The notes under the pieces: generated by a model
The model's input: only the letters and a program-made list of their open reading frames with translations
Database searches by the model: none
What the model was told of the DNA's origin: nothing
Shown: positions 1 through 64,000 of the stretch, in pieces
How positions within the stretch are numbered: position 1 is the stretch's first letter
Layout: each line of letters opens with the position of its first letter
DNA from: Actinomycetota bacterium
GTDB taxonomy: Bacteria; Actinomycetota; UBA4738; HRBIN12
Reading direction: 5' to 3'
Assembly: GCA_036265325.1 (NCBI GenBank)
Contig: DATAPH010000029.1
Span: 41,347 to 105,346, forward strand
DNA: 64,000 nucleotides
Translations under genes and position numbers: made by a program

Positions 1-1166
1 CGCTGTCGTCGTCGCTGACGATGGACGGGTGGCCCGATAAGGGCGAGAGCTACGCGGTGACGTCGACGTATGCCGACCCGACGCCCGAGCAGCTCCGGAT
101 CAACGGGGTCGAGCCCGTTGACCGGCTCTACACGGCGCTTCCGCCGGGCACGATCCCCGCGAGCGTCACGCAGATGGCCGAGAAGTGGACGAGGAACGCT
201 CAGAACCCGTACGACCGAGTCATGGCCATCATGCAGCACCTCCGCGGGCCGAGCTTCACCTATAACCCGAACGTCGATCTCCAGGACAACCCGCAGGCGT
301 TGGCGGACTTCCTGCAACAACGGCAAGGGTTCTGCCAGCAGTTCGCGAGCCTGATGGCCGTGATGTTGCGCTCCATCGGGATCCCGGCGCGCATCGGGCT
401 CGGGTTCACGCAGGGGCAACCGGTGACCAACGAGACCGGTACGTACATCGTGCACGGCCACGACTATCACAGCTGGGTCGAGGTCCCGTTCAACGGGTTC
501 GGGTGGCTCACCTTCGACCCCACGCCGAACTTCTACGACCCCTCCACCTCGAGCTACACGACCCTTTCCTCGCCCGAGACGTGCACGGTCGTCAACGGGC
601 ACCAGACGTGCGGGCTCCACGGCGGCCCAGGGTCGAAGGGCGGCCCGACCCCGGCACACCCGATCACGAAGCATGTGAAGGGACAGGTCAACGCCACCCA
701 AGGGACCGCGTCGACGCCGAGGGGGAACGCGGCGCTCGGCGGAGTCACCCTCTCGAACGTCGTCGGGACCGCGGCGGGCATCGTCGTGCTCCTCGCGATC
801 GGGATCCCGCTCCTGCATTGGCTCCGACGGCGCCGGCGGCTCCTCACCGCTCACGATCCGCGCACGCTGGTGCTCGCGACGTACGACGTGTTCACCGACC
901 GCGCACGTGAGCTCGGCGTCGGTCGGGCACCCGGCGAAACGCCCGATGAGTTCCGGCGCAAGCTCGCCGCGACCGACACGCTCAACGGCGCGAACGAACC
1001 GCTCGCAAGGATGACCGCACAGGTGGTCCGCGCCGCCTACGCGGCCGAGGACCCCGATGCCGGCGTCGCAGCGTCGGTCCGGCGCGACGCGGACGAGGTG
1101 CTCCATGCGCTCCGTGCGGCGACGCCGCTGCGTCAGCGTGTGCTTGGCCGATACAGAAGCGACTGA
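1..1166 (+). CDS. Transglutaminase-like (TgpA-type) protein with C-terminal TM helix and DUF4129-like tail; probably 5'-truncated by the window edge
   Basis: The frame of ORF 21..1166 stays open back to base 3. Cys-His-Asp core motifs are present: QGFCQQFASLMAVMLRSIGIPAR, HDYHSWVEV, WLTFDPTP. These are followed by the TM segment VVGTAAGIVVLLAIGIPLL plus RRRRR. Confidence 0.8.
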   Translation, partial: LSSSLTMDGWPDKGESYAVTSTYADPTPEQLRINGVEPVDRLYTALPPGTIPASVTQMAEKWTRNAQNPYDRVMAIMQHLRGPSFTYNPNVDLQDNPQALADFLQQRQGFCQQFASLMAVMLRSIGIPARIGLGFTQGQPVTNETGTYIVHGHDYHSWVEVPFNGFGWLTFDPTPNFYDPSTSSYTTLSSPETCTVVNGHQTCGLHGGPGSKGGPTPAHPITKHVKGQVNATQGTASTPRGNAALGGVTLSNVVGTAAGIVVLLAIGIPLLHWLRRRRRLLTAHDPRTLVLATYDVFTDRARELGVGRAPGETPDEFRRKLAATDTLNGANEPLARMTAQVVRAAYAAEDPDAGVAASVRRDADEVLHALRAATPLRQRVLGRYRSD

Positions 1167-1167
1167 G

Positions 1168-1650
1168 CTAGGAGCCGGTCGCGGTGACCGCCGCGGCCTC
1201 CCGCAGCGCTCGCACGAACTTGTCCCGGTCTTCCTGGAACGTCCGAACGTTCGAATCGACGCCGGTCGCGATGTCGTCGATCGCGACGAAGAACGCCATC
1301 TGCCCTTCCTTCAAGGCGTCCATCACCTCGCCGTCGCGCCGGCAGATCTTGAAGATGCTCTGACCATCGGTCACGAGCTGCACCTCGGACAGGTGTTTGT
1401 CCAGGGCGGCTCGCTTGTTCAGGAACGCCCAGGATCGCCGAACACGTTGCAGCGACATGCCACCGTCGAGCAACGACTTCACGACGCGGAGCGCGACGAG
1501 ATCACGGAACGAGTAGAGACGTGGGACGCCGGGCCTGCCGCCGGTGCTCTGCACCGACGGCGAAACCAGTCCGATCTGGTCCCAATAGCGGAGCTGCCGG
1601 GGAGAACACGCCGTGAACTTGCTTGCTTGATGAGCGGTGAACCCCTCCAT
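1168..1650 (-). CDS. MerR-family transcriptional regulator
   Basis: N-terminal MerR-type HTH: FTAHQASKFTACSPRQLRYWDQIGLV...RLYSFRDLVALRVVKSLL. Confidence 0.85.
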   Translation of the reverse strand: MEGFTAHQASKFTACSPRQLRYWDQIGLVSPSVQSTGGRPGVPRLYSFRDLVALRVVKSLLDGGMSLQRVRRSWAFLNKRAALDKHLSEVQLVTDGQSIFKICRRDGEVMDALKEGQMAFFVAIDDIATGVDSNVRTFQEDRDKFVRALREAAAVTATGS

Positions 1651-1857
1651 GCGGACGCCCGTCCTCCGTTCCGTTCGACCTCACTCCACGCGCTGCGGGC
1701 GCCGCCTGGCCTCGGAGAGGAAGAGCATCATCCGTTCGCTGCGGTCACGCGCCCCCGGGGAAGGGGAGTGCTCGTTGTACACCTCGCGTTCGCGTGGTGG
1801 CAAGCGTCGAGCTAGCGGGGTGTCTGCGCGTCGCGCTTCATGCGCGCACGCGGTGCG

Positions 1858-2208
1858 TCACGGTCGCCGGAAGCGCGCGACGATCCGGCCGAGCAGGCCC
1901 GATACGGTGAAACCCTCGTCTTGCATCAGCCGGAGCTGATCGCGGCCGAGCTGCCCGACGTAGCGATACAGCAGCACGGCGGACAGGACCGTCACGACGA
2001 AGCCGATCGCCGCCACGACCACGGACCAGACGAACAGCATGATCATGACGAGACCGACGCAGAACGCGATCGAGGCGAGGCGGATGCGCCGCGCCAGATG
2101 CGTGTAGAGATCGGTGCGCCCCACCTGTTCCACGAACGCGGGATCGTCTTCGGCAAGGCGCCGTTCGATCTCCTCGAGGATGCGCTGTTCGTGATCGCTA
2201 AGTGGCAT
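1858..2208 (-). CDS. DUF3040-type small membrane protein
   Basis: MPLSDHEQRILEEIERRLAEDDPAF followed by two hydrophobic helices. This is the typical actinobacterial DUF3040 layout. Confidence 0.8.
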   Translation of the reverse strand: MPLSDHEQRILEEIERRLAEDDPAFVEQVGRTDLYTHLARRIRLASIAFCVGLVMIMLFVWSVVVAAIGFVVTVLSAVLLYRYVGQLGRDQLRLMQDEGFTVSGLLGRIVARFRRP

Positions 2209-2238
2209 CGATCCCTCCGGCCGCCGGGGACACGACCT

Positions 2239-3495
2239 TCATCGTCGATTATAGGAAGGTGCTGCAGTAGGCGGGACGGGTTCTTGTGAACGGCTTGGTT
2301 TCGGCTCGGGTTGCTGCACCCGCTCGTGCCGCCTGTCCAAAAGGGTCGCTTGCGTCGCAGCTCCTTTGCCGAAGCGGTGCTCGATCCGATCGAGCGTCCG
2401 CTCGACGTCGCCCCACCGCTCGCCGCGCAGCAACGCGAGTTGCTCGGCGCCTGCGGGCTGCAATCCGGAGGCCTGGACGCCCAGGAGGCGCACCCGGCGG
2501 GCGCCGCCAGGCAGCGCCTGGTACAGCTCGGCGACCACGTGATACAGGTCCGCGCCGACCTCGGTCGCCTCGGGCAGTGTGCGCGCCCGGCTGAGGGTGG
2601 TGAAGTTGGCCAGCCGCACCTTCAGCGTGATGGTCCGGGCGCGAAACCCATCGTCACGCAGGCGCGCCGCCACCCGGCCCGAGAGATGGAGGAGCTCCCG
2701 CAAGATCTCGTCGGTGTCGTCGAGGTCACGCTCGAACGTCTCCTCGTGGCCGACCGATTTGGGTGCCTCGTACGGGATCACAGCGCGGTCGTCGACACCG
2801 TGCGCCAGCTCCGTGAGGTGTTGGGCCGCCGCCTCGCCGAGGAGCCGCTCGAGGACCGCTCGCGGCGTCTGCGCCAGATCGCCGACCGTCCGGATCGCGA
2901 GCCGCGACAACAGGTCTGTGGTCTTCTCTCCCACTCCCCACAGGCGCCCGACGGGCAACGGCTCCAGGAACGCGCGCGTCTGCTCCGCAGGCACGTGCAG
3001 GATCCCGTTCGGCTTGCAGTGGTCGGATGCGAGCTTGGCGACGAACTTCGTCGCCGCGACGCCGGCCGAGCACGTCACGCCGACCTCGCGTTCGACGTCG
3101 GCCCGGATCTTCGCCGCGATCCGAACAGGTTCGCCGAACAACCGGGTCGCGCCGGCAACGTCGAGGAACGCCTCGTCCAGCGAGATCGGCTCAACGAGCG
3201 GCGTGTGGGCGAGCAAGATCTCGCGGAACCGGTTGGAATGCAGGCGGTAAGCGTCGAAGTCCGGCGGGAGGAACGCCGCGTCGGGACACAGCCGCCGTGC
3301 GCGAACCGTCGGCATCGCACTGTGGACGCCGGACCGCCGGGCCTCGTACGACGCGCTCGACACCACGCCGCGCGCAGCGGTGCCGCCGACGACGACCGGC
3401 TTGCCGCGGAGCGACGGGTCCTTCAGGACCTCCACGCCGGCGTAGAACGCGTCGAGGTCGACATGCAGGATCGGCTCCGGCGGGCGGGCGGGCAT
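2239..3495 (-). CDS. dinB: Y-family DNA polymerase IV (DinB-like, catalytic residues intact)
   Basis: LHVDLDAFYAGVEVL and SLDEAFLDV acidic catalytic motifs; 418 aa. The gene starts 13 nt after the dnaE2 stop on the same strand. Confidence 0.9.
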   Translation of the reverse strand: MPARPPEPILHVDLDAFYAGVEVLKDPSLRGKPVVVGGTAARGVVSSASYEARRSGVHSAMPTVRARRLCPDAAFLPPDFDAYRLHSNRFREILLAHTPLVEPISLDEAFLDVAGATRLFGEPVRIAAKIRADVEREVGVTCSAGVAATKFVAKLASDHCKPNGILHVPAEQTRAFLEPLPVGRLWGVGEKTTDLLSRLAIRTVGDLAQTPRAVLERLLGEAAAQHLTELAHGVDDRAVIPYEAPKSVGHEETFERDLDDTDEILRELLHLSGRVAARLRDDGFRARTITLKVRLANFTTLSRARTLPEATEVGADLYHVVAELYQALPGGARRVRLLGVQASGLQPAGAEQLALLRGERWGDVERTLDRIEHRFGKGAATQATLLDRRHERVQQPEPKPSRSQEPVPPTAAPSYNRR

Positions 3496-3507
3496 CGCAC
3501 GTCCACC

Positions 3508-6500
3508 CTAGCCTGCCGAGCCCGGACTCGCGTGCCACAGGTGCTTGCCCGCGTGCGGCGCGACCGGCTGCGTCGCGACCGCCATCGCCTCACGCAGGTG
3601 CCCCTCGCCCCGCGCGTGATGCAACGCGACCAAGTCCCAGACGTCCTCCGCGATCACTGTCACACCTTGCTTGCCCGTGCGGCGTAGCTCGCCCCAGACC
3701 GCCATCGCCGTCGCGTGGAACACCGTGCGCGCGGTCTTGTCCTGGACCGACGGGAACACCGTGACCTCGATCGGGCCGGTGGCGTCGTCCAGCGACACGA
3801 AGATGATCCGCTGGCCGCTTCGCACGGCCGGCGTCTGCGACGCGATCTTCACGCCCGCGACCATCACCCAGGTGCCCTGGCGTTCGCGATGCAGGTCTTT
3901 GGCCCGCGTGACCCCCAGGTCTCGCAACAGCGGTTCGGAGAAGCTCACGAGATGGCGGGTCGCGTCCATCCCGAACACCTCGAGCTCGGCGCGCACGATC
4001 TCTACGTCGGTGTAGTCCGGGAACGAGTGGTGCGGCGCCACGGTGTCGGCGAGCGCGAGCTGATCGCCCTCCCGAGCAGCCTCGGCGGTGATCGCCTCGT
4101 ACAGATGCGCGCGACGGCCACCCGGCAGCGTTTCGAACGCACCGGCGTGCGCGAGCGCCTCGACCACCGGCCGCGACAGCGTGGTACGCCGCAGGATGTC
4201 ACCGACGTCGCGGAAGGCGTGGTCGGCCCGAGCCCGGAGGATCGATCGGATGTCGGCATCCGACATGCCGTGGACGTCCTGCAGGCCGATCCGGATGCCG
4301 ACCACACCGTCGCCGGCTTCCTCGGCAACGTATTCGGGCTCGCTGCGATGGATGTCGAGCGGGAGGATCGGCACCCCGGCGCGACGGACGTCGTCGAGCA
4401 GCGCACGGCGTGGATACATCCCGGGGTCGTGGGTCAAGATCCCGGCGAAGAACTGCGCGCGGTAGTGGGTCTTCAGCCATGACGACCGGTAGGTCGGGAC
4501 CGCGAAGGCGGCCGCGTGCGCCTTGCAGAACCCGAAGCTCGCGAACTGGGCGACGTCGTCCCAGGTCTGCTCGGCGGCAGCCCGGTCGACGCCTCGTGTC
4601 GCGGCCTTCGCGAGGAAATCGGCGCGGAGCTCGGGCAGGAGCGCTTCGTCGTCGAGATGCCGGCGGACGTGGTCGGCGTGCGTCAGCGTGTAGCCAGCGA
4701 TCGCGGCGAGCGTCCGGATCACCTGCTCGTGATAGACGATCACGCCGTGGGTCTCCTGCAGCGCCGGACGGAGATCGGGATGCGCGTACGTCGGCTCCTC
4801 GAAGCCGTTGCGTCGATGGATGTAGGGCCGGATCATGTCTGACTTGACCGGGCCCGGCCGGAACAGCGAGATGTCGACGATCAGATCCTCGAACCGCGCC
4901 GGCAGGAGCCGCTGGAGCAGCTCACGTTGGCCGGGTGACTCGATCTGGAAGCACCCGAGCGTGTCCGAGGCCCGGATCAGCTCGAAGGTCGGCTCGTCGT
5001 CGAGCGGGATCCGCTCCAGATCGACCTTCTCGCCGGTGGTGCGCGCGATCTCGTCGATCGCATGACGCATCGACGAGAGCATCCGCACGCCGAGGATGTC
5101 GAGCTTCAGGTAGCCGAGCAGCTCGACGTCGTCCTTGTCGGCCTGGATCATCCTGTGTCCGTTGGCGCTTCGCTCGAGCGGCACGCGCTCGACCAGGTCG
5201 TGGCTCGCGAGCACGATCCCGCACGGGTGCAGCGCTATGTGCCGGGGGAACCCGTCGAGCCGCTCGGCAACGCGGAACAACAGGTCGAGCTGGCGCATCG
5301 GCAGGTTCAAGCCTTGGAGTTCCGGCAGCTGCTCGAGGCCGTCCCGAAGATGTCGTGCCGAGATATGCGGGAACGCCTTCGCGACGACGCCGACCTCGAC
5401 CTCGGGAAGGCCGAGCGCCTTGCCGACCTCACGCACCGCAGAGCGTGCACGATAGGTGTCGATCATCGCGACGCACGCGGCGCGCTCGTGCCCGTGGCGC
5501 GTGAGGATCATGTCGTAGACGTCCTCCCGGCGCGCCGATTCGACGTCGATGTCGACATCTGGCAGCTCGTCGCGCATCGGGTTCATGAACCGCTCGAACG
5601 ACAGGTCGTGCCGGAGCGCGTCGACGTCGGAGATCCCGGTGAGGTAGCACACGAGCGAGCCGGCGGCGCTCCCCCGGCACGCTGCGAAGATGCCCATCGC
5701 CTTGATGTCGGCGACGATGTCGGCGACCGTCAGGAAGTACGCCGCGTACCCCATCTGACGGATCATCGAAAGCTCGAGATGCATACGCTGGCGCAGCGTC
5801 TCGTCGTCTCGCATCCCGCGCTCGTGCACACCGCGCCAGCTCCGTTCGGCCAGCAACGCATCGGGGCTTCGTCCCACCGGCGTCGGGAAGTCCGGGAAGT
5901 GGATCCGCTTCAGACCGAGATCGAACGTGCACCGCTCGGCGAGCTCGAGCGTCCGGTCGCAGAGGTCGGGGCGCTCGGCGAACAAGCTGCGCATCCGGTC
6001 CGGTGGCTTCAGCCATCCTTCGGCGTTGGTGCGGGTGACGTTGGTCGACGCGATCGGCACGATCCGGCGCATGCACTCCAATGCGTCGGCGACGAACGCG
6101 TCGGCGGGATCGAGGTATCGCACGGGGTTGGTCGCGACCGCCGTCGCGTCGAGCCGTTCGGCGAACCGCAGCAGGTCGCGGATCTCACGCGGCGAGCGCG
6201 CCTCGACGCGGTGCTCGACCCCGACGACGCACCGGTCGGGACCGAACGCCTCGCGGTAATCGGCGGCGAGCGCCGCTGCAGCGTCGATCCGACCGGCAGC
6301 CGCGAGCCGCCCCGGATGCGACCTCGGCCCGAGCACGACGGTCAGGCCCGCCGCGTGCGCGCAGATCTGCTCGGTCGCAACCCAGGGGTCGCCACGCTCA
6401 CCGAGGAGATGCGCGTCGGTCAGCAACCGGCAGAGGTTCGCGTAGCCGGTGTCGTCGTTGGCAAGAAGGACGACCGATGCGTCGCCGGGTGGTGGCGTCT

Positions 6501-6720
6501 CGGCGCGCACGGTGAGCGAGGCGCCGAGGATCGGCTGCACGCCTGCAGCAGCACACGCCAGGACGAACCGGGCGGCGCCATACAACCCGTCGCGGTCGGT
6601 CAACGCGACCGCCGGCATCCCAAGCTCGGCGGCCCGCGCGACCAGCTGCTCGGGCGTGAACGCGCCGTCCTTCAAAGAGAAGCACGAGCGCACATCGAGA
6701 TGGACGAAAGGAATGTCCAT
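3508..6720 (-). CDS. dnaE2: Error-prone DNA polymerase III alpha paralog (DnaE2)
   Basis: 1070 aa with an N-terminal PHP domain (FVHLDVRSCFSLKDGAFTPEQL) and a pol III alpha core. The size and the LexA-box operon context fit DnaE2 rather than replicative DnaE1. Confidence 0.9.
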   Translation of the reverse strand: MDIPFVHLDVRSCFSLKDGAFTPEQLVARAAELGMPAVALTDRDGLYGAARFVLACAAAGVQPILGASLTVRAETPPPGDASVVLLANDDTGYANLCRLLTDAHLLGERGDPWVATEQICAHAAGLTVVLGPRSHPGRLAAAGRIDAAAALAADYREAFGPDRCVVGVEHRVEARSPREIRDLLRFAERLDATAVATNPVRYLDPADAFVADALECMRRIVPIASTNVTRTNAEGWLKPPDRMRSLFAERPDLCDRTLELAERCTFDLGLKRIHFPDFPTPVGRSPDALLAERSWRGVHERGMRDDETLRQRMHLELSMIRQMGYAAYFLTVADIVADIKAMGIFAACRGSAAGSLVCYLTGISDVDALRHDLSFERFMNPMRDELPDVDIDVESARREDVYDMILTRHGHERAACVAMIDTYRARSAVREVGKALGLPEVEVGVVAKAFPHISARHLRDGLEQLPELQGLNLPMRQLDLLFRVAERLDGFPRHIALHPCGIVLASHDLVERVPLERSANGHRMIQADKDDVELLGYLKLDILGVRMLSSMRHAIDEIARTTGEKVDLERIPLDDEPTFELIRASDTLGCFQIESPGQRELLQRLLPARFEDLIVDISLFRPGPVKSDMIRPYIHRRNGFEEPTYAHPDLRPALQETHGVIVYHEQVIRTLAAIAGYTLTHADHVRRHLDDEALLPELRADFLAKAATRGVDRAAAEQTWDDVAQFASFGFCKAHAAAFAVPTYRSSWLKTHYRAQFFAGILTHDPGMYPRRALLDDVRRAGVPILPLDIHRSEPEYVAEEAGDGVVGIRIGLQDVHGMSDADIRSILRARADHAFRDVGDILRRTTLSRPVVEALAHAGAFETLPGGRRAHLYEAITAEAAREGDQLALADTVAPHHSFPDYTDVEIVRAELEVFGMDATRHLVSFSEPLLRDLGVTRAKDLHRERQGTWVMVAGVKIASQTPAVRSGQRIIFVSLDDATGPIEVTVFPSVQDKTARTVFHATAMAVWGELRRTGKQGVTVIAEDVWDLVALHHARGEGHLREAMAVATQPVAPHAGKHLWHASPGSAG

Positions 6721-6735
6721 CCGGTGCCTATGGGA

Positions 6736-7107
6736 TCAGCGATCGGTGAAGGGAGCGTCGACCGAGGCGACCGGATCGCCCCGGCTCGCGGCGATCGTCA
6801 TCAAGATCGCTGCGGGTAGGAAGAAGATCCCGATCGTGAGCAGCGCTACCACGCAGAAGAGCCAGAGCAACACGGTTGCGACTACCCGCGTGACCGGGCG
6901 GTTGATCAGCACCGGGATCAGCGCAAGCACCACCGGAACAGACACCACGACGAAGATCCACGGCCCGTTGACGGCCAACGCTGAGGCGCCGTGACATGCC
7001 GCGTGTCCGCTCGTGCATGATGAGTAGGTCGGCGCGAACACCACGACGAGGGCGGCGACCACCGCCGCCCCAAGCGCGAGACGCGCGAACGTCCTGGAGG
7101 CAGACAT
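6736..7107 (-). CDS. Hypothetical 4-TM membrane protein between the SOS box and dnaE2
   Basis: 123 aa with four hydrophobic helices. It ends 15 nt before the dnaE2 start. The overlapping 192-aa ORF in another frame is Arg-rich shadow. Confidence 0.55.
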   Translation of the reverse strand: MSASRTFARLALGAAVVAALVVVFAPTYSSCTSGHAACHGASALAVNGPWIFVVVSVPVVLALIPVLINRPVTRVVATVLLWLFCVVALLTIGIFFLPAAILMTIAASRGDPVASVDAPFTDR

Positions 7108-7167
7108 CGACCGCAGCGTACGTCCGGGAGGTCGGCGTTCCGATCGTGCGTCGCCGGCGACGATCCG

Positions 7168-7413
7168 TCAGTCCCACAGCCGTTCCATGTGCCAGCGGTC
7201 TCGCTGGCGATCGAAATAGAGGTCCCATACCGCGCCGCCTCGTGCCTCGACCCGCCAGTACTCGCGATCGCGCCCGTCGGACCACCACTGCCCCTCTATC
7301 CGCCACTTGCCGATCACATCGGCGACCTCATAGCGGCGCCCGCGCCACTCGAACGCCGCCGGCATCCCGGCGTCGCGTTCGACGAGGACCTCTTCGTCGA
7401 AGCGCTTGGTCAT
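7168..7413 (-). CDS. Small Trp-rich conserved hypothetical protein, first gene of the SOS-box operon (start moved from 7512 to ATG 7413)
   Basis: MTKRFDEEVLVER...FEWRGRRYEVADVIGKWRIEGQWWSDGRDREYWRVEA..WDLYFD. The ORF-track start at 7512 would place the LexA operator and a promoter-like pair inside the coding sequence. Confidence 0.6.
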   Translation of the reverse strand: MTKRFDEEVLVERDAGMPAAFEWRGRRYEVADVIGKWRIEGQWWSDGRDREYWRVEARGGAVWDLYFDRQRDRWHMERLWD

Positions 7414-7461
7414 CTGGTTCCCCGGCCAGTCGTTGGTTCCTGTTACCCGTCCTCCTGTGAA

Positions 7462-7477
7462 TCGAACATATGTTCGA
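7462..7477 (-). promoter_or_regulatory. LexA operator (SOS box) TCGAACATATGTTCGA
   Basis: Perfect 16-bp palindrome matching the actinobacterial consensus TCGAAC-N4-GTTCGA. It lies about 50 nt upstream of ATG 7413, heading the dnaE2/dinB string. Confidence 0.85.
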
Positions 7478-7489
7478 GGAGGGAGAACG

Positions 7490-7519
7490 ACGCTACTCCC
7501 CTCGTCTGACATCCGTCAA
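7490..7519 (-). promoter_or_regulatory. Putative sigma-A-type promoter (-35 TTGACG, 18-nt spacer, -10 TAGCGT) just upstream of the SOS box
   Basis: Read on the minus strand: TTGACG at 7519-7514 and TAGCGT at 7495-7490. The operator begins 12 nt after the -10 element. Confidence 0.4.
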
Positions 7520-7569
7520 GAGAGACTGGCGCCGTCATCGAACCGCAACGCGCCCGCACCGAGGGGCGC

Positions 7570-8244
7570 ATGTCGCGACGGTACGCTCGGGACATGGGGG
7601 GAACGAACGGCACCGGCGTCGACGAGACACCCGCGCCGTTCGAGCCTGGCGCTACCGTCGCGATCCGTGAGCTCTGGGACGGACGCGTCTGGTACGCACG
7701 ACCCGCGACCGTTGTTCGAGACGAGCCGAATCTCACGATGCTTCTCGTCCCGCCACAAGTGATGGCCAAAGAACCGGTGGGCACAGACGGCGCAGCCCTT
7801 CGTATCCCGACCGCGGCATGGACGCTTCGAGACGTGGAGCGCGCCGACAACTGGAATCTCTCGTTCGCGTTCCCCGACACGCCATATGCCGTCATCCTGG
7901 GGTACGGAACCGCCGGGGACCTGCGCGAGTACTACGTGAACCTGCAATCCCCGCTCGCGCGGACGACGACCGGGTTCGACCTGGTCGAACACATTCTCGA
8001 CGTCACGATCCCGCCCGACCGCTCGACCTGGGCGTGGAAGGACGAGGACGAGCTCGCCGAAGCGATCGACGGCGGGTTGTTCACGGAGGAAGACGCCGCC
8101 TGGTTCCACCACTGGGGCGAGCGCGCCGTGGAGCACATCCTGTTGCGCGAGCCGCCGTTCGACGAGGACTGGTCGTCGTGGCGCCCGGATCCCGCATGGC
8201 CGCCGCCGGAGCTCCCCACCGGCTGGGATCTCGTCTCGGCGTAG
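7570..8244 (+). CDS. DUF402-domain protein (FomD/Ntdp-like nucleoside di/triphosphatase family)
   Basis: REYYVNLQSP...FDLVEHILDV core typical of DUF402. Divergent from the SOS promoter. Confidence 0.65.
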   Translation: MSRRYARDMGGTNGTGVDETPAPFEPGATVAIRELWDGRVWYARPATVVRDEPNLTMLLVPPQVMAKEPVGTDGAALRIPTAAWTLRDVERADNWNLSFAFPDTPYAVILGYGTAGDLREYYVNLQSPLARTTTGFDLVEHILDVTIPPDRSTWAWKDEDELAEAIDGGLFTEEDAAWFHHWGERAVEHILLREPPFDEDWSSWRPDPAWPPPELPTGWDLVSA

Positions 8245-8324
8245 GAACCGCAGGCCTCCCACACGCTTCGGCGGTCCGGCGTACTATCCGGCCGTTCCCC
8301 GAGATCCCTGAGGAGGGCTGGGTT

Positions 8325-9191
8325 ATGTCCGGGTTCGACGACGGCGGGATGGCGCCCCCGCCACCACCACCCCCAAGCGCCGGCGGCGGCGGTGCAATCC
8401 CCCAGCGAGGCTTGGGCGACATCCTGACCGCCGCCTTCGAGCTCTACCGCGCGAACGCCGCGAAGCTGATCCAGATCGTCGCGATCGTCGTGATCCCGCT
8501 GACGTTCGTGTCGGCCTTACTGACGAAAGTCATCTTCAAGCCGACGTGCACGAGCGCAGATCTCCAGGGCGTCACATCGGTGCAGGAGGTCGTGAACAAG
8601 TGCACCGGCGGGTTCGTCCGGGGCGCGCTCCTGTCGGCGATCGGGTTCTTCATCGCCGTCGCGATCCAGCAACTCTTGGCGGGCGCGGTTACGCGAGGCG
8701 GCGCGGCGGCGACGCTCGGCCGCGAGGTCGACGTCAAGGCCAGCTACGGCTACGCGTTCTCGCGGATCTGGGGGTTGATCGGTCTTGCCCTGTTGATCGG
8801 GCTCGTCGTCGGCGTCGGGTTCATCCTGTTCATCATCCCGGGCATCATCTTCCTGGTGTTCCTGTCGGTGTCCGTCGCAGCCTTCATCATCGAGCGACTC
8901 GGCGCGGTCGATTCGATGAAACGCTCGTGGCGACTGGTGAGCGGCAACTGGTGGCACACCTTCGGCGTGATCATCGTTGCGGCGATCTTGGCCGGCATCG
9001 TGAACGGGATCTTGACGGCGATCGGCGGAAACTCGTTCATCGGCTCATGGATCTTCTCGAGCATCGCGCAGATCATCACGGCGCCGTACGTCGCGCTGGT
9101 CTATGTCCTGCTGTACATCGACCTGCGTGCGCGCCACGAGGGTCTGTCGTCGGCACAGCTCGGCACGGAGCTCGACGCCGCGCAAGCCTGA
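8325..9191 (+). CDS. Multi-pass membrane protein with Pro/Gly-rich N-terminus
   Basis: Start moved to ATG 8325, which is preceded by GAGGAGGG. MSGFDDGGMAPPPPPPPSAGGGG is followed by 5-6 hydrophobic helices. The upstream part of ORF 7818.. overlaps the DUF402 gene. Confidence 0.75.
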   Translation: MSGFDDGGMAPPPPPPPSAGGGGAIPQRGLGDILTAAFELYRANAAKLIQIVAIVVIPLTFVSALLTKVIFKPTCTSADLQGVTSVQEVVNKCTGGFVRGALLSAIGFFIAVAIQQLLAGAVTRGGAAATLGREVDVKASYGYAFSRIWGLIGLALLIGLVVGVGFILFIIPGIIFLVFLSVSVAAFIIERLGAVDSMKRSWRLVSGNWWHTFGVIIVAAILAGIVNGILTAIGGNSFIGSWIFSSIAQIITAPYVALVYVLLYIDLRARHEGLSSAQLGTELDAAQA

Positions 9192-9207
9192 CGTCTTGGC
9201 CGTCTCC

Positions 9208-9236
9208 GAAGGGCGCCCCATGCCGGGGCGCCCTTC
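9208..9236 (+). terminator. Perfect 12-bp GC hairpin (intrinsic-terminator-like, no U tract)
   Basis: GAAGGGCGCCCC-atgcc-GGGGCGCCCTTC, located 17 nt after the stop at 9191. Confidence 0.55.
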
Positions 9237-9246
9237 ACGTTCGTCG

Positions 9247-10509
9247 ATGTGGGAGGCTGCGGCCGTGGCGGCCACCGAGACCTTCGACGTGACGGCGATC
9301 AGGGCTCGGTTCCCCGCGCTCGGACGCACCGGACCCGACGGCCGGCCGTTCGTGTGGGCCGACGCGCCGGGCGGCTCGCAGATGGTCGACACGGCGATCG
9401 ACGCCATGACCGGCCGGATGCGGGCGGGTGCGTCCAACACGCACGGCGTCTTCGCGGTCAGCGAAGAGATCGACGAGTTGATCGACGATGCGCGTCGCGC
9501 CGGCGGCGACCTTCTCGGGTGTGATCCGGACGAGATCGTCTTCGGCCAGAACGCCACGTCGCTCCTGCTGCATCTGTCACGGTCGATCGGACGAACGTGG
9601 GGACCCGGCGACGAGGTCGTCGTCACACGCCTCGACCACGACGCGAACGTCCGGCCGTGGATCCTCGCGGCCGAGGACGCCGGTGCGACGGTTCGGTGGG
9701 TCGACGTCGTGCCCGGGGACGTGATCCTCGACCTCGACGACCTCGCAAGGGTGATCGGGCCGCGAACGAAGCTCGTCGCCTGCACCCTCGCGTCCAACGC
9801 CGTGGGCACCATGCCCCCCGTCGCCGACGTCGTCGCGCTCGCCAAGCAAGCCGGCGCGCTCGTGGCGCTCGACGGCGTCCACCTCGCGCAGCACCGTTCG
9901 ATCGACCTCCACGCGTTCGGCGCCGACATCGTCGCGAGCTCGCCCTACAAGTACTTCGGTCCGCACCAAGGGATGGCGGCGGTGCGCGCGGAGCTCCTCG
10001 CGTCGCTCACGCCCTACAAGCTGCGCGCGGCGCCCGACGACAACCCCGACCGCTGGGAGTCGGGCACGCAGAGCCACGAGGCGCTCGCCGGGACGATCGC
10101 GGCGATCGACTACATCGCCGAGGTCGGCGGTGGTGGTGACCGTCGTGACGCCGTCCGGCGTGGGTACGCCGCGTTCGAAGCACACGAACGCGACCTCGCC
10201 GCACGGTTCCTCGACGGGATCGCAGGGATCACAGGGGTTCGTCTGATCGGGATCGCCGACCGCGAACGGCTGGACGAGCGCACCCCCACGTTCGCGCTCC
10301 GCGTCGGCGACCAGCACCCGCTCGAGACATCCAGGATGCTCGGGGATCGCGGCATCTTCACCTGGGAAGGGCACTACTACGCCATCGAGGTGTTCGAACG
10401 GCTCGGATTACTCGAGACCGGTGGCGCCCTCCGCATAGGCTTTTGCCACTATCACACGCTCGACGAGGTCGATAGGGTGCTGGAAACCCTGGCCGACCTC
10501 GCGAGGTGA
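9247..10509 (+). CDS. Class V aminotransferase, cysteine desulfurase-like
   Basis: FDVTAIRARFPAL...WADAPGGSQ; fold-type I PLP enzyme; SSPYKYFGP lysine region. The start is set after the terminator hairpin. Confidence 0.8.
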   Translation: MWEAAAVAATETFDVTAIRARFPALGRTGPDGRPFVWADAPGGSQMVDTAIDAMTGRMRAGASNTHGVFAVSEEIDELIDDARRAGGDLLGCDPDEIVFGQNATSLLLHLSRSIGRTWGPGDEVVVTRLDHDANVRPWILAAEDAGATVRWVDVVPGDVILDLDDLARVIGPRTKLVACTLASNAVGTMPPVADVVALAKQAGALVALDGVHLAQHRSIDLHAFGADIVASSPYKYFGPHQGMAAVRAELLASLTPYKLRAAPDDNPDRWESGTQSHEALAGTIAAIDYIAEVGGGGDRRDAVRRGYAAFEAHERDLAARFLDGIAGITGVRLIGIADRERLDERTPTFALRVGDQHPLETSRMLGDRGIFTWEGHYYAIEVFERLGLLETGGALRIGFCHYHTLDEVDRVLETLADLAR

Positions 10510-10566
10510 TGCAGCCCTCAGCCGGTACCATCGATATCACTCCCGCGATCCGAAGGACGTTCTGAC

Positions 10567-11727
10567 ATGCGCATCCTCATCCTGGGCGGTGACGGATACC
10601 TGGGCTGGCCCACCGCGATGCGGTTCTCACAGCGTGGCCACGACGTGCACGTCGTCGACAACTACTTGCGCCGCCGCGCGCACGCCGAGGCGGGCACCGA
10701 CTCGCTCACGCCGATCCTCGCCGACCTGCCAGCTCGCGCAGCCGCGTGGCTCGACGTCACCGGACGCACGATCGGCGTCACCGAGGGCGACCTGACCGAC
10801 CCGGCGGTCGCGCAGGACCTGATCGCCGGCTTCGAGCCCGACGCGATCGTGCACTACGGCGAGATGCCGAGCGCGCCGTACTCGATGAAAGACCGCGACC
10901 ACGCGGTCTTCACCCAGACCAACAACGTCGTCGGCACGCTGAACGTCTTGTGGGCGATGCGCGATCTCGCCCCCGACTGTCACCTCGTGAAGCTCGGCAC
11001 GATGGGCGAATACGGCACCCCCGACATCGACATCGAAGAGGGATACGTCGAGATCGTGCACAACGGCCGGTCGGATTACCTGCCGTTCCCGAAGGTGCCC
11101 GGCTCGATGTACCACCTATCGAAGGTGCACGACTCGCACAACATTCACTTCGCGTGCCGCGTGTGGGGTATGCGTGCGACCGACCTCAACCAGGGCGTCG
11201 TGTACGGGATCCAGACCGACGAAACGCGCCTGGACGACCGGCTGGCGACGCGGTTCGACTACGACGACGTCTTCGGAACCGCGCTCAACCGCTTCTGCGT
11301 GCAGGCGGTGATCGGGCACCCCCTGACGGTGTACGGCACCGGCGGCCAGACCCGTGGTTACCTCAACATCGTCGACACGCTGCGGTGCATCGAGCTGGCG
11401 GTGCTGCATCCGGCGGAGCCCGGTGAGTTCCGCGTCTTCAACCAGTTCACCGAGTCGTTCTCGATCATGGAGCTCGCGGAGATCGTGCAGAAGGCCGGCG
11501 TGGGTGCCGGGTTGGACGTCGAGATCCGCCCGCTCGACAACCCGCGCGTCGAGTCGGAGGCGCATTACTACAACCCGGCACACACGAAGCTCCTGGACCT
11601 CGGTCTGAAGCCGCACCTGCTGTCGACCGAACTGGTCGGGTCGATGCTCTCGGTGATCGAACGATTCCGCGATCGCGTCATCACTGAACACATCGTCCCG
11701 CACGACCGCTGGCGCCCGGGCATGTGA
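10567..11727 (+). CDS. sqdB: UDP-sulfoquinovose synthase homolog (SQD1/SqdB/Agl3 family SDR)
   Basis: Full-length block similarity to SQD1 as I remember it: ILGGDGYLGWPTA, HLVKLGTMGEYGTPDIDIEEGY, YHLSKVHDSHNIHFACRVWGMRATDLNQGVVYG, FGTALNRFCVQAVIGHPLTVYGTGGQTRGYLNI, GEFRVFNQFTESFS, NPRVESEAHYYNPAHTKLLDLGLKPH. Confidence 0.85.
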   Translation: MRILILGGDGYLGWPTAMRFSQRGHDVHVVDNYLRRRAHAEAGTDSLTPILADLPARAAAWLDVTGRTIGVTEGDLTDPAVAQDLIAGFEPDAIVHYGEMPSAPYSMKDRDHAVFTQTNNVVGTLNVLWAMRDLAPDCHLVKLGTMGEYGTPDIDIEEGYVEIVHNGRSDYLPFPKVPGSMYHLSKVHDSHNIHFACRVWGMRATDLNQGVVYGIQTDETRLDDRLATRFDYDDVFGTALNRFCVQAVIGHPLTVYGTGGQTRGYLNIVDTLRCIELAVLHPAEPGEFRVFNQFTESFSIMELAEIVQKAGVGAGLDVEIRPLDNPRVESEAHYYNPAHTKLLDLGLKPHLLSTELVGSMLSVIERFRDRVITEHIVPHDRWRPGM

Positions 11728-11734
11728 TGGCTTC

Positions 11735-12781
11735 GTGACGACGATCCGATTCCTCGGCGTCGTCGCTGCCCTGGTCGTCCTGTATCTCGCGGCTCGCGCG
11801 TACGAGCGTCGGCGTATCAGCAGGCTCACGCTGCTCATCGCCGGCGCGCTGTCGATCGGCGTGACGATCCTCGCGATCCGGCCGTCGTGGTACGGACCAC
11901 TGTTCGGCTGGTTCAACATCGCACCGGGGAACGAACGCCGGGAGCTGTTCATCGTCGTGCTCGCGGTGATCGCACTGTTCTTCCTCGTTCTGCGGGTGCA
12001 GTCGGCGAGCGACACGAACGACCGGAGCATGCGGTTGTTGGTCGAGGCGCTCGGTCGCGAACGGTTCGACTGGGGTCGTGCGGCGGCGCTGTCGGCGGGC
12101 CGGCGGATCGTGGTTGTCCTGCCCGCGTTCAACGAGGAGGACAACGTCGGCGCGGTGATCGCCGCCATGCCGGATGCGGTGGCGGGGTTGCGGGTGGTGC
12201 CCGTCGTGGTGAGCGACGGCAGCACCGACGGAACCGCTCGGGCGGCCCGCGAAGCGGGCGCCCTCGTCACGGAGCTGCCGATCAACCGGGGCGGCGGCCT
12301 CGCGCTTCGGGTCGGCTACGAGATCGCGCTGGAGCTCGGCGCGGAGATCGTGGTGACGATGGACGCCGACGGCCAGCACCTGCCGAGCGAGCTCCCCGTG
12401 ATGCTCGCGCCGATCGTTGAGGACACCGCCGACTACGTGAACGGCTCGCGCCTGCTGGGTGCCTTCGAGCGCGAAAGCGTGATTCGCCACGTCGGCGTGC
12501 ACGTGTTCTCGCGTGTGGTGTCGGTCCTCACGGGTCGGCGGATCACCGATCCATCGAGCGGCTACCGCGCCGCGCGCGCCGATCTGCTCCAGCGCCTGGT
12601 GCTCGAGCAGGATCGCTTCTGGACGAGCGAGATCTTGATCGAGGCGCTGCGTCACCGGGCCCGTGTCGTCGAGGTGCCCGTCACGATCGTGGCCCGTGCG
12701 AGCGGCACGACGAAGAAGCCGACGTCGCTGCGCTACGGGTGGCAGTTCTCGAAGGTCATCATCCAGACCTGGCTGCGCTGA
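11735..12781 (+). CDS. Membrane-anchored family-2 glycosyltransferase (polyprenyl-phosphate glycosyltransferase-like)
   Basis: GTG start 7 nt after the sqdB stop. About 100 aa with three TM helices precede the GT-A core VVVLPAFNEEDNVG...VVSDGSTDGT...TMDADGQH. Confidence 0.8.
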   Translation: MTTIRFLGVVAALVVLYLAARAYERRRISRLTLLIAGALSIGVTILAIRPSWYGPLFGWFNIAPGNERRELFIVVLAVIALFFLVLRVQSASDTNDRSMRLLVEALGRERFDWGRAAALSAGRRIVVVLPAFNEEDNVGAVIAAMPDAVAGLRVVPVVVSDGSTDGTARAAREAGALVTELPINRGGGLALRVGYEIALELGAEIVVTMDADGQHLPSELPVMLAPIVEDTADYVNGSRLLGAFERESVIRHVGVHVFSRVVSVLTGRRITDPSSGYRAARADLLQRLVLEQDRFWTSEILIEALRHRARVVEVPVTIVARASGTTKKPTSLRYGWQFSKVIIQTWLR

Positions 12782-12785
12782 GTCG

Positions 12786-13520
12786 TCAGAACCGGTTCCA
12801 CTGGTTCCGGACGTCCCTGGCGACCGCGCGCTCGCGCGCGACCTTCTTCCAGTCGCTCGACGTCCGGCTGAAGGCGACGTCGGTCGCGATCTGCACGATA
12901 CCGAGCGCCAGAAGCACCCATGCCGCCCAGCCCGGCGCGTTCGTCGTCGGCCACAGGGCCAGTGCGACGAACGGCGCGAGCTTCGTCGCGATGGCACCGC
13001 TCGCGTGGAACCACACGCGGAGCGCCGGTTCCGCTCGCAGATAGGTTCCGTAGTCGGTCTTCAGCCCGGGCCGTGGCGGCGGCGGACCACCGAGGAACAC
13101 GTCGGTGAACCGGATCCCGGCGAGCCAGCCGGCGAAGGCGTGCGCCGGCAGGTGCCAGCCGATCGACCACGCAACCCCGGCCGCGACGATCGCCATGCCG
13201 GCCCACAACCCGGTCCAGATGCCCGCCACGACGACCGCGGCGATGCCGCCGGCGGTCAGCAGTAACAGCGCCGAGATCCCGATCCACGGTCGAACACGGG
13301 TTCGAACGGCGGTCCGGAACACGTGGGTGTCGATATGCGCCACCTGGGCGGCGTAGCGGGCGATCGCGAGCTGGTCGCGCTTGATGCGGCCCACGACCCG
13401 CCAGAAGCCGAGAGCCCGCAGGTCGTGGTTCCCCGCGGCCACGGCGCCGGCGATCCGGTCGAGCTCGTCGCCGAGGTCCTCGAGCGCGGATTGCGCGGGA
13501 GTTGGTCGCAGGGGTTCCAC
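12786..13520 (-). CDS. Hypothetical multi-pass membrane protein (start moved to GTG 13520)
   Basis: The ORF-track start at 13772 would overlap the kinase gene. GTG 13520 is preceded by GGAGGA 11 nt upstream. The C-terminal two thirds are hydrophobic and Trp-rich. Confidence 0.55.
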   Translation of the reverse strand: MEPLRPTPAQSALEDLGDELDRIAGAVAAGNHDLRALGFWRVVGRIKRDQLAIARYAAQVAHIDTHVFRTAVRTRVRPWIGISALLLLTAGGIAAVVVAGIWTGLWAGMAIVAAGVAWSIGWHLPAHAFAGWLAGIRFTDVFLGGPPPPRPGLKTDYGTYLRAEPALRVWFHASGAIATKLAPFVALALWPTTNAPGWAAWVLLALGIVQIATDVAFSRTSSDWKKVARERAVARDVRNQWNRF

Positions 13521-13598
13521 GGTTGGGGCGTTCCTCCGGTCTAGGATTTCCTCCGACGCGCTCCCGTTGCTCTCGAGCGCTTCCCCGATGGGAGTTCG

Positions 13599-15500
<1,902 letters not shown>

Positions 15501-15506
15501 CGTCGG

Positions 15507-16661
15507 CTACGGGGCGCCGTGGCACGTTCCCGCACCCGAGTCGACGGACCCCCTTCCGGTGCGGTTCTTGAAGATCTTGTAGCCGCGGCGCGGCGAGTAC
15601 ACCCAGTGTCCGGGGCTCCCCTGGACCGGCACGAACCGGTAGGCGTAGCCGTCGGGCTTGAGCGTCATCGACAAGATCCCGAAGGCCCTGTTGCTGGCCG
15701 CAGCGATCTCCTTCGGCATCTTGTTCACGGGGATCATGGGCTGCAGCGTGTCGCCGCCGGTTCCGACGATGAACTCTGTGAACCCGTGCGCGGGATCGGC
15801 CTTGCCGAGTGGGTTGATCGGCACGGTGCGCTGGTAGAAGTGCTCGTGCCCGTTGAGCACCACGTCGCCACCGTTCCGGTAGAAGACGCGGTACAGCGGC
15901 CGGGTATGCGAATACACGCCGTGGAGCAGCGAACCCGTCCCACCGGGCCAGCCGTTCCCGACCCCGAAGTACGACGGATGGTGGAAGTACACAAGCGTGC
16001 AGTCGTTCTGATGCTGCTGCAGATCACGCGCGAACCAGTCGTACATCGGGTCGCCCCTGTGACAACCCCAGGGCGATCCGCTCCCCCACGCCGGCACCGT
16101 GTGCCAGTGACCTCCGTAGAACACCGACGTGTAGCTCCAACACCATTGCGAGTTCAACGACACGATATGCCAGGCGCCGAGGTTGTAGGAGTACGAGCCG
16201 CCGAGCCGGTTCTTCCAGTGCGCCCGATCACCGAAGTACTTCCGATAGCCCGCGTACGGGTTCCCCTTGGCATCCACGGTGTAACTCTCGTGGTTGCCCG
16301 GCGACGGCATCGTGATGGACATGACCTTGCCATACGTCGGGTCGTACCAGCGTCGGAAGTCCGGGTACGCGCCGTAGTAATACTGCAGGTCCCCGAGCGG
16401 CAGGAACCGGTCGTAGTTCCCGTTAGCGATCAGGTTGGCCACCTTGCCGTATTGGCAGAAGCCTCGGATGTACCGGCGATCGGTCGAGCTCGGATCGGCG
16501 CCCTTGTTGGGCGGACCCGAGCAGACCATGTCGCCGACCGCGGCGATCTTCACGGTCTTGGTCGAGGCGGCAGCCGGACCCAGGGGCTCAGCGGCGAGGC
16601 CGGCGATGAAGATGAGGGACGCGACTGCAGCGACTATCCGACGAACACGCATGGGACGCAT
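15507..16661 (-). CDS. Secreted calcineurin-like metallophosphoesterase
   Basis: Signal-peptide-like N-terminus; motifs AAVGDMV, GNHE and LNGHEHFYQR. Confidence 0.8.
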   Translation of the reverse strand: MRPMRVRRIVAAVASLIFIAGLAAEPLGPAAASTKTVKIAAVGDMVCSGPPNKGADPSSTDRRYIRGFCQYGKVANLIANGNYDRFLPLGDLQYYYGAYPDFRRWYDPTYGKVMSITMPSPGNHESYTVDAKGNPYAGYRKYFGDRAHWKNRLGGSYSYNLGAWHIVSLNSQWCWSYTSVFYGGHWHTVPAWGSGSPWGCHRGDPMYDWFARDLQQHQNDCTLVYFHHPSYFGVGNGWPGGTGSLLHGVYSHTRPLYRVFYRNGGDVVLNGHEHFYQRTVPINPLGKADPAHGFTEFIVGTGGDTLQPMIPVNKMPKEIAAASNRAFGILSMTLKPDGYAYRFVPVQGSPGHWVYSPRRGYKIFKNRTGRGSVDSGAGTCHGAP

Positions 16662-16708
16662 CGTTCCCCAGCGTCCGCGACGGTGTCAATCAGGGCACTT
16701 GGCGAGGC

Positions 16709-17332
16709 TCAGGCTTCGAGCTCGGCCCCGGGTCCCTCCTGATAGCTGTACCGCTCCTCGGCGAAGGGCTCGGCGTGGATATGGTAGCCGCGGACCTCCC
16801 AGAACCCGCGCGTATTCTTCGCAGAGAACTCCAGACCGGTCAGCCACTTCGCGCTCTTCCAGGCGTAGCGACTCGGTACGACGAGTCGGAGCGGCCAGCC
16901 GTGATCAGGCGAAAGGTCCTCGCCGTCCTTGCGCCAGGCGACCAGCACGTCGTCGTCGTTCATGGCCTCGAGCGACAGGTTGGACGTGTAGTTGTAGGCG
17001 CAGTGCGCGATGACCCACTTGGCCTCGGGTGTGGGCTTCGCGCGGTCCCGGAGCGTCGCGAACGACACGCCCTCCCACACATTGTCGAGCTGCGACCAGC
17101 CGGTCACACAGTGCATGTCGGCATCGATCTTCACGGTCGGGAGCGCACGCAGCTCTTCGTACGTGAGCGTGTACGGCTCCTCGACGAGGCCGGAGATCTC
17201 AAGGTCCCAGTTGACGCCGTCGAACTTCGGGATCGGGCCGTAGTGGAGCACCGGCCACGTCTTCACCAGGCGCTGGCCAGGCGGCACCCGCTTCGCGATC
17301 TCGGGTGGATAGCTCTTCTGGAACAGACTCAC
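16709..17332 (-). CDS. Sulfite-oxidase-like molybdopterin-binding oxidoreductase (single Moco domain)
   Basis: DADMHCVTGWSQLDNVWEGVSF and WPLRLVVPSRYAWKSAKWL. GTG 17332 forms a GTGA overlap with the upstream stop; ATG 17371 is the alternative start. Confidence 0.75.
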   Translation of the reverse strand: MSLFQKSYPPEIAKRVPPGQRLVKTWPVLHYGPIPKFDGVNWDLEISGLVEEPYTLTYEELRALPTVKIDADMHCVTGWSQLDNVWEGVSFATLRDRAKPTPEAKWVIAHCAYNYTSNLSLEAMNDDDVLVAWRKDGEDLSPDHGWPLRLVVPSRYAWKSAKWLTGLEFSAKNTRGFWEVRGYHIHAEPFAEERYSYQEGPGAELEA

Positions 17333-18393
17333 GAAGCCTCCTTCGGGACGTCGCCCGCGATCGTCTTCCATGCGTCGATCGCCGTCGCGACACCTTCGTC
17401 GTCGATGTCCACGTGGGTGACCATCCGCACGCCCGCCGGGACCGGGACGGCGCCGACGCCGGAGGCCGCGAGCCGGTCGAGCACCTCGGCCGTTCGTAGC
17501 CCCACGGCATCGGTGTCGACGAAGACCATGTTCGTTACGACGCGGTCCAGATCGACGCTGCCGGGAAGCAGCTCCGCGATCGCCTCGCCGAGCCGGCGCG
17601 CGCGCACATGGTCCTCGACGAGCCGGTCACGGCCGGTGTCCAGAGCAATCAGCCCGGCCGCCGCCATGATCCCCGCCTGGCGCCAGGCGCCGCCGTACAG
17701 GATCCAGATCCGCCTGGCCTCTCGGATGAGATCGGCCGGTCCACAGAGCACCGAGCCGATCGGTGCCCCGAGTCCCTTGCTGAGGCAGAACATCATCGTG
17801 TCGACCTGGTCGGTCCAGGCACGAACGTCCTCGCCGGTCGCCGCGACCGCGTTCCAGACGCGCGCGCCGTCGAGGTGGACGCCGACGCCTGCGTGCGTCG
17901 TGATCTCGCGGATCGCCCGCAGCTCGGCACTGGGCAAGATCGTCCCGCCGTACGCCCCCACGGTGTTCTCGACCCCGAGCGCGTCGACGACCTCGACGTC
18001 GAAGTAATCGTCGTGCTCGAGCAGGCGCTCGGCGAGCGCCGCCGTCATGTAGCCGTTCGGGTTGTCGTGGCCGGTGCGGTAGGCGATCCCGGCGAGCACC
18101 GCGCTCGTCATCACCTCGGTGGTCGCGATGTGCGCCGACGTCTCGGCCGCGACGAGGTGACCCTGGCCGCCGGCGTTGAGCCGGACGCCGATCTGGTTCG
18201 CCATCGTGCCGGTCGCAACGTAGAGCGCCGCCTCCTTGCCCGTCAGTTCGGCCGCGAGGTCCTGGAGTCGGTTCACCGTTGGGTCGTCGCCGTACCAAGC
18301 GTCCCCGACCTCGGCGGAGGCCATCGCCGCCCGCATCGCCTCCGACGGGGTGGAGACGGTGTCCGAACGCAAGTCGACCCGGAACGGCGGCAT
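17329..18393 (-). CDS. ltaE: Low-specificity L-threonine aldolase
   Basis: DLRSDTVSTPSEAMRAAM..GDAWYGDDPT and the PLP-lysine region FCLSKGLGAPIGS. Confidence 0.85.
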   Translation of the reverse strand: MPPFRVDLRSDTVSTPSEAMRAAMASAEVGDAWYGDDPTVNRLQDLAAELTGKEAALYVATGTMANQIGVRLNAGGQGHLVAAETSAHIATTEVMTSAVLAGIAYRTGHDNPNGYMTAALAERLLEHDDYFDVEVVDALGVENTVGAYGGTILPSAELRAIREITTHAGVGVHLDGARVWNAVAATGEDVRAWTDQVDTMMFCLSKGLGAPIGSVLCGPADLIREARRIWILYGGAWRQAGIMAAAGLIALDTGRDRLVEDHVRARRLGEAIAELLPGSVDLDRVVTNMVFVDTDAVGLRTAEVLDRLAASGVGAVPVPAGVRMVTHVDIDDEGVATAIDAWKTIAGDVPKEAS

Positions 18394-18438
18394 GCGGCGC
18401 AGTCTAGTGGCGGCTTGGAGGAACGCTCGGTCGAACCC

Positions 18439-19587
18439 TCAGTACAGGAACATCGGTTTGCCGTCGACGTGGCGGATCTTCGGCAGGTAGCGCTCGGCGT
18501 CGTAGAGCGCGGATACGTCGACGCGTTTGACGCCCTGGCCGAGGACGGTGAGCGGGACGTTCACGTAGTTGCCGTTGCGGAGCGCGACGAGACGACCGGT
18601 CGACCCCTCGATGACAAGGTCGGTCGCCATCACTGCGTAGTTGATCGCTACCATCAGATCGAGCGAGTCCGGCGAGCCCGAGCGCATCAGGTAGCCGAGC
18701 TGCTGATGGATCATGTCCTGGCCGGTGCGCTCTTTGAGCAGCTCGCTCGTCAGCTCGCCGATCCCGCCGAGCTTGCGGTGCCCGTACGCATCCTCGTCGC
18801 CCGACAGCATCATGTCGCCGTCCGTGAGGGTCGCGCCCTCGCTGATCGTCATCATCGCGTAGTTGCTCGGGTTGTCCCTCTTGTCGCGCATCAGCAGCTC
18901 GGCGAGCCTGTCGACGTCGAACGGCACTTCGCTGATGATCGCGCGGTCGACGCCCGAGAGGTACGCGGACACGAGCGACGTCTCACCGCTGTAGCGACCG
19001 AAGACCTCGACGACGGCGAGCCGCTCGTGCGAGCCCGCGCTCGTCCGCAGCTGGTGCACGAAATTCACCGTACGCGTGACCGCGGTCGAGAAGCCGATGC
19101 AGTAGTCGGTGCCGTGGACGTCGTTGTCCATCGTCTTCGGGATCGCGACGACCGGGACGCCCTCTTGATGCAGTCGAAGGCCGAACGACAACGTGTCGTC
19201 GCCGCCGATCGGGATGAGCGCCGAGATGCGGAGCCGTTCGATCATCCGCAACACGTGCGCGGTGTGGTCGCGCGGCGCATCGTCGGTCCGACCGCCGCGC
19301 AAGAACGCCGGCTCGTTCGCGGGCCTCACCTTGGCCGGATTCGTCCGGGAGGTGTGTAGGAACGTGCCACCGCTGCGGTCGATCGTGCGCACGGTCGCCG
19401 GATCCAGCATGATCGTGCCGGTCTGGACGGCGAGCGGGTTCTCGGGATCGGTGTCGAGCAGGCCCGCCCAGCCCTTGCGGATGCCGATCACCTGGTGGCC
19501 TTCGCTCGTCGCACGGCCGACGACGGCTTTGATGCACGCGTTCAGCCCCGGCACGTCGCCGCCACCGGTGAGGATGCCGATCTTCAT
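18439..19587 (-). CDS. 6-phosphofructokinase paralog with PPi-type signature
   Basis: [22 protein letters not shown] (Asp at the E. coli Gly104 position) and PKTMDND (Lys at position 124). Confidence 0.8.
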
Positions 19588-19617
19588 GCGGGCAGCCTAC
19601 AGAGCGCCTTCACGCCG

Positions 19618-20631
19618 CTAGCAGAGGATCTCGGGGATCTGCCACAACTCCGGCGGGAGCGTGCGCGGACCCTGGATCTCGGCGAGGGGCACGGGCTCGA
19701 TCCGGCCGGCGTGCAGGCCCATCATGACGTCCCAGCCGCCGTCGAACGCGCGATCGACGGCGTCGCGCCCGAGACGCGTCGCGAGCACGCGGTCGAACGC
19801 CACGGGTGAGCCGCCACGCTGCACATGGCCGAGCACCGTGACACGGGTCTCGAATCCGGTGCGGCGCCCGATCTCCTCCGCGACGATCGACCCGATCCCG
19901 CCGAGCCGCGGGAACCCGTTCGCGTCCACCGGATAGTCCGGGACCAACATGGACGCCTCGATCGGCGTCGCGCCCTCAGAGACGACAACGATCGCGAACG
20001 AGCGCCGCAGCACCACCGTTTCGCGGATCCGCCGGCACACGGCCTCGATGTCGAAGGGGTGCTCCGGCAGCAATATCACGTCGGCACCTGCCGCCACGCC
20101 CGCGGTGTAGCCGATCCAGCCGGCGTGGCGGCCCATGACCTCGCACACCATTACGCGGTCGTGGCTCTCTGCGGTGCTGTACAGGCGGTCGACGAGGTCG
20201 GTCGCGATCTGCGCGGCCGTATGGAACCCGATGCTTGCGTCGGTGCCGCAGACGTCGTTATCGATCGTCTTCGGGATGCCGATGACAGGCACGCTGACCC
20301 ACACGGCCTCTGCGATCGTGCCCTCGCCGCCGATCACCAGCATCCCGTCCAGCCGGTGCACGCCGAACGTCTCGCGGACGCGTTCGACGCCTCCCTCGAT
20401 CCGGTGCGGCTGCACGCCGCTGGTGCCGAGGAAGGTGCCGCCCCGCGGCAAGATGCCGCGGACATCGTCGATCGTGAGCTCCTTGGCTTCGTTGTCGAGG
20501 ACGCCTCGCCAGCCGTCGGCGAACCCGATCACCGTTGCGCCGCGTTCGGCGTGGCCGTACCGCACGATGGCGCGGAGCGCGGCGTTCAGCCCGGGGCAGT
20601 CACCGCCGCCCGTGAGGACCCCCAGACGCAT
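19618..20631 (-). CDS. pfkA: 6-phosphofructokinase paralog, probably ATP-dependent
   Basis: MRLGVLTGGGDCPGLNA. GGEGT (Gly at position 104) and PKTIDND. 337 aa, the size of actinomycete ATP-PFKs. Confidence 0.8.
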   Translation of the reverse strand: MRLGVLTGGGDCPGLNAALRAIVRYGHAERGATVIGFADGWRGVLDNEAKELTIDDVRGILPRGGTFLGTSGVQPHRIEGGVERVRETFGVHRLDGMLVIGGEGTIAEAVWVSVPVIGIPKTIDNDVCGTDASIGFHTAAQIATDLVDRLYSTAESHDRVMVCEVMGRHAGWIGYTAGVAAGADVILLPEHPFDIEAVCRRIRETVVLRRSFAIVVVSEGATPIEASMLVPDYPVDANGFPRLGGIGSIVAEEIGRRTGFETRVTVLGHVQRGGSPVAFDRVLATRLGRDAVDRAFDGGWDVMMGLHAGRIEPVPLAEIQGPRTLPPELWQIPEILC

Positions 20632-20696
20632 GCAGGCACCCTATCCGCCGGTCACGCGCGCGTCGGGAGCCGCCGGCGAGTCGGTACGATGTCGAG

Positions 20697-20846
20697 ATGC
20701 TTGCCCGTCTGATCCCCGACCACATCGGCCTGCTCGAAGGGATCTTCCTGTTCGGGTTGACGGTCCTCGCGGCGTTGGTCGGGGTCTTCGCGCTGTACGT
20801 GGTCGGGCAGCAGTTCCGCAACCCGGGCCGCTCCGACCGCCGCTAA
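20697..20846 (+). CDS. Candidate 49-aa single-TM peptide (below the ORF-track cutoff)
   Basis: MLARLIPDHIGLLEGIFLFGLTVLAALVGVFALYVVGQQFRNPGRSDRR. Nearly every third codon position is G/C. TACGAT lies 7 nt before the ATG, a leaderless-type -10 placement. Confidence 0.4.
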   Translation: MLARLIPDHIGLLEGIFLFGLTVLAALVGVFALYVVGQQFRNPGRSDRR

Positions 20847-21790
20847 GGCTCGCCCGCGACGATCTCCGTGCCGGCGGTCCCGGCCAGCGCCTCGGTCGCC
20901 TGCGCGAGATCGGCGATCACCGCCCTGCTCCCGCCTTCGCCGACGAAGTGAACCGCGGCTTCTACCTTCGGACCCATCGATCCCCGCCCGAACTCACCCT
21001 TCTTCAGGAGGCGCCGGGCCTCGGCGAGGTCCATGCGCTCGATGGCCTCGGGCATGAGCGAGCCGAAGCCGCGCTGCACGCGCGGCACGTCGGTAAGGAT
21101 CAACAGCACCTCCGCGTCGACCTCGCGCGCGAGGATCGCGGCGGCCAGGTCTTTGTCGACGACGCCCTCCTTGCCGATCAGACGCGGTCCCTTCTCGATC
21201 ACCGGCACGCCGCCGCCGCCCGCGGCGATCACGATCACCCCGTCGGCGATCAACTGGCGGATCACCGGCGTCTCGACGATCGAGTACGGCTTCGGGCTCG
21301 GCACGACGCGACGCCAGCCGCCGTGCGGGTCGGGTTTGACCGCCCACCCGCGCTGCTCTTCCCGCCGGTGCGCCTGCGCCTCGGTCAGGTACGGCCCGAC
21401 GTACTTCGTCGGGTTGCGGAACGCCGGGTCCTGAGACCGCACCCGCGTGAGCGTGAGGATCGTCGTGACCGGGCGCTCCGTGCCGCGCTCGAAGAAGACG
21501 TCGCCGATGGTGACCTGGAGCAGATAGCCGATCTGGCCTTGGCTCTCGGCGCCGCAGACGTCCAACGGCATGGGGTGCACCTGCTTCGCCGCCGCCTCCT
21601 GCTGCATCAAGATCCGGCCCACCTGCGGCCCGTTGCCGTGCGTGACGACGACCTCCCAGCCGGCGGCCGCGACGTCGGCGATCCGCTCCGCAGCCGTCCG
21701 CGCGGCGGCGTACATCTCCTCGTAGGTGTCGGGCGCGCCACGGCGCAGCAGCGCGTTCCCTCCGAGGGCGATCACGACCCGGTTCATCAC
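20843..21790 (-). CDS. arcC: Carbamate kinase
   Basis: MNRVVIALGGNALL...VVTHGNGPQVG; 315 aa. Confidence 0.88.
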   Translation of the reverse strand: MMNRVVIALGGNALLRRGAPDTYEEMYAAARTAAERIADVAAAGWEVVVTHGNGPQVGRILMQQEAAAKQVHPMPLDVCGAESQGQIGYLLQVTIGDVFFERGTERPVTTILTLTRVRSQDPAFRNPTKYVGPYLTEAQAHRREEQRGWAVKPDPHGGWRRVVPSPKPYSIVETPVIRQLIADGVIVIAAGGGGVPVIEKGPRLIGKEGVVDKDLAAAILAREVDAEVLLILTDVPRVQRGFGSLMPEAIERMDLAEARRLLKKGEFGRGSMGPKVEAAVHFVGEGGSRAVIADLAQATEALAGTAGTEIVAGEP

Positions 21791-21868
21791 GTTCCTTCCT
21801 GCGCAGCGCGTCGGTGGACGAAGGTCACGATATCGGCGGTCCGCCCGGTTCCCTGGAGGAGGCGGACG

Positions 21869-22681
21869 TTAGGCGGGGTCGCCGACCCAGCGGCCGCGTT
21901 CGATCGAGCCGAACGGCTCAGCGAAATGGCTCACCCCGATCCGATAGCCATGCGATTCCGCGCGCCACAACAGCAAGCGGCGCGACGCGACGCCTAGCAG
22001 CGGGTCGTCGTCGTGCTCCGAGAACCACTCGCGCTCTGCGATCTGGATCGGCTGATGCAGCAGGTCGCCGGTCAGCAGCAAGCCCTCGTCGCGGTCGGTC
22101 AACAGCACGGCGCGGTGCCCGGGCGTGTGGCCGGGCGCGTGGATCAACCGGACCCCCGGCACGATGTCGTGGTTCGTTCCGTCGGTCCGCAGGAGACCGA
22201 GCGACTCCAGACGCTCCGCCGGCCGGATCGCGACGTACGCGTCGTCGTGCGCGCCCTCGAAGTACCGGAGGTCGGACGAGTGAAGGTGGTACGCGGCGTT
22301 CGGGAACCGCGGCTCGAGCTCCGCAGCCTCGATCCCCCCTGCGTGGTCGGCGTGCAGATGCGTGAGCGCGACGTGCGAGACGTCGGCGAGGTCTTCTTTC
22401 GCCCAGGCGTCCGCGTTCCAGTGCTCCCAGGGCCGGTAGGGCCCGAACGGTCCCGCGCCCGTGTCGACGACCACCGTTGCCTCGGGTGTTTCGACGACGA
22501 ACGCATGCACGTGCCAGGCCCACGCGTCCGTCCCGTGATACGCCCACGGATACGACCGACGTTCCGCGTCCCAGTCCACCGGCAGCCCCGGGAACTCCTC
22601 GGCGGTCGGGAGCGGAGCGAACCCTTCGCAGATCGTCCGGATCTCGAAGCGGCCCACGTGCGCAGGCGACACGTGCGTCAT
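21869..22681 (-). CDS. MBL-fold metallo-hydrolase (start moved to ATG 22681)
   Basis: HLHADHAGG (HxHxDH) and HTPGH. The 67-aa Arg-rich extension in the ORF track overlaps mobA. Confidence 0.8.
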   Translation of the reverse strand: MTHVSPAHVGRFEIRTICEGFAPLPTAEEFPGLPVDWDAERRSYPWAYHGTDAWAWHVHAFVVETPEATVVVDTGAGPFGPYRPWEHWNADAWAKEDLADVSHVALTHLHADHAGGIEAAELEPRFPNAAYHLHSSDLRYFEGAHDDAYVAIRPAERLESLGLLRTDGTNHDIVPGVRLIHAPGHTPGHRAVLLTDRDEGLLLTGDLLHQPIQIAEREWFSEHDDDPLLGVASRRLLLWRAESHGYRIGVSHFAEPFGSIERGRWVGDPA

Positions 22682-22692
22682 GGCCACGGAGC

Positions 22693-23301
22693 CTACCCGG
22701 AGCGGTCGCCCTGCCCCTGGAGGTCGCCCGGTTCGTCGATGTCGCGGAGCGTCAACCGGCCCGGGTCGAGCGCCGTCCACGTCGCCTCGTCGATCACGGC
22801 GGTGCGCAGCGAGTCGAGCGCGTCGCGCAACCGGCGACGGCCTGCATGCAGGAGGGCGTGTACCGCGTCGGCGGCCGGCCACGTGCGAAGCGCGATCGGC
22901 AACGGACGAGGCCGGTCGCCATCGGCAAGCGCAGCGGCCTCGACGCTCGCCTCGTCGAGCGTGTCGAGCAAGAGCCGAAGGACCGAGGGCTGGAGCTCGG
23001 GCATGTCCCCGCCCGCAACGAGCACCTGGTCGGTTCGGACCGCAGCGAGGAGCCCCGTGTGCAACCCGGCGAGCGGCCCCTCGCCTTCCTGCAGATCGTG
23101 CGTCACCGTCACGTCGTCCGGGAGGTCCTCCCGTTCGACGCCGGGAGGGACGACGACAATCACGCCGTCGGTGACGGCCGCGACGGCATCGACCGCGCGG
23201 CGAACCAGCGGCACGCCGTCCAGCGACGCACCGAGCTTGTCCGATCCGAACCGGGTAGAGCGTCCGCCGGCGAGCACGATGCCGCTACGGAGCGGCGGCA
23301 T
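22693..23301 (-). CDS. mobA: Molybdenum cofactor guanylyltransferase
   Basis: GIVLAGGRSTRFGSDKL...LVAGGDMP. Lies directly downstream of the FDH genes. Confidence 0.85.
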   Translation of the reverse strand: MPPLRSGIVLAGGRSTRFGSDKLGASLDGVPLVRRAVDAVAAVTDGVIVVVPPGVEREDLPDDVTVTHDLQEGEGPLAGLHTGLLAAVRTDQVLVAGGDMPELQPSVLRLLLDTLDEASVEAAALADGDRPRPLPIALRTWPAADAVHALLHAGRRRLRDALDSLRTAVIDEATWTALDPGRLTLRDIDEPGDLQGQGDRSG

Positions 23302-24244
23302 CGTCCCGGCGCTTCCGCCGCTGCACGAACTGGAAGCCGAACCGTCCCTTGACGCACAGATGGCCGTGCGTCACGAACTGGTCGGCCGGCGAGCCGACCT
23401 TCACGATCGTGTTGTCCTGGACGTGCACCTCGAGCTCGCACCCCACGCCGCAATACGGGCAGATCGTGTTGGTGACGGTCTGCGCGGACTCATCCCAGGT
23501 CCCCGCCTCGCGCATGTCGTGTTCGCTCTTGAACATCAGCGCGCCCGTCGGGCAGACACCGATGCAATTGCCGCAGTAGACGCACGCGCTCGCGTCCAGC
23601 GGCACCGCGTACTCGGTCGAGATGCGGGCATCGAACCCGCGCCCTGCCACCGCGATGGCGAACGTGTGCTGCGCGTCGGTGCCGCACGCCTCGACGCACT
23701 TGTAGCAGAGCACGCAGCGTCCGTAGTCGCGCACGTAGAGATCGTTGTCGATCTTGACCGGCTGCTCGACCGTCTCCGCCACGGTTGGGTCGGGATCGTG
23801 GTGGTGGCCCGGCTCACGCCCGTCGCGCTCCCCCGCCGGCATCGGCTCCATCGCGGGGCCGAACCGCTCCGGGTCCGCCGCGTACTCGTCCTGCCACCGG
23901 TGCCAGTCCTCGTTCGCGAGCGACGTGTCCACGCTCGAACCGAGGAACTCCATGACGAGCTTCCGGGAATGCCGCACGCGCTCGGTGTCGGTCGAGATCC
24001 TCATTCCGGCCTCGGCCCGGCGCGAGCATGCGGGCACGAGCACCCGCGAGCCCTCCACCTCGACGACGCACACCCGGCATGCGTTGATCGGCGTCAAGTT
24101 GTCGGCGTAGCACATCGTCGGCGTGTCGACGCCGGTCGCGCGGCACGCGTCGAGGATCGTCGAGCCTTCGGGGACACGCACCGTCGTCCCGTCGATCTCG
24201 ACGTCCATCAACTTCCGTGGGGTTTCGACCGGGATGGTGCTCAT
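23285..24244 (-). CDS. Formate dehydrogenase alpha, N-terminal Fe-S module only (2Fe-2S, 4Fe-4S clusters and the Mo/W-bis-MGD-type 4Fe-4S domain)
   Basis: NuoG-like CRVCVVEV; ferredoxin motifs CVLCYKCVEAC and CVYCGNCIGVCPTGAL. It ends with CPYCGVGCELEV...LCVKGRFGFQFVQ, then stops where the molybdopterin domain normally begins. ATGA overlap with the upstream gene. Confidence 0.85.
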   Translation of the reverse strand: MSTIPVETPRKLMDVEIDGTTVRVPEGSTILDACRATGVDTPTMCYADNLTPINACRVCVVEVEGSRVLVPACSRRAEAGMRISTDTERVRHSRKLVMEFLGSSVDTSLANEDWHRWQDEYAADPERFGPAMEPMPAGERDGREPGHHHDPDPTVAETVEQPVKIDNDLYVRDYGRCVLCYKCVEACGTDAQHTFAIAVAGRGFDARISTEYAVPLDASACVYCGNCIGVCPTGALMFKSEHDMREAGTWDESAQTVTNTICPYCGVGCELEVHVQDNTIVKVGSPADQFVTHGHLCVKGRFGFQFVQRRKRRDDAAAP

Positions 24245-26082
24245 GCGGTCGCCTCCCCGTCGAACAGGCCGAACGTCGCGATCGCCGACTGAACCGCGCT
24301 CGCGGCTGTCTGGCCCAGCCCGCAGATCGACGCGTCCCGCATGACGGCAGCGACGTCGCCGAGGAGCGCGACTTCATCGGCGATCGAGCCGATCGTTCGG
24401 CCGATCACAAGTCGGTGTAGAGCCTCCTCCTGTCGAACCGTGCCGACACGACATGGCACACATTGCCCGCAACTCTCGTCTCGGAAGAAGCGCGCGATCC
24501 GCAGGCACAGGTCGACGAGGTCGGCGTCCTCGTCGAGGACCATCACGACGCCGGAGCCAAGCGTGTAGCCACCGGCGCGGGCGTCCTCGAACGTGAGGCG
24601 AGCGTCGAGCCGGTCGGGCCCCACGAACCCGCCTGCGGCTCCCCCGAGCAAGATGGCCTTGATCGTGTTGCCGCCGCGAACGCCGCCGGCCGCCTCGATC
24701 ACCTCGCTGAGCGTGACGCCGTGCGGATGTTCATACACGCCAGGCCGCGCGACGTGGCCGGACAGACAGAACAACCGCGTTCCGGTGGAGTCGGCCGTGC
24801 CCACCGACGCGTACTCGTCGACGCCGAGGTTGAGGATGGGAAGCACGTTGATCAGCGTCTCGACGTTGTTGATCGACGTGGGCTTGCCGAACACGCCGTG
24901 CGTCACCGGGAACGGCGGCTTGTTCCGAGGCTCACCGCGCTTGCCTTCGATCGAGTTGAACAGCGCCGTCTCTTCCCCGCAGATGTAGGCGCCGGCGCCG
25001 CGTCGGAGCTCGATGTCGAATGACCGACCGGGTCCGAACACACCGGCGCCGAGCAGACCGGCGTCACGCGCCTCTTCGATCGCCTTCGACACCCGTTGCG
25101 TCGCGAGCGGATATTCGCCCCGGATGTAGAGATATCCCTGCTCCGCGCCGGTCGCGAACCCGGCGATGGTGAGCGCCTCGATCACCGCGAACGGATCGCG
25201 TTCCATCACCACCCGGTCCTTGAACGTGCCGGGCTCCGACTCGTCGGCGTTGCAGATCACGTACTTCGGGGTCACGCGTTGATCCGCAACACCGGTCCAC
25301 TTCACGCCCGTTGGGAACGCCGCGCCGCCTCGGCCCAACAGCTTCGCCGCGGTGACGAGTTGGATCACCTCGGCCCCGCCGAGCTCGAGCGCACGCGGCA
25401 GGGCCGTGTACCCGCCGAGCGCGCGGTAGCCCTCGAGCGACGTGGCGGAGGGATCGCCAACGCGGGCGAGCAACCGGTCTCCCGCGTAGACGGGCTCTCG
25501 CGGGACGCTCGTGTAGGCGACCGCGCCCTCGATCCGCTGGTCACGTATCGCCTGCATCACCCGCGGCGGACTCGCCGCGACGTCTGTCAGGACGACGTCG
25601 TCACGCGACTCCCCCGCCCGCTGAACCAGCGCGGCGGGGGCGCGCTCGCACTGCCCGAGACACGGGCTCGAGACCACCACGGCCTCCTCCGGATGCACGT
25701 CGCGCCGACATGCGTCGAGCAGCTCACGGCCTCCTGCGACACGACACGCGAGGTCGTCGCACACGTGAACCACGGTCGGTGCCCGTTCCTCGAGACTGAA
25801 CATCGCGTAGAACGTCGCGACGCCATAGGCCTCCGCGGGCGGGACGGTCAGACGCTCGCAGACATAGTTGAGGCCACCCTCGCTGACCCACCCGACGGCG
25901 CCCTGCAGTGCGTGCAATGCCGGCAGCAGCAACGTCCGCCGGTCCTCGGGGGCGCGAGACACGCGAAGATCGGCCGAGGTCCGCGCGCCGCCCTCCCAAC
26001 TCGTCTCGGGCGGACCGAGAAGTGCGTCGACGGCAGCTCGTTCGGCGGGGGCCGCCTCCGCCGTCATGAGGTGGAGATCCAC
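24241..26082 (-). CDS. NuoE-NuoF fusion (NAD-reducing diaphorase subunit of formate dehydrogenase, FdsG/FdsB-like)
   Basis: NuoE-type 2Fe-2S region (HVCDDLACR...SPCLGQCERAP). NuoF motifs GRGGAAFPTGVKW, ICNADESEPGTFKDR and ESCGQCVPCRVGT. The GTG start lies 1 nt after the upstream stop. Confidence 0.9.
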   Translation of the reverse strand: MDLHLMTAEAAPAERAAVDALLGPPETSWEGGARTSADLRVSRAPEDRRTLLLPALHALQGAVGWVSEGGLNYVCERLTVPPAEAYGVATFYAMFSLEERAPTVVHVCDDLACRVAGGRELLDACRRDVHPEEAVVVSSPCLGQCERAPAALVQRAGESRDDVVLTDVAASPPRVMQAIRDQRIEGAVAYTSVPREPVYAGDRLLARVGDPSATSLEGYRALGGYTALPRALELGGAEVIQLVTAAKLLGRGGAAFPTGVKWTGVADQRVTPKYVICNADESEPGTFKDRVVMERDPFAVIEALTIAGFATGAEQGYLYIRGEYPLATQRVSKAIEEARDAGLLGAGVFGPGRSFDIELRRGAGAYICGEETALFNSIEGKRGEPRNKPPFPVTHGVFGKPTSINNVETLINVLPILNLGVDEYASVGTADSTGTRLFCLSGHVARPGVYEHPHGVTLSEVIEAAGGVRGGNTIKAILLGGAAGGFVGPDRLDARLTFEDARAGGYTLGSGVVMVLDEDADLVDLCLRIARFFRDESCGQCVPCRVGTVRQEEALHRLVIGRTIGSIADEVALLGDVAAVMRDASICGLGQTAASAVQSAIATFGLFDGEATA

Positions 26083-26083
26083 G

Positions 26084-28009
26084 CTAGGAGGCTACCTCCG
26101 CGCCGTGCCCGTTCAGCTTCTCCACACGGATCGCGGTCGCCTTGAACTCGGCGGTGCCGGACTTCGGGTCGGTCGCCTCGATCGTCAGCCGGTTGGTCTC
26201 GACCTCGTCCGGGAAGTGCATCGTCATGAACGCGAGCCCTGGCCGAAGGGCGCTGGAGACGTGCACCGGCGCGACGACCTCCCCGCGGCGCGACGACACG
26301 AGCACCTGCTCGCCTTCGACGAGCCCGAGTGCCTCGGCGTCTTCCTGCGAAAGCTCGACCGACTCGGGACGTCGCAGCGGCGAGGTGTACGCGTTGGTCT
26401 GCACGCCGGTGTTGTAGGAATCGAGCCGCCGTCCCGTCGTCAGCCGGATCGGGAACTGCTCGGTCAGCTCGTCCACCGGCGGCTCATCGTCGACCACGCT
26501 GAACGGCGCCGGGCGCAACCGCTCGTCCGGATCCTCAGACCACAGGCGCGCGTGCAGGTACTGCGTCCCCGGGTGGTCGACGTCCCAGCACGGCCATTGC
26601 GCGCCGCCCATCTGGTCCAGCCGCTCCCATGTCATCCCCTGGTGCATCGGCGAGAGCGACCGCAGCTCGTCCCACGCCTCGCGCGGCGTGAGGTCTCCCC
26701 ACTCGTACCCGAGGCGCTTCGCGAGCTGGGCGATGATCCAGATGTCGTCCTTGGCCTCACCGGGCGGATCGAGCGCCTTGCGGACCCGCTGCACCCGTCG
26801 CTCGGAGTTGGTGACGGTTCCCTCGGACTCGAACGCCGAATTCGACGCCGGCAACACGACATCGGCGATCTCTGCGGTCTTCGTCATGAAGATGTCCTGC
26901 ACGATCAGCGTGTCGAGGTTCTCCAGCAGCTTGGTCGCGTGCTGGCTGTCCGCCTCCGAGCTGACTGGGTTCTCACCGATGCAGTAGATCGCGGTCAGCT
27001 CGCCCTCTTCCATCGCGTGGAACATCTCGCTGAGATGCCAGCCGTACCGCGGGATGATCTCGGTGTCCCACGCAGCGTTGAATCGCGCCCGTGCGTCGTT
27101 ATCGCGGATGATGTCCTGGAAGCCCGGGAGCTTGTTCGGGATCGCGCCCATGTCGCCGCCGCCCTGCACATTGTTCTGGCCGCGCAGCGGGTTCAACCCG
27201 CTCCCGTACGTGCCGACGTGACCGGTCAGCAAGGCGAGGTTGATCAGCGCCAGGACGTTGTCAGTACCGTTGTGGTGTTCCGTGATGCCGAGCGTCCAGC
27301 AGATCATGGCCCGGTCGGCCTTCGCGTACCGGTGCGCGACCTCGCGGATCACCTCGGCGGGGATGCCCGTCACCGCCGCGCCGCGCTCGAGCGTCCAATC
27401 TGCCACGCTCTCGGCGTATTCCTCGAAGTTCTCCGTCCCCCGCTCGATGAACGTACGGTCGTGTAGGTCGCTCGCGATGATCTCGCGGGCGATCGTGTTC
27501 GACAGTGCGACATCCGTGCCCACATCGATGCCCAACCAGAGATCGGCGAACGCCGCGGACTCCGTGCGGCGAGGGTCGACCACGATCAGCTCGGTGCCGC
27601 TCTCGATCCCGCGCAGGACATGGTGGAAGAAGATGGGGTGCGCGGCGCGCGCGTTCGAACCCCACATCAGGATGAGGTCGGTGTGCTCGACCTCTTCGTA
27701 TGAGCTGGTACCGCCACCGGCACCGAAGACGGTCGCCAGACCGGCGACCGAAGGTGCGTGTCAGGTGCGGTTGCAGCTATCGATGTTGTTGGTTCCAAGG
27801 ACCTGACGAGCGAACTTCTGCGCAACGAAGTTCATCTCGTTGGTGGCCTTCGAACAGCTGAAGATCCCCGCTCCCCAGCCGGGGTTGCGATCCATCGCGT
27901 GGCGCAGCCCCTCGGCGGCCCGGGCCAGGGCCTCGTCCCAGGTGGCGGTGCGCAGCTCGCCGTGCTCGCGAACCATCGGCTCGGTTAGCCGGGTCATCGT
28001 TGCAGACAT
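26084..28009 (-). CDS. fdhA: Formate dehydrogenase catalytic (molybdopterin) subunit, selenocysteine-containing. It joins ORF-track entries 27761..28009 and 26084..27667 across an in-frame TGA.
   Basis: Both ORFs share one frame (1926 nt = 642 codons). Read-through gives GTNNIDSCNRT-U-HAPSVAGLATVFGAGGGTSSYEEVEHTDLILMWGSNARAAHP. This matches the FdhF active-site block GTNNVDCCARV-U-HGPSVAGL. Confidence 0.85.
27717..27754 (-). other. Bacterial SECIS-like hairpin 3' of the UGA
   Basis: mRNA reads UGA CAC GCA CCU UCG GUC GCC GGU CUG GCG ACC GUC UUC GGU GC. Apical stem GGUCGCC/GGCGACC with a GGUCU loop; lower stem GCACC/GGUGC. The GGUCUG sits at the same codon offset as in the E. coli fdhF SECIS (from memory). 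Confidence 0.7.
27758..27760 (-). other. In-frame UGA recoded as selenocysteine
   Basis: TGA sits at the exact position of the catalytic Sec/Cys of formate dehydrogenases (..CNRT-U-HAPSV..). Confidence 0.8.
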
Positions 28010-28130
28010 CGATGCAGGCTCTCCTTCCTCCGGACGTTCGGATGTGCGTATCGTACGACCGGGTCAGCCGGCGTCGGGAACGGCGTCTGGCGGACGTGCT
28101 GACCAACGTTCAGCTGCGAGGGAGGTGCTC

Positions 28131-28589
28131 ATGAAGCTCGCCGAAGCGCTCCAGCTCCGGTCCGACGTCCAGAAGCGGATCCAACAGCTCCGACAGCGGA
28201 TCGCGCTGAGCGCACGCACGCAGGAGGGCGAGCAGCCCGCCGAGGACCCGAACGCGCTGCTGGCCGAGGTCGCCGGGCTGACCGACCAGCTCGAGTCGCT
28301 GATCACCGCGATCAACCGGACGAACGTCCGCACCGAGCTCGAGCCGGGCCTCTCGATGACCGATGCGCTCGCGCGGCGCGACGTGCTGCACCTCCGGCGC
28401 TCGATCTGGGTGGAGGCCGCCGGGAATGCATCGGTCCGTCAGGACCGGTACTCACGCTCCGAGGTTCGGTTCATGACCCCGCTCGACGTGGCGGCGCTGC
28501 ATCGCGAGGCGGACGAGCTGGCCAAGCGCGCTCGCGAGCTCGACGCCAAGATCCAGCAGGCGAACTGGAACACCGACCTGGAGGGCTGA
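28131..28589 (+). CDS. Small coiled-coil protein, DIP1984-family-like (start moved to ATG 28131)
   Basis: GAGGGAGG RBS upstream. The N-terminus MKLAEALQLRSDVQKRIQQLRQRI...EGEQPAEDPNALL resembles the DIP1984 family as I recall it. Confidence 0.65.
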   Translation: MKLAEALQLRSDVQKRIQQLRQRIALSARTQEGEQPAEDPNALLAEVAGLTDQLESLITAINRTNVRTELEPGLSMTDALARRDVLHLRRSIWVEAAGNASVRQDRYSRSEVRFMTPLDVAALHREADELAKRARELDAKIQQANWNTDLEG

Positions 28590-28670
28590 TCGGAAGTCGG
28601 TAGGTGTGGTGGAGAGGGCGTGACGCAACCGGCTCCCCGAGCCAGGCGGTTTCGGTCAGGGGCGGCCGAT

Positions 28671-28687
28671 GCGGGTTCGAATCCCGC
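28671..28687 (+). other. tRNA T-arm-like element (GCGGG-TTCGAAT-CCCGC) without a foldable cloverleaf
   Basis: The canonical GGTTCGAATCC T-loop consensus sits inside a 215-bp convergent intergenic region. I could pair no acceptor, D or anticodon arm by hand. Confidence 0.35.
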
Positions 28688-28804
28688 GAGTGACGCACGA
28701 AGCCCAGCACGGCGTACAGCTGCACGGGGCATCGGGCACCGAGCACGACCGAGCGTCGACTCGAGACCGCACCGAGGGTGGGAACGGGGATCTTCCGAAG
28801 GTGA

Positions 28805-29368
28805 TCAGCGGCCACCGAGCTCGCGATACCGGAAGCACGACGTGACGTGGTCGTTGACCAGGCCGACGGCCTGCATGAGGGAATAGCACACCGTCGGCCC
28901 AACGAACCGGAACCCCTGCCGCCTGAGCTCCTTCGACATCGTGCGCGACACGTCGGTCTCCGCGGGGATCGTGCCGACGCCGCGCCGCTTCCCGATCACG
29001 GGCGACCGGTTAACGAACGACCACAGCAGCTCGTCAAGCGACCCGTCGAGCGCCGCGATGGCCCGCGCGTTGGCGACGGTCGACTCCACCTTCAAACGGT
29101 TCCGCACGATCGAGGGATCGGTGAGCACGCGCTCGACCTTCGCCGGGGTGAATCTCGCCACCTTCGCGGCATCGAAGCCGGCGAACGCGTTCCGGTAGCC
29201 GTCGCGCTTGTACAGGATGGTCCGCCACGACAGACCGGCCTGTGCGCCCTCGAGGGTGAGCATCTCGAACAGGTGCCGCTCGTCGTGGCTCGGCACGCCC
29301 CATTCTTCGTCGTGATAAGCGAGGTACCGATCGTCGCCGAGCGGCACCCACGCGCATCGATCGGGCAC
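28805..29368 (-). CDS. tag: DNA-3-methyladenine glycosylase I
   Basis: RCAWVP..DDRYLAYHDEEWGVP...FEMLTLEGAQAGLSW...NDHVTSC. GTG 29368 gives a 187-aa product, the typical Tag size. Confidence 0.88.
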   Translation of the reverse strand: MPDRCAWVPLGDDRYLAYHDEEWGVPSHDERHLFEMLTLEGAQAGLSWRTILYKRDGYRNAFAGFDAAKVARFTPAKVERVLTDPSIVRNRLKVESTVANARAIAALDGSLDELLWSFVNRSPVIGKRRGVGTIPAETDVSRTMSKELRRQGFRFVGPTVCYSLMQAVGLVNDHVTSCFRYRELGGR

Positions 29369-29446
29369 GGTTCGGGAGCCTAGCCAGGTGGACCGGCATG
29401 CGGCCGCCGAGCCATGATGCGGCCAGATGTTGGAGGATGCACCGTG

Positions 29447-30292
29447 ATGCGCGAGCCCGAATCGATCCCCATCCACGAGATCCCCGCTGAGCCGGGCCCG
29501 GCAACGGCGGACAGCGGCCCCAGCGCGACCGAGCGCGGCATCGACTTCCTGGCCGGGGTCGTCTCGTTCGGCGCCGGGCTCGTCGTCGCCGCGCTCGACG
29601 GCGGCGACGACACGGACGAGCGCACGGCAGGCGTCGCCGCGTTCGTGGCCGCAGGCGCAGGCCTGTTCCTAGAAGGGCTGCGTGCGGCGGCGCCGATGCT
29701 CGGTTCGATCGAGCGAACCGCCGGACCGAAGATCGGATCGACCGGTGCCGGCGAGACCGTCGGCGAGCTGCTCGACCACTGGCGCTCCAGCTGGGAGGAC
29801 CGGCACGAGGACGAGCGGCAGCAGGTGGCAGACGAGCAGCTCCGCGCCACGTTCCAGCGCGCCGTCGACACCCTCCTCGGTCAGCTCGACCTGACCACCC
29901 TGGTGATCGACCACCTCGACATCCGGCGGGTGGCGGCAGGGGTCGACATCCAGGCGATGGTCGCGGATCTCGACATGGATGCGCTGGTCGGACGGCTCGA
30001 CATGGACCGCCTCCTGGACGGGATCGACATGGACCGGCTGCTCGATCGCATCGACATGGAGCGCCTCACTGCGCGGATCGACGTCGAGGCGCTGCTGGAC
30101 CGGGTCGACATGCCCGCGGTGGCATCGAGCGTGATCGATGACCTCGACATCCCGCAGGTGATCCGAGAAGCGACGGCCGACACGGCATCCGAGGGCGTGC
30201 GCGACGTGCGCCTGCGCGGTGTCGAGGCGGACCGGGCGATCCGCCGCGCGGTCAACCGGATCCTCTCGCGGTCCAACGGGGACGCGCCATGA
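29447..30292 (+). CDS. Hypothetical membrane-associated protein with about 10 tandem nonapeptide (L/I/V)D(M/I/V)xxLLxx repeats
   Basis: GGAGGA lies 9 nt upstream of ATG 29447. Two hydrophobic segments precede LDLTTLVID-H-LDIRRVAAG-VDIQAMVAD-LDMDALVGR-LDMDRLLDG-IDMDRLLDR-IDMERLTAR-IDVEALLDR-VDMPAVASS...LDIPQVIRE. ATGA overlap with the RDD gene. Confidence 0.7.
   Translation: MREPESIPIHEIPAEPGPATADSGPSATERGIDFLAGVVSFGAGLVVAALDGGDDTDERTAGVAAFVAAGAGLFLEGLRAAAPMLGSIERTAGPKIGSTGAGETVGELLDHWRSSWEDRHEDERQQVADEQLRATFQRAVDTLLGQLDLTTLVIDHLDIRRVAAGVDIQAMVADLDMDALVGRLDMDRLLDGIDMDRLLDRIDMERLTARIDVEALLDRVDMPAVASSVIDDLDIPQVIREATADTASEGVRDVRLRGVEADRAIRRAVNRILSRSNGDAP
29885..30169 (+). repeat. 27-nt periodic coding repeat (TCGACATGGA core)
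   Basis: tcgaca/tcgacg recurs at about 29915, 29943, 29970, 29997, 30024, 30051, 30078 and 30105, and again out of register at 30144. Confidence 0.8.
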
Positions 30293-30885
30293 CCACGCGC
30301 GCGACCGGCTTCGACACCGTTCCGAAGGAGGCACGCCCGTTCCACGGGCAGGCTGCCGGCCTGGTCACACGGACGATCGCCAACGTCGTCGACGTCGTCG
30401 TCGTCGCCGGGTTGCTCGGCGCCTGCTACCTGGGGGTCTCAGGCGTGCTGTTCCTGCGACGCGGCGCCGGTTTCACGTTCCCGATCGTGACCTACCGGAT
30501 GGCCTATCTCGTGGGCTTCGCGGGCTGGGTGATCTACATGACCTTCGGATGGCGCACCAATGGCCGCACCTACGGCGACCAGCTGCTCGGCCTTCGCGTC
30601 CGCAAGACGGATGGGGAGGACGTCGGGGGTATGCGCGCCCTGATCCGTGCACTGTTGTGCGGCATCGCACCGCTGCTTCTCGCATGGTGCGCCATCAGCA
30701 AGGACCAACGCAGCGTCCAAGACCTGATCGTCGGAACGCATGTGATCTACGACTGGGGCGGGTCGCGCCGGCGGCGCGTCTCAGACGACGCGGTCCGCGT
30801 GGGTGTAGACGTTGCACCGCCCGTCCCGGACGAACCCGACGACGGTCACGCCGAGCCGCTCCCCCGCGTCGACGGCGAGCGATGA
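30289..30885 (+). CDS. RDD-family membrane protein
   Basis: AGLVTRTIANVVDVVVV...RTYGDQLLGLRVRKTDGEDV...ALIRALLC; three TM helices. The C-terminal 35 codons overlap the fdhD 3' end on the other strand. Confidence 0.75.
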   Translation: MTTRATGFDTVPKEARPFHGQAAGLVTRTIANVVDVVVVAGLLGACYLGVSGVLFLRRGAGFTFPIVTYRMAYLVGFAGWVIYMTFGWRTNGRTYGDQLLGLRVRKTDGEDVGGMRALIRALLCGIAPLLLAWCAISKDQRSVQDLIVGTHVIYDWGGSRRRRVSDDAVRVGVDVAPPVPDEPDDGHAEPLPRVDGER

Positions 30886-31617
30886 CGGCGCACTGACCGC
30901 GCTCACCACGGGGATCCCCGCGACCGCCGCCTTCTGCACGATCTCGAACGACGCACGACCCGACACCTGCAAGACGCGATCCGACAGCGGGACGCGTCCG
31001 GCGAGCAGCTGTTCGCCGATGACCTTGTCCACGGCGTTGTGACGGCCGACGTCCTCACGGACCGAGAGCACAGACCCATCGGCGTCGAACAGACCGGCGG
31101 CGTGCAACCCGCCGGTGCGGTCGAACACACGCTGGGCTTCCCGAAGTCGGTCGGGCATCGAGACAAGCACGTCCGCGTCGACCGTGAAGCCGGGTGGGAC
31201 CACGTCGCACCGCACGACGATGTCGTCCAGCGACGCTTTCCCGCAGACGCCGCACGACGACGTAGCGAAGAAGTTCCGGGAGAGCTGCTCGGCGTCGAAC
31301 GGGCGCGCGAGTGTCACCGTCACGACGTTGTACTGCTGTTCCTCGTCGTCGAGGTCGTCGCAGTAGGCGACACGGCGGATATCGTCGGAAGTCACGAGGC
31401 CCTCGGTGAACAGGAATCCGGCGGCCAGTTCGAAGTCGCCGCCGGGCGTGCGCATCGTCACGGCGACGCGGTGGGCTTCCTGACCCGGCCCTTGTGACCG
31501 GATCTCGAGAGGCTCCTCGGTCGCAAGCGCGTCGGCGCGCTCCGAGCGCGCGTCCCCGTTGACCGCGACCACGCGCACAGGGGTCACGTTGCGTCGAACC
31601 TCTTCGGGAGCGGCCAT
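30781..31617 (-). CDS. fdhD: Formate dehydrogenase accessory sulfurtransferase FdhD (only the last 278 codons of the 991-aa ORF)
   Basis: MAAPEEV...TMRTPGGDFELAAGFLFTEG...SSCGVCGKASL...GGLHAAGLF...VGRHNAVDKVIG. The rest of the 991-aa ORF is antisense shadow of fhs. Confidence 0.88.
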   Translation of the reverse strand: MAAPEEVRRNVTPVRVVAVNGDARSERADALATEEPLEIRSQGPGQEAHRVAVTMRTPGGDFELAAGFLFTEGLVTSDDIRRVAYCDDLDDEEQQYNVVTVTLARPFDAEQLSRNFFATSSCGVCGKASLDDIVVRCDVVPPGFTVDADVLVSMPDRLREAQRVFDRTGGLHAAGLFDADGSVLSVREDVGRHNAVDKVIGEQLLAGRVPLSDRVLQVSGRASFEIVQKAAVAGIPVVSAVSAPSSLAVDAGERLGVTVVGFVRDGRCNVYTHADRVV

Positions 31618-31740
31618 ACCGCAAGTATGACGCTCCGAACAGCATGACCAGAAGTCAGACCGCCGGTCACGTTGATTCTCGGGGCGGCACCACGCTGCGC
31701 TAAGGTCCGGTGACCCCACCGTCGCAAGGAGTGTTCGCAC

Positions 31741-33411
31741 ATGCTGTCCGGACTCGAGATCGCCCAAGCAGCCGAGCTGCGGGCCATCGCAGAGGTCGCT
31801 GCCGACGCCGGCATCGAACCCGGCGAGCTTCGGCCGTACGGAGCGTCCCGAGCGAAGGTCTCGCTGTCCATCCTGGACCGGCTGGCGGACCGGCCCAACG
31901 GCAAGCTCGTGATCACGACGGCGATCACGCCGACCAAGGCGGGCGAAGGCAAAACGACGACGTCGGTCTCGCTGACCCAAGGCCTCGGATCGATCGGCAA
32001 GGACGTGATCCTCGCGCTTCGTGAACCGTCCATGGGCCCCGTCTTCGGGATCAAAGGCGGCGGCACCGGCGGCGGGTACGCACAGGTGGTGCCGATGGAG
32101 GAGATCAACCTCCACCTCAACGGGGACTTCCACGCGATCACCGCGGCGCACAATCTGCTCTCGGCGGCGCTCGACGCATCGATCTACCACGGCAACCCGC
32201 TCGACATCGATGCGCAGACGATCACCTGGCCGCGCACGCTCGACGTGAACGACCGCGAGCTCCGAAACACCGTGATCGGCCTCGGCGGGAAGGTCCACGG
32301 TGTGCCACGCCAGGAGGGGTTCGTGATCACCGCGGCGTCGGAGATCATGGCGATCCTCGCGCTCGCGAGCGACCTGCAGGACCTGCGCGCACGCCTCGGG
32401 CGGATCATCGTCGCGTCGACCCGCAACGGCCGTCCGGTGACCGCCGACGACCTGAAGGCAGCGGGCGCGATGACGGTGATCATGCGCGACGCGATCGAGC
32501 CGAACCTCGTGCAGACCCTCGAGCACCAACCGGTGTTCCTGCACGCCGGTCCCTTCGGCAACATCGCCCACGCGAACAACTCGATCATCGAAGACCGGAT
32601 CGCGCTCAAGCTCGCCGGATACGTCATCACCGAGGCCGGGTTCGCGAGCGACTTGGGCTTCCAGAAGTTCTGTGACATCGTCTGTCGGTTCGGTGGGTTC
32701 GCCCCCAGCGCCGGCGTGCTCGTGACGACGGTCAGGGCAACCAAGTCGCACGGCGGGATGGCGTTCAACGACCTCGGCACCGAGGACCTCGAGGCGCTCA
32801 AGCGCGGGATCGACAACCTGACCGCACATATCGGCATCCTTCGCGAATACGGCCTGCCGTGCGTCGTCTCGATCAACAACTTCCCGAGCGACACCGCCGC
32901 AGAGATCGCGTTGATCCGTGAGCTGGCGGTCGGCGCCGGCGCCGAGACGGTCGTCGTGAACCGCGGGTTCGCCGAGGGCGGCGCGGGCGCGACCGAGCTG
33001 GCCGAGGCCGTCGTCGAGGCGTGCGAACGGCCGAACACGTTTCACCAGCTCACGCCCGACGGCACCCCGCTCAAGGATCAGATCGAGGCGATCGCGACGC
33101 GGCTGTACGGCGCCGACGGCGTCGACTACCTCCCGCAGGCCGAGAAGGACATCGCGCGCATGGACGAGCTCGGGTTCGGCAGCGTGCCGGTGTGCATGGC
33201 CAAGACCCACCTTTCGCTCAGCCACGACCCGCTGATGCTCAACCGGCCGCGCGGCTTCCGACTCCCCGTGCGCGGCGTCGTGCCGAGTGCCGGCGCGGGA
33301 TTCGTCGTGGTGTTGTGCGGAGATATGCAGCGGATGCCGGGCCTCGGCGCGACGCCGAACTTCATGGGCGTCGACATCGACGCCGACGGCCGCACCGTCG
33401 GCTTGTTCTGA
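31741..33411 (+). CDS. fhs: Formate--tetrahydrofolate ligase
   Basis: ITPTKAGEGKTTTSVSL P-loop; 556 aa; FHAITAAHNLL and LHAGPFGNIAHA blocks. Confidence 0.93.
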   Translation: MLSGLEIAQAAELRAIAEVAADAGIEPGELRPYGASRAKVSLSILDRLADRPNGKLVITTAITPTKAGEGKTTTSVSLTQGLGSIGKDVILALREPSMGPVFGIKGGGTGGGYAQVVPMEEINLHLNGDFHAITAAHNLLSAALDASIYHGNPLDIDAQTITWPRTLDVNDRELRNTVIGLGGKVHGVPRQEGFVITAASEIMAILALASDLQDLRARLGRIIVASTRNGRPVTADDLKAAGAMTVIMRDAIEPNLVQTLEHQPVFLHAGPFGNIAHANNSIIEDRIALKLAGYVITEAGFASDLGFQKFCDIVCRFGGFAPSAGVLVTTVRATKSHGGMAFNDLGTEDLEALKRGIDNLTAHIGILREYGLPCVVSINNFPSDTAAEIALIRELAVGAGAETVVVNRGFAEGGAGATELAEAVVEACERPNTFHQLTPDGTPLKDQIEAIATRLYGADGVDYLPQAEKDIARMDELGFGSVPVCMAKTHLSLSHDPLMLNRPRGFRLPVRGVVPSAGAGFVVVLCGDMQRMPGLGATPNFMGVDIDADGRTVGLF

Positions 33412-33416
33412 GCGAT

Positions 33417-33860
33417 CTACGCCACCTCGTCGTCCGGCGGCATCACGCAGAACTCGTTGCCCTGCGGATCGAGCATCACGCACCAGACGCCGCCGTCGGC
33501 CTCGGCCCAGTTGTGGATCGTCGCGCCGAGGTTCTCGAGCCGCTCGACCTCCGCTTCGAGATCCTCGTCGGCGAGCACGTCGAGGTGCACGCGGTTCTTC
33601 GTCACCTTGTCCTCGGGCACCTCGGTGAAGAACAGCACCGGCAGCTCGGAGTCTTCCGGCGGCTCGACCATCACGGTCGGATCGTCCTCGGGATCGACGA
33701 TGCCTTTCGCTGCGAGGCGCGCGAGCTCGACCTCGTCGTAGGCGCCGACGTTCCACCCGAGCGCCTCGGCCCAGAACCGCGCGAGCGGGGCGGCATCACG
33801 GCAGTCGAAGACGATGGCGTCGATCCGCACGGCCGGAGCCTGCGCCGCGGGGCCTCGCAA
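33417..33860 (-). CDS. VOC (glyoxalase-like) family protein
   Basis: IDAIVFDCRDAAPLARFWAEALGW...VHLDVL...EVERLENLGA. Confidence 0.7.
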   Translation of the reverse strand: MRGPAAQAPAVRIDAIVFDCRDAAPLARFWAEALGWNVGAYDEVELARLAAKGIVDPEDDPTVMVEPPEDSELPVLFFTEVPEDKVTKNRVHLDVLADEDLEAEVERLENLGATIHNWAEADGGVWCVMLDPQGNEFCVMPPDDEVA

Positions 33861-33882
33861 CGCAAGTCCCGCGGCGATCCGC

Positions 33883-34665
33883 TCAGGCGTGGACCGCGAT
33901 GAAGAAGGCCTCGCTCACATCCCGCAGGAGCGACTGGGCCCGGTGGCGGAGCGAGTTCGCGGAATCGCTCAGCTCCTGTTGCCGCGTCTTGTCGATGAAT
34001 GTGATGGCGTTGATGTCCACGTTGGCCAGCGCGGACAGCGCGGCCGCGTGCAACGACGTCGCGGCGCTCAGCGCATCCGACGCCGCGTTGGGGTTGCCGG
34101 AGCTCAGCGTCTCTTCGGCGAGCGCCATCAGGTAGACCGCCCGCCGCGCCACCTCGAGCGGGATATCCGCGGCGCGCTCGAGCGACTTCTGCAGCGTCGT
34201 CGACCACGTGTGCTGCTCCTCGGGGGTGTTCTTCGGCAACTTGTATGCCGCCATGACGTCGCGATACGCCTCGGCGTCGCGGTCGGCCAGCGCAAGCAAC
34301 GCGTAGCGTTCGTCGTCGCATTCGTCGGCGATCGCACGCATCCGGTCCACGACCGACTCGTAGCCCTTCTTCTTGATGGTCAGGCGCGCGACCATCGCCA
34401 CGAGCGCCGCGCCGGCCGCGGCGGACACGGCGGCCCAGGCGCCACCGCCGGGCGTGGGCTGATCGGACGCGAGCTCCTCGAGATAGACGCCGACCCTTGA
34501 GCCGGCGGTCGGCATGTCCTCGATCGGCACCTTCTCAGGGGACGCCGTCGAGGCCGTGCTCGGAGCGGCGGCCCAGCCGCTCGCCGGCTGCTCGGGACGT
34601 CCGAGACCCGGCACGGCGCCCGCCGTCGACTCCGATCCCTGCCGGCCGCCCCACTGGTCGCTCAC
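33883..34665 (-). CDS. Cyclodeaminase/cyclohydrolase-family protein (FTCD C-terminal-domain-like) with a 55-aa low-complexity N-terminal extension
   Basis: LEELASDQPTPGGGAWAAVSAAAGAALVAMVARL. The GTG start forms a GTGA overlap with the formimidoyltransferase stop. Confidence 0.8.
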   Translation of the reverse strand: MSDQWGGRQGSESTAGAVPGLGRPEQPASGWAAAPSTASTASPEKVPIEDMPTAGSRVGVYLEELASDQPTPGGGAWAAVSAAAGAALVAMVARLTIKKKGYESVVDRMRAIADECDDERYALLALADRDAEAYRDVMAAYKLPKNTPEEQHTWSTTLQKSLERAADIPLEVARRAVYLMALAEETLSSGNPNAASDALSAATSLHAAALSALANVDINAITFIDKTRQQELSDSANSLRHRAQSLLRDVSEAFFIAVHA

Positions 34666-35561
34666 GACGCCTCCTCGATCAGTCGCTCGAGCACCTGCGT
34701 CCGCCGGTCGAACCCGCGAAGCCGGACGTGGTCTGCGTCCTCCGGCGACAACGCAGCGTCCGGCACGAGTCCAATGATCTCGGTGTCGAGCACCTCTTCG
34801 CCGCGGGCCTCAGCCTGGGCGACGACGGCATCGTACGCCGTGCGCACCCCGGTGATCGTGAAATCGACGAGGTTCATCGAGACCGTCGAACAGTCTCGTT
34901 CGGGCACGAAGAAGCCGATCGCGCGGAGCGCCGGCAGACCGCCGCTCGATTCCCGGATCGTGCGCGCGATGTCCTTCGCGGCATCTTCGTCGACGGTCAC
35001 GTAGGCGTTGAACGCCACGAGCGGCACCCGTGCGCCGACGGCGGTCGCGCCCGCCGACCCGATGGCGTGGGGGCCGAGATCGGGGAGCCGCTCCCCCTTC
35101 GCCACGGCGTCGCGCAGGCCTTCGTACTCGCCCTTCCGCACCACGGCGAGCGACCGCCGCTCCGGCAGCAACGCGGCTTGGTCGTACAGGTACACCGGAA
35201 GGTCGAGCGCGCCGGCGAGCTCTTCACCCACCTCGCGCGCCAACGCGACGCACTCGGCCATCTCGACGTCGCGGACCGGCATGAACGGGATGACGTCGGT
35301 CGCGCCCATCCTCGGATGGCCGCCCCGGTGGCGCTCCATGTCGATCAACCCGGCCGCGACCCGCGTCGCGTTGACGGAGGCACGGCGTACACCGTCGCGA
35401 CTCCCGAGCACCGTGGTGTCGAGCCGGTTGTGGTCGGCGTCGGCCTGCCGGTAGACGAGGTGGGCGCCCGGAACCTGCAGCGCGTCGCAGATGGCGTCCA
35501 TCACGTCGACGCGGCGCCCCTCCGAGAAGTTCGGCACGACACCGAAGATCGGCTCAGCCAC
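34662..35561 (-). CDS. Glutamate formimidoyltransferase (FTCD N-terminal-domain-like)
   Basis: GVVPNFSEGRRVDVMDAI...HPRMGATDVIPF. Confidence 0.85.
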   Translation of the reverse strand: MAEPIFGVVPNFSEGRRVDVMDAICDALQVPGAHLVYRQADADHNRLDTTVLGSRDGVRRASVNATRVAAGLIDMERHRGGHPRMGATDVIPFMPVRDVEMAECVALAREVGEELAGALDLPVYLYDQAALLPERRSLAVVRKGEYEGLRDAVAKGERLPDLGPHAIGSAGATAVGARVPLVAFNAYVTVDEDAAKDIARTIRESSGGLPALRAIGFFVPERDCSTVSMNLVDFTITGVRTAYDAVVAQAEARGEEVLDTEIIGLVPDAALSPEDADHVRLRGFDRRTQVLERLIEEAS

Positions 35562-35579
35562 GAGCGGAGGATAGTCGCC

Positions 35580-36659
35580 TCAGGCGCGAGGCTTCGCCTT
35601 CTCCGGATCCAGGATCGACAGGGGTGCAACCGTCGCGACCGCGCCGCCGACCTCGACCTTCGTCCCGTCATCGGCCACCGCGGTATCGAGGATCGCGAGC
35701 CCGATCGGGCCAACGCGGGGGCTGTCCGCAGGCGACGTCACGACGCCGACCTCCGCGCCGTCCCTGGTCACGGCCGTTCCCGCCTCCGGGACCGCGCCCT
35801 CGAACCGCAGGGTCTTGAAGCGCTTCGGGGGGTTCGACCCATAGGCCTTCAACGCGTCGGCGCCGACGTTCTCCGTGTCCGTCTTGATGAACCGGTCCAT
35901 CGACACGTCGTACGGCGACGTCTCGCCTGGCTGGTAGTCGACCGCGATGATGATCAGCCCGACCTCGGTGCGCGCCAGGTCGATGGCGTTCAGGCCGAAC
36001 GGCTTCGCGCCGGCCGACAGGAGCGCGTCCCACACGACCTGCGCGTTGTCGGGATCGACGACGACCTCATAGCCGTGCTCGCCGCTGAATCCGGTCCGCA
36101 GCACGTACGCCGGGACGCCGGCGACGGTGGTCATCGTGGGCCAGAAGCGGAAGTAGCCGAGCTCGCCGAGGTCGCGCTCGGTGAGCGGCTGCAGCGTCGC
36201 CTGTGACGTCGGCCCCTGGACCGCGATCATCGCGAGGTCGAGCGTCTTATGCGTGATCGAGGCGTCGAGATCGCTCGCCGTCTCGTTGAACCAATCCTCG
36301 AACCCGGCAGAGTTGATGAGGACCCAGTACCGGGCGTCATTGAACTTGTACACGTTGCCGTCGTCGACCATGTTGCCGTCGGCGTTGACGAAGGCGCCGT
36401 AGCGCACGGCGCCGTCGGGCATCCCGGCGAGCGAGTTGGTGAAGCGGCGCTGGATCAGCCGCGTGGCGTCCGGTCCGCTCACCTCGTACTTGCACGTCGA
36501 GAACAGATCCCAGATGCCGGTCGCGGTTCGGATAGCCTCGTATTCCTCGTTGACCGGCGTCCCCTCGTCCATGGCCCAGGGGAACCCGTCCTCCCAGATG
36601 ATCTCGGCGTTGTGGGCGACGTGCCAGTCGTGCAGCGGCGAGCGAACGTCCTCGGTCAT
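35580..36659 (-). CDS. Aminomethyltransferase-family (GcvT-like) protein, paralog 1
   Basis: EYEAIRTATGIWDLFSTCKYEVSGPDA...FSGEHGYEVV; 359 aa. Confidence 0.8.
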   Translation of the reverse strand: MTEDVRSPLHDWHVAHNAEIIWEDGFPWAMDEGTPVNEEYEAIRTATGIWDLFSTCKYEVSGPDATRLIQRRFTNSLAGMPDGAVRYGAFVNADGNMVDDGNVYKFNDARYWVLINSAGFEDWFNETASDLDASITHKTLDLAMIAVQGPTSQATLQPLTERDLGELGYFRFWPTMTTVAGVPAYVLRTGFSGEHGYEVVVDPDNAQVVWDALLSAGAKPFGLNAIDLARTEVGLIIIAVDYQPGETSPYDVSMDRFIKTDTENVGADALKAYGSNPPKRFKTLRFEGAVPEAGTAVTRDGAEVGVVTSPADSPRVGPIGLAILDTAVADDGTKVEVGGAVATVAPLSILDPEKAKPRA

Positions 36660-36684
36660 GCGATGGCTCCTTCCCGCCGCGCGG

Positions 36685-37770
36685 TCAGACGCGCGGACGC
36701 TCTTTCTTCGGGTCGTAGATGGATAGCACGTCGACGGTACCGGGCATGGCGCCGTCGGCGGTAACCGCCCGGACGGCGGTGCCGGGCGCCGCGAGCGCCG
36801 CGGGCACGATAGCGAGCGCGATCGGTCCGAACCGCGGGCTCATCGCCGGCGAGGTAAGCACGCCCGCATCGGCGCCATCGTCGCTCCGCAATGGGGTACC
36901 GTAGTCGACCCCCTCTTCGTCGAGCCGAACGGTGACGAAGCGGTTCGGTGGATCATCCGCGATCGTCCGGAGCGCCTCGGTACCCATCGTGAGCTCGTGG
37001 AACGTCACGAACCGGTCGAGCCCCAGGTCGAATGGCGATCGCTCGTGCGGCTCGTAGTCGTAATCGGTGACGATCATGCCGACCTCGATCCGGATCGGCT
37101 CGATCACGTCCATCCCGTACGGCGTCGCGCCAGCCGCTTCGACCGCCGCCCAGAGGTCCAGGGCATGCACGGGGCGCAGGAACAACTCGTAGCCAAGCTC
37201 GCCGCTGAAGCCGGTTCGCGACAGCCACACCGGTACGCCGCCGACCTGGACCTGTTCGGGGAGGAACCGGAAATACTTCAAGGCGTTGAGGTCAACGTCG
37301 GTCAGCCCTTGCAGGAGCTCCCGGCTCCGTGGTCCCTGGATCTGCATGCTCGGCAACTCGGGGGCGATGTACTCGATGGAGACGTCGAGGCCTTTGGTCG
37401 CGTCCGCGAAATACCCCGCTCGCTCGTCGCCGTTCGTGCACACCCAGAGGTGGTCATCCGCGAAGGTGAAGACCGTCCCGTCGTCCACGAGCATCCCGTC
37501 CTCGTCGACGAACCCGCCATACCGAATCTGACCGGGCTCGGCCCCCATGACGTCGTGGGTGTGGACCCTCTGCGCCGCCTCCTTCGCCTCGGGCCCGCGG
37601 AACTCCCATTTGTTGAGCGGCGAGAGGTCCCACATGCCGACGCCCTCGCGGATCGCGCGGTACTCGGCATCGACGTCGCCGAAGTTGGTGACCCAGAGCC
37701 ATCCCGCCTCGTCGCCGAAGCCGGCGGCCGTCCGGGAGGTAACGGGATGGAACGCTGTTTCCCTCGCCAT
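36685..37770 (-). CDS. Aminomethyltransferase-family (GcvT-like) protein, paralog 2
   Basis: EYRAIREGVGMWDLSPLNKWEFRGPEA...FSGELGYELF; 361 aa. Confidence 0.8.
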   Translation of the reverse strand: MARETAFHPVTSRTAAGFGDEAGWLWVTNFGDVDAEYRAIREGVGMWDLSPLNKWEFRGPEAKEAAQRVHTHDVMGAEPGQIRYGGFVDEDGMLVDDGTVFTFADDHLWVCTNGDERAGYFADATKGLDVSIEYIAPELPSMQIQGPRSRELLQGLTDVDLNALKYFRFLPEQVQVGGVPVWLSRTGFSGELGYELFLRPVHALDLWAAVEAAGATPYGMDVIEPIRIEVGMIVTDYDYEPHERSPFDLGLDRFVTFHELTMGTEALRTIADDPPNRFVTVRLDEEGVDYGTPLRSDDGADAGVLTSPAMSPRFGPIALAIVPAALAAPGTAVRAVTADGAMPGTVDVLSIYDPKKERPRV

Positions 37771-37803
37771 GGCCGCCGTTCTACCGCACGCCTGAACGCG
37801 GGT

Positions 37804-38448
37804 TCAAGTCAGCGAGCGGTAGAGCGCGGTCAGCTCCCGAGGCGTCGGCTCGGGGCCGCCGGGCATCCGGGTGGCCAGCACGAGGAACAACTGGGCCGTC
37901 ACGAGCGCGTCGTCGAGGGCGTCGTGCGGATCGCTCACCGGCACGCCGAACCGGTCGGCCGTCGGGGTCAGCGCATAGCCCCTCGCGCGCCGGGCGCCCG
38001 CCGGCGCGCCGTCGATCACGATCGCCATGTCGCGCACGTCGATCACTCGGCGGCGCCACGCTCGGTCTGAGCCACCGAACAGCCTCCGCAGGAAGGCGAT
38101 CTCGACGTCGGCGTACCACGTGACGAGGAACCGGTTCGCGAGCGTGGCGCGAAGCCCGGCAGCCGCCTCCCGCGTCTCGGGCGCCTCGGCGAGGTCGACC
38201 TCGCGCAGGAGGTGGATCGTCTGCGACCGCGCCGACGGCGGCCGCGGGGGATGGATCAGCTGGTTCCGCGCGGCGCCGACGCGGACGCGGCCGCGCTCGA
38301 TCGGGACGGCCCCGTACGCGATCACGTGGTCGTGGTCGAGGTCCAGTCCGGTGGTTTCGAAGTCCAGCGCGACGAGCGAGGTCTGGTGCCACGGGAGGCC
38401 GCGCCGCGGATGCGGCGAGGCCGGTCGGCGACCGCCTAGCGCGCGCAC
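37804..38448 (-). CDS. DEDD-family 3'-5' exonuclease (DnaQ-like)
   Basis: LVALDFETTGLDLDHDHVI...HDALDDALVTAQLF. The GTG start overlaps the upstream gene end by 13 nt. Confidence 0.75.
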   Translation of the reverse strand: MRALGGRRPASPHPRRGLPWHQTSLVALDFETTGLDLDHDHVIAYGAVPIERGRVRVGAARNQLIHPPRPPSARSQTIHLLREVDLAEAPETREAAAGLRATLANRFLVTWYADVEIAFLRRLFGGSDRAWRRRVIDVRDMAIVIDGAPAGARRARGYALTPTADRFGVPVSDPHDALDDALVTAQLFLVLATRMPGGPEPTPRELTALYRSLT

Positions 38449-39020
38449 CGGATCACCTCCTCGGGTGTCACGATCGCGTCGACCCGAAGATCGAACGAGC
38501 CGGCCGGCAACGCCTCGTCGACGAGCTGCTCGGCAAGCACGACAGCGATGCGCCGAGCGTCGTGGCGCGTCCTCGGTAAGAACCGGTCGTAGAACCCGCC
38601 CCCGTACCCCACTCTTCTACCGGTCCGATCGACGGCGACGGCCGGCGTCAAGATCACGTCGATCGACGACGGATCGACCAGGACGCCCTCGGCCGGCTCT
38701 TCTGCACCGAACGACGTCGTCGTGGTCGGGTCCCCCGGCTTCCACGCGTGCGCCTCGATGTCGGTCCCGACGATCACCGGGAGGCCGACACGGATGTCGC
38801 GCGCCACGAGCGCCTCGATCAGCGGCAGCATGGGCAGCTCCGACCGAAACGACGAGAACGCGAGGACCGTCGTTGCGCCCTCGATCTCGGGAAGGGCGAG
38901 CACGCGTTGCGTGACGTCGGCCGCCGCCCGATCGCGCGCCGCCGGGTCGGTCGCATCGCGCAGCGCCAGCACGCGACGGCGGACGTCGCGCTTCGCGCGC
39001 TTCAGGTCGGCGGAGCTCAC
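38436..39020 (-). CDS. 5-formyltetrahydrofolate cyclo-ligase (start moved to GTG 39020)
   Basis: KRAKRDVRRRVLALRD...GLPV...VDRTGRRVGYGGGFYDRFL. GTGA overlap with the upstream stop. Confidence 0.8.
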   Translation of the reverse strand: MSSADLKRAKRDVRRRVLALRDATDPAARDRAAADVTQRVLALPEIEGATTVLAFSSFRSELPMLPLIEALVARDIRVGLPVIVGTDIEAHAWKPGDPTTTTSFGAEEPAEGVLVDPSSIDVILTPAVAVDRTGRRVGYGGGFYDRFLPRTRHDARRIAVVLAEQLVDEALPAGSFDLRVDAIVTPEEVIRCAR

Positions 39021-39898
39021 GAACGGAGCGTTTCGGCGATCAGATCCAAACGGTCGGACGGCCCCGCAGCGAGCGGCACCATCCATGTCGCACCCGCCTC
39101 GGTCACGCGATCGCGGAGCCGCCGCAGCTCGTCGACCGTCCCGCGCCAGATGTCGAGTGACCCGCCGGCGTCGACGCGTTGGTGTTCCAGCGTCGCGAGC
39201 TCATCGGCGTCACGGCCGAGCAGGACGATCCCCGCCCAGGTCGGCGGGACGTCCGCCGGATCTCGGCCGGCCTCCCGCGCCCATCCGGCGAGTTGCTCCG
39301 CACGCCCGAGGAACGCTTCGGTGCGCATCCCCCAGCCGTTCCACGCGTCGGCTGCGTTCGCCGCAGCTCGTGCCACACGTTCGGACGTCCCGCCGATCCA
39401 CACCTCCGCAGCGGCGGCCGGTAGCAACGGGCCGCGGACCGCCGAGGTCATCTCGCCGCCGGGCCACGAGTCACCCGCAAGCAGCGCCCGCGTTGCGCGT
39501 GCGGTTTCTTCGAGCAGCACCGTCCGTTGCTCGATCGGCGGGAACGGCAGTCCGAGGACCTCGTGCTCCGCCTTGCCGAACCGATCCCCGAGGCCGAGCC
39601 CGAGCACGGCATCACCCCCGGCGAGGTGCGCGAGGCTCGAGGTCTCCTTGCTCAAGATCCCGAGCGGCCGGTATCCGGCGCGCGACACCAGCACGCCGAC
39701 GCCGAGCCCCGGGTTCGCGGCGGCCGCGGCCGCGAGCAACGTGTATGGCTCCACCGACGGACGATCCGGGCCGCCCGGCGGGAACAGATGGTCGTACACG
39801 AAGACGGCGTCGTAGCCGGCGGCAGCCGCACGTCCGGCGACGGCGAGCGGCTTGCGCGGCTCCGACGTGAACGCCGACAGGAACAAGCCGTACTTCAC
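39017..39898 (-). CDS. Luciferase-like (LLM class) oxidoreductase, probably F420-dependent
   Basis: KYGLFLSAF...AGYDAVFVYDHL. TIM-barrel LLM pattern; GTGA overlap with the ROK gene stop. Confidence 0.65.
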   Translation of the reverse strand: MKYGLFLSAFTSEPRKPLAVAGRAAAAGYDAVFVYDHLFPPGGPDRPSVEPYTLLAAAAAANPGLGVGVLVSRAGYRPLGILSKETSSLAHLAGGDAVLGLGLGDRFGKAEHEVLGLPFPPIEQRTVLLEETARATRALLAGDSWPGGEMTSAVRGPLLPAAAAEVWIGGTSERVARAAANAADAWNGWGMRTEAFLGRAEQLAGWAREAGRDPADVPPTWAGIVLLGRDADELATLEHQRVDAGGSLDIWRGTVDELRRLRDRVTEAGATWMVPLAAGPSDRLDLIAETLRS

Positions 39899-40791
39899 GA
39901 CGCTTCCTCCAGCGCCGAGAGCGCCGCGCCGACGGCCGCGGCGTCGGCACCGAGCGCCGCCGGCACGATGGGTACCTCCGGCCGCGACGTGGCCGCCATG
40001 ATCGTCTCGTGGGAGGCGCGCCGGGCCGGGCCGAGCAGCAGATCGCCCGCGGACGCGGGCGGCCCGCCCCCGACGATCACCAGCGAAGGATCGAAGACGT
40101 TCACGAGACCACCGATCCCTTGCCCGAGGCGGCGGCCGACCTCATCCAGGATGGCACGTGCCGTCTCGTCTCCGGCCTTCGCCGCCGCCACGACACCGTA
40201 CCCGTCGACGCCGAGGCGCTCATGGCCGAGGCGCGTGATCGCCTGCCCACTCGCTACCGTCTCCAAGCAGCCCTCGTTGCCGCAGCCACATGTGATGCCG
40301 CCGGGCTCGACGATGATGTGTCCGATCTCGCCGGCGAAGCCGTGCGCGCCGTGCCGGACGGCTCCATCGACCACGAGACCGCCGCCGATCCCCGTGCCCA
40401 TGCCGACGTAGACGAAGTCCGCGACGCCACGGCCCGCGCCGGCCAGCAGCTCGCCCGACGCCGCCATCGTGCAGTCGTTGTCGACCACGCTCGGGAGCCC
40501 GAACCCCGCCACCTCGGCGCCGAGGTCGACGTCGCGCCACGCGATGTTCGGCGCGAACCGCATCTCGCCCGTCCCACGTTCGACGAGCCCTGCCGCGGCG
40601 ATCCCGATCGCCGTCGTGCTCGGATCGAGGACCTCGTTCACCGCGCGGCGCATCGCGTCGAGCAGCGCGGGAACATCGGTGGCCGGCGTGTCGACGAGCG
40701 CGTGGGCCTGGATCGTCGCATCCGCGTCCACGCGGACGGCAGCAGCCTTGGTACCCCCGACGTCGATGCCGACGGCCGTCGGCATCGTCAT
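39895..40791 (-). CDS. ROK-family sugar kinase (glucokinase-like)
   Basis: AVGIDVGGTKAAAV, GTGIGGGLV and the zinc motif CGCGNEGCLE. Confidence 0.85.
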   Translation of the reverse strand: MTMPTAVGIDVGGTKAAAVRVDADATIQAHALVDTPATDVPALLDAMRRAVNEVLDPSTTAIGIAAAGLVERGTGEMRFAPNIAWRDVDLGAEVAGFGLPSVVDNDCTMAASGELLAGAGRGVADFVYVGMGTGIGGGLVVDGAVRHGAHGFAGEIGHIIVEPGGITCGCGNEGCLETVASGQAITRLGHERLGVDGYGVVAAAKAGDETARAILDEVGRRLGQGIGGLVNVFDPSLVIVGGGPPASAGDLLLGPARRASHETIMAATSRPEVPIVPAALGADAAAVGAALSALEEAS

Positions 40792-41039
40792 CCGATGTCG
40801 ATCTTCTCCAGCCGAACGGGACCCGTCTGCGGTGCGTCGTCCAGCTCGGCGCCACGGCCGTCGATCGCCGCTTGCATCGCGAGGAACATCTCGGTGCCGG
40901 CGCGGAGCAGATGCCCGACGACCTCAGGCCGAACCGGGCGGAACACCGACAGCGTCATGCAGACCGGGCACCAGGCGACCGGACAATGGTCGGGCGCGTG
41001 CTCGGCTTCTGCCGCCTGCGGTGTGGGCTCTGCGCTCAT
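40788..41039 (-). CDS. 83-aa Cys-rich mini-protein (CPVAWCPVC) coupled to the ArsA-like ATPase
   Basis: ATGA overlaps at both ends (41036-41039 and 40788-40791). The remainder of the 225-aa track ORF is shadow over the ATPase gene. Confidence 0.6.
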   Translation of the reverse strand: MSAEPTPQAAEAEHAPDHCPVAWCPVCMTLSVFRPVRPEVVGHLLRAGTEMFLAMQAAIDGRGAELDDAPQTGPVRLEKIDIG

Positions 41040-42235
41040 CGATCGGCTCCTTCCATCGGCTCGCCGTCGGGCGGGCGTTCGAACGCGATCTCCAGGTGCT
41101 CGTCGACGAGCGAGGCGCCGCGGACCGAGAGCCGCTTGAGGGTCTGGGGCAACAACAGGTTCCGTTTGTACGGGCCGACGCGCACGACGAGCTCCTCGCC
41201 ACGACGGTGCACGTCGAGATCGCCACCGGCGACGAACGGCAGCTTCATTCGCAGCACGTAGCCGCCCCCCCGCTTCTCGACCTGGATGGGGTCGTCGAGG
41301 TAGAGGACGGCGGTCGCCTGGCGGTCGCCGTAGATCTCGTCCGACATCTCTTGCAGAAGCCCCACGCCGACCATCTCGCGGTCGAACAGCCGCGCCTCCA
41401 GGATCGGCACCGGCTCGAAGGACTCGTGCACGGTCGCGAGGTGCTCCGCCTGGATGTCCTTCCACTTGCCGAAGTACGGGTCAGTCACGTCGGTCGGCAA
41501 GATCCTGTTCACGACGATCGCGTCGACCCGGTACCCGAACAGACCGAGGTAGGTATAGGTGCGGCGGGCTTCGGCGATCACCATCTTCTCCGGGTTCACC
41601 ACGAGACGAACCGACGACATGGCCTCGTCTGCCAGGATGTGGCGAACCGCGTCGAGGTTCCGGTGCAAACGCTCGACCGCCTCGAACACCTTGTCGCCGG
41701 CGATCGGCAGATTCGTCGTCCGCGACACCAGCGGACGAACCACCTTCACCACGCGGCGCTGCACGGGGAAGATCCGCTCGATGTACCAGTTCATGATGTC
41801 GGGCAGGCTGAGCAGGCGAAGCGTCTCGGCGGTCGGCGCGCAGTCGACGAGCACGACGTCGTAGCGCCCGGATTCCACGTGGGTCTTCACATCGATCAGC
41901 GCGAAGATCTCGTCGATGCCGGGGATGACTGTCAGCTCCTCGGCCTGGATCGTCTCGGTGCCGGCCCAATTCATCACCTGCACCATGTAGTCCTGGATGT
42001 CGCGCCAGTTGTCCTCAAGGCGCTCCTGAGCGTCGATCTGCTGCGCCCAGAGGTTGGGAGTGATCTCGGACGGGGTATCGCCGATCACGACCTCGAACGC
42101 GTCGGCGAGGGAGTGCGCAGGGTCGGTGCTCATGATCAGGGTGCGCTTGCCGGCCCGTGCCGACCGAACCGCCGTGGAGGCGGCGACCGTGGTCTTGCCG
42201 ACCCCGCCCTTCCCCGTGAACAAGATGACTCGCAT
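41036..42235 (-). CDS. ArsA/GET3-family P-loop ATPase
   Basis: ILFTGKGGVGKTTVAAS...STDPAHSLADAF; 399 aa. Confidence 0.85.
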   Translation of the reverse strand: MRVILFTGKGGVGKTTVAASTAVRSARAGKRTLIMSTDPAHSLADAFEVVIGDTPSEITPNLWAQQIDAQERLEDNWRDIQDYMVQVMNWAGTETIQAEELTVIPGIDEIFALIDVKTHVESGRYDVVLVDCAPTAETLRLLSLPDIMNWYIERIFPVQRRVVKVVRPLVSRTTNLPIAGDKVFEAVERLHRNLDAVRHILADEAMSSVRLVVNPEKMVIAEARRTYTYLGLFGYRVDAIVVNRILPTDVTDPYFGKWKDIQAEHLATVHESFEPVPILEARLFDREMVGVGLLQEMSDEIYGDRQATAVLYLDDPIQVEKRGGGYVLRMKLPFVAGGDLDVHRRGEELVVRVGPYKRNLLLPQTLKRLSVRGASLVDEHLEIAFERPPDGEPMEGADR

Positions 42236-42262
42236 CGGCCAGAGCTTAGCCCGGCGAGCCGC

Positions 42263-42703
42263 CTACCCCATCTCGACCCGACGTTTCAGCCGCTCGAGGG
42301 CGTTCTCGATCACCCGCTTGGCGCCCTCGGTGCGTAGGAACCCCGGGACGAGGGGCCCAAGCTCGACGGCCAGCCGGTACGTCACCGCGGTCGAGTCGGC
42401 TTCGAGCTCGTCGAGGAGATACTCGCCGCGGATCTCGCGCACGGCGCCGTGCGCCTCGATCGAGTCCCACGAGATCGCGGTGCCGCCCGGCGCATACCGG
42501 TACCGCAACGTGTACGACGCCTTGCCCAGGACCGGTACGTCGACCTCGAACGCGACCTCCGTCGGTCGTCCGCCCTCGCCTCGCTCGCGGACGTCGACGC
42601 GACGGACCTCGGCCCAGTCGGGGTAGGACTCGTAGTCCTCGATCACGTCGACGACGTCGTCGATCGGCGCGTCGATCACGATCGTCCCCTCCGCGTGCTC
42701 CAT
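42263..42703 (-). CDS. SRPBCC (polyketide cyclase/dehydrase-like) protein
   Basis: TIVIDAPIDDVVDVIEDYESYPDW; 146 aa. Confidence 0.7.
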   Translation of the reverse strand: MEHAEGTIVIDAPIDDVVDVIEDYESYPDWAEVRRVDVRERGEGGRPTEVAFEVDVPVLGKASYTLRYRYAPGGTAISWDSIEAHGAVREIRGEYLLDELEADSTAVTYRLAVELGPLVPGFLRTEGAKRVIENALERLKRRVEMG

Positions 42704-42712
42704 GCGCGGATA

Positions 42713-43387
42713 CTACCGTCGGGTCTCCGACGCAACGGACAGCGCGATCGCGCCCACCGTCACCATCATCAACCCGACGCCGCCCCACAACAGGAACCTC
42801 GATTCGATCAGCAGACTCCGCCGCTCCATGAGTCGTTTCGTCTCGACGGCCGACAGCGCATAGATGCCGCCGGCCGCCGCGATCGACAACGCAATCGACA
42901 GGAGCGTCAGGGGGGTGGCCGGCACACCCGAGAGCGGCAACAAGATCGCGACGAGCCACGCGAGCGTGAACACCGCCCCGCGCGCGAACCCGTCCATCGA
43001 GTACCCGAGCATCGCGTGGCCGAGGCCCGGATACATCAGCGAGCGACGGAACGCCTTATCGCCATCGACCTCACGGCGCGTCTCGCCGCGCATCACCGCG
43101 GCGAACGGCGTGCCGCACACCTCGCACGCCTCCAGGACGATCGGGTTGCGCGTGCCGCAGACCGGACACGGCCAGAACGCGCCGGTTGGTTCCTCGCGCT
43201 CTGGACGCGTCGGGGCGGTGGCCGCGGCGCCGACGGCATCCGCCGTTGCAGGCGTCTCGGCGATCGCCGGCGCGGGGACGGGCGGGGACGGCGGTGGTTC
43301 CCCCAGGTTCGTGAAGCACTGGCCGCACCACTCGGCGTCCTCGCTCACGAGGGCGCCGCAGTTCGGACAGCGTCGCTCGGGGCTCAT
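42713..43387 (-). CDS. Double zinc-ribbon membrane protein (start moved to ATG 43387)
   Basis: CPNCGALVSEDAEWCGQC and CPVCGTRNPIVLEACEVCG are followed by 3-4 TM helices. Confidence 0.65.
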   Translation of the reverse strand: MSPERRCPNCGALVSEDAEWCGQCFTNLGEPPPSPPVPAPAIAETPATADAVGAAATAPTRPEREEPTGAFWPCPVCGTRNPIVLEACEVCGTPFAAVMRGETRREVDGDKAFRRSLMYPGLGHAMLGYSMDGFARGAVFTLAWLVAILLPLSGVPATPLTLLSIALSIAAAGGIYALSAVETKRLMERRSLLIESRFLLWGGVGLMMVTVGAIALSVASETRR

Positions 43388-43428
43388 GTGCGGAGGGTAC
43401 CCCCGGTCTTTGCCGTCGGCCGCGAAGC

Positions 43429-44565
43429 TCAGCCGGTCTCCGCCGCCTCCGTCAGCCACTCGGCGAGGCGGCCGGCGATCTCGGGCCACGTGTGGTCGCG
43501 CAGCACCCGTTCGCGTCCGGCGGCGCCCATCGCCGCAGCGCGCTCGGGGTCGGCCAGAAGCGTCGCGACGGCGTCGGCAACCGCCTCGGTCTGCTTCCCG
43601 TCGACGAGGATCCCCGTCTCCCCGTCCACCAAGGATTCGGGCGCGCCGCCGGAGTCGCCCACGACGACGGGCCGCCCACACGCTGCCGCCTCGATGAACA
43701 CGTTGCCCCACCCTTCGACCTCCAGGCCGCCCAGACGCGTCCGGCACGGCATCGCGAAGACGTCCCCGACCGCGTAGTACCGAGGCAGATCGTCCTCCGG
43801 AACCTGGCCGACGAACACGACGGCGCCGTCGAGCGAGGCCGCCCGCTTCCGAAGACGTTCCTCGTCCGGACCACCTCCCACGATCAACAGGCGCGCGCCC
43901 GGCACGCGTTCACGGATAGCCGGGAGCGCGTCGATCAACGTGTCCTGCCCTTTGCGCTTCACCAGCCGGCTGATGCACACGACAAGCGGGGCGCCGTCGA
44001 GCCCGAGCGCCGCCCGGATGTCGTCGGTCGGCAGGTCCGGACGGAACCGTTCGACGTCGGCGCCCGGGTATAGCACCGTGACGGGCACCTGCGCGGGCAC
44101 CGCGGTCCGCACCGTGCGCGCGATGAACGCGGAGCACATCACCGGCACGCGCGTCGCCGAGCCGGTGGCGCGTCGCATCAACGTGTGCGTGCCGGGCGCG
44201 AGCGAGAGCCAGTACTCGAAGCCGTGCGCAGCGGTGAGGTACGGCAGGCCGCGGGACGCCAGCCGCGGCCCGACGAGTGCGAGTGGATACGTCGCACCGA
44301 AGAGCACCACCTCGGCGCCCACCTCGCGGGCGGCCGCCTCGACCCGACCCGCGACCGCACGCGTCGGCCACAGGAACCGCTCCGGTTGCCGAAATACGCG
44401 GAACGCCGCGGCGGCGTCATAGGCCTCCGCATCGTCCCAATCGGGGCAGAACACGCCGGCGCGATCCGGCGGGAGCTGCTGCCACAGCGCCTCGAGGGTC
44501 CGTTGGATCCCGCCGATCCGCGGGGGGAAGTCGTTGGTCACGAGCAGCGTCCGAGGAACCTGCAC
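43429..44565 (-). CDS. GT4 glycosyltransferase (PimB-like mannosyltransferase family)
   Basis: LLVTNDFPPRIGGIQ N-terminus; C-terminal EGWGNVFIEAAACGRPVV. Confidence 0.8.
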   Translation of the reverse strand: MQVPRTLLVTNDFPPRIGGIQRTLEALWQQLPPDRAGVFCPDWDDAEAYDAAAAFRVFRQPERFLWPTRAVAGRVEAAAREVGAEVVLFGATYPLALVGPRLASRGLPYLTAAHGFEYWLSLAPGTHTLMRRATGSATRVPVMCSAFIARTVRTAVPAQVPVTVLYPGADVERFRPDLPTDDIRAALGLDGAPLVVCISRLVKRKGQDTLIDALPAIRERVPGARLLIVGGGPDEERLRKRAASLDGAVVFVGQVPEDDLPRYYAVGDVFAMPCRTRLGGLEVEGWGNVFIEAAACGRPVVVGDSGGAPESLVDGETGILVDGKQTEAVADAVATLLADPERAAAMGAAGRERVLRDHTWPEIAGRLAEWLTEAAETG

Positions 44566-44585
44566 GCCGCCGATAATGGCCGACG

Positions 44586-45476
44586 ATGGGGATGGCCGAC
44601 CACGACGCCTTCGCGCACGACCTCGCGGCGCTGCTCACCGGGCGCGCATTCGTCGACCTGTCCCACTACCGCAAGGTCCACGTCCACGGCGACGACGCGA
44701 TCCGCTGGTTGCACGATCTGCTGACCGCCGACATCGCAGGCCTTGCCTCCGGCGCATCGTGCCGGTCGCTCCTGTTGACGCCCACCGGTCGCATCCGCGC
44801 CGACATCCAGGTGCTGCGCCGCGACGACGACGCGGTGCTCACGCAGGAGCCCGACCAACCGGACCACATCGGACTGCTGCTCGGACCGTACGTGCTGTCC
44901 TCGGCGGTCTCGCTCGAGGACGCGACCGGCGAGCTCGCGCTCTTCGCGGTCCCCGACGCCGCCGCGTCGTCGATCGGGCTCCCGGGGTTCGAGCCGTCGA
45001 GCCTCGGTCCCGGGCTGGATCTCCTCGCCGCCCAAGGCAAGCCCGCGTGGCGCGTCCAGGACGCGCTCGTGAAAGCGGCACTGATCGAAGCGAGCGCCGC
45101 GTCGGCGGAGGCGTGGCGGATCATCCACGGTATCCCCCGGATGGGTCCGGACTTCGATCAACGATCGCTGCCGTCCGAGGCTGCGCTCGATGCCGCGATC
45201 GACACGACGAAGGGCTGCTTCCTCGGACAGGAATCGGTGGCGCGGATCGCGAACCTCGGGCACCCGCCGCGCGTCCTACGGCATGTGCGGTGTGAAGCTG
45301 CATTCGTTCCCGGCGCGCCGGTGTTCGTCGACGGTGACGCGGTGGGAGAGGTGACGAGCGCGGCGCCGCTCGGCGACGCCTGCGTCGGTCTCGTGCGGAT
45401 CGCGTGGGCGGCGGTCGGCACCCGTCTGACCGACGCGGCCGGGCATCCGTTCGAAGACGCATCGAGCGTGGGCTAG
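44586..45476 (+). CDS. ygfZ: Folate-binding YgfZ/CAF17-family protein
   Basis: GcvT-like fold and the KGCFLGQE signature. Confidence 0.8.
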   Translation: MGMADHDAFAHDLAALLTGRAFVDLSHYRKVHVHGDDAIRWLHDLLTADIAGLASGASCRSLLLTPTGRIRADIQVLRRDDDAVLTQEPDQPDHIGLLLGPYVLSSAVSLEDATGELALFAVPDAAASSIGLPGFEPSSLGPGLDLLAAQGKPAWRVQDALVKAALIEASAASAEAWRIIHGIPRMGPDFDQRSLPSEAALDAAIDTTKGCFLGQESVARIANLGHPPRVLRHVRCEAAFVPGAPVFVDGDAVGEVTSAAPLGDACVGLVRIAWAAVGTRLTDAAGHPFEDASSVG

Positions 45477-45562
45477 TCCATCCGTGTCATTTCGGCGTAA
45501 GAACGCCGTCAAGAGGCTCCGAGGAACGACGAACCCCTTCCGTTCGCGCCAGCACTTCTGCT

Positions 45563-45889
45563 ATGAAACGGTTCCGCGCTGAACCGGTGATGCGCACGAG
45601 GGGGGCGTCAGTGAGGATCGAGCGGTTCCCGGAAGTCGATGTTGCGTCGCTCCCGACCCACCCCACCCCACCGGATTTCTGGCAAGAGCGTGCGGCATGC
45701 TTCGGCGTCGAGCCCGACGTGTTCTTCCCGATCTCCGAGGAAGAGGCCGGCCCCGCGCTCGCCTTCTGCGCCATCTGTCCGATCCGCGAGGAATGCCTCT
45801 CCTGGGCGTTGAAGAACGGCGAACGCTACGGCGTTTGGGGCGGCACGACCGAGCAGCAGCGCCGCCGCCTCCAGCGCCACGTCGCCTGA
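45563..45889 (+). CDS. WhiB-family (Wbl) Fe-S transcription factor. The start is uncertain: ATG 45563, ATG 45590 or GTG 45611.
   Basis: RAAC...FCAICPIREEC...GVWGGTTEQQRRRL. GTG 45611 has GAGGGGGG upstream. Confidence 0.85.
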   Translation: MKRFRAEPVMRTRGASVRIERFPEVDVASLPTHPTPPDFWQERAACFGVEPDVFFPISEEEAGPALAFCAICPIREECLSWALKNGERYGVWGGTTEQQRRRLQRHVA

Positions 45890-45925
45890 CGTCTCGCCCC
45901 CAGGGCCGCCCCTAAACTGGGCGCC

Positions 45926-46987
45926 ATGGCGTCCGCCGCTTCCGAGCAACAGGCCGACGGGCAGATCGAGGCCGTCGCGCCGCTCCGGGTCAGCTTCGTC
46001 GGCGGCGGGACCGACTTCCCGCATTGGTACGGCGAGCACGGCGGCGCCGTGCTGTCGGCGACGATCGACCACGTCGTCCGTGTGCGCGTCACCGAGCGGC
46101 CCGATCGCGTCGTCGCGGTGCGCTCGCTCGATCTGGACCGGCTCGTGGCATACCACCTGGACGACGGCCCGGTGTACGACGGCGCGCTCGATCTGGTGAA
46201 AGCCGCGATCGAGCGCGCCGGCGTGGAGGTCGGCGTCGACGTCGAGATCCGGAGCGAGGCGCCGCCCGGCAGCGGGCTCGGCGGCTCATCCGCGCTCGTG
46301 ACCGCGGTCGTGGCGGCGCTCGCGTTGCTCGGCGGCCGCGGCCTGACCGCGCACGCGCTCGCCGACACCGCCTACCGGATCGAGCGCGAGGACCTTCGGA
46401 TCGCGGGAGGCTGGCAGGATCAGTACGCGGCCGCGTTCGGCGGCTGCAACCTCTTGGTGTTCTCGCGCTCGGGCGTGCGCGTGCAACCGGTCGCGGACGC
46501 CGACCGGCTCGCGGCGCTCGCCCAGGGCTTGCTCCTTTGTTACACCGGGCATGTTCGGCGAAACGTCGGTTTGATCGACCGGCAGATCGCGTTGCACGCG
46601 GAAGGCCGCGAGGAGACCATCCTCGGCATGAAGCGTCTGCAGGAGATGGCGTACGCGATGCGGGACGCCGTCGAACGGGTGGACCTCTCGGCCGTCGGAT
46701 CACTCCTTCACGACGCGTTCGTCGCCAAGCAGCAGATGAACCCGTACATCGCCGAGGACACGCCGATCGAGTCGATGCTCGCGGCGGCGCGCGATGCCGG
46801 CGCGTACGGCGGCAAGGTGTGCGGAGCGGGTGGCGGCGGCTACCTCTTGGTGGCGGCCATCCCCGAGGTGCAGCCAAAGGTTCGTTCGGCGCTCGAGGCG
46901 ATGGGCGCCGAATTCGCACCGTTCGCATTCGCGCCGTCCGGCGTGCGCGCCACGCGCGGCGAGGTCATCTGGACGCCGGCGTCGTGA
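45926..46987 (+). CDS. hddA: GHMP sugar kinase, D-glycero-D-manno-heptose 7-phosphate kinase-like
   Basis: RVSFVGGGTDFPHWYGEHGGAVLSATID and PPGSGLGGSSA. Clustered with gmhB and gmhA. Confidence 0.75.
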   Translation: MASAASEQQADGQIEAVAPLRVSFVGGGTDFPHWYGEHGGAVLSATIDHVVRVRVTERPDRVVAVRSLDLDRLVAYHLDDGPVYDGALDLVKAAIERAGVEVGVDVEIRSEAPPGSGLGGSSALVTAVVAALALLGGRGLTAHALADTAYRIEREDLRIAGGWQDQYAAAFGGCNLLVFSRSGVRVQPVADADRLAALAQGLLLCYTGHVRRNVGLIDRQIALHAEGREETILGMKRLQEMAYAMRDAVERVDLSAVGSLLHDAFVAKQQMNPYIAEDTPIESMLAAARDAGAYGGKVCGAGGGGYLLVAAIPEVQPKVRSALEAMGAEFAPFAFAPSGVRATRGEVIWTPAS

Positions 46988-47532
46988 CCCGGCGCTTCGC
47001 GCTGGTCGATCGCGACGGCACGATCAACGAGGAGCGCCACCACCTCGCGACCGAGGACGAGGTCGCGCTGATCGACGGGTCCGCCGAGGCGCTCGTACGC
47101 CTGCGCGAGCTCGGGTTCGGGATCGTCGTCGTCACCAACCAAGCCGAGGTCGGGCGCGGCAACCTCGAGGTCGCGCAGCTCGACCGGATCAACGAGCGGC
47201 TGCGCGTGCTCCTCGCCGACGGTGGCGCGACCGTCGACGCGATCGAGGTGTGCCCCCACCGGCCCGAGGACCGCTGCGAGTGCCGAAAGCCCCAGCCCGG
47301 GATGGCGCTTCGGGCCGCCGAGCGGCTCGGGTTCGCTCCCGGCGAGAGCGTGGTGATCGGCGATCACCTCGCGGATCTCGGCATGGGCCGCGCGATCGGC
47401 GCGACGACGATCCTCGTGCGAACGGGCCACGGCGCTGCAGCGGAGCGGGAAGCCAGCTACCTCGCGGACCACGTCACCGACGACCTCACGGGCGCCGTGG
47501 CTATCATCGCCGGACTCGTCGGGAAGGAGTGA
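46984..47532 (+). CDS. gmhB: D,D-heptose 1,7-bisphosphate phosphatase (HAD-IIIA)
   Basis: GTGA overlap with the kinase stop. LVDRDGTIN, VVVTNQ and the zinc motif CPHRPEDRCECRKP. Confidence 0.8.
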   Translation: MTRRFALVDRDGTINEERHHLATEDEVALIDGSAEALVRLRELGFGIVVVTNQAEVGRGNLEVAQLDRINERLRVLLADGGATVDAIEVCPHRPEDRCECRKPQPGMALRAAERLGFAPGESVVIGDHLADLGMGRAIGATTILVRTGHGAAAEREASYLADHVTDDLTGAVAIIAGLVGKE

Positions 47533-47535
47533 CCG

Positions 47536-48135
47536 GTGGACGCCGGTGATACGCGCCAAGTCGCCGACACGTATCTCGCTGACGCTGCCGCCATCCTCGG
47601 TGAGGTGCGGGTCGCATGCCTCGAGGACATCGTTGCGGCGAGCGTCTTGTTGATCGACGCCTACCGCGCCGGTCACGGGCTGTTGATCTGCGGCAACGGA
47701 GGCAGCGCGGCCGACGCGCAACACCTCGCAACGGAGTTCATCAGCGCCCTCACGCTGGACCACGCGCGCCCAGCGATGCGCGCAATCGCATTGACGACCG
47801 ATACCTCCGCGCTCACGGCGATCGCCAACGACTACGGCGCGGATCGAATGTTCGCTCGGCAGGTCGAGGCGATCGGGACGCCCGGCGACGTCCTGATCGC
47901 GATCTCGACGAGTGGGACCTCGCCGAACGTCGTCGTCGCGGTTGAGGAGGCGCGTGCCGCCGACATCGCCGTCGTTGCCTTGACGGGCGCGTCGGGCGGC
48001 TCGCTTGCGCAACTGGCCGACGTCACGATCCGCGTTCCGTCAAGCGTGACGGGTCACATCCAGGAAGCGCATCTCGCGATCGAGCATCTGCTCGCGTCGG
48101 TGACCGAGCGCGCCTTGTACCCGGATCACGCCTGA
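47536..48135 (+). CDS. gmhA: Phosphoheptose (sedoheptulose-7-P) isomerase, SIS domain
   Basis: ICGNGGSAADAQHLATEF...NDYG...ISTSG. Confidence 0.85.
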   Translation: MDAGDTRQVADTYLADAAAILGEVRVACLEDIVAASVLLIDAYRAGHGLLICGNGGSAADAQHLATEFISALTLDHARPAMRAIALTTDTSALTAIANDYGADRMFARQVEAIGTPGDVLIAISTSGTSPNVVVAVEEARAADIAVVALTGASGGSLAQLADVTIRVPSSVTGHIQEAHLAIEHLLASVTERALYPDHA

Positions 48136-48259
48136 CCCTTCGCTACCCGGAACCAGGTAGTGGATTCCCCCCTGGGCAACGCATACGGTCCTGCTCCCGC
48201 TCGACCGATACAGGGCTGGACGCTCCCCGCGCGGGGACCTCAAGACAGGAGATATCGGT

Positions 48260-50323
48260 ATGCGCGCACGTTCCATCCTGCTTCGCGTCGCCGTCGCGAC
48301 GAGCACGATCGCCGCCGTGACCCTCGGGTCCGGGATGGCGGCCCACGCGGCTCCCCCGGGCCTCTCGATCACCGATGTGACCCTGGCCGAAGGGAACAGC
48401 GGAACATCCTTGGCCACGTTCAAGATCAGCTACGCGGGGCCGGGCACCTCAGGCGTGACGGTCGACTACGCCACTGCGGATCAGACCGCCACCGCCGGGA
48501 GCGACTACGTGGCGAAGAGCGGCACCGCGATCCTGCCCAGCACCGGCTGCAAGTGCACGACCGTGAGCGTCACGATCAACGGCGACACGACGCCGGAGCT
48601 CAACGAGACCTTCGCCGTGAACCTCTCGAACCCCGTCGGCAAAGCGATCACCGACGGCCAGGGCATCGGCACCATCACGAACGACGACCAGCCCAACGCC
48701 ACGATCGACGACCCCTCGGTCTCGGAGAGCGGCGGCACGCTGACCTTCACCGTGACGCTCGACCAGAGTTCCCCGACCGACGCGGTGATGACGTACAGCA
48801 CGGCGGCGGTCACCGCCACGGACGGAAGCGACTACACGGGCGTCAGCGGAACCCTCACGATCACCGCGGGCCAAACCGAGGGAACGATCGGGGTGCCGAT
48901 CCTGGATGACGGTATCTACGAAGGCGACGAGGACCTCACGATGAACATCGTCGCGGTGTCGGGCGTGACCGTTGCAGACGCGCAGGGAGACGGCACGATC
49001 ACCGACGACGACGCGCAGCCGAACATCACGGTGGACGACCCCTCCGCACCGGAGAACGGCGGCCCGTTGACCTTCACGATCTCGCTCGACAACCCGGCGG
49101 GGGTCGACGTCAATGTCGACTACGCGACTTCCGACAACTCCGCGACGGACGGCGCCGACTACACCGGCGTCAGCGGCACCGCGACGATCCTCGCCGGCGC
49201 TACGACCACGACGGTCGACGTCCCGCTGCTGGACGACAGCATCTACGAAGGCGACGAGACCCTGAACCTGAACCTGTCCGGCGCCGTCCACGGCGTTGTC
49301 TCGAAGGCGCAGGGCCAGGGCACGATCACGGAGGACGACCCGATGCCGACGATCAGCGTCGACAACCCGACCGTGGGTGAAGGTGACGGCACCGCCACGT
49401 TCACGATCTCGTTGGACACCGCGGCGGCTGTCGACGTGAACGTCGACTACGCGACCTCGGACATCTCCGCGACGGACGGCGCCGACTACTCGGGCGTTTC
49501 AGGTACCGCGACCATCCTCGCGGGCGACACCACCACGACGGTCGATGTTCCCGTCCTGGACGACAGCACGTACGAAGGCGACGACACCTTCTCGCTTGAC
49601 CTGTCCAACGAAGTGAACGGAACCCTCGGCACCCCGTCGGGTACCGCGACGATCTCGGACGACGACCCGGCGCCCAACGTGGACATCGCCCCCGCGCAGG
49701 TGGACGAGGGCAACGCCGGGAGCACGCCGCTGGACTTCACCGTCTCCCTGTCGAACCCGAGCTTCGAGGACATCAAGGTCCACTACGCGACCTCGGACGG
49801 CACCGCAACCGCGGGCTCGGACTACGTGGCCACGTCGGGCACACTGACGATCCCGGCCGGGAACACCGTCGGCCAGGTCGAGGTGATGGTGAAGGGCGAC
49901 ACGACCTACGAGCCCAATGAGGACTTCACCGTGACGCTGTCCGGCCTCGTGGGCACGGCGAACCTGACCACCGACACCGCGACGGGCACGATCCGCAACG
50001 ACGACCTGCAGCCCGCCACGCTGACGATGAAGGTGGGCAAGACCCGCAAGAACGTTGGGGCGCGCGGTCTGCTCGAGCCGGCGTCGACCGGCAACCAGGT
50101 CACGATCACGCTGTCGAAGTACCGCCACGGAAAGTGGAAGACGGTCAGCACTAAGAAGGTGACCGTCAAGAAGATCGCCGACCGTGACCACGACGGGCTG
50201 CTCGACGCCACCTACGGGACGCGCTTCCCGAAGCCCGGGCACGGCCGATACCGCTTCACCGCGTCGTTCGGCGGCGACACCAACACCGCGGCCGCAGGCA
50301 AGGCGGTCAAGTTCAAGCTCTAA
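48260..50323 (+). CDS. Secreted protein with five tandem Calx-beta domains and a C-terminal Ig-like domain
   Basis: Signal peptide ending AHA/AP. Five units of about 109 aa each show V.Y.T.D.TA..G.DY....GT..I.AG......V....D...E..E.F...L. Confidence 0.85.
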   Translation: MRARSILLRVAVATSTIAAVTLGSGMAAHAAPPGLSITDVTLAEGNSGTSLATFKISYAGPGTSGVTVDYATADQTATAGSDYVAKSGTAILPSTGCKCTTVSVTINGDTTPELNETFAVNLSNPVGKAITDGQGIGTITNDDQPNATIDDPSVSESGGTLTFTVTLDQSSPTDAVMTYSTAAVTATDGSDYTGVSGTLTITAGQTEGTIGVPILDDGIYEGDEDLTMNIVAVSGVTVADAQGDGTITDDDAQPNITVDDPSAPENGGPLTFTISLDNPAGVDVNVDYATSDNSATDGADYTGVSGTATILAGATTTTVDVPLLDDSIYEGDETLNLNLSGAVHGVVSKAQGQGTITEDDPMPTISVDNPTVGEGDGTATFTISLDTAAAVDVNVDYATSDISATDGADYSGVSGTATILAGDTTTTVDVPVLDDSTYEGDDTFSLDLSNEVNGTLGTPSGTATISDDDPAPNVDIAPAQVDEGNAGSTPLDFTVSLSNPSFEDIKVHYATSDGTATAGSDYVATSGTLTIPAGNTVGQVEVMVKGDTTYEPNEDFTVTLSGLVGTANLTTDTATGTIRNDDLQPATLTMKVGKTRKNVGARGLLEPASTGNQVTITLSKYRHGKWKTVSTKKVTVKKIADRDHDGLLDATYGTRFPKPGHGRYRFTASFGGDTNTAAAGKAVKFKL
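49025..49678 (+). repeat. Two adjacent ~327-bp Calx-beta repeat units with long near-identical stretches
   Basis: Repeat 3 and repeat 4 share FTISLD..A.VDVNVDYATSD.SATDGADY.GVSGTATILAG.TTTTVDVP.LDDS.YEGD. Confidence 0.75.
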
Positions 50324-50349
50324 GACCCCAGGCGGGCTCGTCTGGAGCA

Positions 50350-50379
50350 GAAGGGGGCGCCCTGTGAGGCGCCCCCTTC
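50350..50379 (+). terminator. Perfect 12-bp GC hairpin after the Calx-beta gene
   Basis: GAAGGGGGCGCC-ctgtga-GGCGCCCCCTTC, located 26 nt after the stop. Confidence 0.55.
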
Positions 50380-50459
50380 GCGTGTCGGTGCTCGGCCTCA
50401 CCATCGGCATCGATGGACCTCTCCCGCCCCGCCGATCCGGGCTCAGCGGTGCTCGACCA

Positions 50460-50475
50460 TCGAACACATGTTCGG
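50460..50475 (+). promoter_or_regulatory. LexA operator TCGAACACATGTTCGG, abutting a TATGGT -10-like hexamer (50476-50481)
   Basis: 15 of 16 positions match TCGAAC-N4-GTTCGA. It lies upstream of the exonuclease/GIY-YIG gene. Confidence 0.7.
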
Positions 50476-50514
50476 TATGGTCCTCCTCTGTCTGCCTTCC
50501 CCACCCCTGCCCTG

Positions 50515-52203
50515 GTGCTGGACGGGCCGGTCCAGACCGTGCTCGGCGAGTCGATCCCGCTCGAGGACGTGTCGTTCGTCGTGGTCGACCTCGAGACAAC
50601 CGGCGGCTCGCCTGTCGATGACGCCATCACCGAGATCGGGGCGGTCCGGTTCGAAGGTGCGGAGCGCATCGGATCGTTCCAAACCCTCGTCGATCCCGAG
50701 CGGCCGATCCCGCCCGCGATCACGCACCTGACCGGCATCAGCGACCGGTCGGTGGCCGGCGCGCCCTCGCTCGCCACCGTGATGCCGTCGTTCCTGGAAT
50801 TCGCGCGTGGCGCGGTGATCGTCGCGCACAACGCGTCGTTCGACGTCGGGTTCCTCAACGCGAACCTGCTCCGCCTCGATTACCCGACGCTCCCCGCTCC
50901 CGCAGTGTGCACCGCCAAGCTGGCGCGTCGGCTCGTCTGGCCTGAGGTTCCGAACGTGCGGCTGCGGACGCTCGCCGGCTACTTCCGCACGCGGGTGCAG
51001 CCAACGCACCGGGCGTTGCAGGACGCCGAGGCCACCGGCGAGGTGCTGCAAGGATTGCTCGACGTCGGGCATCACCTCGGCATCCATACGCTCGGCGAGC
51101 TGTATCACGCTTGCAGCGCCCGAGGCCGCCCGAACTTCGCGAAGATCGCGCTGGCCGAGGACCTGCCGCGTGCGCCGGGCGTCTATGTGTTTCGCGACCG
51201 CAACGACCAGATCCTGTACGTCGGTAAGGCCAAGGACCTGCGCGCCCGGGTGAAGTCCTATTTCTACGGCGACGAGCGCAAGAAGGTGCAGGACCTCGTC
51301 GCGTCGGTCGCGCGGATCGACGCGATCGCGACGCATGGCGAGCTCGAAGCGCTGGTCCTCGAGAGCCGCCTCATCGCGCGCCACCTCCCTCGGTTCAACG
51401 CGCACGGAAAGCGATGGCGCCGGTACGCGTTCCTCAAGCTCGACCCGAGCGAGGCGTGGCCACGATGGAAGGTCGCGCGGAGCGCCGACCCGGACGACGG
51501 CGCCGTGTACCTCGGACCGTTCGGATCGTCGGGTCGCGCGACGCTCGCGAAAGAGGCGCTGGAGGAGGCGTTCCCCATCAGGCGGTGCACGCGATCGATG
51601 GGCCGCCGGACGCGGTTCGCGCCGTGTGCGCTCGCAGACATGGGGCGATGCCGTGCGCCGTGCGACGGTCGCGTCGAGCCGGGCGTCTACCGCGCGATCG
51701 TCGACGCGATGCTCGCGAGTCTCGAGACGCCGGACGAGCTCGTGCGTCTGCTCGATGCGCGGATGGCAGCGCTGGCCGGGCAAGAACGCTTCGAAGAGGC
51801 GGCGCTGGCGCGAGACCGGCTTCGCGCACTCGCGGAAGCGCTGCAGCGTGCTCGCCACGATCGGTGGCTCGCGGGTGGGCGGTTGTCGATCGGCGCGGCG
51901 TCGGGTGCTCGGTTCGACCTGATCGGTGGCGCGTTGTGCTGTGAAGACCCCGCGGAGATCGCCTCCGCCGCGCCTATCGGAACGCCGGCGCCTCGCGACC
52001 GTGCCGACGAGCTCGCGGTCGTGCGCTCGTGGCTCCGGCGTCACCCCGGTCGGGTCCTCGCCTGCGACGACGCGCCCGCCGAACCGGTCGCAGGTGGCCG
52101 CGAGCTCGCCGACGTCCTCACGCGGATCCGCGCGGCAGACGATCCACGCTCGGACGGTCGCACCGCACAGGCGCGCCCGGGTCAACGCCGAAGCCGCCGG
52201 TAA
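50515..52203 (+). CDS. DEDDh exonuclease (DnaQ-like) fused to a GIY-YIG (UvrC-like) nuclease domain. The start is uncertain: GTG 50515, GTG 50539 or track ATG 50413.
   Basis: FVVVDLETTGG...VAHNASFD...HRALQDAEAT, then PGVYVFRDRNDQILYVGKAKDLRARVKSYF. ATG 50413 would put the operator and the -10 element inside the CDS. Confidence 0.85.
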   Translation: MLDGPVQTVLGESIPLEDVSFVVVDLETTGGSPVDDAITEIGAVRFEGAERIGSFQTLVDPERPIPPAITHLTGISDRSVAGAPSLATVMPSFLEFARGAVIVAHNASFDVGFLNANLLRLDYPTLPAPAVCTAKLARRLVWPEVPNVRLRTLAGYFRTRVQPTHRALQDAEATGEVLQGLLDVGHHLGIHTLGELYHACSARGRPNFAKIALAEDLPRAPGVYVFRDRNDQILYVGKAKDLRARVKSYFYGDERKKVQDLVASVARIDAIATHGELEALVLESRLIARHLPRFNAHGKRWRRYAFLKLDPSEAWPRWKVARSADPDDGAVYLGPFGSSGRATLAKEALEEAFPIRRCTRSMGRRTRFAPCALADMGRCRAPCDGRVEPGVYRAIVDAMLASLETPDELVRLLDARMAALAGQERFEEAALARDRLRALAEALQRARHDRWLAGGRLSIGAASGARFDLIGGALCCEDPAEIASAAPIGTPAPRDRADELAVVRSWLRRHPGRVLACDDAPAEPVAGGRELADVLTRIRAADDPRSDGRTAQARPGQRRSRR

Positions 52204-52204
52204 C

Positions 52205-53386
52205 ATGGCGTCCATGCGAACCGCGGTGATCCTCGAGGGCGCACGCACGCCGATCGGCAAGTTCCTCGGCTCCTACGCCGACACAACCGCGGTCGAGCTC
52301 GGCACGATCGCCGCCGTCGAGGCGATGCGCCGCGCCGACGTGGCCCCCGAGCAGATCGACCAGACGATCATGGGCCACGCGCGCCAGGCCGGGAACGGTC
52401 CGAACACGGGACGGCAGGTCTCGATACGAGCCGGCATCCCGCAGGAGGTCTCCGGCTACAACGTCAACATCGCGTGCGGCTCGGGCATGAAGGCCGTGCA
52501 GCTCGGCGCACAGCAGATCGCTCTCGGCGACAGCGATGTCGTGCTCGCCGGCGGGATGGAGAACATGACCCGCGTCCCGTTCCTGCTGCCGGACATGCGC
52601 CTCGGCCACCGACTCGGCAACACCGAGGTCGTCGACGCGATGTACCGCGACGGCCTCCTCGATCCGCTCTGCGACCTGATCATGGGTGAAACCGCCGAAA
52701 ACCTCGTCGATCGGTACGGCATCTCGCGCGTGGAGCAGGATGCATTCGCTCTCGAGTCACAGCAGAAGGCCGCCTCGGCGGCCGATCGGCGCGCCGACGA
52801 GATGGTCCCCGTCGAGGTTCGCGACGGCAAGCAGCAGCGAATGGTGACGGCCGACGAGCACCCGCGGCCCGAGACCACTATGGAGACGCTCGCCAGCCTT
52901 CCACCGGTCTTCCGCGAAGGCGGCAGCGTGACCGCCGGCAACTCGAGCGGGCTCACCGACGGTGGCGCGGCGATGGTCCTGATGGACGAAGACCGAGCCA
53001 AGGCGGAGGGGCGCACGCCGCTCGCGCGGATCATCGGATGGAGCTGGGCCGGCGTGCCTCCAGAGATCATGGGGATCGGCCCGGTGCCGGCGACGCAGAG
53101 GGTGCTCGAGCGCACCGGCCTGACGATGGCCGACATCGACCTCATCGAGATCAACGAGGCGTTCGCCGCGCAGGTTATCGCCTGCGAACGCGACCTCAAG
53201 TTCGACCGAGACAAGGTGAACGTCCGGGGCGGCGGCATCAGCCTCGGTCATCCCATCGGGATGAGTGGCGCACGGATCATCCTCGCGCTCGCCTACGAGA
53301 TGCGCCGCGCAGGCGCCTCGCTCGGCCTCGCCACGCTCTGCATCAGCGGCGGGCAGGGCCTCGCCGTCGTGCTCGAGCAAACGTAG
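52205..53386 (+). CDS. Acetyl-CoA C-acetyltransferase (thiolase II)
   Basis: RTPIGKFLGS, active-site NIACGSGMKAV, NEAFAAQ, GGGISLGHPIG and CISGGQG. Confidence 0.9.
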   Translation: MASMRTAVILEGARTPIGKFLGSYADTTAVELGTIAAVEAMRRADVAPEQIDQTIMGHARQAGNGPNTGRQVSIRAGIPQEVSGYNVNIACGSGMKAVQLGAQQIALGDSDVVLAGGMENMTRVPFLLPDMRLGHRLGNTEVVDAMYRDGLLDPLCDLIMGETAENLVDRYGISRVEQDAFALESQQKAASAADRRADEMVPVEVRDGKQQRMVTADEHPRPETTMETLASLPPVFREGGSVTAGNSSGLTDGGAAMVLMDEDRAKAEGRTPLARIIGWSWAGVPPEIMGIGPVPATQRVLERTGLTMADIDLIEINEAFAAQVIACERDLKFDRDKVNVRGGGISLGHPIGMSGARIILALAYEMRRAGASLGLATLCISGGQGLAVVLEQT

Positions 53387-53749
53387 TCAGCCGTCCCCGG
53401 GCCACTCGACCCGGACGAGCCACGCAGTCCGGCTCCATCGATCCAGATCCTCCGCGTCCCCGGCTTGGTACTTCGCGGCCATCGCGGTCCGGACCCACGC
53501 GTTCGCCGGATCGTCGGCGCTCACCGGGGCGCAGGTCGTGGTGCGGGTCTCCCCAGCGATCTCGAGCGTGACCGAGGGATCGGCGACGAGGTTCCGGTAC
53601 CAATCTGCTCGATCGCTGTCCGACATCAGATACGCGCCGTCGTCGTGGCCGACGAACCAGATCTCGATCCGATGCGGCGCCCCGGTCCGGCGGCCGCGGG
53701 TCGTGAGGTAGCAGAACTCGGTCGCCGCCAGCGCGCCGATCGACGTCAC
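53387..53749 (-). CDS. Deazaflavin (F420)-dependent nitroreductase-family protein (DUF385-like)
   Basis: LTTRGRRTGAPHRIEIWF...ADWYRNLVADPSVTLEI; 120 aa; GTG start. Confidence 0.75.
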   Translation of the reverse strand: MTSIGALAATEFCYLTTRGRRTGAPHRIEIWFVGHDDGAYLMSDSDRADWYRNLVADPSVTLEIAGETRTTTCAPVSADDPANAWVRTAMAAKYQAGDAEDLDRWSRTAWLVRVEWPGDG

Positions 53750-53844
53750 AGACCGAAGAAGGCCCAGGCGAGCAGCGCGCCGATCACGACGATCGCCGCG
53801 ATCAGGAAGATGAGGTCGCCGCGCTTGATCTTGCCCGGCTGCAT
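53746..53844 (-). CDS. Candidate 32-aa single-TM peptide (below the ORF-track cutoff)
   Basis: MQPGKIKRGDLIFLIAAIVVIGALLAWAFFGL. Its TGA overlaps the GTG of the downstream gene (GTGA). Confidence 0.35.
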   Translation of the reverse strand: MQPGKIKRGDLIFLIAAIVVIGALLAWAFFGL

Positions 53845-53863
53845 CGCGTTGAAGCCCACGGCG

Positions 53864-54151
53864 TTACCCCTGCTTGATCAGATTCTTGCCGAGCGCGGTG
53901 ATCGCGGCTTGGATCTTGCCCTGCACCGAGCCCCCGTCGACCGTGAACGCCGGCGCCATCGCGGCGATGTCCTCGAGCGCCTGTTCCAGCCGCGTCCCGG
54001 CCTCCTCTGCGTTCTGCATCGCCTCGACCAGCACGACGGCATAGTCGGCGTTGAACGGCTCGCCGTCCCACGGGCATCGCCCCCCCGACGCACCGACCTG
54101 CTCGAAGAAGAACTCGCGTCCGCAGCGCTTGCACGTTCCCTTGATCTTCAC
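53864..54151 (-). CDS. Hypothetical 95-aa zinc-ribbon-like protein (start moved to GTG 54151)
   Basis: [33 protein letters not shown] followed by a helical tail. GTGA overlap with the receiver-gene stop. Confidence 0.55.
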   Translation of the reverse strand: MKIKGTCKRCGREFFFEQVGASGGRCPWDGEPFNADYAVVLVEAMQNAEEAGTRLEQALEDIAAMAPAFTVDGGSVQGKIQAAITALGKNLIKQG

Positions 54152-54573
54152 ACCCGTTCCTCCTCCGGCACGAGCCCGCGAGCCGCGAGCAGCTCCCACA
54201 GGCGGTCCGCGACCGCGAACGGGTCGGCGGGCTTCACGTACCACGCGTCGGCGCCGGACCACGAGGCGAGCCACGCGTCGTGGGTGCGTTCGAGCAACAC
54301 GACGATGACGCCCGTGTACGGATCCTGCGCGTCGCGCAGCGATCGCGCGAGCGCGAACGCGCCCATCCGCGACGCGAGTTCGTCGGCGACGACGATGTCC
54401 GGACGGTCGCGAAGCGCCGCTCGGAGCGCAAGTTCGCCGTTGGCCGCGGCCCGGAACCGGAGGTCCTCCCCCAGTCGCCGCTCGATGCTGCGGATCGTGA
54501 GGGCCATCAGCTCCCGCGTCCGAGGATCGGGCGACATGAGGAGGGCTTCCACGCGCGCGAGGCTACCACGCAC
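54148..54573 (-). CDS. Stand-alone response-regulator receiver-domain protein (acidic pocket partly degenerate)
   Basis: CheY-like pattern: ...[20 protein letters not shown]...VIVVLL...ADAWYVKP. The usual N-terminal DD is replaced by SPD. Confidence 0.6.
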
Positions 54574-54663
54574 ACTCTACGTCGCACCGTGGACGTCGTT
54601 GCCCCGCAAAGCGCTCTCGGCTACGGTGGGCGCCGCACGGCTTCCATCCAAGGGGGGAACAGG

Positions 54664-55350
54664 TTGGACACCATCGGGAAGGCCGCGGTCGCCGAATTCA
54701 TCGGGACCTTCGCGCTGATCTTCTTCGGAGCGGGCGCGATCATCATGACGCAGAACGGAGACCTCGTCGCGATCGCGCTCGCCCACGGGCTCGCCATCGC
54801 GATCATGGTCTCGATCATGGCGCACATCTCCGGCGGCGTGTTCAACCCCGCGATCCAGATCGCACTGTGGGTTACCGGCAAGATGCCGACCGGTCGCTCT
54901 GCCGTCTATATCGTCGCCGAGCTGCTCGGCGGCGTGGCGGCGGCGTTCTTCTTGAAGTACATCGGACCGACGCCGGCCTTCGACGCGGTGCACGGCGGCA
55001 TCCCTGCAGTCGCCTCCGGGTTCGCGGTCGGCAAGGCGGTCGTCCTCGAGGCGATGCTTACGTTCTTCCTCGTCTGGGCGGTGTTCGGCACGGCGGTCGA
55101 CGACCGCAGCGGCGCGTTCGCGCGGACGGCAGGGTTCACCATCGGGCTCGTGATCACCATCGACATCTTCGTCGGCGGCGCGCTGACCGGTGCGGCGATG
55201 AACCCGGCACGTTGGTTCGGTCCGGCCGTCGCGACCAGCGACTACACCAACTGGTGGGTGTACATCGTCGGTCCGATCGCCGGCGGCATCATCGCCGGCG
55301 TCGCGTACTGGTACCTCTTCCTGCGGGGCCGCGAACCCGCGACCCCCTGA
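54664..55350 (+). CDS. MIP-family channel (aquaporin/glycerol facilitator), TTG start
   Basis: Two NPA boxes ([23 protein letters not shown]). AAGGGGGG lies upstream of TTG 54664. The 128 upstream track codons are shadow. Confidence 0.85.
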
Positions 55351-55372
55351 GCGAGGGAACCCGTTCCCTCGC
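55351..55372 (+). terminator. Hairpin immediately after the aquaporin stop
   Basis: GCGAGGGAAC-cc-GTTCCCTCGC, effectively an 8-9 bp stem. Confidence 0.4.
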
Positions 55373-55385
55373 GGAACGGACGGAG

Positions 55386-56573
55386 ATGGCCGACCTGTTT
55401 CTCGACGCCGGCAGCGGCATCCCGATCGCGCCGGCGGCGCGGGAGGCGATGCTCGCCGCGCTCGACGCGGTCGGTGACCCGCTGCAGATCACGGCACCCG
55501 GCCGCGCCGCCCGCGCGGTCCTGGAGACCGCCCGAAGCGCAGTTGCCGACACGATCGGCGCTCAGCCCGACGAGGTCGTCTTCACCTCCGGCGGCACCGA
55601 ATCGATCGCACTCGCGATCGATGGGGTGACGTCGGCGGTCCGCGGCAGCACGGTGGTCACCAGCGCGATCGAACATCCGGCGGTCACGGCAACGATCGGC
55701 CGACTAGCGGGCCGTGGCATCACGACCAAGGCGATCGGAACCGATGCCGACGGCCGCGTCGACCTCGACAGGTTCGCCGCCGCGGTTCGCGCGCCAGGCG
55801 TCGCCCTGGCCACGATCCACCATGGCAACCACGAGCTCGGGACGATGCAGCAGATCGGTGAGGCGGCGCGACTCGCGCACGCTGGAGGCGTGCCGTTTCA
55901 CACCGACGCGGTGCAGACGGTCGGCCGACTGCCGATCGACGTCCGGGCGCTCGAGGTTGATCTGCTCACGATGTCGGGCCACACCTTCGGCGGCCCGTCC
56001 GGCGTTGGCGCCCTCTACGTGCGGCGCGGAGTCGAACTGGCGCCGGTGCTGCTGGGCGATGACCGCGAGGGTGGACGTCGCGCGGGCACGCCGAACCTCC
56101 CGGGGATCGCGGGGATGGGGGCTGCACTCACGGCGACCCACGCGACGATGGCCGACGACGCGGCCACCGCGTGGACGCTCACCGCGACGCTGCGCGACCG
56201 GATCGCGGCTCGCGTCCCCGGCGCGACGGTCCACGGCCATCCGACTCACCGCGTGCCGCACCTCGTGTGCTTCTCCGTCGCCGGCCTCGACGCCGCGACG
56301 CTCGCGATGGCTCTCGACGACCGTGGTGTCCACCTCGGCGTGGGGTCACCCGCCACCGGCCGGCCCGAAGACCCCTCCCCCGTGCTGGCGCAGCTCGGCC
56401 ATCCCGAGACGCCCTCGTTCCGGATCGGCGTCACGCCTGCCACGAGCGACGACGACGTCGCGCGCTGTGTGCACGTGCTGGAGGAAGCCGCCGGGGAGCT
56501 CGAGATCGTCGCGCGTGGCGCCGCAGACGCCATGGCGCGGTTCCAACCGCCGGACGCCGGGACGGATACGTGA
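55386..56573 (+). CDS. Cysteine desulfurase (NifS/IscS-like class V aminotransferase)
   Basis: [12 protein letters not shown]...[15 protein letters not shown]...HTDAVQ...[19 protein letters not shown]. Confidence 0.85.
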
Positions 56574-56743
56574 GCGACGGCAAGGGATGGTTGCCTGCGC
56601 CCGTTCTCATGGTCGTCGGCGGCGCACTCGGAGCGGCGATCGGCTCGAGCGGCGGTCGCAACGCGACCGGGTTCGCGGCGGGACTCGTGCTGGGCGCTGC
56701 GCTCGGGTGGGCGGCGTCGTTGATCCGCGGGCGCAAGCCCTGA
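56570..56743 (+). CDS. Candidate 57-aa glycine-zipper membrane peptide
   Basis: [29 protein letters not shown]...[24 protein letters not shown] overlap with the desulfurase stop. Confidence 0.4.
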
Positions 56744-56747
56744 CGGA

Positions 56748-57755
56748 TCAGACCGTCCAGGTGTCGCCGCCGGTGAGCAGCGCCTCGAGGTCGCCGTCGC
56801 CCGAGCGCTCCCGCGCCCGCGCGATCTGGTCGTGCACGGCCTCGCCGTAGGTCGCGCGCTGCACCTCGCGGAACACCCCGATGCACGTCGGCTCCGTCGG
56901 CCCTTGCGACAGGTGCGCGAGGGTGAACGCCAAGGACGGCGGTCCGTGCACGTCGTGCGTGATGATCTGCGCGGGGTCCGTGTCGGCCACCGCTGCGATC
57001 TCGAGCCGGCCGTTCGCCGCCAGTCGCACGCACCTGGTGCCACCGTCAAAGACGATGGGCTCACCGTGCACGAGCCGGATCTGGTTGTGCGGCCCCTCGG
57101 TCTTGTCGCGAAGCAGGTCGAACGCACCGTCGTTGAACACGTTGCAGTTCTGATAGATCTCGACGAACGCCGCACCGGGATGCTCCGCTGCCTGACGAAG
57201 TACGTCGGTCAGGTGCTTCCGGTCGTTGTCGATGGTGCGCGCGACGAACGTCGCCGCGGCGCCGAGCGCGAGCGCCACGGGGTCGAACGGCCGGTCCACC
57301 GAGCCGAACGGCGTCGACTTGGTGACCTTCCCGACCTCGGAGGTCGGCGAGTATTGGCCCTTGGTGAGCCCGTAGATCTGGTTGTAGAACATCAGGATCT
57401 TCAGGTTGACGTTGCGGCGGAGCGCGTGGATCAGGTGGTTGCCGCCGATCGACAGCGCATCGCCGTCGCCGGTGACCACCCAGACGGTGAGATCCGGGTT
57501 CGCCGTCGCGACCCCGGTCGCCAGCGCCGGCGCGCGACCGTGGATCCCGTGGAAGCCGTACGTGTCCATGTAATAGGTGAACCGGCCGCTGCAGCCGATC
57601 CCCGAGATGAACACCGTGTTCTCCGGCGCCACGCCGAGCTCCGGCATGAACGACTGGACGGCGGCCAAGATCGCGTAGTCCCCGCACCCCGGGCACCACC
57701 GCGGCTCCTGGTCGGAGGTGAAGTCCTTCTTGCTGCGCTCGAGCGTGTCAGCCAC
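56748..57755 (-). CDS. korB: 2-oxoacid:ferredoxin oxidoreductase beta subunit (TPP-binding), start moved to GTG 57755
   Basis: WCPGCGDYAIL...GIGCS...GDGD. GAGGAGG lies 7 nt upstream of GTG 57755. Confidence 0.88.
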   Translation of the reverse strand: MADTLERSKKDFTSDQEPRWCPGCGDYAILAAVQSFMPELGVAPENTVFISGIGCSGRFTYYMDTYGFHGIHGRAPALATGVATANPDLTVWVVTGDGDALSIGGNHLIHALRRNVNLKILMFYNQIYGLTKGQYSPTSEVGKVTKSTPFGSVDRPFDPVALALGAAATFVARTIDNDRKHLTDVLRQAAEHPGAAFVEIYQNCNVFNDGAFDLLRDKTEGPHNQIRLVHGEPIVFDGGTRCVRLAANGRLEIAAVADTDPAQIITHDVHGPPSLAFTLAHLSQGPTEPTCIGVFREVQRATYGEAVHDQIARARERSGDGDLEALLTGGDTWTV

Positions 57756-59583
57756 GGAGCGCCTCCTCGATCGCATCGTCGAGCTCGTCTGCCCACAACG
57801 GCCGGCCCTGGACGCGGGAGAACGACCGCGCGTCGACGAGGAACCTGCCGCGGATCAACAACGCGAGCTGGCCCTCGTTGATCTCGGGGATCAGCACGCG
57901 CGGATAGCGGCGCAGGACGTCACCGGTGTTGGACGGCAGCGGATTGAGCCACCGCAGGTGGGCATGGGCGACCTTCTCACCGTCGTCGCGCGCGCGGCGG
58001 ACGGCGGCACGGATCGAGCCGGCCGTCGAGCCCCATCCGAGCACGAGTAGCTCGGCGTCACCGGTCGCGTCGTCGACCTCGAGCTTCGGCAACGACGCGG
58101 CGATCCCGGCCACCTTCTCGCGTCGCAGGTCGGTCATCCGCTCATGGTTCTCGGCGTCGTAGCTGATGGAGCCCGTCACGTTCTCGCGCTCGAGACCGCC
58201 GATCCGGTGCTGCAGGCCGGGCGTCCCCGGGATCGCCCACGGCCGGGCGAGGTCGTCGTTCCGCGCGTACGGGTGGAACCCCGCGCCATTCGGCTGCGCG
58301 AAGTGCGGGTCGATGCCTTCGATGGCCGACACATCGGGCAGCCGCCAGGGCTCCGAGGAATTCTGCAGGAACGAATCCGACAACACGATGACCGGCGTGC
58401 GATACCGGATCGCGACGCGAGCGGCATCGATCGCGACCTCGAAGCAGTCGGAGGGCGAGGACGCCGACACGATCGGGATCGGCGACTCGCCGTGGCGCCC
58501 GAACATCGCGGCGAGCAGGTCGCCCTGCTCGGTCTTGGTTGGCATGCCGGTGGAGGGCCCCGCGCGCTGGACGTCGACGATCAGCATGGGCAGTTCGGTG
58601 ATCACCGCGAGCCCGATCGTCTCTTCCTTGAGGTCCAAACCGGGGCCGCTCGTCCCCGTGACGGCGAGTTGGCCCGTGAACGCGGCGCCGAGCGCCATGT
58701 TGGCCGCCGCGATCTCGTCCTCGGCCTGCACCGTGATGACGCCGAAGTGCTTGTGTCGCGACAGCTCGTGCAGCAGGTCGGAAGCCGGGGTGATCGGATA
58801 GCTCGCGTAGAACAACGGCAGGCCCGACGCGCGCGAGGCCGCGATCAGGCCCCACGCGAGCGCCTGCGCGCCCGCGACGTTGCGGTAGGTGCCGGGCTCC
58901 GCGGGCGCCGCCTTGACCTCGACGCGGTGCGCGAAGAGCTCCGTCGTCTCCCCGAAGTTGTAGCCCGCGTTGAACGCGGCGACGTTCGCGTCGAGGATCT
59001 CGGGCTTCCCGCCGAACTTCCGCTCGAGCCACTCCAGCGTCGGGGCGGTGGGCCGGTCGTACATCCAGGACACGAGCCCGAGCGCGAACATGTTCTTCGC
59101 CCGCTCGGCCTCCTTCTTGCCCACGCCCACCGGCTCGACCGCCCGCACGGTGATCGACGTCATCGGCACGGAGTAGACCTGATATCCGTCGAGGGTCCCG
59201 TCGGCGCGAGGGTCGGTCTCGTACCCCGCTTTGTCGAGGTTCCGCTTCTGGAACGCGTCCTCGTTGAGGATGAGCGTGCCGCCCCGGATGACCGTGGAGA
59301 GATCCGCCTTGAGCGCGGCGGGGTTCATCGCGACCAGCACGTCGGCGTGATCGCCGGGCGTGGTCACGTCCGTCGACGCGAACTGGATCTGGAACGCGGA
59401 AACGCCGTGGACCGTACCCGCGGGCGCCCGGATCTCCGCCGGGAAGTCCGGCAGGGTCGCCAGGTCGTTGCCCAGCAGGGCGGTGGCATTCGTGAACCGG
59501 TCCCCCGTGAGCTGCATCCCGTCGCCGGAATCGCCGGCGAACCGGACGACGACTCGCTCTCGTTCTTCGACGGTGATGCTCAT
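57748..59583 (-). CDS. korA: 2-oxoacid:ferredoxin oxidoreductase alpha subunit
   Basis: 611 aa; FAGDSGDGMQLTG...; pyruvate-flavodoxin/ferredoxin oxidoreductase domains. Confidence 0.88.
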   Translation of the reverse strand: MSITVEERERVVVRFAGDSGDGMQLTGDRFTNATALLGNDLATLPDFPAEIRAPAGTVHGVSAFQIQFASTDVTTPGDHADVLVAMNPAALKADLSTVIRGGTLILNEDAFQKRNLDKAGYETDPRADGTLDGYQVYSVPMTSITVRAVEPVGVGKKEAERAKNMFALGLVSWMYDRPTAPTLEWLERKFGGKPEILDANVAAFNAGYNFGETTELFAHRVEVKAAPAEPGTYRNVAGAQALAWGLIAASRASGLPLFYASYPITPASDLLHELSRHKHFGVITVQAEDEIAAANMALGAAFTGQLAVTGTSGPGLDLKEETIGLAVITELPMLIVDVQRAGPSTGMPTKTEQGDLLAAMFGRHGESPIPIVSASSPSDCFEVAIDAARVAIRYRTPVIVLSDSFLQNSSEPWRLPDVSAIEGIDPHFAQPNGAGFHPYARNDDLARPWAIPGTPGLQHRIGGLERENVTGSISYDAENHERMTDLRREKVAGIAASLPKLEVDDATGDAELLVLGWGSTAGSIRAAVRRARDDGEKVAHAHLRWLNPLPSNTGDVLRRYPRVLIPEINEGQLALLIRGRFLVDARSFSRVQGRPLWADELDDAIEEALRG

Positions 59584-59686
59584 CGGGCGGTGCGGGTCAG
59601 CTCCTCACATCGGGGGTCGGGGCCGTCGAAACACAGCGTACTGCCGCCCCGGGCCGAACGACCGCAACTGTGCTTGTATCCACGAC

Positions 59687-60604
59687 ATGCGAACACGACG
59701 GCTCGGTGCGAATGGTCCGGAGATCTCGGTGATCGGCCTCGGTGCCTGGGAGGCCGGCGGCGACGCCTGGGGCGCGAACCCGGCCGACGACGACGTCGTC
59801 CGCGCCTTCCACGCAGCGTTCGATGCGGGGATCACCTGGGTCGACACCGCCGAGGTCTACGGCTCCGGTGAATCGGAGCGTCTGGTCGGCAAGGCGCTCG
59901 ACGGCCGCCGCGACGATGTCGTCGCGGCCTCCAAGGTGGCGCCCGCCCCCGAGGGATCCGGATTCCGGCCCGAGGCGGTCAAGGCCGCGTGCGATGCGTC
60001 CCTCGGACGCCTCGGGATCGATGCCCTGGACCTCTATCAGCTGCATTGGCCGGATGAGACCGGCGTGCCCATCGAGGACACCTGGGGCGCGATGGCGGAG
60101 CTCGTGTCCGCCGGCAAGACGAAGGCGATCGGCGTCTCGAACTTCGACCAGGACCTGCTCGAGCGGTGTCTGCCGATCCACCACGTCGACTCGCTCCAGC
60201 AGGAGTTCTCGATGCTGGCGCTCGACGACCGTGCATTGATCCGCTGGTGCGGCGAGAACGGCATCGGCGTCGTCACGTACTCGCCGCTCGGTGTCGGGTT
60301 CCTGACGGGACGGTACACGCGAGCCGACGCCGAGAAGATCGACGACTGGCGAAGCGGCAACGAATGGACCACGCCCGAGCAGCTCGACGAGACGTTCCGG
60401 GTGGTCGACGGCCTTCGACCGATCGCCGAGCACGCCGGCATGTCGATGGGCGAGCTCGCGCTCGCGTGGAACATCGCGCAGCCCGGCGTCACGGCCGCGA
60501 TCGCCGGCAGCCGAAGCGGCGAACACCTCCGTGCGAACGCCTCGGCGGGCGATCGGAGGCTCGAGCCTGAGGTGCTTGACGAGATCGAGGCGTTGCTCGG
60601 CTAG
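59687..60604 (+). CDS. Aldo/keto reductase
   Basis: MRTRRLGANGPEISVIGLGAW...DTAEVYG..SE...LYQLHWPD. Confidence 0.85.
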   Translation: MRTRRLGANGPEISVIGLGAWEAGGDAWGANPADDDVVRAFHAAFDAGITWVDTAEVYGSGESERLVGKALDGRRDDVVAASKVAPAPEGSGFRPEAVKAACDASLGRLGIDALDLYQLHWPDETGVPIEDTWGAMAELVSAGKTKAIGVSNFDQDLLERCLPIHHVDSLQQEFSMLALDDRALIRWCGENGIGVVTYSPLGVGFLTGRYTRADAEKIDDWRSGNEWTTPEQLDETFRVVDGLRPIAEHAGMSMGELALAWNIAQPGVTAAIAGSRSGEHLRANASAGDRRLEPEVLDEIEALLG

Positions 60605-61110
60605 TCGCGGAGGTCGCCGCCATCGCGCTGGACCTCACGCATCCGGCGGACGATCCCATCCAGGAGCTTGAGCGTCAGGCTCGGCTCTTCCCGGAGCAGA
60701 TCGCGCAGCGTGTGCCGGAACAGGCGGAGCACGCGCATCGGAGTCTCGGCCATCACGGTCGCCGACCTCGGACCACCATCGAGCGTCGAGAGCTCGCCGA
60801 AGAAGTCGCCGGGCAGAACCTCGCCCACCTTGCGGCCGCGTCTCGTCACCTTGCCGCGCCCGTTCAAGACGACGAACAGCGTCTCGCCGAGCATGCCTTC
60901 CTCGACGATCGGCTCGCGGGGCTCGAACGAGAGCTCGTCGCTCTGGCTCGCGAGCCGCTTGAGGTGCTTGGCGGAGAACCCGGCGAACAGCGGGACCGCC
61001 GCGAGCGACTGCGCGTTCTGGCGCACCGTCCGCCGGGGCAGCTGCTCGGGCAGGGGGGTCCCGAGCCGTCCGCCTCCGCGGCCGAGCATGTCCGCCGCTC
61101 CCTGACTCAT
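60601..61110 (-). CDS. Stand-alone cyclic-nucleotide-binding domain protein
   Basis: [14 protein letters not shown]...[19 protein letters not shown]. Confidence 0.75.
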
Positions 61111-61220
61111 CCCGCGAAGCCTACCCCGGGGCGATGGCGGCGTGCCAAGCGGCTCGCGTCGCGGCGCATCCCGCTCGATGGATCCGGCAACGGCCGAACC
61201 CTCCGGTAGTCTCGACTGAC

Positions 61221-64000
61221 ATGGTGGTCGACGTCCGTAACAGGCTCGAACAGCTCCTCGCCGAGCGCATCGTGGTGCTCGACGGGTCCTGGGGCGTGCT
61301 GCTGCAAGGCTGGGGCCTCGACGAGGCGGACTTCCGGGGGAACCGGTTCGCCGATCACGCCAAAGACGTGAAGGGCGACCCCGACCTGCTCAACCTCACC
61401 CGGCCGGACATCGTCGCGTCGGTCCACGACGCCTACTTCGAAGCCGGCGCCGACATCACCACCACCAACACCTTCACCGCGACCTCGATCGGTCAGGGCG
61501 ACTACGGGCTGCAGGATGCCGTGCGCGACATGAACCTCGAGGGCGCCCGGCTGGCCCGCGCGAGCGCAGATCGCCATGGCGGCCTCGTCGCCGGGTCGGT
61601 CGGACCGCTGAACGTGACGCTGAGCCTCTCCCCCAAGGTCGACGACCCAGCGTTCCGGACCGTCAGCTTCGACCAGGTCTACGAGTCCTACGCCGAGCAG
61701 ATCGCGGCGCTGCGAGACGGCGGCGCCGACCTCCTGCTCATCGAGACGATCTTCGACACGCTGAACGCGAAGGCGGCGGTCGCAGCCGCGCTGGACGTCG
61801 CGCCCGAGCTGCCACGGTGGATCTCCGTGACGATCGTGGACAAGAGCGGGCGCACGCTATCCGGGCAAACCGTCGAGGCGTTCTGGACCTCGGTCGAGCA
61901 CGCCGACCCGGCGATCGTCGGCGTCAACTGCTCGCTCGGCGCGCGCGAGATGCGGCCGTCGGTCGAGGCGCTTGCCCGCGTCGCGCCCGTCCCGGTCGCG
62001 AGCTACCCCAACGCAGGATTGCCGAACGCCTTCGGCGGGTTCGACGAGACGCCCGAGATCACCAGCACGCTCCTGGGCGAGTTCGCGCATGCCGGCTTGG
62101 TCAACCTCGTCGGCGGGTGCTGCGGCACCACGCCCGAACACATCAAGATGATCACCGACGCGGTGCGCGACGTTCCGCCTCGCGAGCTGCCCGCGGCGTC
62201 GACCGTCACCTCGTTCTCAGGGCTCGAACCGTTCCGGATCACGCCGGAGACCGGATTCGTGATGGTCGGCGAGCGCACGAACATCACCGGCTCGAAGATC
62301 TTCGCCCGGCTGATCGAGTCGGGCGACTTCGCGGCGGCCGTCGATGTCGCACGGCAGCAGGTCGAGAACGGCGCGAACCTGATCGACGTCAACATGGACG
62401 CCGACCTGATCGACGGCGAGGCGACGATGACGCGGTTCCTGAACCTCGTCGCGACCGAGCCTGAGATCGCCAAGGTCCCGGTGATGATCGACTCGTCGAA
62501 GTGGTCGGTCCTCGAGGCTGGCCTGCGCTGCATCCAGGGCAAGGGCGTCGTCAACTCGATCAGCCTCAAGGAAGGCGAGGACGACTTCCTCGCGAAGGCG
62601 GCGACGATCCGACGCTACGGCGCGGCCGCGGTCGTGATGTGTTTCGATGAGAAGGGGCAGGCGGACACCGTCGAGCGCAAGGTGAAGATAGCCGAACGCT
62701 CGTACCGGTTGCTGATCGACCGCGCCGGGTTCGACCCGACCGATGTGATCGTCGACCCGAACATCCTCGCCGTCGCGACCGGCATCGAAGAGCACAACGA
62801 GTATGCGAAAGCATTCATCGACGCGACGCGCGAGATCAAACGACACTGCCCCGGCGCCAAGGTGTCCGGCGGCGTGTCCAACCTGAGCTTCTCGTTCCGG
62901 GGCAACGACACGGTGCGTCGCGCGATGCACTCCGCGTTCCTGTACCACGCGATCGCCGCCGGCTTGGACATGGCCATCGTCAACGCCGGTCAGCTCGACG
63001 TCTACGAAGACATCGAGCCGGTGCTCCTCGAGCACGTCGAAGACGTCATCTTCAACCGGCGCTCCGACGCGACCGAGCGGATGGTGACGTTCGCCGAGAC
63101 GGTCAAGGGCGAGGGCGCGAAGACCAGAGAGGAAGACCTCTCCTGGCGCGACGCGCCCGTCGAGGACCGGCTCTCATACGCGCTCGTGCACGGGATCGAC
63201 CGATGGATCGTCGAGGACACAGAGGAGGCGCGGGCGAAAGCGGAGCGACCGCTCGACGTGATCGAGGGTCCGTTGATGGACGGCATGTCGATCGTCGGCG
63301 ATCTGTTCGGCGCGGGCAAGATGTTCCTGCCGCAGGTCGTCAAGAGCGCGCGCGCGATGAAGAAGGCCGTCGCCCACCTCGAGCCGTACATGGAGGCCGA
63401 GAAGGCGGGCGGGGCGAACCAGGGCACCGTTGTGCTCTGCACCGTCAAGGGTGACGTCCACGACATCGGCAAGAACATCGTTGGGGTCGTGTTGGGCTGC
63501 AACAACTATCAGGTTATCGACCTGGGGGTGATGGTGCCGGCCGAGACCCTGCTCGACACGGCGGCCGAAGCCGGGGCGAGCCTCATCGGCTGCTCGGGGC
63601 TGATCACGCCATCGCTGGACGAGATGGTCGTCGTCGCCAAGGAGATGCAGCGCCGTGGGCTCGACACGCCGTTGCTGATCGGCGGCGCGACGACCTCACG
63701 CCAGCACACGGCGGTTCGGATCGCGCCCGCGTACGACCAGCCGGTGGTGCATGTCGTCGATGCCTCGCGCGTCGTCGGCGTCGCCTCGAACCTCCTCGAC
63801 GAGAAACGTAAGCCCGGGTTCGACGAGCAGAACCGAGAGCTGCAGGCGAAGCTTCGGGCTCAGCACGAGGAGCGGCAGCGCACGCCGCTGCTCCCCTTGC
63901 GGATCGCCGCCGAGCGTCGGACCCCGATCACGTGGCGCGACGACGACGTCCCGGCCGCGCCGTTCACCGGGGCGCGCGTCGTCGAGCCAACGATCGCGGA
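61221..64000 (+). CDS. metH: Cobalamin-dependent methionine synthase, 3'-truncated by the window edge. It is absent from the ORF track because no stop is reached.
   Basis: The frame stays open from ATG 61221 to base 64000. Hcy-binding domain ([18 protein letters not shown]), a pterin-binding domain, and the B12-binding DxHxxG motif ([11 protein letters not shown]) near 63450. Confidence 0.92.

Follow-up and report, generated by a model that had tools for sequence, protein, structure and literature searches.

To our knowledge, all known Mo/W-bisPGD enzymes that bear an FS0 cluster carry the cluster and the pterin site on one chain, and the locus described here raises the question of whether a formate dehydrogenase (FDH) can also be assembled with the two on separate polypeptides. 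In the window, the 64,000-nucleotide stretch of actinomycetotal DNA analysed as a whole, four co-directional minus-strand genes follow one another in the order given by the preliminary description: the catalytic half of an FDH alpha subunit, a NuoE-NuoF fusion (NuoEF), the Fe-S half of the alpha subunit and mobA (Table 1). The junctions that it had taken for functional are all present: the Shine-Dalgarno-like sequence GGAGGAAGGAG stands 11 nt before the ATG of the catalytic gene, the catalytic stop and the NuoEF start form a TAG-c-GTG junction, and the NuoEF and Fe-S genes share an ATGA overlap. In addition, mobA starts at an ATG (23301) that lies inside the Fe-S ORF, giving an overlap of 17 nt. 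No terminator-like sites were found within the operon and no tRNA genes within the window, and the gene junctions look translationally coupled.

Table 1. Features of the FDH locus and its neighbours (positions in the window).
Feature	Position	Strand	Remarks
Catalytic half of FDH alpha subunit	26084..28009	-	641 aa; Molybdopterin and Molydop_binding, without FS0 domain
NuoE-NuoF fusion	24241..26082	-	613 aa, GTG start
Fe-S half of alpha subunit	23285..24244	-	319 aa; 2Fe-2S, two ferredoxin-type 4Fe-4S sites, FS0
FS0 (Molybdop_Fe4S4) segment	23321..23479	-	Fe-S protein residues 256-308; C262, C265, C269, C297, K299
mobA (molybdenum cofactor guanylyltransferase)	22693..23301	-	domain/profile matches; 17 nt overlap with Fe-S gene
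Shine-Dalgarno-like GGAGGAAGGAG	28021..28031	-	11 nt 5' of ATG 28009
In-frame TGA, predicted to be read as selenocysteine	27761..27763	-	only in-frame TGA; context SCNRT-U-HAPSV; Cys in homologues
Putative SECIS hairpin core	27731..27749	-	GGUCGCC-GGUCU-GGCGACC; begins 11 nt past UGA
fdhD (FDH accessory sulfurtransferase)	30781..31617	-	278 aa
fhs (formate-tetrahydrofolate ligase)	31741..33411	+	neighbour tying locus to C1-folate metabolism

The catalytic ORF begins MSATMTRLTEPMVREHGELRTATWDEAL and, counting selenocysteine (Sec), encodes 641 residues in which Pfam recognises only a Molybdopterin domain (PF00384, residues 7–432, E=6.6e-71) and a Molydop_binding domain (PF01568, residues 522–625, E=2.3e-28). 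Pfam detects no Molybdop_Fe4S4 domain in it, and an N-terminal extension is impossible, ATG 28009 being the first start codon past the upstream in-frame stop; the absence of FS0 cysteines of its own, first noted by eye, is borne out by Pfam, TIGR01591 and the alignment to FdsA. The active-site motifs NRT-U-HAPS (with Sec83 and His84) and PLRGQNNVQG (the arginine motif) are invariant in the 15-sequence alignment A2, and we take their counterparts in FdhH to be U140, H141 and R333; the protein also aligns to residues 60–689 of E. coli FdhH. With TIGR01591 (Fdh-alpha) the ORF scores 643.7 bits, under the curated equivalog cut-off of 666.25, a shortfall that fits the lack of the first 50 model positions. 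Judged by these matches, the catalytic ORF is an FdhF-like, Mo/W-bisPGD formate dehydrogenase catalytic protein.

The segment that it lacks is encoded two genes downstream, as had been proposed. The Fe-S ORF contains Fer2_4, two Fer4 sites and, at residues 256–308 of 319, Molybdop_Fe4S4; its C-terminus reads ...CPYCGVGCELEV...LCVKGRFGFQFVQ, followed by 11 residues to the stop, and the protein also matches the HoxU profile model. The four FS0 cysteines are invariant in alignments A1 and A2, the pterin-facing FS0 lysine is invariant in A2, and dN/dS of the FS0 segment is 0.16–0.18. A structure model of the Fe-S protein alone had a pLDDT of 49.5, too low for use. Positions 1–53 of TIGR01591 correspond to residues 260–312 of the Fe-S ORF and positions 51–672 to residues 5–629 of the catalytic ORF; on the fused FdsA, which is the best full-length PDB match of the Fe-S half (E about 1e-41), the Fe-S protein covers residues 27–308 and the catalytic protein residues 307–939. 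These alignments show that the two predicted halves are complementary and that the break is exact, directly after the FS0 segment. The preliminary description, which had placed the split at the FS0/molybdopterin boundary, was therefore right about the cut, but this is not the usual module boundary, which lies ~55 residues earlier, before FS0, between the HoxU-like and FdhF-like parts (PMC7171172). In alpha chains of the FdsABG/Fdh1AB type the NuoG/HoxU-like N-terminal module has a 2Fe-2S and three 4Fe-4S clusters; from the Fe-S half here the motif for a His-ligated 4Fe-4S cluster is missing. Since in RcFDH this cluster does not belong to the main electron route (PMC7171172), its absence should not break the electron wire.

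The TGA codon of the catalytic gene is followed by a candidate SECIS element, which Rfam SECIS_3 matches at 27708–27766; the 25.4 bits (E=1e-3) fall short of the gathering score, which is 63. In each of the 34 Sec loci the stem persists, its pairs being either unchanged or replaced by equivalent ones (L064, L022 and L024 show compensatory changes), and the loop reads GGUCU without exception. In 13 homologues from Actinomycetes the Sec position is Cys (TGC or TGT); across these loci the same synonymous sites are relaxed, and a Gly codon in the SECIS region that is GGT in 34/34 Sec loci is GGT in only 1/13 Cys loci. The catalytic region 3' of the TGA has a dN/dS of 0.23–0.35. This comparison shows that the stem-loop is conserved beyond the coding requirement and that the TGA would be decoded as Sec.

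Across about nine phyla, all 46 independent complete loci show the split and the same sequence of genes (catalytic, NuoEF, Fe-S), a recurrence beyond chance; among the carriers are cultivated Streptomyces, Amycolatopsis and Nonomuraea, with Cys in place of Sec. In every locus with a readable ORF end the Fe-S ORF stops 7–34 residues past the CxKG motif, and no second FS0-like sequence was found 5' of any catalytic gene across the loci. Pairwise identities of the three proteins correlate (Pearson r 0.75–0.83), dN/dS is 0.16–0.35 in all parts, FS0 and the region past the Sec codon included, and fdhD adjoins the operon also in L001, L002 and L040. The nearest fused relatives share 34–43% identity and mostly have the order NuoEF, FdhA. 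In the distant locus L006 the catalytic gene is degenerate, and at two loci (L018 and L026) the fetched flanks of NuoEF and the Fe-S gene hold no catalytic gene, which means that the halves can be unlinked. An unfamiliar layout might be taken for a rare one; in Streptomyces alone, however, each half falls into a 90%-identity cluster of more than 2,200 sequences. No published description of the split, permuted FDH layout was found in the literature searched. The operon is real and conserved, and the arrangement is common in soil bacteria. Misassembly, or the recent breakage of an fdhA into a pseudogene by rearrangement in one genome, has a negligible probability and is refuted by the comparative data, for although the source genome is high-GC and frameshifts affect many of the related metagenome proteins, the identical layout is seen across many species, in genomes from isolates and in assemblies at chromosome level (e.g. 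L027, on a chromosome of 6.08 Mb, and L040, from Streptomyces scabiei, on a contig of 9.9 Mb), all parts are under purifying selection, and the start codons, the ribosome-binding site and the overlaps between genes show no damage.

NuoEF is a single 613-aa chain with PF01257, PF01512 and PF10589 (thioredoxin-like 2Fe-2S, FMN/NAD(H) site, SLBB and NuoF 4Fe-4S), the last of which spans residues 525–604; the chain ends nine residues later. Among the top PDB hits of NuoEF are the HydB subunits from bifurcating hydrogenases, and the Fe-S protein, a NuoG-like module with a chain to itself, is reminiscent of HylA, similarities that would fit an electron-bifurcating or -confurcating FDH of the HylABC-FdhF2 or Bfu type, also using ferredoxin. 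The Bfu type is defined by one or more extra C-terminal [4Fe-4S] ferredoxin domains on the NuoF-like subunit, and in Hyl-type enzymes FdhF retains its own FS0. Pfam detects no C-terminal ferredoxin (Fer4) domain in NuoEF, which thus lacks the 2x[4Fe-4S] extension, and because the chain ends directly past the NuoF 4Fe-4S domain, it is not of the bifurcating type; moreover, FS0 is not on the catalytic chain here, and the hosts are mostly aerobic soil lineages, Streptomyces included. A bifurcating enzyme is hence highly improbable.

We propose, with a probability of about three in four, that the four genes specify one cytoplasmic, NAD(P)+-linked Mo/W-bisPGD FDH of the FdsABG/Fdh1AB type, which would be a heterotrimer, with three chains in place of two and FS0 provided in trans. 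The catalytic subunit would hold the pterin cofactor, Sec83, His84 and the conserved Arg; the NuoE-NuoF subunit FMN, the NAD(H) site, one 4Fe-4S and one 2Fe-2S cluster; and the Fe-S subunit, acting as wire, a 2Fe-2S, two 4Fe-4S and the C-terminal FS0 cluster with its conserved Lys, MobA and FdhD being the likely maturation factors for the cofactor. The FS0 segment of ~55 residues would dock in trans on the catalytic protein, at the place it has in the single-chain enzymes, and electrons from formate would run from the pterin via Lys299/FS0, the two 4Fe-4S clusters, the 2Fe-2S cluster and the NuoF 4Fe-4S cluster to FMN and NAD(P)+, the first of these steps crossing a subunit interface. Alternatively, the genes might encode two independent enzymes: an FS0-less 641-aa molybdoenzyme that, like the DMSO/TMAO reductases, uses another redox partner, and a separate diaphorase of NuoEF and the Fe-S protein, whose FS0-like domain would be a relic or serve another partner. 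FS0-less members of the Mo-bisPGD family exist (DorA, TorA), and L018 and L026, which keep NuoEF and the Fe-S gene alone in their fetched flanks, can be read in the same sense. Two enzymes would, however, have to be reconciled with three genes kept together in one order in all complete loci, an exactly complementary break, FS0 cysteines that are invariant (as is the Lys in A2) in a segment of such low dN/dS, correlated identities of the three proteins, and a catalytic part of the FdhF-like type, whose sole electron exit is FS0; we regard them as improbable.

The beta subunit of the tungsten FDH1 of Methylorubrum extorquens (Fdh1A/Fdh1B) is reportedly (Laukel et al. 2003) a NuoE-NuoF fusion, like the one in the window. 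Its NuoF core follows about 185 N-terminal residues (7e5z_B 185–559 corresponds to NuoEF residues 211–604), its partner alpha comprises a NuoG-like Fe-S module, FS0 and an FdhF-like catalytic part, and the enzyme (PDB 7VW6, 7E5Z, 8J83) is cytoplasmic and NAD-linked, properties predicted from the genes here. FDH1 is a heterodimer in which alpha is a single 989-aa chain, with Cys and W, whereas the window enzyme would have alpha in two chains cut after FS0, permuted genes, Sec and no His-ligated cluster motif. In the FdsABG(D) enzymes of Rhodobacter capsulatus and Cupriavidus necator (PDB 6TG9/6TGA, 6VW7, 9WXB), FdsA matches both halves, the cofactor chain from bis-MGD to FMN is the same as that proposed here (PMC7171172), and an FdhD-type maturation factor is associated, as is in the window fdhD, which encodes a sulfurtransferase of the FdhD/FdsC type. 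They differ in that FdsA is a single 958-aa chain with a Cys ligand and a His-ligated cluster, A4, at the dimer interface, and in that FdsG and FdsB are separate proteins; the Fds genes follow one another as gamma, beta, alpha, (C), delta, an order given for the Rhodobacter aestuarii cluster (PMC13335904), and many FDHs of this type lack FdsD (PMC7171172).

Separation of parts on other lines has precedents. HylABC-FdhF2 and the Hyt-type clostridial FDHs have a separate NuoG-like Fe-S polypeptide beside NuoE/NuoF-like and FdhF-like subunits, often with Sec, but there the cut lies before FS0, FdhF keeps the cluster, and the NuoF-like subunit has extra bifurcation ferredoxin domains; the outgroup locus L083 is likewise split before FS0. 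Formylmethanofuran dehydrogenase FwdB/FwdD (FmdB/FmdD) provides a precedent for a Mo/W-bisPGD catalytic subunit reassembling from two polypeptides, with a separate C-terminal subunit in Methanothermobacter (PMC7171172), although that split takes off the C-terminal domain IV and FS0 remains on the catalytic chain. HoxU of the NAD-reducing [NiFe] hydrogenases corresponds to the N-terminal module of NuoG as a separate protein and works with a NuoE/F-like diaphorase (PMC7171172), but it is without the Molybdop_Fe4S4 (FS0) domain and serves a hydrogenase.

The neighbourhood of the operon, with Fhs, formiminotransferase/cyclodeaminase and two GcvT-like genes, suggests that the enzyme works in the direction of formate oxidation, formate from C1-folate catabolism being oxidised to CO2. 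The same genes leave room for an enzyme that is mainly a CO2 reductase and supplies Fhs with formate in a reductive folate or reductive glycine pathway, a reading that bears on direction and not on architecture: Fhs is adjacent, GcvT-like genes are nearby, the enzyme is predicted to contain Sec, and FDHs of the FdsABG type are reversible (PMC7171172). Such a role is nonetheless unlikely, if credible, given that no other Wood-Ljungdahl genes were found among the neighbours scanned (~13.6–38.4 kb of the window), that formiminotransferase and cyclodeaminase indicate catabolism and that the system is common among aerobic heterotrophs.

A single origin is probable for the split, permuted layout: a fused NuoEF-FdhA operon would have undergone fission after FS0 and circular permutation of the gene order, either by tandem duplication and loss of the outer parts or by a circular intermediate re-linearised within fdhA; evolutionary intermediates, split but unpermuted or permuted but fused, were not found among the loci. 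Later horizontal transfer would have spread it across phyla, with Sec giving way to Cys in Actinomycetes.

A cut at this place leaves the FS0 segment to pack on parts of another chain and would constitute a natural fragment-complementation system, in which the order of FS0 insertion, cofactor insertion and subunit assembly may be followed, and which may be of use for engineering modular FDHs for CO2 reduction. A more speculative and rather doubtful idea is that FS0 on the wire subunit makes the catalytic subunit a detachable cartridge, matured, stored or replaced alone and connected only on docking to a pre-assembled NuoEF/Fe-S/FS0 module. If so, aerobic soil bacteria would possess a post-translational on/off switch or a limit on oxygen damage, and one diaphorase module might serve catalytic subunits encoded elsewhere, as L018 and L026 hint. 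The culturable, genetically tractable Streptomyces among the carriers make the proposal of an FDH with FS0 in trans directly testable. Thousands of entries named 'molybdopterin oxidoreductase family protein' or '2Fe-2S iron-sulfur cluster-binding protein' could be renamed as FDH alpha halves, and metagenome counts of FDHs by full-length alpha-subunit models probably overlook a clade of the soil phyla with a split alpha subunit.

The four genes of the split FDH operon run head to tail on the minus strand from 28009 to 22693 of the window, and their order, with the catalytic gene first, followed by the NuoE-NuoF fusion (NuoEF), the Fe-S gene and mobA, was confirmed in window coordinates. The preliminary description had held that the catalytic ORF lacks the N-terminal FS0 domain (the Molybdop_Fe4S4 4Fe-4S segment of the pterin-proximal cluster, which in fused enzymes lies on the same chain as the catalytic part), and the domain content bears this out: Pfam assigns Molybdopterin and Molydop_binding domains to the catalytic protein and no others, and since ATG 28009 is the earliest possible start downstream of the preceding in-frame stop, there is no space for a concealed N-terminal domain. 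FS0 is encoded two genes downstream, as had been claimed, at residues 256-308 of the Fe-S protein, which also carries a 2Fe-2S domain and two ferredoxin-type 4Fe-4S sites and terminates 11 residues past ...LCVKGRFGFQFVQ. NuoEF comprises thioredoxin-like 2Fe-2S, FMN/NAD, SLBB and NuoF 4Fe-4S domains, with nothing C-terminal of the last. The junctions, said earlier to look functional rather than degraded, are intact, with GGAGGAAGGAG located 11 nt 5' of the catalytic ATG and the tight spacing of the following genes listed in the table. A promoter/terminator scan found no terminator-like sites within the operon and a single promoter-like site, on the opposite strand. Rfam at gathering threshold gave no matches in the whole window, and hence no Moco riboswitch; no tRNA genes, and hence no tRNA-Sec, were found there either.

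Genes of the split FDH operon and the region of the missing cluster motif, in window coordinates
Feature	Position	Strand	Remarks
Catalytic gene	28009->26084	-	641 aa once TGA is read through
NuoE-NuoF fusion	26082->24241	-	613 aa; GTG start one base past the catalytic TAG
Fe-S gene	24244->23285	-	319 aa; ATGA stop/start overlap at the NuoEF junction
mobA	start 23301	-	17-nt overlap with the Fe-S gene
Missing His-ligated motif region	Fe-S protein residues ~100-170, gene 23285-24244	-	alignments A1, A2

Sequence alignments indicate that the split is exact, the two halves being complementary along both FdsA and TIGR01591 (the NCBIfam Fdh-alpha model). The Fe-S protein accounts for model positions 1-53 and the catalytic protein for 51-672; the match of the latter, from position 51 to the end, scores 643.7 bits, slightly below the cut-off of 666.25 bits. 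The Fe-S protein aligns with residues 27-308 of the 957/958-aa FdsA chains of solved structures (9WXB, 6TG9), and the catalytic protein with residues 307-939 of the same chains and with 60-689 of E. coli FdhH. Fused relatives read ...CVKGRFGYDFIYSEERLRTPLIR... across the junction; in the window, the Fe-S protein ends ...CVKGRFGFQFVQ plus its tail and the catalytic protein begins MSATMT-RLTEPMVR. In the FdhH structure, the first 60 residues reportedly make up no more than a portion of domain I and are packed on segments further along the chain, in which case the two products must associate intimately. AlphaFold modelling of the Fe-S protein alone, from a 6-sequence alignment (A1), gave a mean pLDDT of 49.5, and this model was set aside. 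The FdsA N-terminal ~250 residues are HoxU-like and the other ~700 FdhF-like, the usual module boundary of the family preceding FS0 (PMC7171172), and the cut in the window lies ~55 residues C-terminal of that boundary.

Synteny in related genomes established that the layout is genuine. By tblastn, the window proteins were compared with 80 loci surveyed at one genome per species, and all three genes are complete in 46 of them; in 46/46 the catalytic gene comes first, NuoEF second and the Fe-S gene third. The Fe-S ORF ends 7-34 residues past the FS0 CxKG motif in every locus with a readable ORF end, and FS0-like sequence is absent upstream of every catalytic gene. Two close relatives (L001 and L002) show the identical four-gene order, with FdhD and Fhs close by. 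Close relatives of the Fe-S protein (80-95% identity) form more than 120 clusters, mostly from Actinomycetota MAGs and nearly all 308-342 aa long, a few longer ones having N-terminal extensions. Carriers include, within Actinomycetota, Acidimicrobiia, Gaiellaceae, Solirubrobacteraceae, Streptomyces, Amycolatopsis and Nonomuraea, and beyond it Chloroflexota, Planctomycetota, Acidobacteriota, Verrucomicrobiota, Gemmatimonadota, Chthonomonas, Candidatus Cybelea (Vulcanimicrobiota) and a "delta proteobacterium". Streptomyces scabiei encodes a 641-aa "molybdopterin oxidoreductase family protein", a 610-aa NuoEF and a 286-aa "2Fe-2S iron-sulfur cluster-binding protein", then FdhD, and its two halves belong to 90%-identity clusters of 2,251 and 2,212 sequences. 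Pairwise identities of the three proteins correlate across loci (Pearson r 0.75-0.83), comparison with two relatives gives dN/dS values of 0.16-0.35 for all parts (0.16-0.18 for the FS0 segment), and the four FS0 Cys are invariant in A1 and in A2, a 15-sequence paired and concatenated alignment of both halves. The CxKG Lys is likewise invariant in A2, with Arg only in a degenerate relative (P0128/L006). Such conservation argues that the split layout is neither artefact nor pseudogene: decay of the genes is rejected on the comparative evidence of the 46 loci and the dN/dS values, and misassembly by the recurrence of the layout in chromosome-level or isolate genomes, which several of the carrier assemblies are.

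Some loci depart from this pattern. The most distant split-type locus, L006 (1554-3170, 4957-5820; about 50% identity), has Gly at the Sec/Cys position (NNVDCGAGPGHSP), a catalytic ORF that stops short of the Molydop_binding domain and Arg for the FS0 Lys (CVRG), and looks degenerate. Two loci (L018, L026) have NuoEF and the Fe-S gene and no catalytic gene within the fetched flanks, and the genes upstream code for large proteins with Ig-like or galactose-binding domains; the missing gene may be elsewhere in the genome, or lost. Three Chloroflexota loci have extra DNA between the catalytic gene and NuoEF (L008, 0.85 kb; L007, 1.3 kb; L073, 2.4 kb), and in L053 (Acidobacteriota) ~1.6 kb intervenes between NuoEF and the Fe-S gene. 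L015 (DATLRQ010000161.1), which carries a split-type operon 63-65% identical to that of the window, is binned as 'Candidatus Micrarchaeaceae archaeon' and is most likely a mis-binned bacterial contig.

The only in-frame TGA of the catalytic gene (27763-27761, context SCNRT-U-HAPSV) is predicted to encode selenocysteine, and purifying selection is alike before and after it. A match to Rfam SECIS_3, under the gathering score (25.4 bits, E=1e-3), begins at the UGA and spans 27708-27766, and a hairpin, GGUCGCC-GGUCU-GGCGACC, starts 11 nt 3' of the UGA. Across 34 homologous TGA loci the stem is retained and the GGUCU loop identical, with compensatory stem changes from C-G to G-C in L064 and from U.G to U-A in L022 and L024. 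Sec is replaced by Cys only in carriers of the class Actinomycetes (Streptomyces, Amycolatopsis, Nonomuraea, Sphaerisporangium). The loop Gly codon is GGT in 34/34 Sec loci vs 1/13 Cys-codon loci, and in the 13 Cys loci the 3' arm is altered. Over the 60 nt after the Sec/Cys codon, the former SECIS of loci with Cys (L030, L032-L034, L038-L047, L052) has decayed at synonymous sites, and the Ala-Thr codons of its 3' arm are changed. Sec and Cys loci offer a clean natural contrast that shows the RNA constraint on the Sec genes.

The nearest non-split relatives (L071, L075-L086) are fused, with Fe-S and catalytic parts contiguous in a single frame (Fe-S identity 34-41%, catalytic identity 37-43%) and NuoEF mostly upstream, once downstream (L078). 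Among these, L083 (7001-11167) has ~1.4 kb between the ferredoxin part and the FS0 and catalytic parts, a HylA/FdhF-like cut, and L079 (5935-7671) has a second FdhF-like gene immediately after the fused fdhA. Split-clade members are 54-94% identical to one another, and in a 50%-identity protein library split-type sequences share 53% identity or more with the query, fused ones no more than 41%. This gap, together with the fused state of the nearest relatives, makes one origin from a fused NuoEF-FdhA operon the simplest reading. The order catalytic, NuoEF, Fe-S is a circular permutation of NuoEF followed by a joined Fe-S and catalytic gene, and could have arisen by tandem duplication of the operon with subsequent loss of the outer parts, or from a circular copy re-linearised at a point within fdhA, which would also account for the exactly complementary ends. 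No intermediates, either closely related fused or split but unpermuted, were found among the relatives. Long or odd-length library entries considered as fusions (P0122, P0125, P0127, P0141, P0169, P0238 and others) were frameshifted or read-through translations. The patchy occurrence in about nine phyla implies horizontal transfer.

Taken together, the parts make a complete FdsABG/Fdh1AB-type enzyme, in which FS0 would dock in trans onto the catalytic protein and electrons would pass from the pterin/Sec site through FS0, the two 4Fe-4S clusters, the 2Fe-2S, the NuoF 4Fe-4S and FMN to NAD(P)+, with the NuoE 2Fe-2S beside the flavin. NuoEF has no extra ferredoxin domain such as bifurcating enzymes carry, and its domain content makes a bifurcating FDH unlikely and a simple NAD(P)-linked enzyme the most likely reading. 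The sole motif absent relative to FdsA is that of the His-ligated 4Fe-4S cluster, FdsA HPLDCLTCAANGDCELQD aligning with GSSVDTSLANEDWHRWQD in the window protein; this motif of FdsA and NuoG (HxxxCxxCxxxxxC) is missing in the whole split clade, with a Cys-free variable stretch instead. In RcFDH the corresponding cluster, A4, lies off the main pathway, at the FdsA-FdsA dimer interface (PMC7171172), and its loss should therefore leave the wire uninterrupted. The loss suggests a different oligomeric state for the split enzymes, perhaps with no FdsA-type dimer.

The genes neighbouring the operon, for FdhD, Fhs, formiminotransferase, cyclodeaminase and two GcvT-like proteins, suggest that the enzyme disposes of formate released by C1-folate catabolism; the reverse reaction direction is possible. 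The C1-folate cluster (31741-37770) comprises Fhs, a glyoxalase-like gene, an FTCD_C cyclodeaminase, an FTCD_N formiminotransferase and two tandem GcvT-like aminomethyltransferases. Between the operon and a conserved 292-aa/RDD pair, a DUF6847 gene (+) and a 3-methyladenine glycosylase I gene (-) occupy 27840-29476, a position where L001 and L002 lack them. At 18439-20631 (-), two adjoining phosphofructokinase paralogues (382 and 337 aa) are followed by a carbamate-kinase-like AA_kinase gene, a neighbourhood also present in L001.

Among characterised enzymes, the closest are Methylorubrum extorquens FDH1, whose beta subunit is a NuoE-NuoF fusion, and Rhodobacter/Cupriavidus FdsABG. The FDH1 alpha subunit is a single chain, whereas that of the window enzyme consists of two. 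The HylA/FdhF2 type, like the outgroup L083, is cut before FS0 and FwdB/FwdD before the C-terminal domain, in contrast to the cut after FS0 in the window. To our knowledge, no Mo/W-bisPGD enzyme has been described in which FS0 and the pterin site lie on separate chains. The layout had already seemed unfamiliar in the preliminary description, and no account of an FDH split after FS0 was found in the full-text literature searched, whose incomplete coverage makes this absence of evidence only. Nothing in that literature supports identifying S. coelicolor SCO6559-6562 with this operon, and the identification was not used. No curated NCBIfam model exists for either half as such, and RefSeq product names for the halves are generic. 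The split FDH is widespread, has been sequenced thousands of times already, apparently unremarked, and is readily testable in Streptomyces.

Follow-up and report, generated by a model that had tools for sequence, protein, structure and literature searches.

A formate dehydrogenase gene of Actinomycetota with an in-frame UGA predicted to encode selenocysteine and a conserved downstream hairpin

In the window considered here, a 64-kb stretch of DNA from an uncultured soil Actinomycetota bacterium, the region running from 28009 to 26084 on the minus strand is very probably (about 0.93) one gene, whose product would be the catalytic subunit of a Mo/W-bisPGD formate dehydrogenase (FDH), a cytoplasmic, NAD(H)-linked enzyme with selenocysteine (Sec) as metal ligand. 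Comparison of sequences indicates that the in-frame TGA of this gene, fdhA, is a genuine Sec codon accompanied by a conserved recoding hairpin. At this locus two fragments, or a supposed pseudogene, would be replaced by one selenoprotein of 641 residues.

The finding is correct but ordinary, as it concerns a well-known kind of gene that is routinely cut by gene callers. No bacterial selenoprotein is more widespread than FdhA (822 organisms; PMC5029168), and the use of Sec in Actinomycetota has already been documented (PMC13449736), so that the recoding itself is no news. Of modest practical value is that fdhA is almost universally mis-called in an abundant, uncultured soil clade: as had been anticipated, the callers cut the gene in two, and among the 120 homologs closest to it in the database, 119 are fragments of 527-581 aa starting just past the TGA. 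Since these entries are truncated, metagenomic surveys are expected to under-count both FDH and selenium dependence in soil Actinomycetota.

Reading frame, active site and conservation of the codon

From the ATG at 28009 to the TAG at 26086-26084, fdhA (26084..28009, minus strand) is a single frame of 641 sense codons with a sole internal TGA. The open reading frames 27761..28009 and 26084..27667 share this frame and strand, and the description of the TGA as their in-frame separator in the earlier note was right; its position, however, was given as 27758-27760, which is 3 nt off, because the end coordinate in the ORF list counts the stop codon. The TGA (codon 83, predicted to be read as Sec) occupies 27761-27763 on the minus strand, while 27758-27760 is the CAC (His) that comes next. 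Translation of the frame gives the read-through peptide ...GTNNIDSCNRT-U-HAPSVAGLATVFGAGGG..., identical to the one previously reported, and the predicted tryptic peptide across Sec83 is T-U-HAPSVAGLATVFGAGGGTSSYEEVEHTDLILMWGSNAR. UGA also closes 29 of the 48 genes in the window as an ordinary stop, being the commonest stop codon there, which shows that the codon is not reassigned.

The product contains the Pfam domains Molybdopterin (PF00384, residues 7-432, 6.6e-71) and Molydop_binding (PF01568, residues 522-625, 2.3e-28), and aligns with residues 61-688 of E. coli FdhF at 39.9% identity over 619 columns. In this alignment the TGA falls at the position of Sec140 of FdhF, in agreement with the earlier placement at the catalytic site, and U140, H141 and R333 of FdhF correspond to U83, H84 and R276 of FdhA. 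The catalytic Arg is therefore kept, and U83-H84-A-P fits the U-H-x-P motif, which has been tabulated for FdhA (PMC13188914). The FdhA chain matches residues 307-936 of the FdsA structure 6tg9_A and lacks the FS0 [4Fe-4S] domain, its ORF beginning at the equivalent of FdhF residue 61. The equivalog model for Fdh-alpha, TIGR01591, scores 643.7 bits over profile positions 51-672, below its curated cutoff of 666.25, because the FS0 domain is missing and not because the catalytic part has diverged; the model NF041513 (formate_DH_Act) gives 169 bits against a cutoff of 1400. The absence of this N-terminal [4Fe-4S] domain, which is carried by a separate downstream gene, was overlooked in the earlier note.

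The orthologs bearing the TGA amount to 82 sequences, made up of the window, an identical contig from a metagenome and a further 80 orthologs; they form 80 distinct rows. TGA stands at the equivalent of codon 83 in 80 of 80 GTDB species-representative loci and in two metagenome contigs (L001 and L002, the latter with an FdhA that is 83% identical), at protein identities spanning 64-93%, whereas among the orthologs examined only one, L003 (protein P0045), carries the Cys codon TGC, so that 82 of 83 have TGA. This exception (CNRTCHAPS, 70% identity) lies in the same operon and thus provides a Cys/Sec ortholog pair. Both flanks of the codon are intact in all the TGA orthologs, the ORF before it having at least 82 codons and the one after it 541-605, and the mean pairwise differences at codon positions 1, 2 and 3 are 0.18, 0.12 and 0.31 upstream and 0.13, 0.06 and 0.41 downstream. 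Judged from these substitution patterns, both sides of the TGA are under purifying selection. In many orthologs an in-frame GTG is found five codons after the TGA, a position at which the window has GTC.

Regarding other selenoproteins, a scan of the window for in-frame TGAs with coding-like flanks gave no second candidate, returning only ordinary gene junctions at 6736 and 35580; the scan is a weak one, its thresholds having missed fdhA itself.

The hairpin downstream of the UGA codon

A candidate bacterial SECIS element lies within the coding sequence at 27720..27760 (minus strand). The hairpin that had been proposed 3' of the UGA is borne out by folding, since the 46 nt next to that codon fold at -24.4 kcal/mol (z = -2.94) and only 2 of 200 shuffled sequences do as well. 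Its apical stem is CGGUCGCC/GGCGACCG (27750-27743 paired with 27737-27730), closed by the loop GGUCU (27742-27738), and beneath it a lower stem GCACC/GGUGC (27757-27753 paired with 27724-27720) can be drawn. The offset of the GGU-CUG codons, which had been likened to that in E. coli, is confirmed by the fdhF gene of strain K-12 (TGA CAC GGC CCA TCG GTT GCA GGT CTG): each gene has GGT-CTG as codons +7 and +8, with a distance of 18 nt from the UGA to the loop.

Conservation of the hairpin, whose absence would have spoken against the proposal, extends to all the TGA orthologs, the six core apical pairs being formed in 82/82 sequences. The stem pair 30:42 is CG in 61 sequences, GC in 21 and broken in none, with covariation of synonymous third positions (codons +5 and +9). 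The covariation score is 0.137; shuffles give 0.072, with 0 of 500 attaining the observed value, and slid registers at most 0.073. Moreover, entropy across the 82 sequences is zero at the third positions of codons +6, +7 and +8, compared with 1.5-1.9 bits at four-fold codons nearby; neither the GGUCU loop nor the GGT-CTG codons show any variation. In the Cys ortholog the corresponding codons are GGC CTC and the hairpin is gone (z = +0.83), which is what a role of the hairpin in Sec insertion would predict.

The lower stem is another matter. Among the 80 distinct sequences its middle pair is kept in only 52, and the remaining four pairs, which the codons fix, are the same throughout; no function is claimed for it, and it is only the apical hairpin that the comparison supports well.

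With respect to published models, bacterial SECIS elements have been delimited by a loop of 3-9 nt, an upper stem of 4-16 bp, a UGA-to-loop distance of 16-37 nt and a minimum free energy of -7.5 kcal/mol or lower, the first or second loop nucleotide being a G that precedes G or U (PMC13188914). The present element, with a 5-nt loop starting GG, an 8-bp stem, a distance of 18 nt and -24.4 kcal/mol, lies within these limits of loop, stem, spacing and energy. At gathering thresholds, Rfam returned no SECIS match in the whole window. In a permissive search of 181 nt, SECIS_3 (E = 7e-4) and SECIS_2 (E = 0.039) were the two best of 4227 families, matching at full length with the UGA in register (27708-27768), although with scores of 25.4 and 21.5 bits, far below the respective gathering values of 63 and 70. 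These models were presumably built from narrow seed sets; the SECIS_2 consensus agrees with the E. coli fdhF sequence.

Selenocysteine machinery and alternative readings of the codon

As the earlier note had stated, selA, selB, selC and selD are not seen in the window: no tRNA gene and no SelA, SelB or SelD domain is found in its 64 kb. Such genes do adjoin fdhA in some relatives, five of which (L067, L069, L076, L077 and L081) have a tRNA-Sec gene within 10 kb of it. A SelB-type GTPase motif is likewise found near fdhA in five relatives, and Pfam identifies SelA and SelB in L077 and SelB together with a SelD-like AIRS protein in L067. In the closest relatives (L002-L029), neither a tRNA-Sec gene nor a SelB-type GTPase motif is present within 10 kb of fdhA. 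When the SelA of L077 was compared with a protein collection, the 120 matches listed had about 71-79% identity, apart from its own entry, and most of those with a name belonged to Solirubrobacterales or Solirubrobacteraceae; among the matches listed, none placed SelA on the large contigs from the lineage to which the window belongs. As for the class V aminotransferases of the window (9247..10509 and 55386..56573), both suggested earlier as possible selenocysteine lyases, they have nothing Sec-specific, reaching 101 and 78 bits with the selenocysteine lyase model SclA against its cutoff of 525; they are of the generic cysteine desulfurase type (TIGR01976 at 433 bits, and NifS/IscS-like).

Several other explanations for the TGA have to be considered. 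The least probable, to the point of being negligible, is that a nonsense mutation has inactivated fdhA and that its halves are decaying. An in-frame TGA where TGA is the commonest stop codon, in a window devoid of sel genes, is what such a pseudogene would present, but the same codon recurs in 82 of 83 orthologs at 64-93% protein identity, the frames on either side are undisrupted, substitutions fall mostly at third codon positions and synonymous sites near the hairpin either stay fixed or covary. Neither pattern would be expected of a pseudogene. Independent decay of the halves was looked for and not seen, the TGA being kept and the halves intact in 82 sequences, and the 80 distinct rows indicate that the orthologs are not assembly copies of one sequence. 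Hardly more credible is the proposal that translation stops at the UGA, releasing an 82-aa peptide, and restarts downstream (at GTG in many orthologs, at ATG 27667 here) to yield a Sec-less protein of 527-557 aa. This is exactly what the gene-caller models depict, and the GTG found in frame in many orthologs would suit it; the window, however, has GTC at that codon, and the 30 codons that follow its TGA include no ATG, GTG or TTG. These 30 codons, conserved as protein, are among the most conserved of the chain and include His84, the restarted product would be deprived of the metal-ligand residue aligned to Sec140, and both the third-position invariance of GGT-CTG and the compensatory pair would be left unexplained.

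Finally, a near-cognate or suppressor tRNA could insert Cys, Trp or Arg at UGA-83, independently of Sec machinery, with the hairpin merely stimulating read-through; this is the likeliest of the three, yet still very improbable. In its favour, no Sec machinery is seen in the 64-kb window, and stable downstream RNA structures can promote read-through in general. On the other hand, the loop sequence and spacing are those of the SelB-binding fdhF SECIS, tRNA-Sec, selA and selB adjoin the orthologous gene in several relatives, and the hairpin disappears in the ortholog that has a sense codon for Cys in place of the UGA. Decoding of UGA-83 as Sec is thus the preferred reading. By analogy with the E. 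coli model, when the ribosome reaches the UGA at 27761-27763 the downstream mRNA would form the SECIS (18-nt spacing, a stem of 6-8 bp and the GGUCU loop), which would be bound by SelB-GTP-Sec-tRNA(Sec), so that selenocysteine would be inserted instead of termination occurring. Both the binding of SelB and the actual incorporation of Se at UGA-83 are, in this sense, predictions.

The split alpha subunit and comparison with known systems

All the neighbouring genes involved lie on the minus strand, with one exception. Downstream of fdhA, 24241..26082 encodes a 613-aa NuoE-NuoF fusion, the diaphorase subunit, with [2Fe-2S], FMN/NAD(H) and [4Fe-4S] sites (Pfam 2Fe-2S_thioredx, Complex1_51K, SLBB and NADH_4Fe-4S; the nuoF and nuoE families of NCBIfam), which matches NuoF, HydB and FDH beta subunits in the PDB. 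It is followed by the gene for a 319-aa Fe-S subunit resembling the N-terminal part of NuoG (23285..24244), with the Pfam domains Fer2_4, Fer4 and a C-terminal Molybdop_Fe4S4 (FS0, residues 256-308, CPYCGVGC...LCVKG). This protein matches residues 26-306 of FdsA (6tg9_A), and its residues 260-312 match positions 1-53 of the TIGR01591 profile with 55.2 bits. The conserved block ends with mobA, for a molybdenum cofactor guanylyltransferase (22693..23301; Pfam NTP_transf_3), where the NCBIfam models give E-values of about 1e-23 with scores under their cutoffs; mobA is syntenic in many loci. On the other side of fdhA lies fdhD, for the FDH accessory sulfurtransferase (30781..31620, start codon approximate; Pfam FdhD-NarQ, NF001943 with 316 bits against a cutoff of 269), and, divergent from it on the plus strand, fhs for formate-tetrahydrofolate ligase (31741..33411; Pfam FTHFS, E = 8e-241), whose synteny with fdhD-fdhA is shared by the closest relatives.

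An FdsA-type alpha subunit is therefore split exactly at the 306/307 junction into two genes with the nuoEF gene between them, and the order catalytic subunit, NuoE-NuoF, 319-aa NuoG-like protein is kept in all loci that extend far enough for it to be seen. Against a 50%-identity representative library, the matches of the 319-aa protein above roughly 50% identity were short or of about 320 aa, and fused, full-length FdsA-like chains (about 840-980 aa, spanning the 319-aa query) were found at 35-43% identity; this search returned mostly metagenomic fragments and has little bearing on the spread of the split. Keyword literature searches gave nothing relevant on the split alpha-subunit architecture or on selenocysteine in Thermoleophilia, which in neither case is proof of absence.

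The enzyme would apparently consist of three polypeptides: the catalytic Mo/W subunit with Sec83, His84 and Arg276, the NuoE-NuoF fusion with its FMN/NAD site and the 319-aa NuoG-like protein, whose C-terminus may supply the proximal [4Fe-4S] cluster (FS0) and a conserved Lys in trans; in FdhF and FdsA both are part of the catalytic chain itself. FdhD and MobA, encoded nearby, would mature the cofactor, and the adjacent formate-THF ligase may tie FDH to the C1 metabolism of folate. The three-subunit assembly, NAD as redox partner and the catalytic direction are likewise inferred. It can be suggested, tentatively and at a little short of even odds, that the locus represents a variant of the NAD-linked FDH of FdsA type that arose by fission and permutation and has not been described, in which a Sec subunit devoid of FS0 receives the cluster and the Lys in trans from the NuoG-like protein encoded two genes downstream. 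The variant would be fixed across dozens of species-level soil Actinomycetota lineages, would occur as well in some contigs binned to Chloroflexota, Acidobacteriota and other phyla, and would have been missed by annotation twice, through the split at the TGA and through the TIGR01591 score below cutoff. If true, it would offer a natural experiment on the wiring between the Mo/W site and the first Fe-S cluster.

Among the known systems, E. coli FdhF and its fdhF SECIS (SECIS_2, RF01988) share with the window the active-site Sec, His and Arg, the UGA followed by CAC and a loop starting with GGUC. Unlike FdhA of the window, FdhF begins with an FS0 domain of its own (residues 1-60), and the E. coli hairpin shows a bulged U and a tetraloop, GGUC, in place of the uninterrupted G+C-rich stem and the GGUCU loop found here. 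The partner of FdhF is hydrogenase 3, not a NuoEF module.

The same set of modules is found in the NAD-dependent FdsGBA(D) enzymes of Rhodobacter capsulatus and Cupriavidus necator (PDB 6TG9/6TGA, 6VW7), with NuoF- and NuoE-like partners and an FdhD-type sulfurtransferase. FdsA, however, is one polypeptide, whereas in the window it is split and the order permuted, the catalytic part coming first and the Fe-S part third, and NuoE is joined to NuoF in one chain. Those Fds enzymes that have been characterised rely on Cys, while Sec is predicted here. The tungsten enzyme FDH1 of Methylobacterium extorquens (Fdh1AB; PDB 7E5Z, 7VW6) is matched through both its beta (7e5z_B, E = 2.5e-96) and its alpha subunit (E = 2.3e-124), the latter being unsplit (989-995 aa) in contrast to that of the window. 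Its beta subunit is a fusion of the NuoE/NuoF type, and FDH1 is a Cys enzyme.

Finally, in mycobacteria FDH is the predicted sole selenoprotein, with the SECIS immediately 3' of the UGA and selC directly upstream of selA-selB, and annotation fails since UGA is the commonest stop (PMC13449736). Mycobacteria belong to the same phylum as the source of the window, and the arrangement of selC upstream of selA-selB is also found in the relative L077, but the mycobacterial enzyme, mostly annotated as a 1064-aa protein of the FdoG/FDH-O type, belongs to another FDH subfamily than FdhA of the window.

Reading frame and product of fdhA

The gene for the catalytic formate dehydrogenase subunit, fdhA, reads in a single frame from an ATG at 28009, ahead of which stands GGAGGAAGGAGA, to a TAG at 26086-26084 (minus strand), and comprises 641 sense codons and one internal TGA, codon 83. 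The earlier note had placed the ORFs 27761..28009 and 26084..27667 in one frame, and both do lie inside 28009-26084 (minus strand); its position for the TGA, 27758-27760, is that of the following CAC codon, the TGA itself being at 27761-27763, because the end coordinate in the ORF table counts the stop codon. The read-through peptide it had derived, GTNNIDSCNRT-U-HAPSVAGLATVFGAGGG, was confirmed.

The product contains the Pfam domains Molybdopterin (residues 7-432) and Molydop_binding (residues 522-625), its best NCBIfam model is TIGR01591, formate dehydrogenase subunit alpha (E = 2.7e-193), and its top matches among solved structures are FdhA/FdhF-type enzymes and FdsA-type alpha subunits. 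Alignment with E. coli formate dehydrogenase H (FdhF; 39.9% identity, 619 columns) pairs Sec140, His141 and Arg333 with U83, H84 and R276, which bears out the proposal that the TGA occupies the catalytic position. The catalytic ORF alone scores 643.7 bits against TIGR01591 and narrowly misses the curated cutoff of 666.25, since it is devoid of the domain for the proximal [4Fe-4S] cluster (FS0); this shortfall probably explains database names like 'molybdopterin-dependent oxidoreductase, partial', borne for instance by one NCBI entry (P0098). A Sec-aware pipeline keyed to this model may still fail to name or repair fdhA.

Divergent from fdhA lies a DUF6847 gene (28128-28589, plus strand). Its listed ORF, 27840..28589, extends across the start of fdhA, which lies on the other strand, and the Pfam domain begins only at residue 107, so that the real start is probably an ATG near 28130; owing to this overlap, antisense tblastn 'hits' in related loci are artefacts.

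Conservation of the TGA codon and the SECIS hairpin

The evolutionary evidence, drawn from comparison of orthologous sequences, is decisive in indicating that the TGA of fdhA is decoded. With each GTDB species represented by a single genome, a scan yielded 80 loci (protein identity 64-80%), in metagenome-assembled genomes labelled Actinomycetota, Actinomycetes, Thermoleophilia, Gaiellales or Solirubrobacterales, with a few binned to other phyla. The comparison of TGA and TGC among relatives, suggested earlier, gave TGA in 80/80 loci as well as in the metagenome contigs L001 (identical to the window) and L002, and TGC in one ortholog only (L003). Wherever the TGA is present, the upstream frame stays open over at least 82 codons and the downstream frame over 541-605, and the N-terminus ahead of the TGA, M...RLTEPMVR...WDEAL...FSCSKATNEMNF, is conserved. 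On either side of the TGA, substitutions fall mainly at third positions, the mean pairwise differences at codon positions 1/2/3 being 0.18/0.12/0.31 upstream and 0.13/0.06/0.41 downstream. Moreover, the window has no ATG, GTG or TTG within 30 codons after the TGA, and these same codons are strongly conserved as protein; they are therefore translatable only by UGA read-through. UGA is not reassigned, as it terminates 29 of the 48 window genes.

Gene callers had been expected to fragment fdhA, and among the 120 closest database homologs listed (75-93% identity), 119 are indeed partial models of 527-581 aa with a query coverage of 81-86%. All seven short models retrieved start just 3' of the TGA, and the lone full-length homolog in that list (646 aa) has Cys at the Sec position.

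Near-identical operons, with the same TGA and SECIS (the RNA hairpin 3' of the UGA that directs Sec insertion) and an FdhA identity of 64-71%, were also found on ten contigs (L030, L036, L039, L055, L072, L074, L076, L080, L081 and L082) binned to Vicinamibacteria, Acidobacteria, Candidatus Sulfotelmatobacter, Chthonomonadia, Verrucomicrobiia, Gemmatimonadota and Chloroflexota, a distribution owed either to horizontally transferred operons or to contigs binned wrongly.

The fold described for the mRNA 3' of the UGA, an apical stem CGGUCGCC/GGCGACCG with a GGUCU loop and a lower stem GCACC/GGUGC, was recovered, the 46 nt after the UGA having a fold energy of -24.4 kcal/mol (z = -2.94; 2/200 shuffles as stable). 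The fetched E. coli K-12 fdhF reads TGA CAC GGC CCA TCG GTT GCA GGT CTG, and the offset stated for it proved correct: in both genes GGT-CTG forms codons +7/+8 and the UGA-loop gap is 18 nt. In an alignment of 82 sequences, gap-free in the relevant region, the six core stem pairs are intact throughout. One of them links two synonymous sites, the third positions of a Val and an Ala codon, and is C:G in 61 sequences, G:C in 21 and broken in none; two more alternate, U:A with U:G and U:G with C:G. The stem covariation score was 0.137, against 0.072 for shuffles (0/500 reach the observed value) and at most 0.073 for slid registers. Furthermore, the third positions of codons +6/+7/+8 (GxC GGT CTG, the stem end and loop) are invariant in 82/82, whereas four-fold degenerate codons nearby show 1.5-1.9 bits of entropy. 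The Cys ortholog has GGC CTC at the GGT-CTG site, and the fold of its RNA is no more stable than that of shuffles (z = +0.83).

The element agrees on every point with the published bacterial SECIS model (PMC13188914), with a 5-nt loop starting GG, an 8-bp stem, 18-nt spacing and an MFE well below -7.5 kcal/mol. A permissive Rfam search of 181 nt against 4227 families ranked SECIS_3 (E = 7e-4) and SECIS_2 (E = 0.039) first, both full length with the UGA in register and both far under their gathering scores. The lower stem lacks good support: codons fix four of its pairs, and the fifth is kept in 52/80 distinct sequences.

A split alpha subunit and its surroundings

The first residue of the fdhA product corresponds to FdhF residue 61, and the N-terminal FS0 domain is absent. 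Downstream on the minus strand follow a NuoE-NuoF fusion (613 aa, 26082-24241) and a NuoG-like protein (319 aa, 24244-23285) with a 2Fe-2S domain, ferredoxin-type 4Fe-4S domains and a C-terminal Molybdop_Fe4S4 domain, the last of which contains the FS0 residues, four Cys and one Lys, in CPYCGVGC...LCVKG. In R. capsulatus FdsA (6TG9), the alpha subunit of an NAD-dependent enzyme, residues 26-306 are matched by the 319-aa protein and 307-936 by the catalytic ORF; likewise, positions 1-53 of the TIGR01591 profile fall in the former and 51-672 in the latter. As read from these matches, the predicted alpha subunit (23285-28009, minus strand) is of FdsA type, split at the equivalent of FdsA 306/307 and with its genes permuted. 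The order catalytic subunit, NuoEF, NuoG-N is shared by all related loci (among L002-L083) whose length suffices to reveal it, and the Cys ortholog is no exception. Extra sequence of 1-2.6 kb separates the catalytic gene from nuoEF in L076 (11902-13113), L080 (5732-6756) and L082 (6139-8703), two of them binned to Chloroflexia/Chloroflexota and one to Candidatus Sulfotelmatobacter; in the remaining loci little or no sequence lies between the two genes, except for a few with shortened nuoEF matches.

Genes for cofactor maturation lie nearby, fdhD (30781-31620, over its NCBIfam cutoff) and mobA (23301-22693), and the operon is surrounded by formate-THF ligase, formiminotransferase-cyclodeaminase parts, two GcvT-like genes, 5-formyl-THF cyclo-ligase and MetH. 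Most likely the enzyme would convert formate and CO2 into one another, using NAD(H) and linked to folate C1 metabolism. Folate/C1 genes are dense at 30781-39200 and 60963-63998, with MetH at the window end; the formiminotransferase-cyclodeaminase consists of separate FTCD_C and FTCD_N genes, the GcvT-like genes are aminomethyltransferases, and a glyoxalase-like gene and an RNase T-like exonuclease are interspersed. Downstream of the fdh block (17329-21868, minus strand) are an amino-acid kinase family gene, two tandem phosphofructokinase paralogs and a GntG/threonine-aldolase-type PLP enzyme, a run that also follows the operon in L002 and, with one PFK gene, in L003.

Elsewhere in the window, a minus-strand cluster (2239-7167) resembles the imuA'-imuB-dnaE2 mutagenesis cassette of actinobacteria: a 143-aa ORF with no Pfam match precedes genes for a DnaE2-type Pol III alpha (3508-6735) and an IMS/ImuB-like Y-family polymerase (2239-3507). 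The 720-aa product of 48161-50323 (plus strand), which combines five Calx-beta repeats with a LapA-like domain, is probably a surface or adhesion protein.

Selenocysteine machinery and known systems

The window was said to hold no sel genes, and no tRNA gene and no SelA, SelB or SelD domain was found in it (~58 predicted proteins); Rfam at gathering thresholds gave zero matches over its whole length. The two class V aminotransferases put forward as selenocysteine lyase candidates turned out to be generic cysteine desulfurase-type proteins, far under the SclA cutoff of 525 bits: that at 9247-10509 (plus strand) is a TIGR01976 'cysteine desulfurase-like protein' (433 bits, over its cutoff; SclA 101 bits), and that at 55386-56573 (plus strand) is NifS/IscS-like (SclA 78 bits). 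Among relatives, ARAGORN located tRNA-Sec (anticodon UCA) within 10 kb of fdhA in five loci (L067, L069, L076, L077 and L081), confirmed by Rfam RF01852 (69-72 bits vs a gathering score of 47), and a SelB-type GTPase motif is present in five relative loci. SelA and SelB adjoin selC in L077, and in L067 selC is flanked by a SelD-like protein and SelB (all Pfam-confirmed). In the closest relatives (L002-L029), neither a tRNA-Sec gene nor the SelB-type motif was found within 10 kb of fdhA, and a search for SelA on their large contigs gave no match among those listed. We infer Sec machinery in the window organism. In L069, from a Solirubrobacteraceae metagenome-assembled genome, fdhA is preceded at a distance of ~2 kb by a c-di-AMP riboswitch (ydaO/yuaA type; 8132-8283, minus strand; 68.6 bits vs a gathering score of 38).

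Overall, the interpretation as a selenoprotein formate dehydrogenase is supported by the conservation of the TGA, the hairpin and the active site. Fission and permutation of the alpha subunit, of which keyword literature searches found no description, is the sole element of this locus with some novelty. The gene with its in-frame Sec codon belongs to an already known class: FdhA is the most widespread bacterial selenoprotein, often the sole one per genome (PMC5029168, PMC13188914), and ~40% of mycobacterial genomes encode Sec machinery with formate dehydrogenase as sole selenoprotein, where the same annotation problem arises since UGA is the commonest stop codon (PMC13449736).
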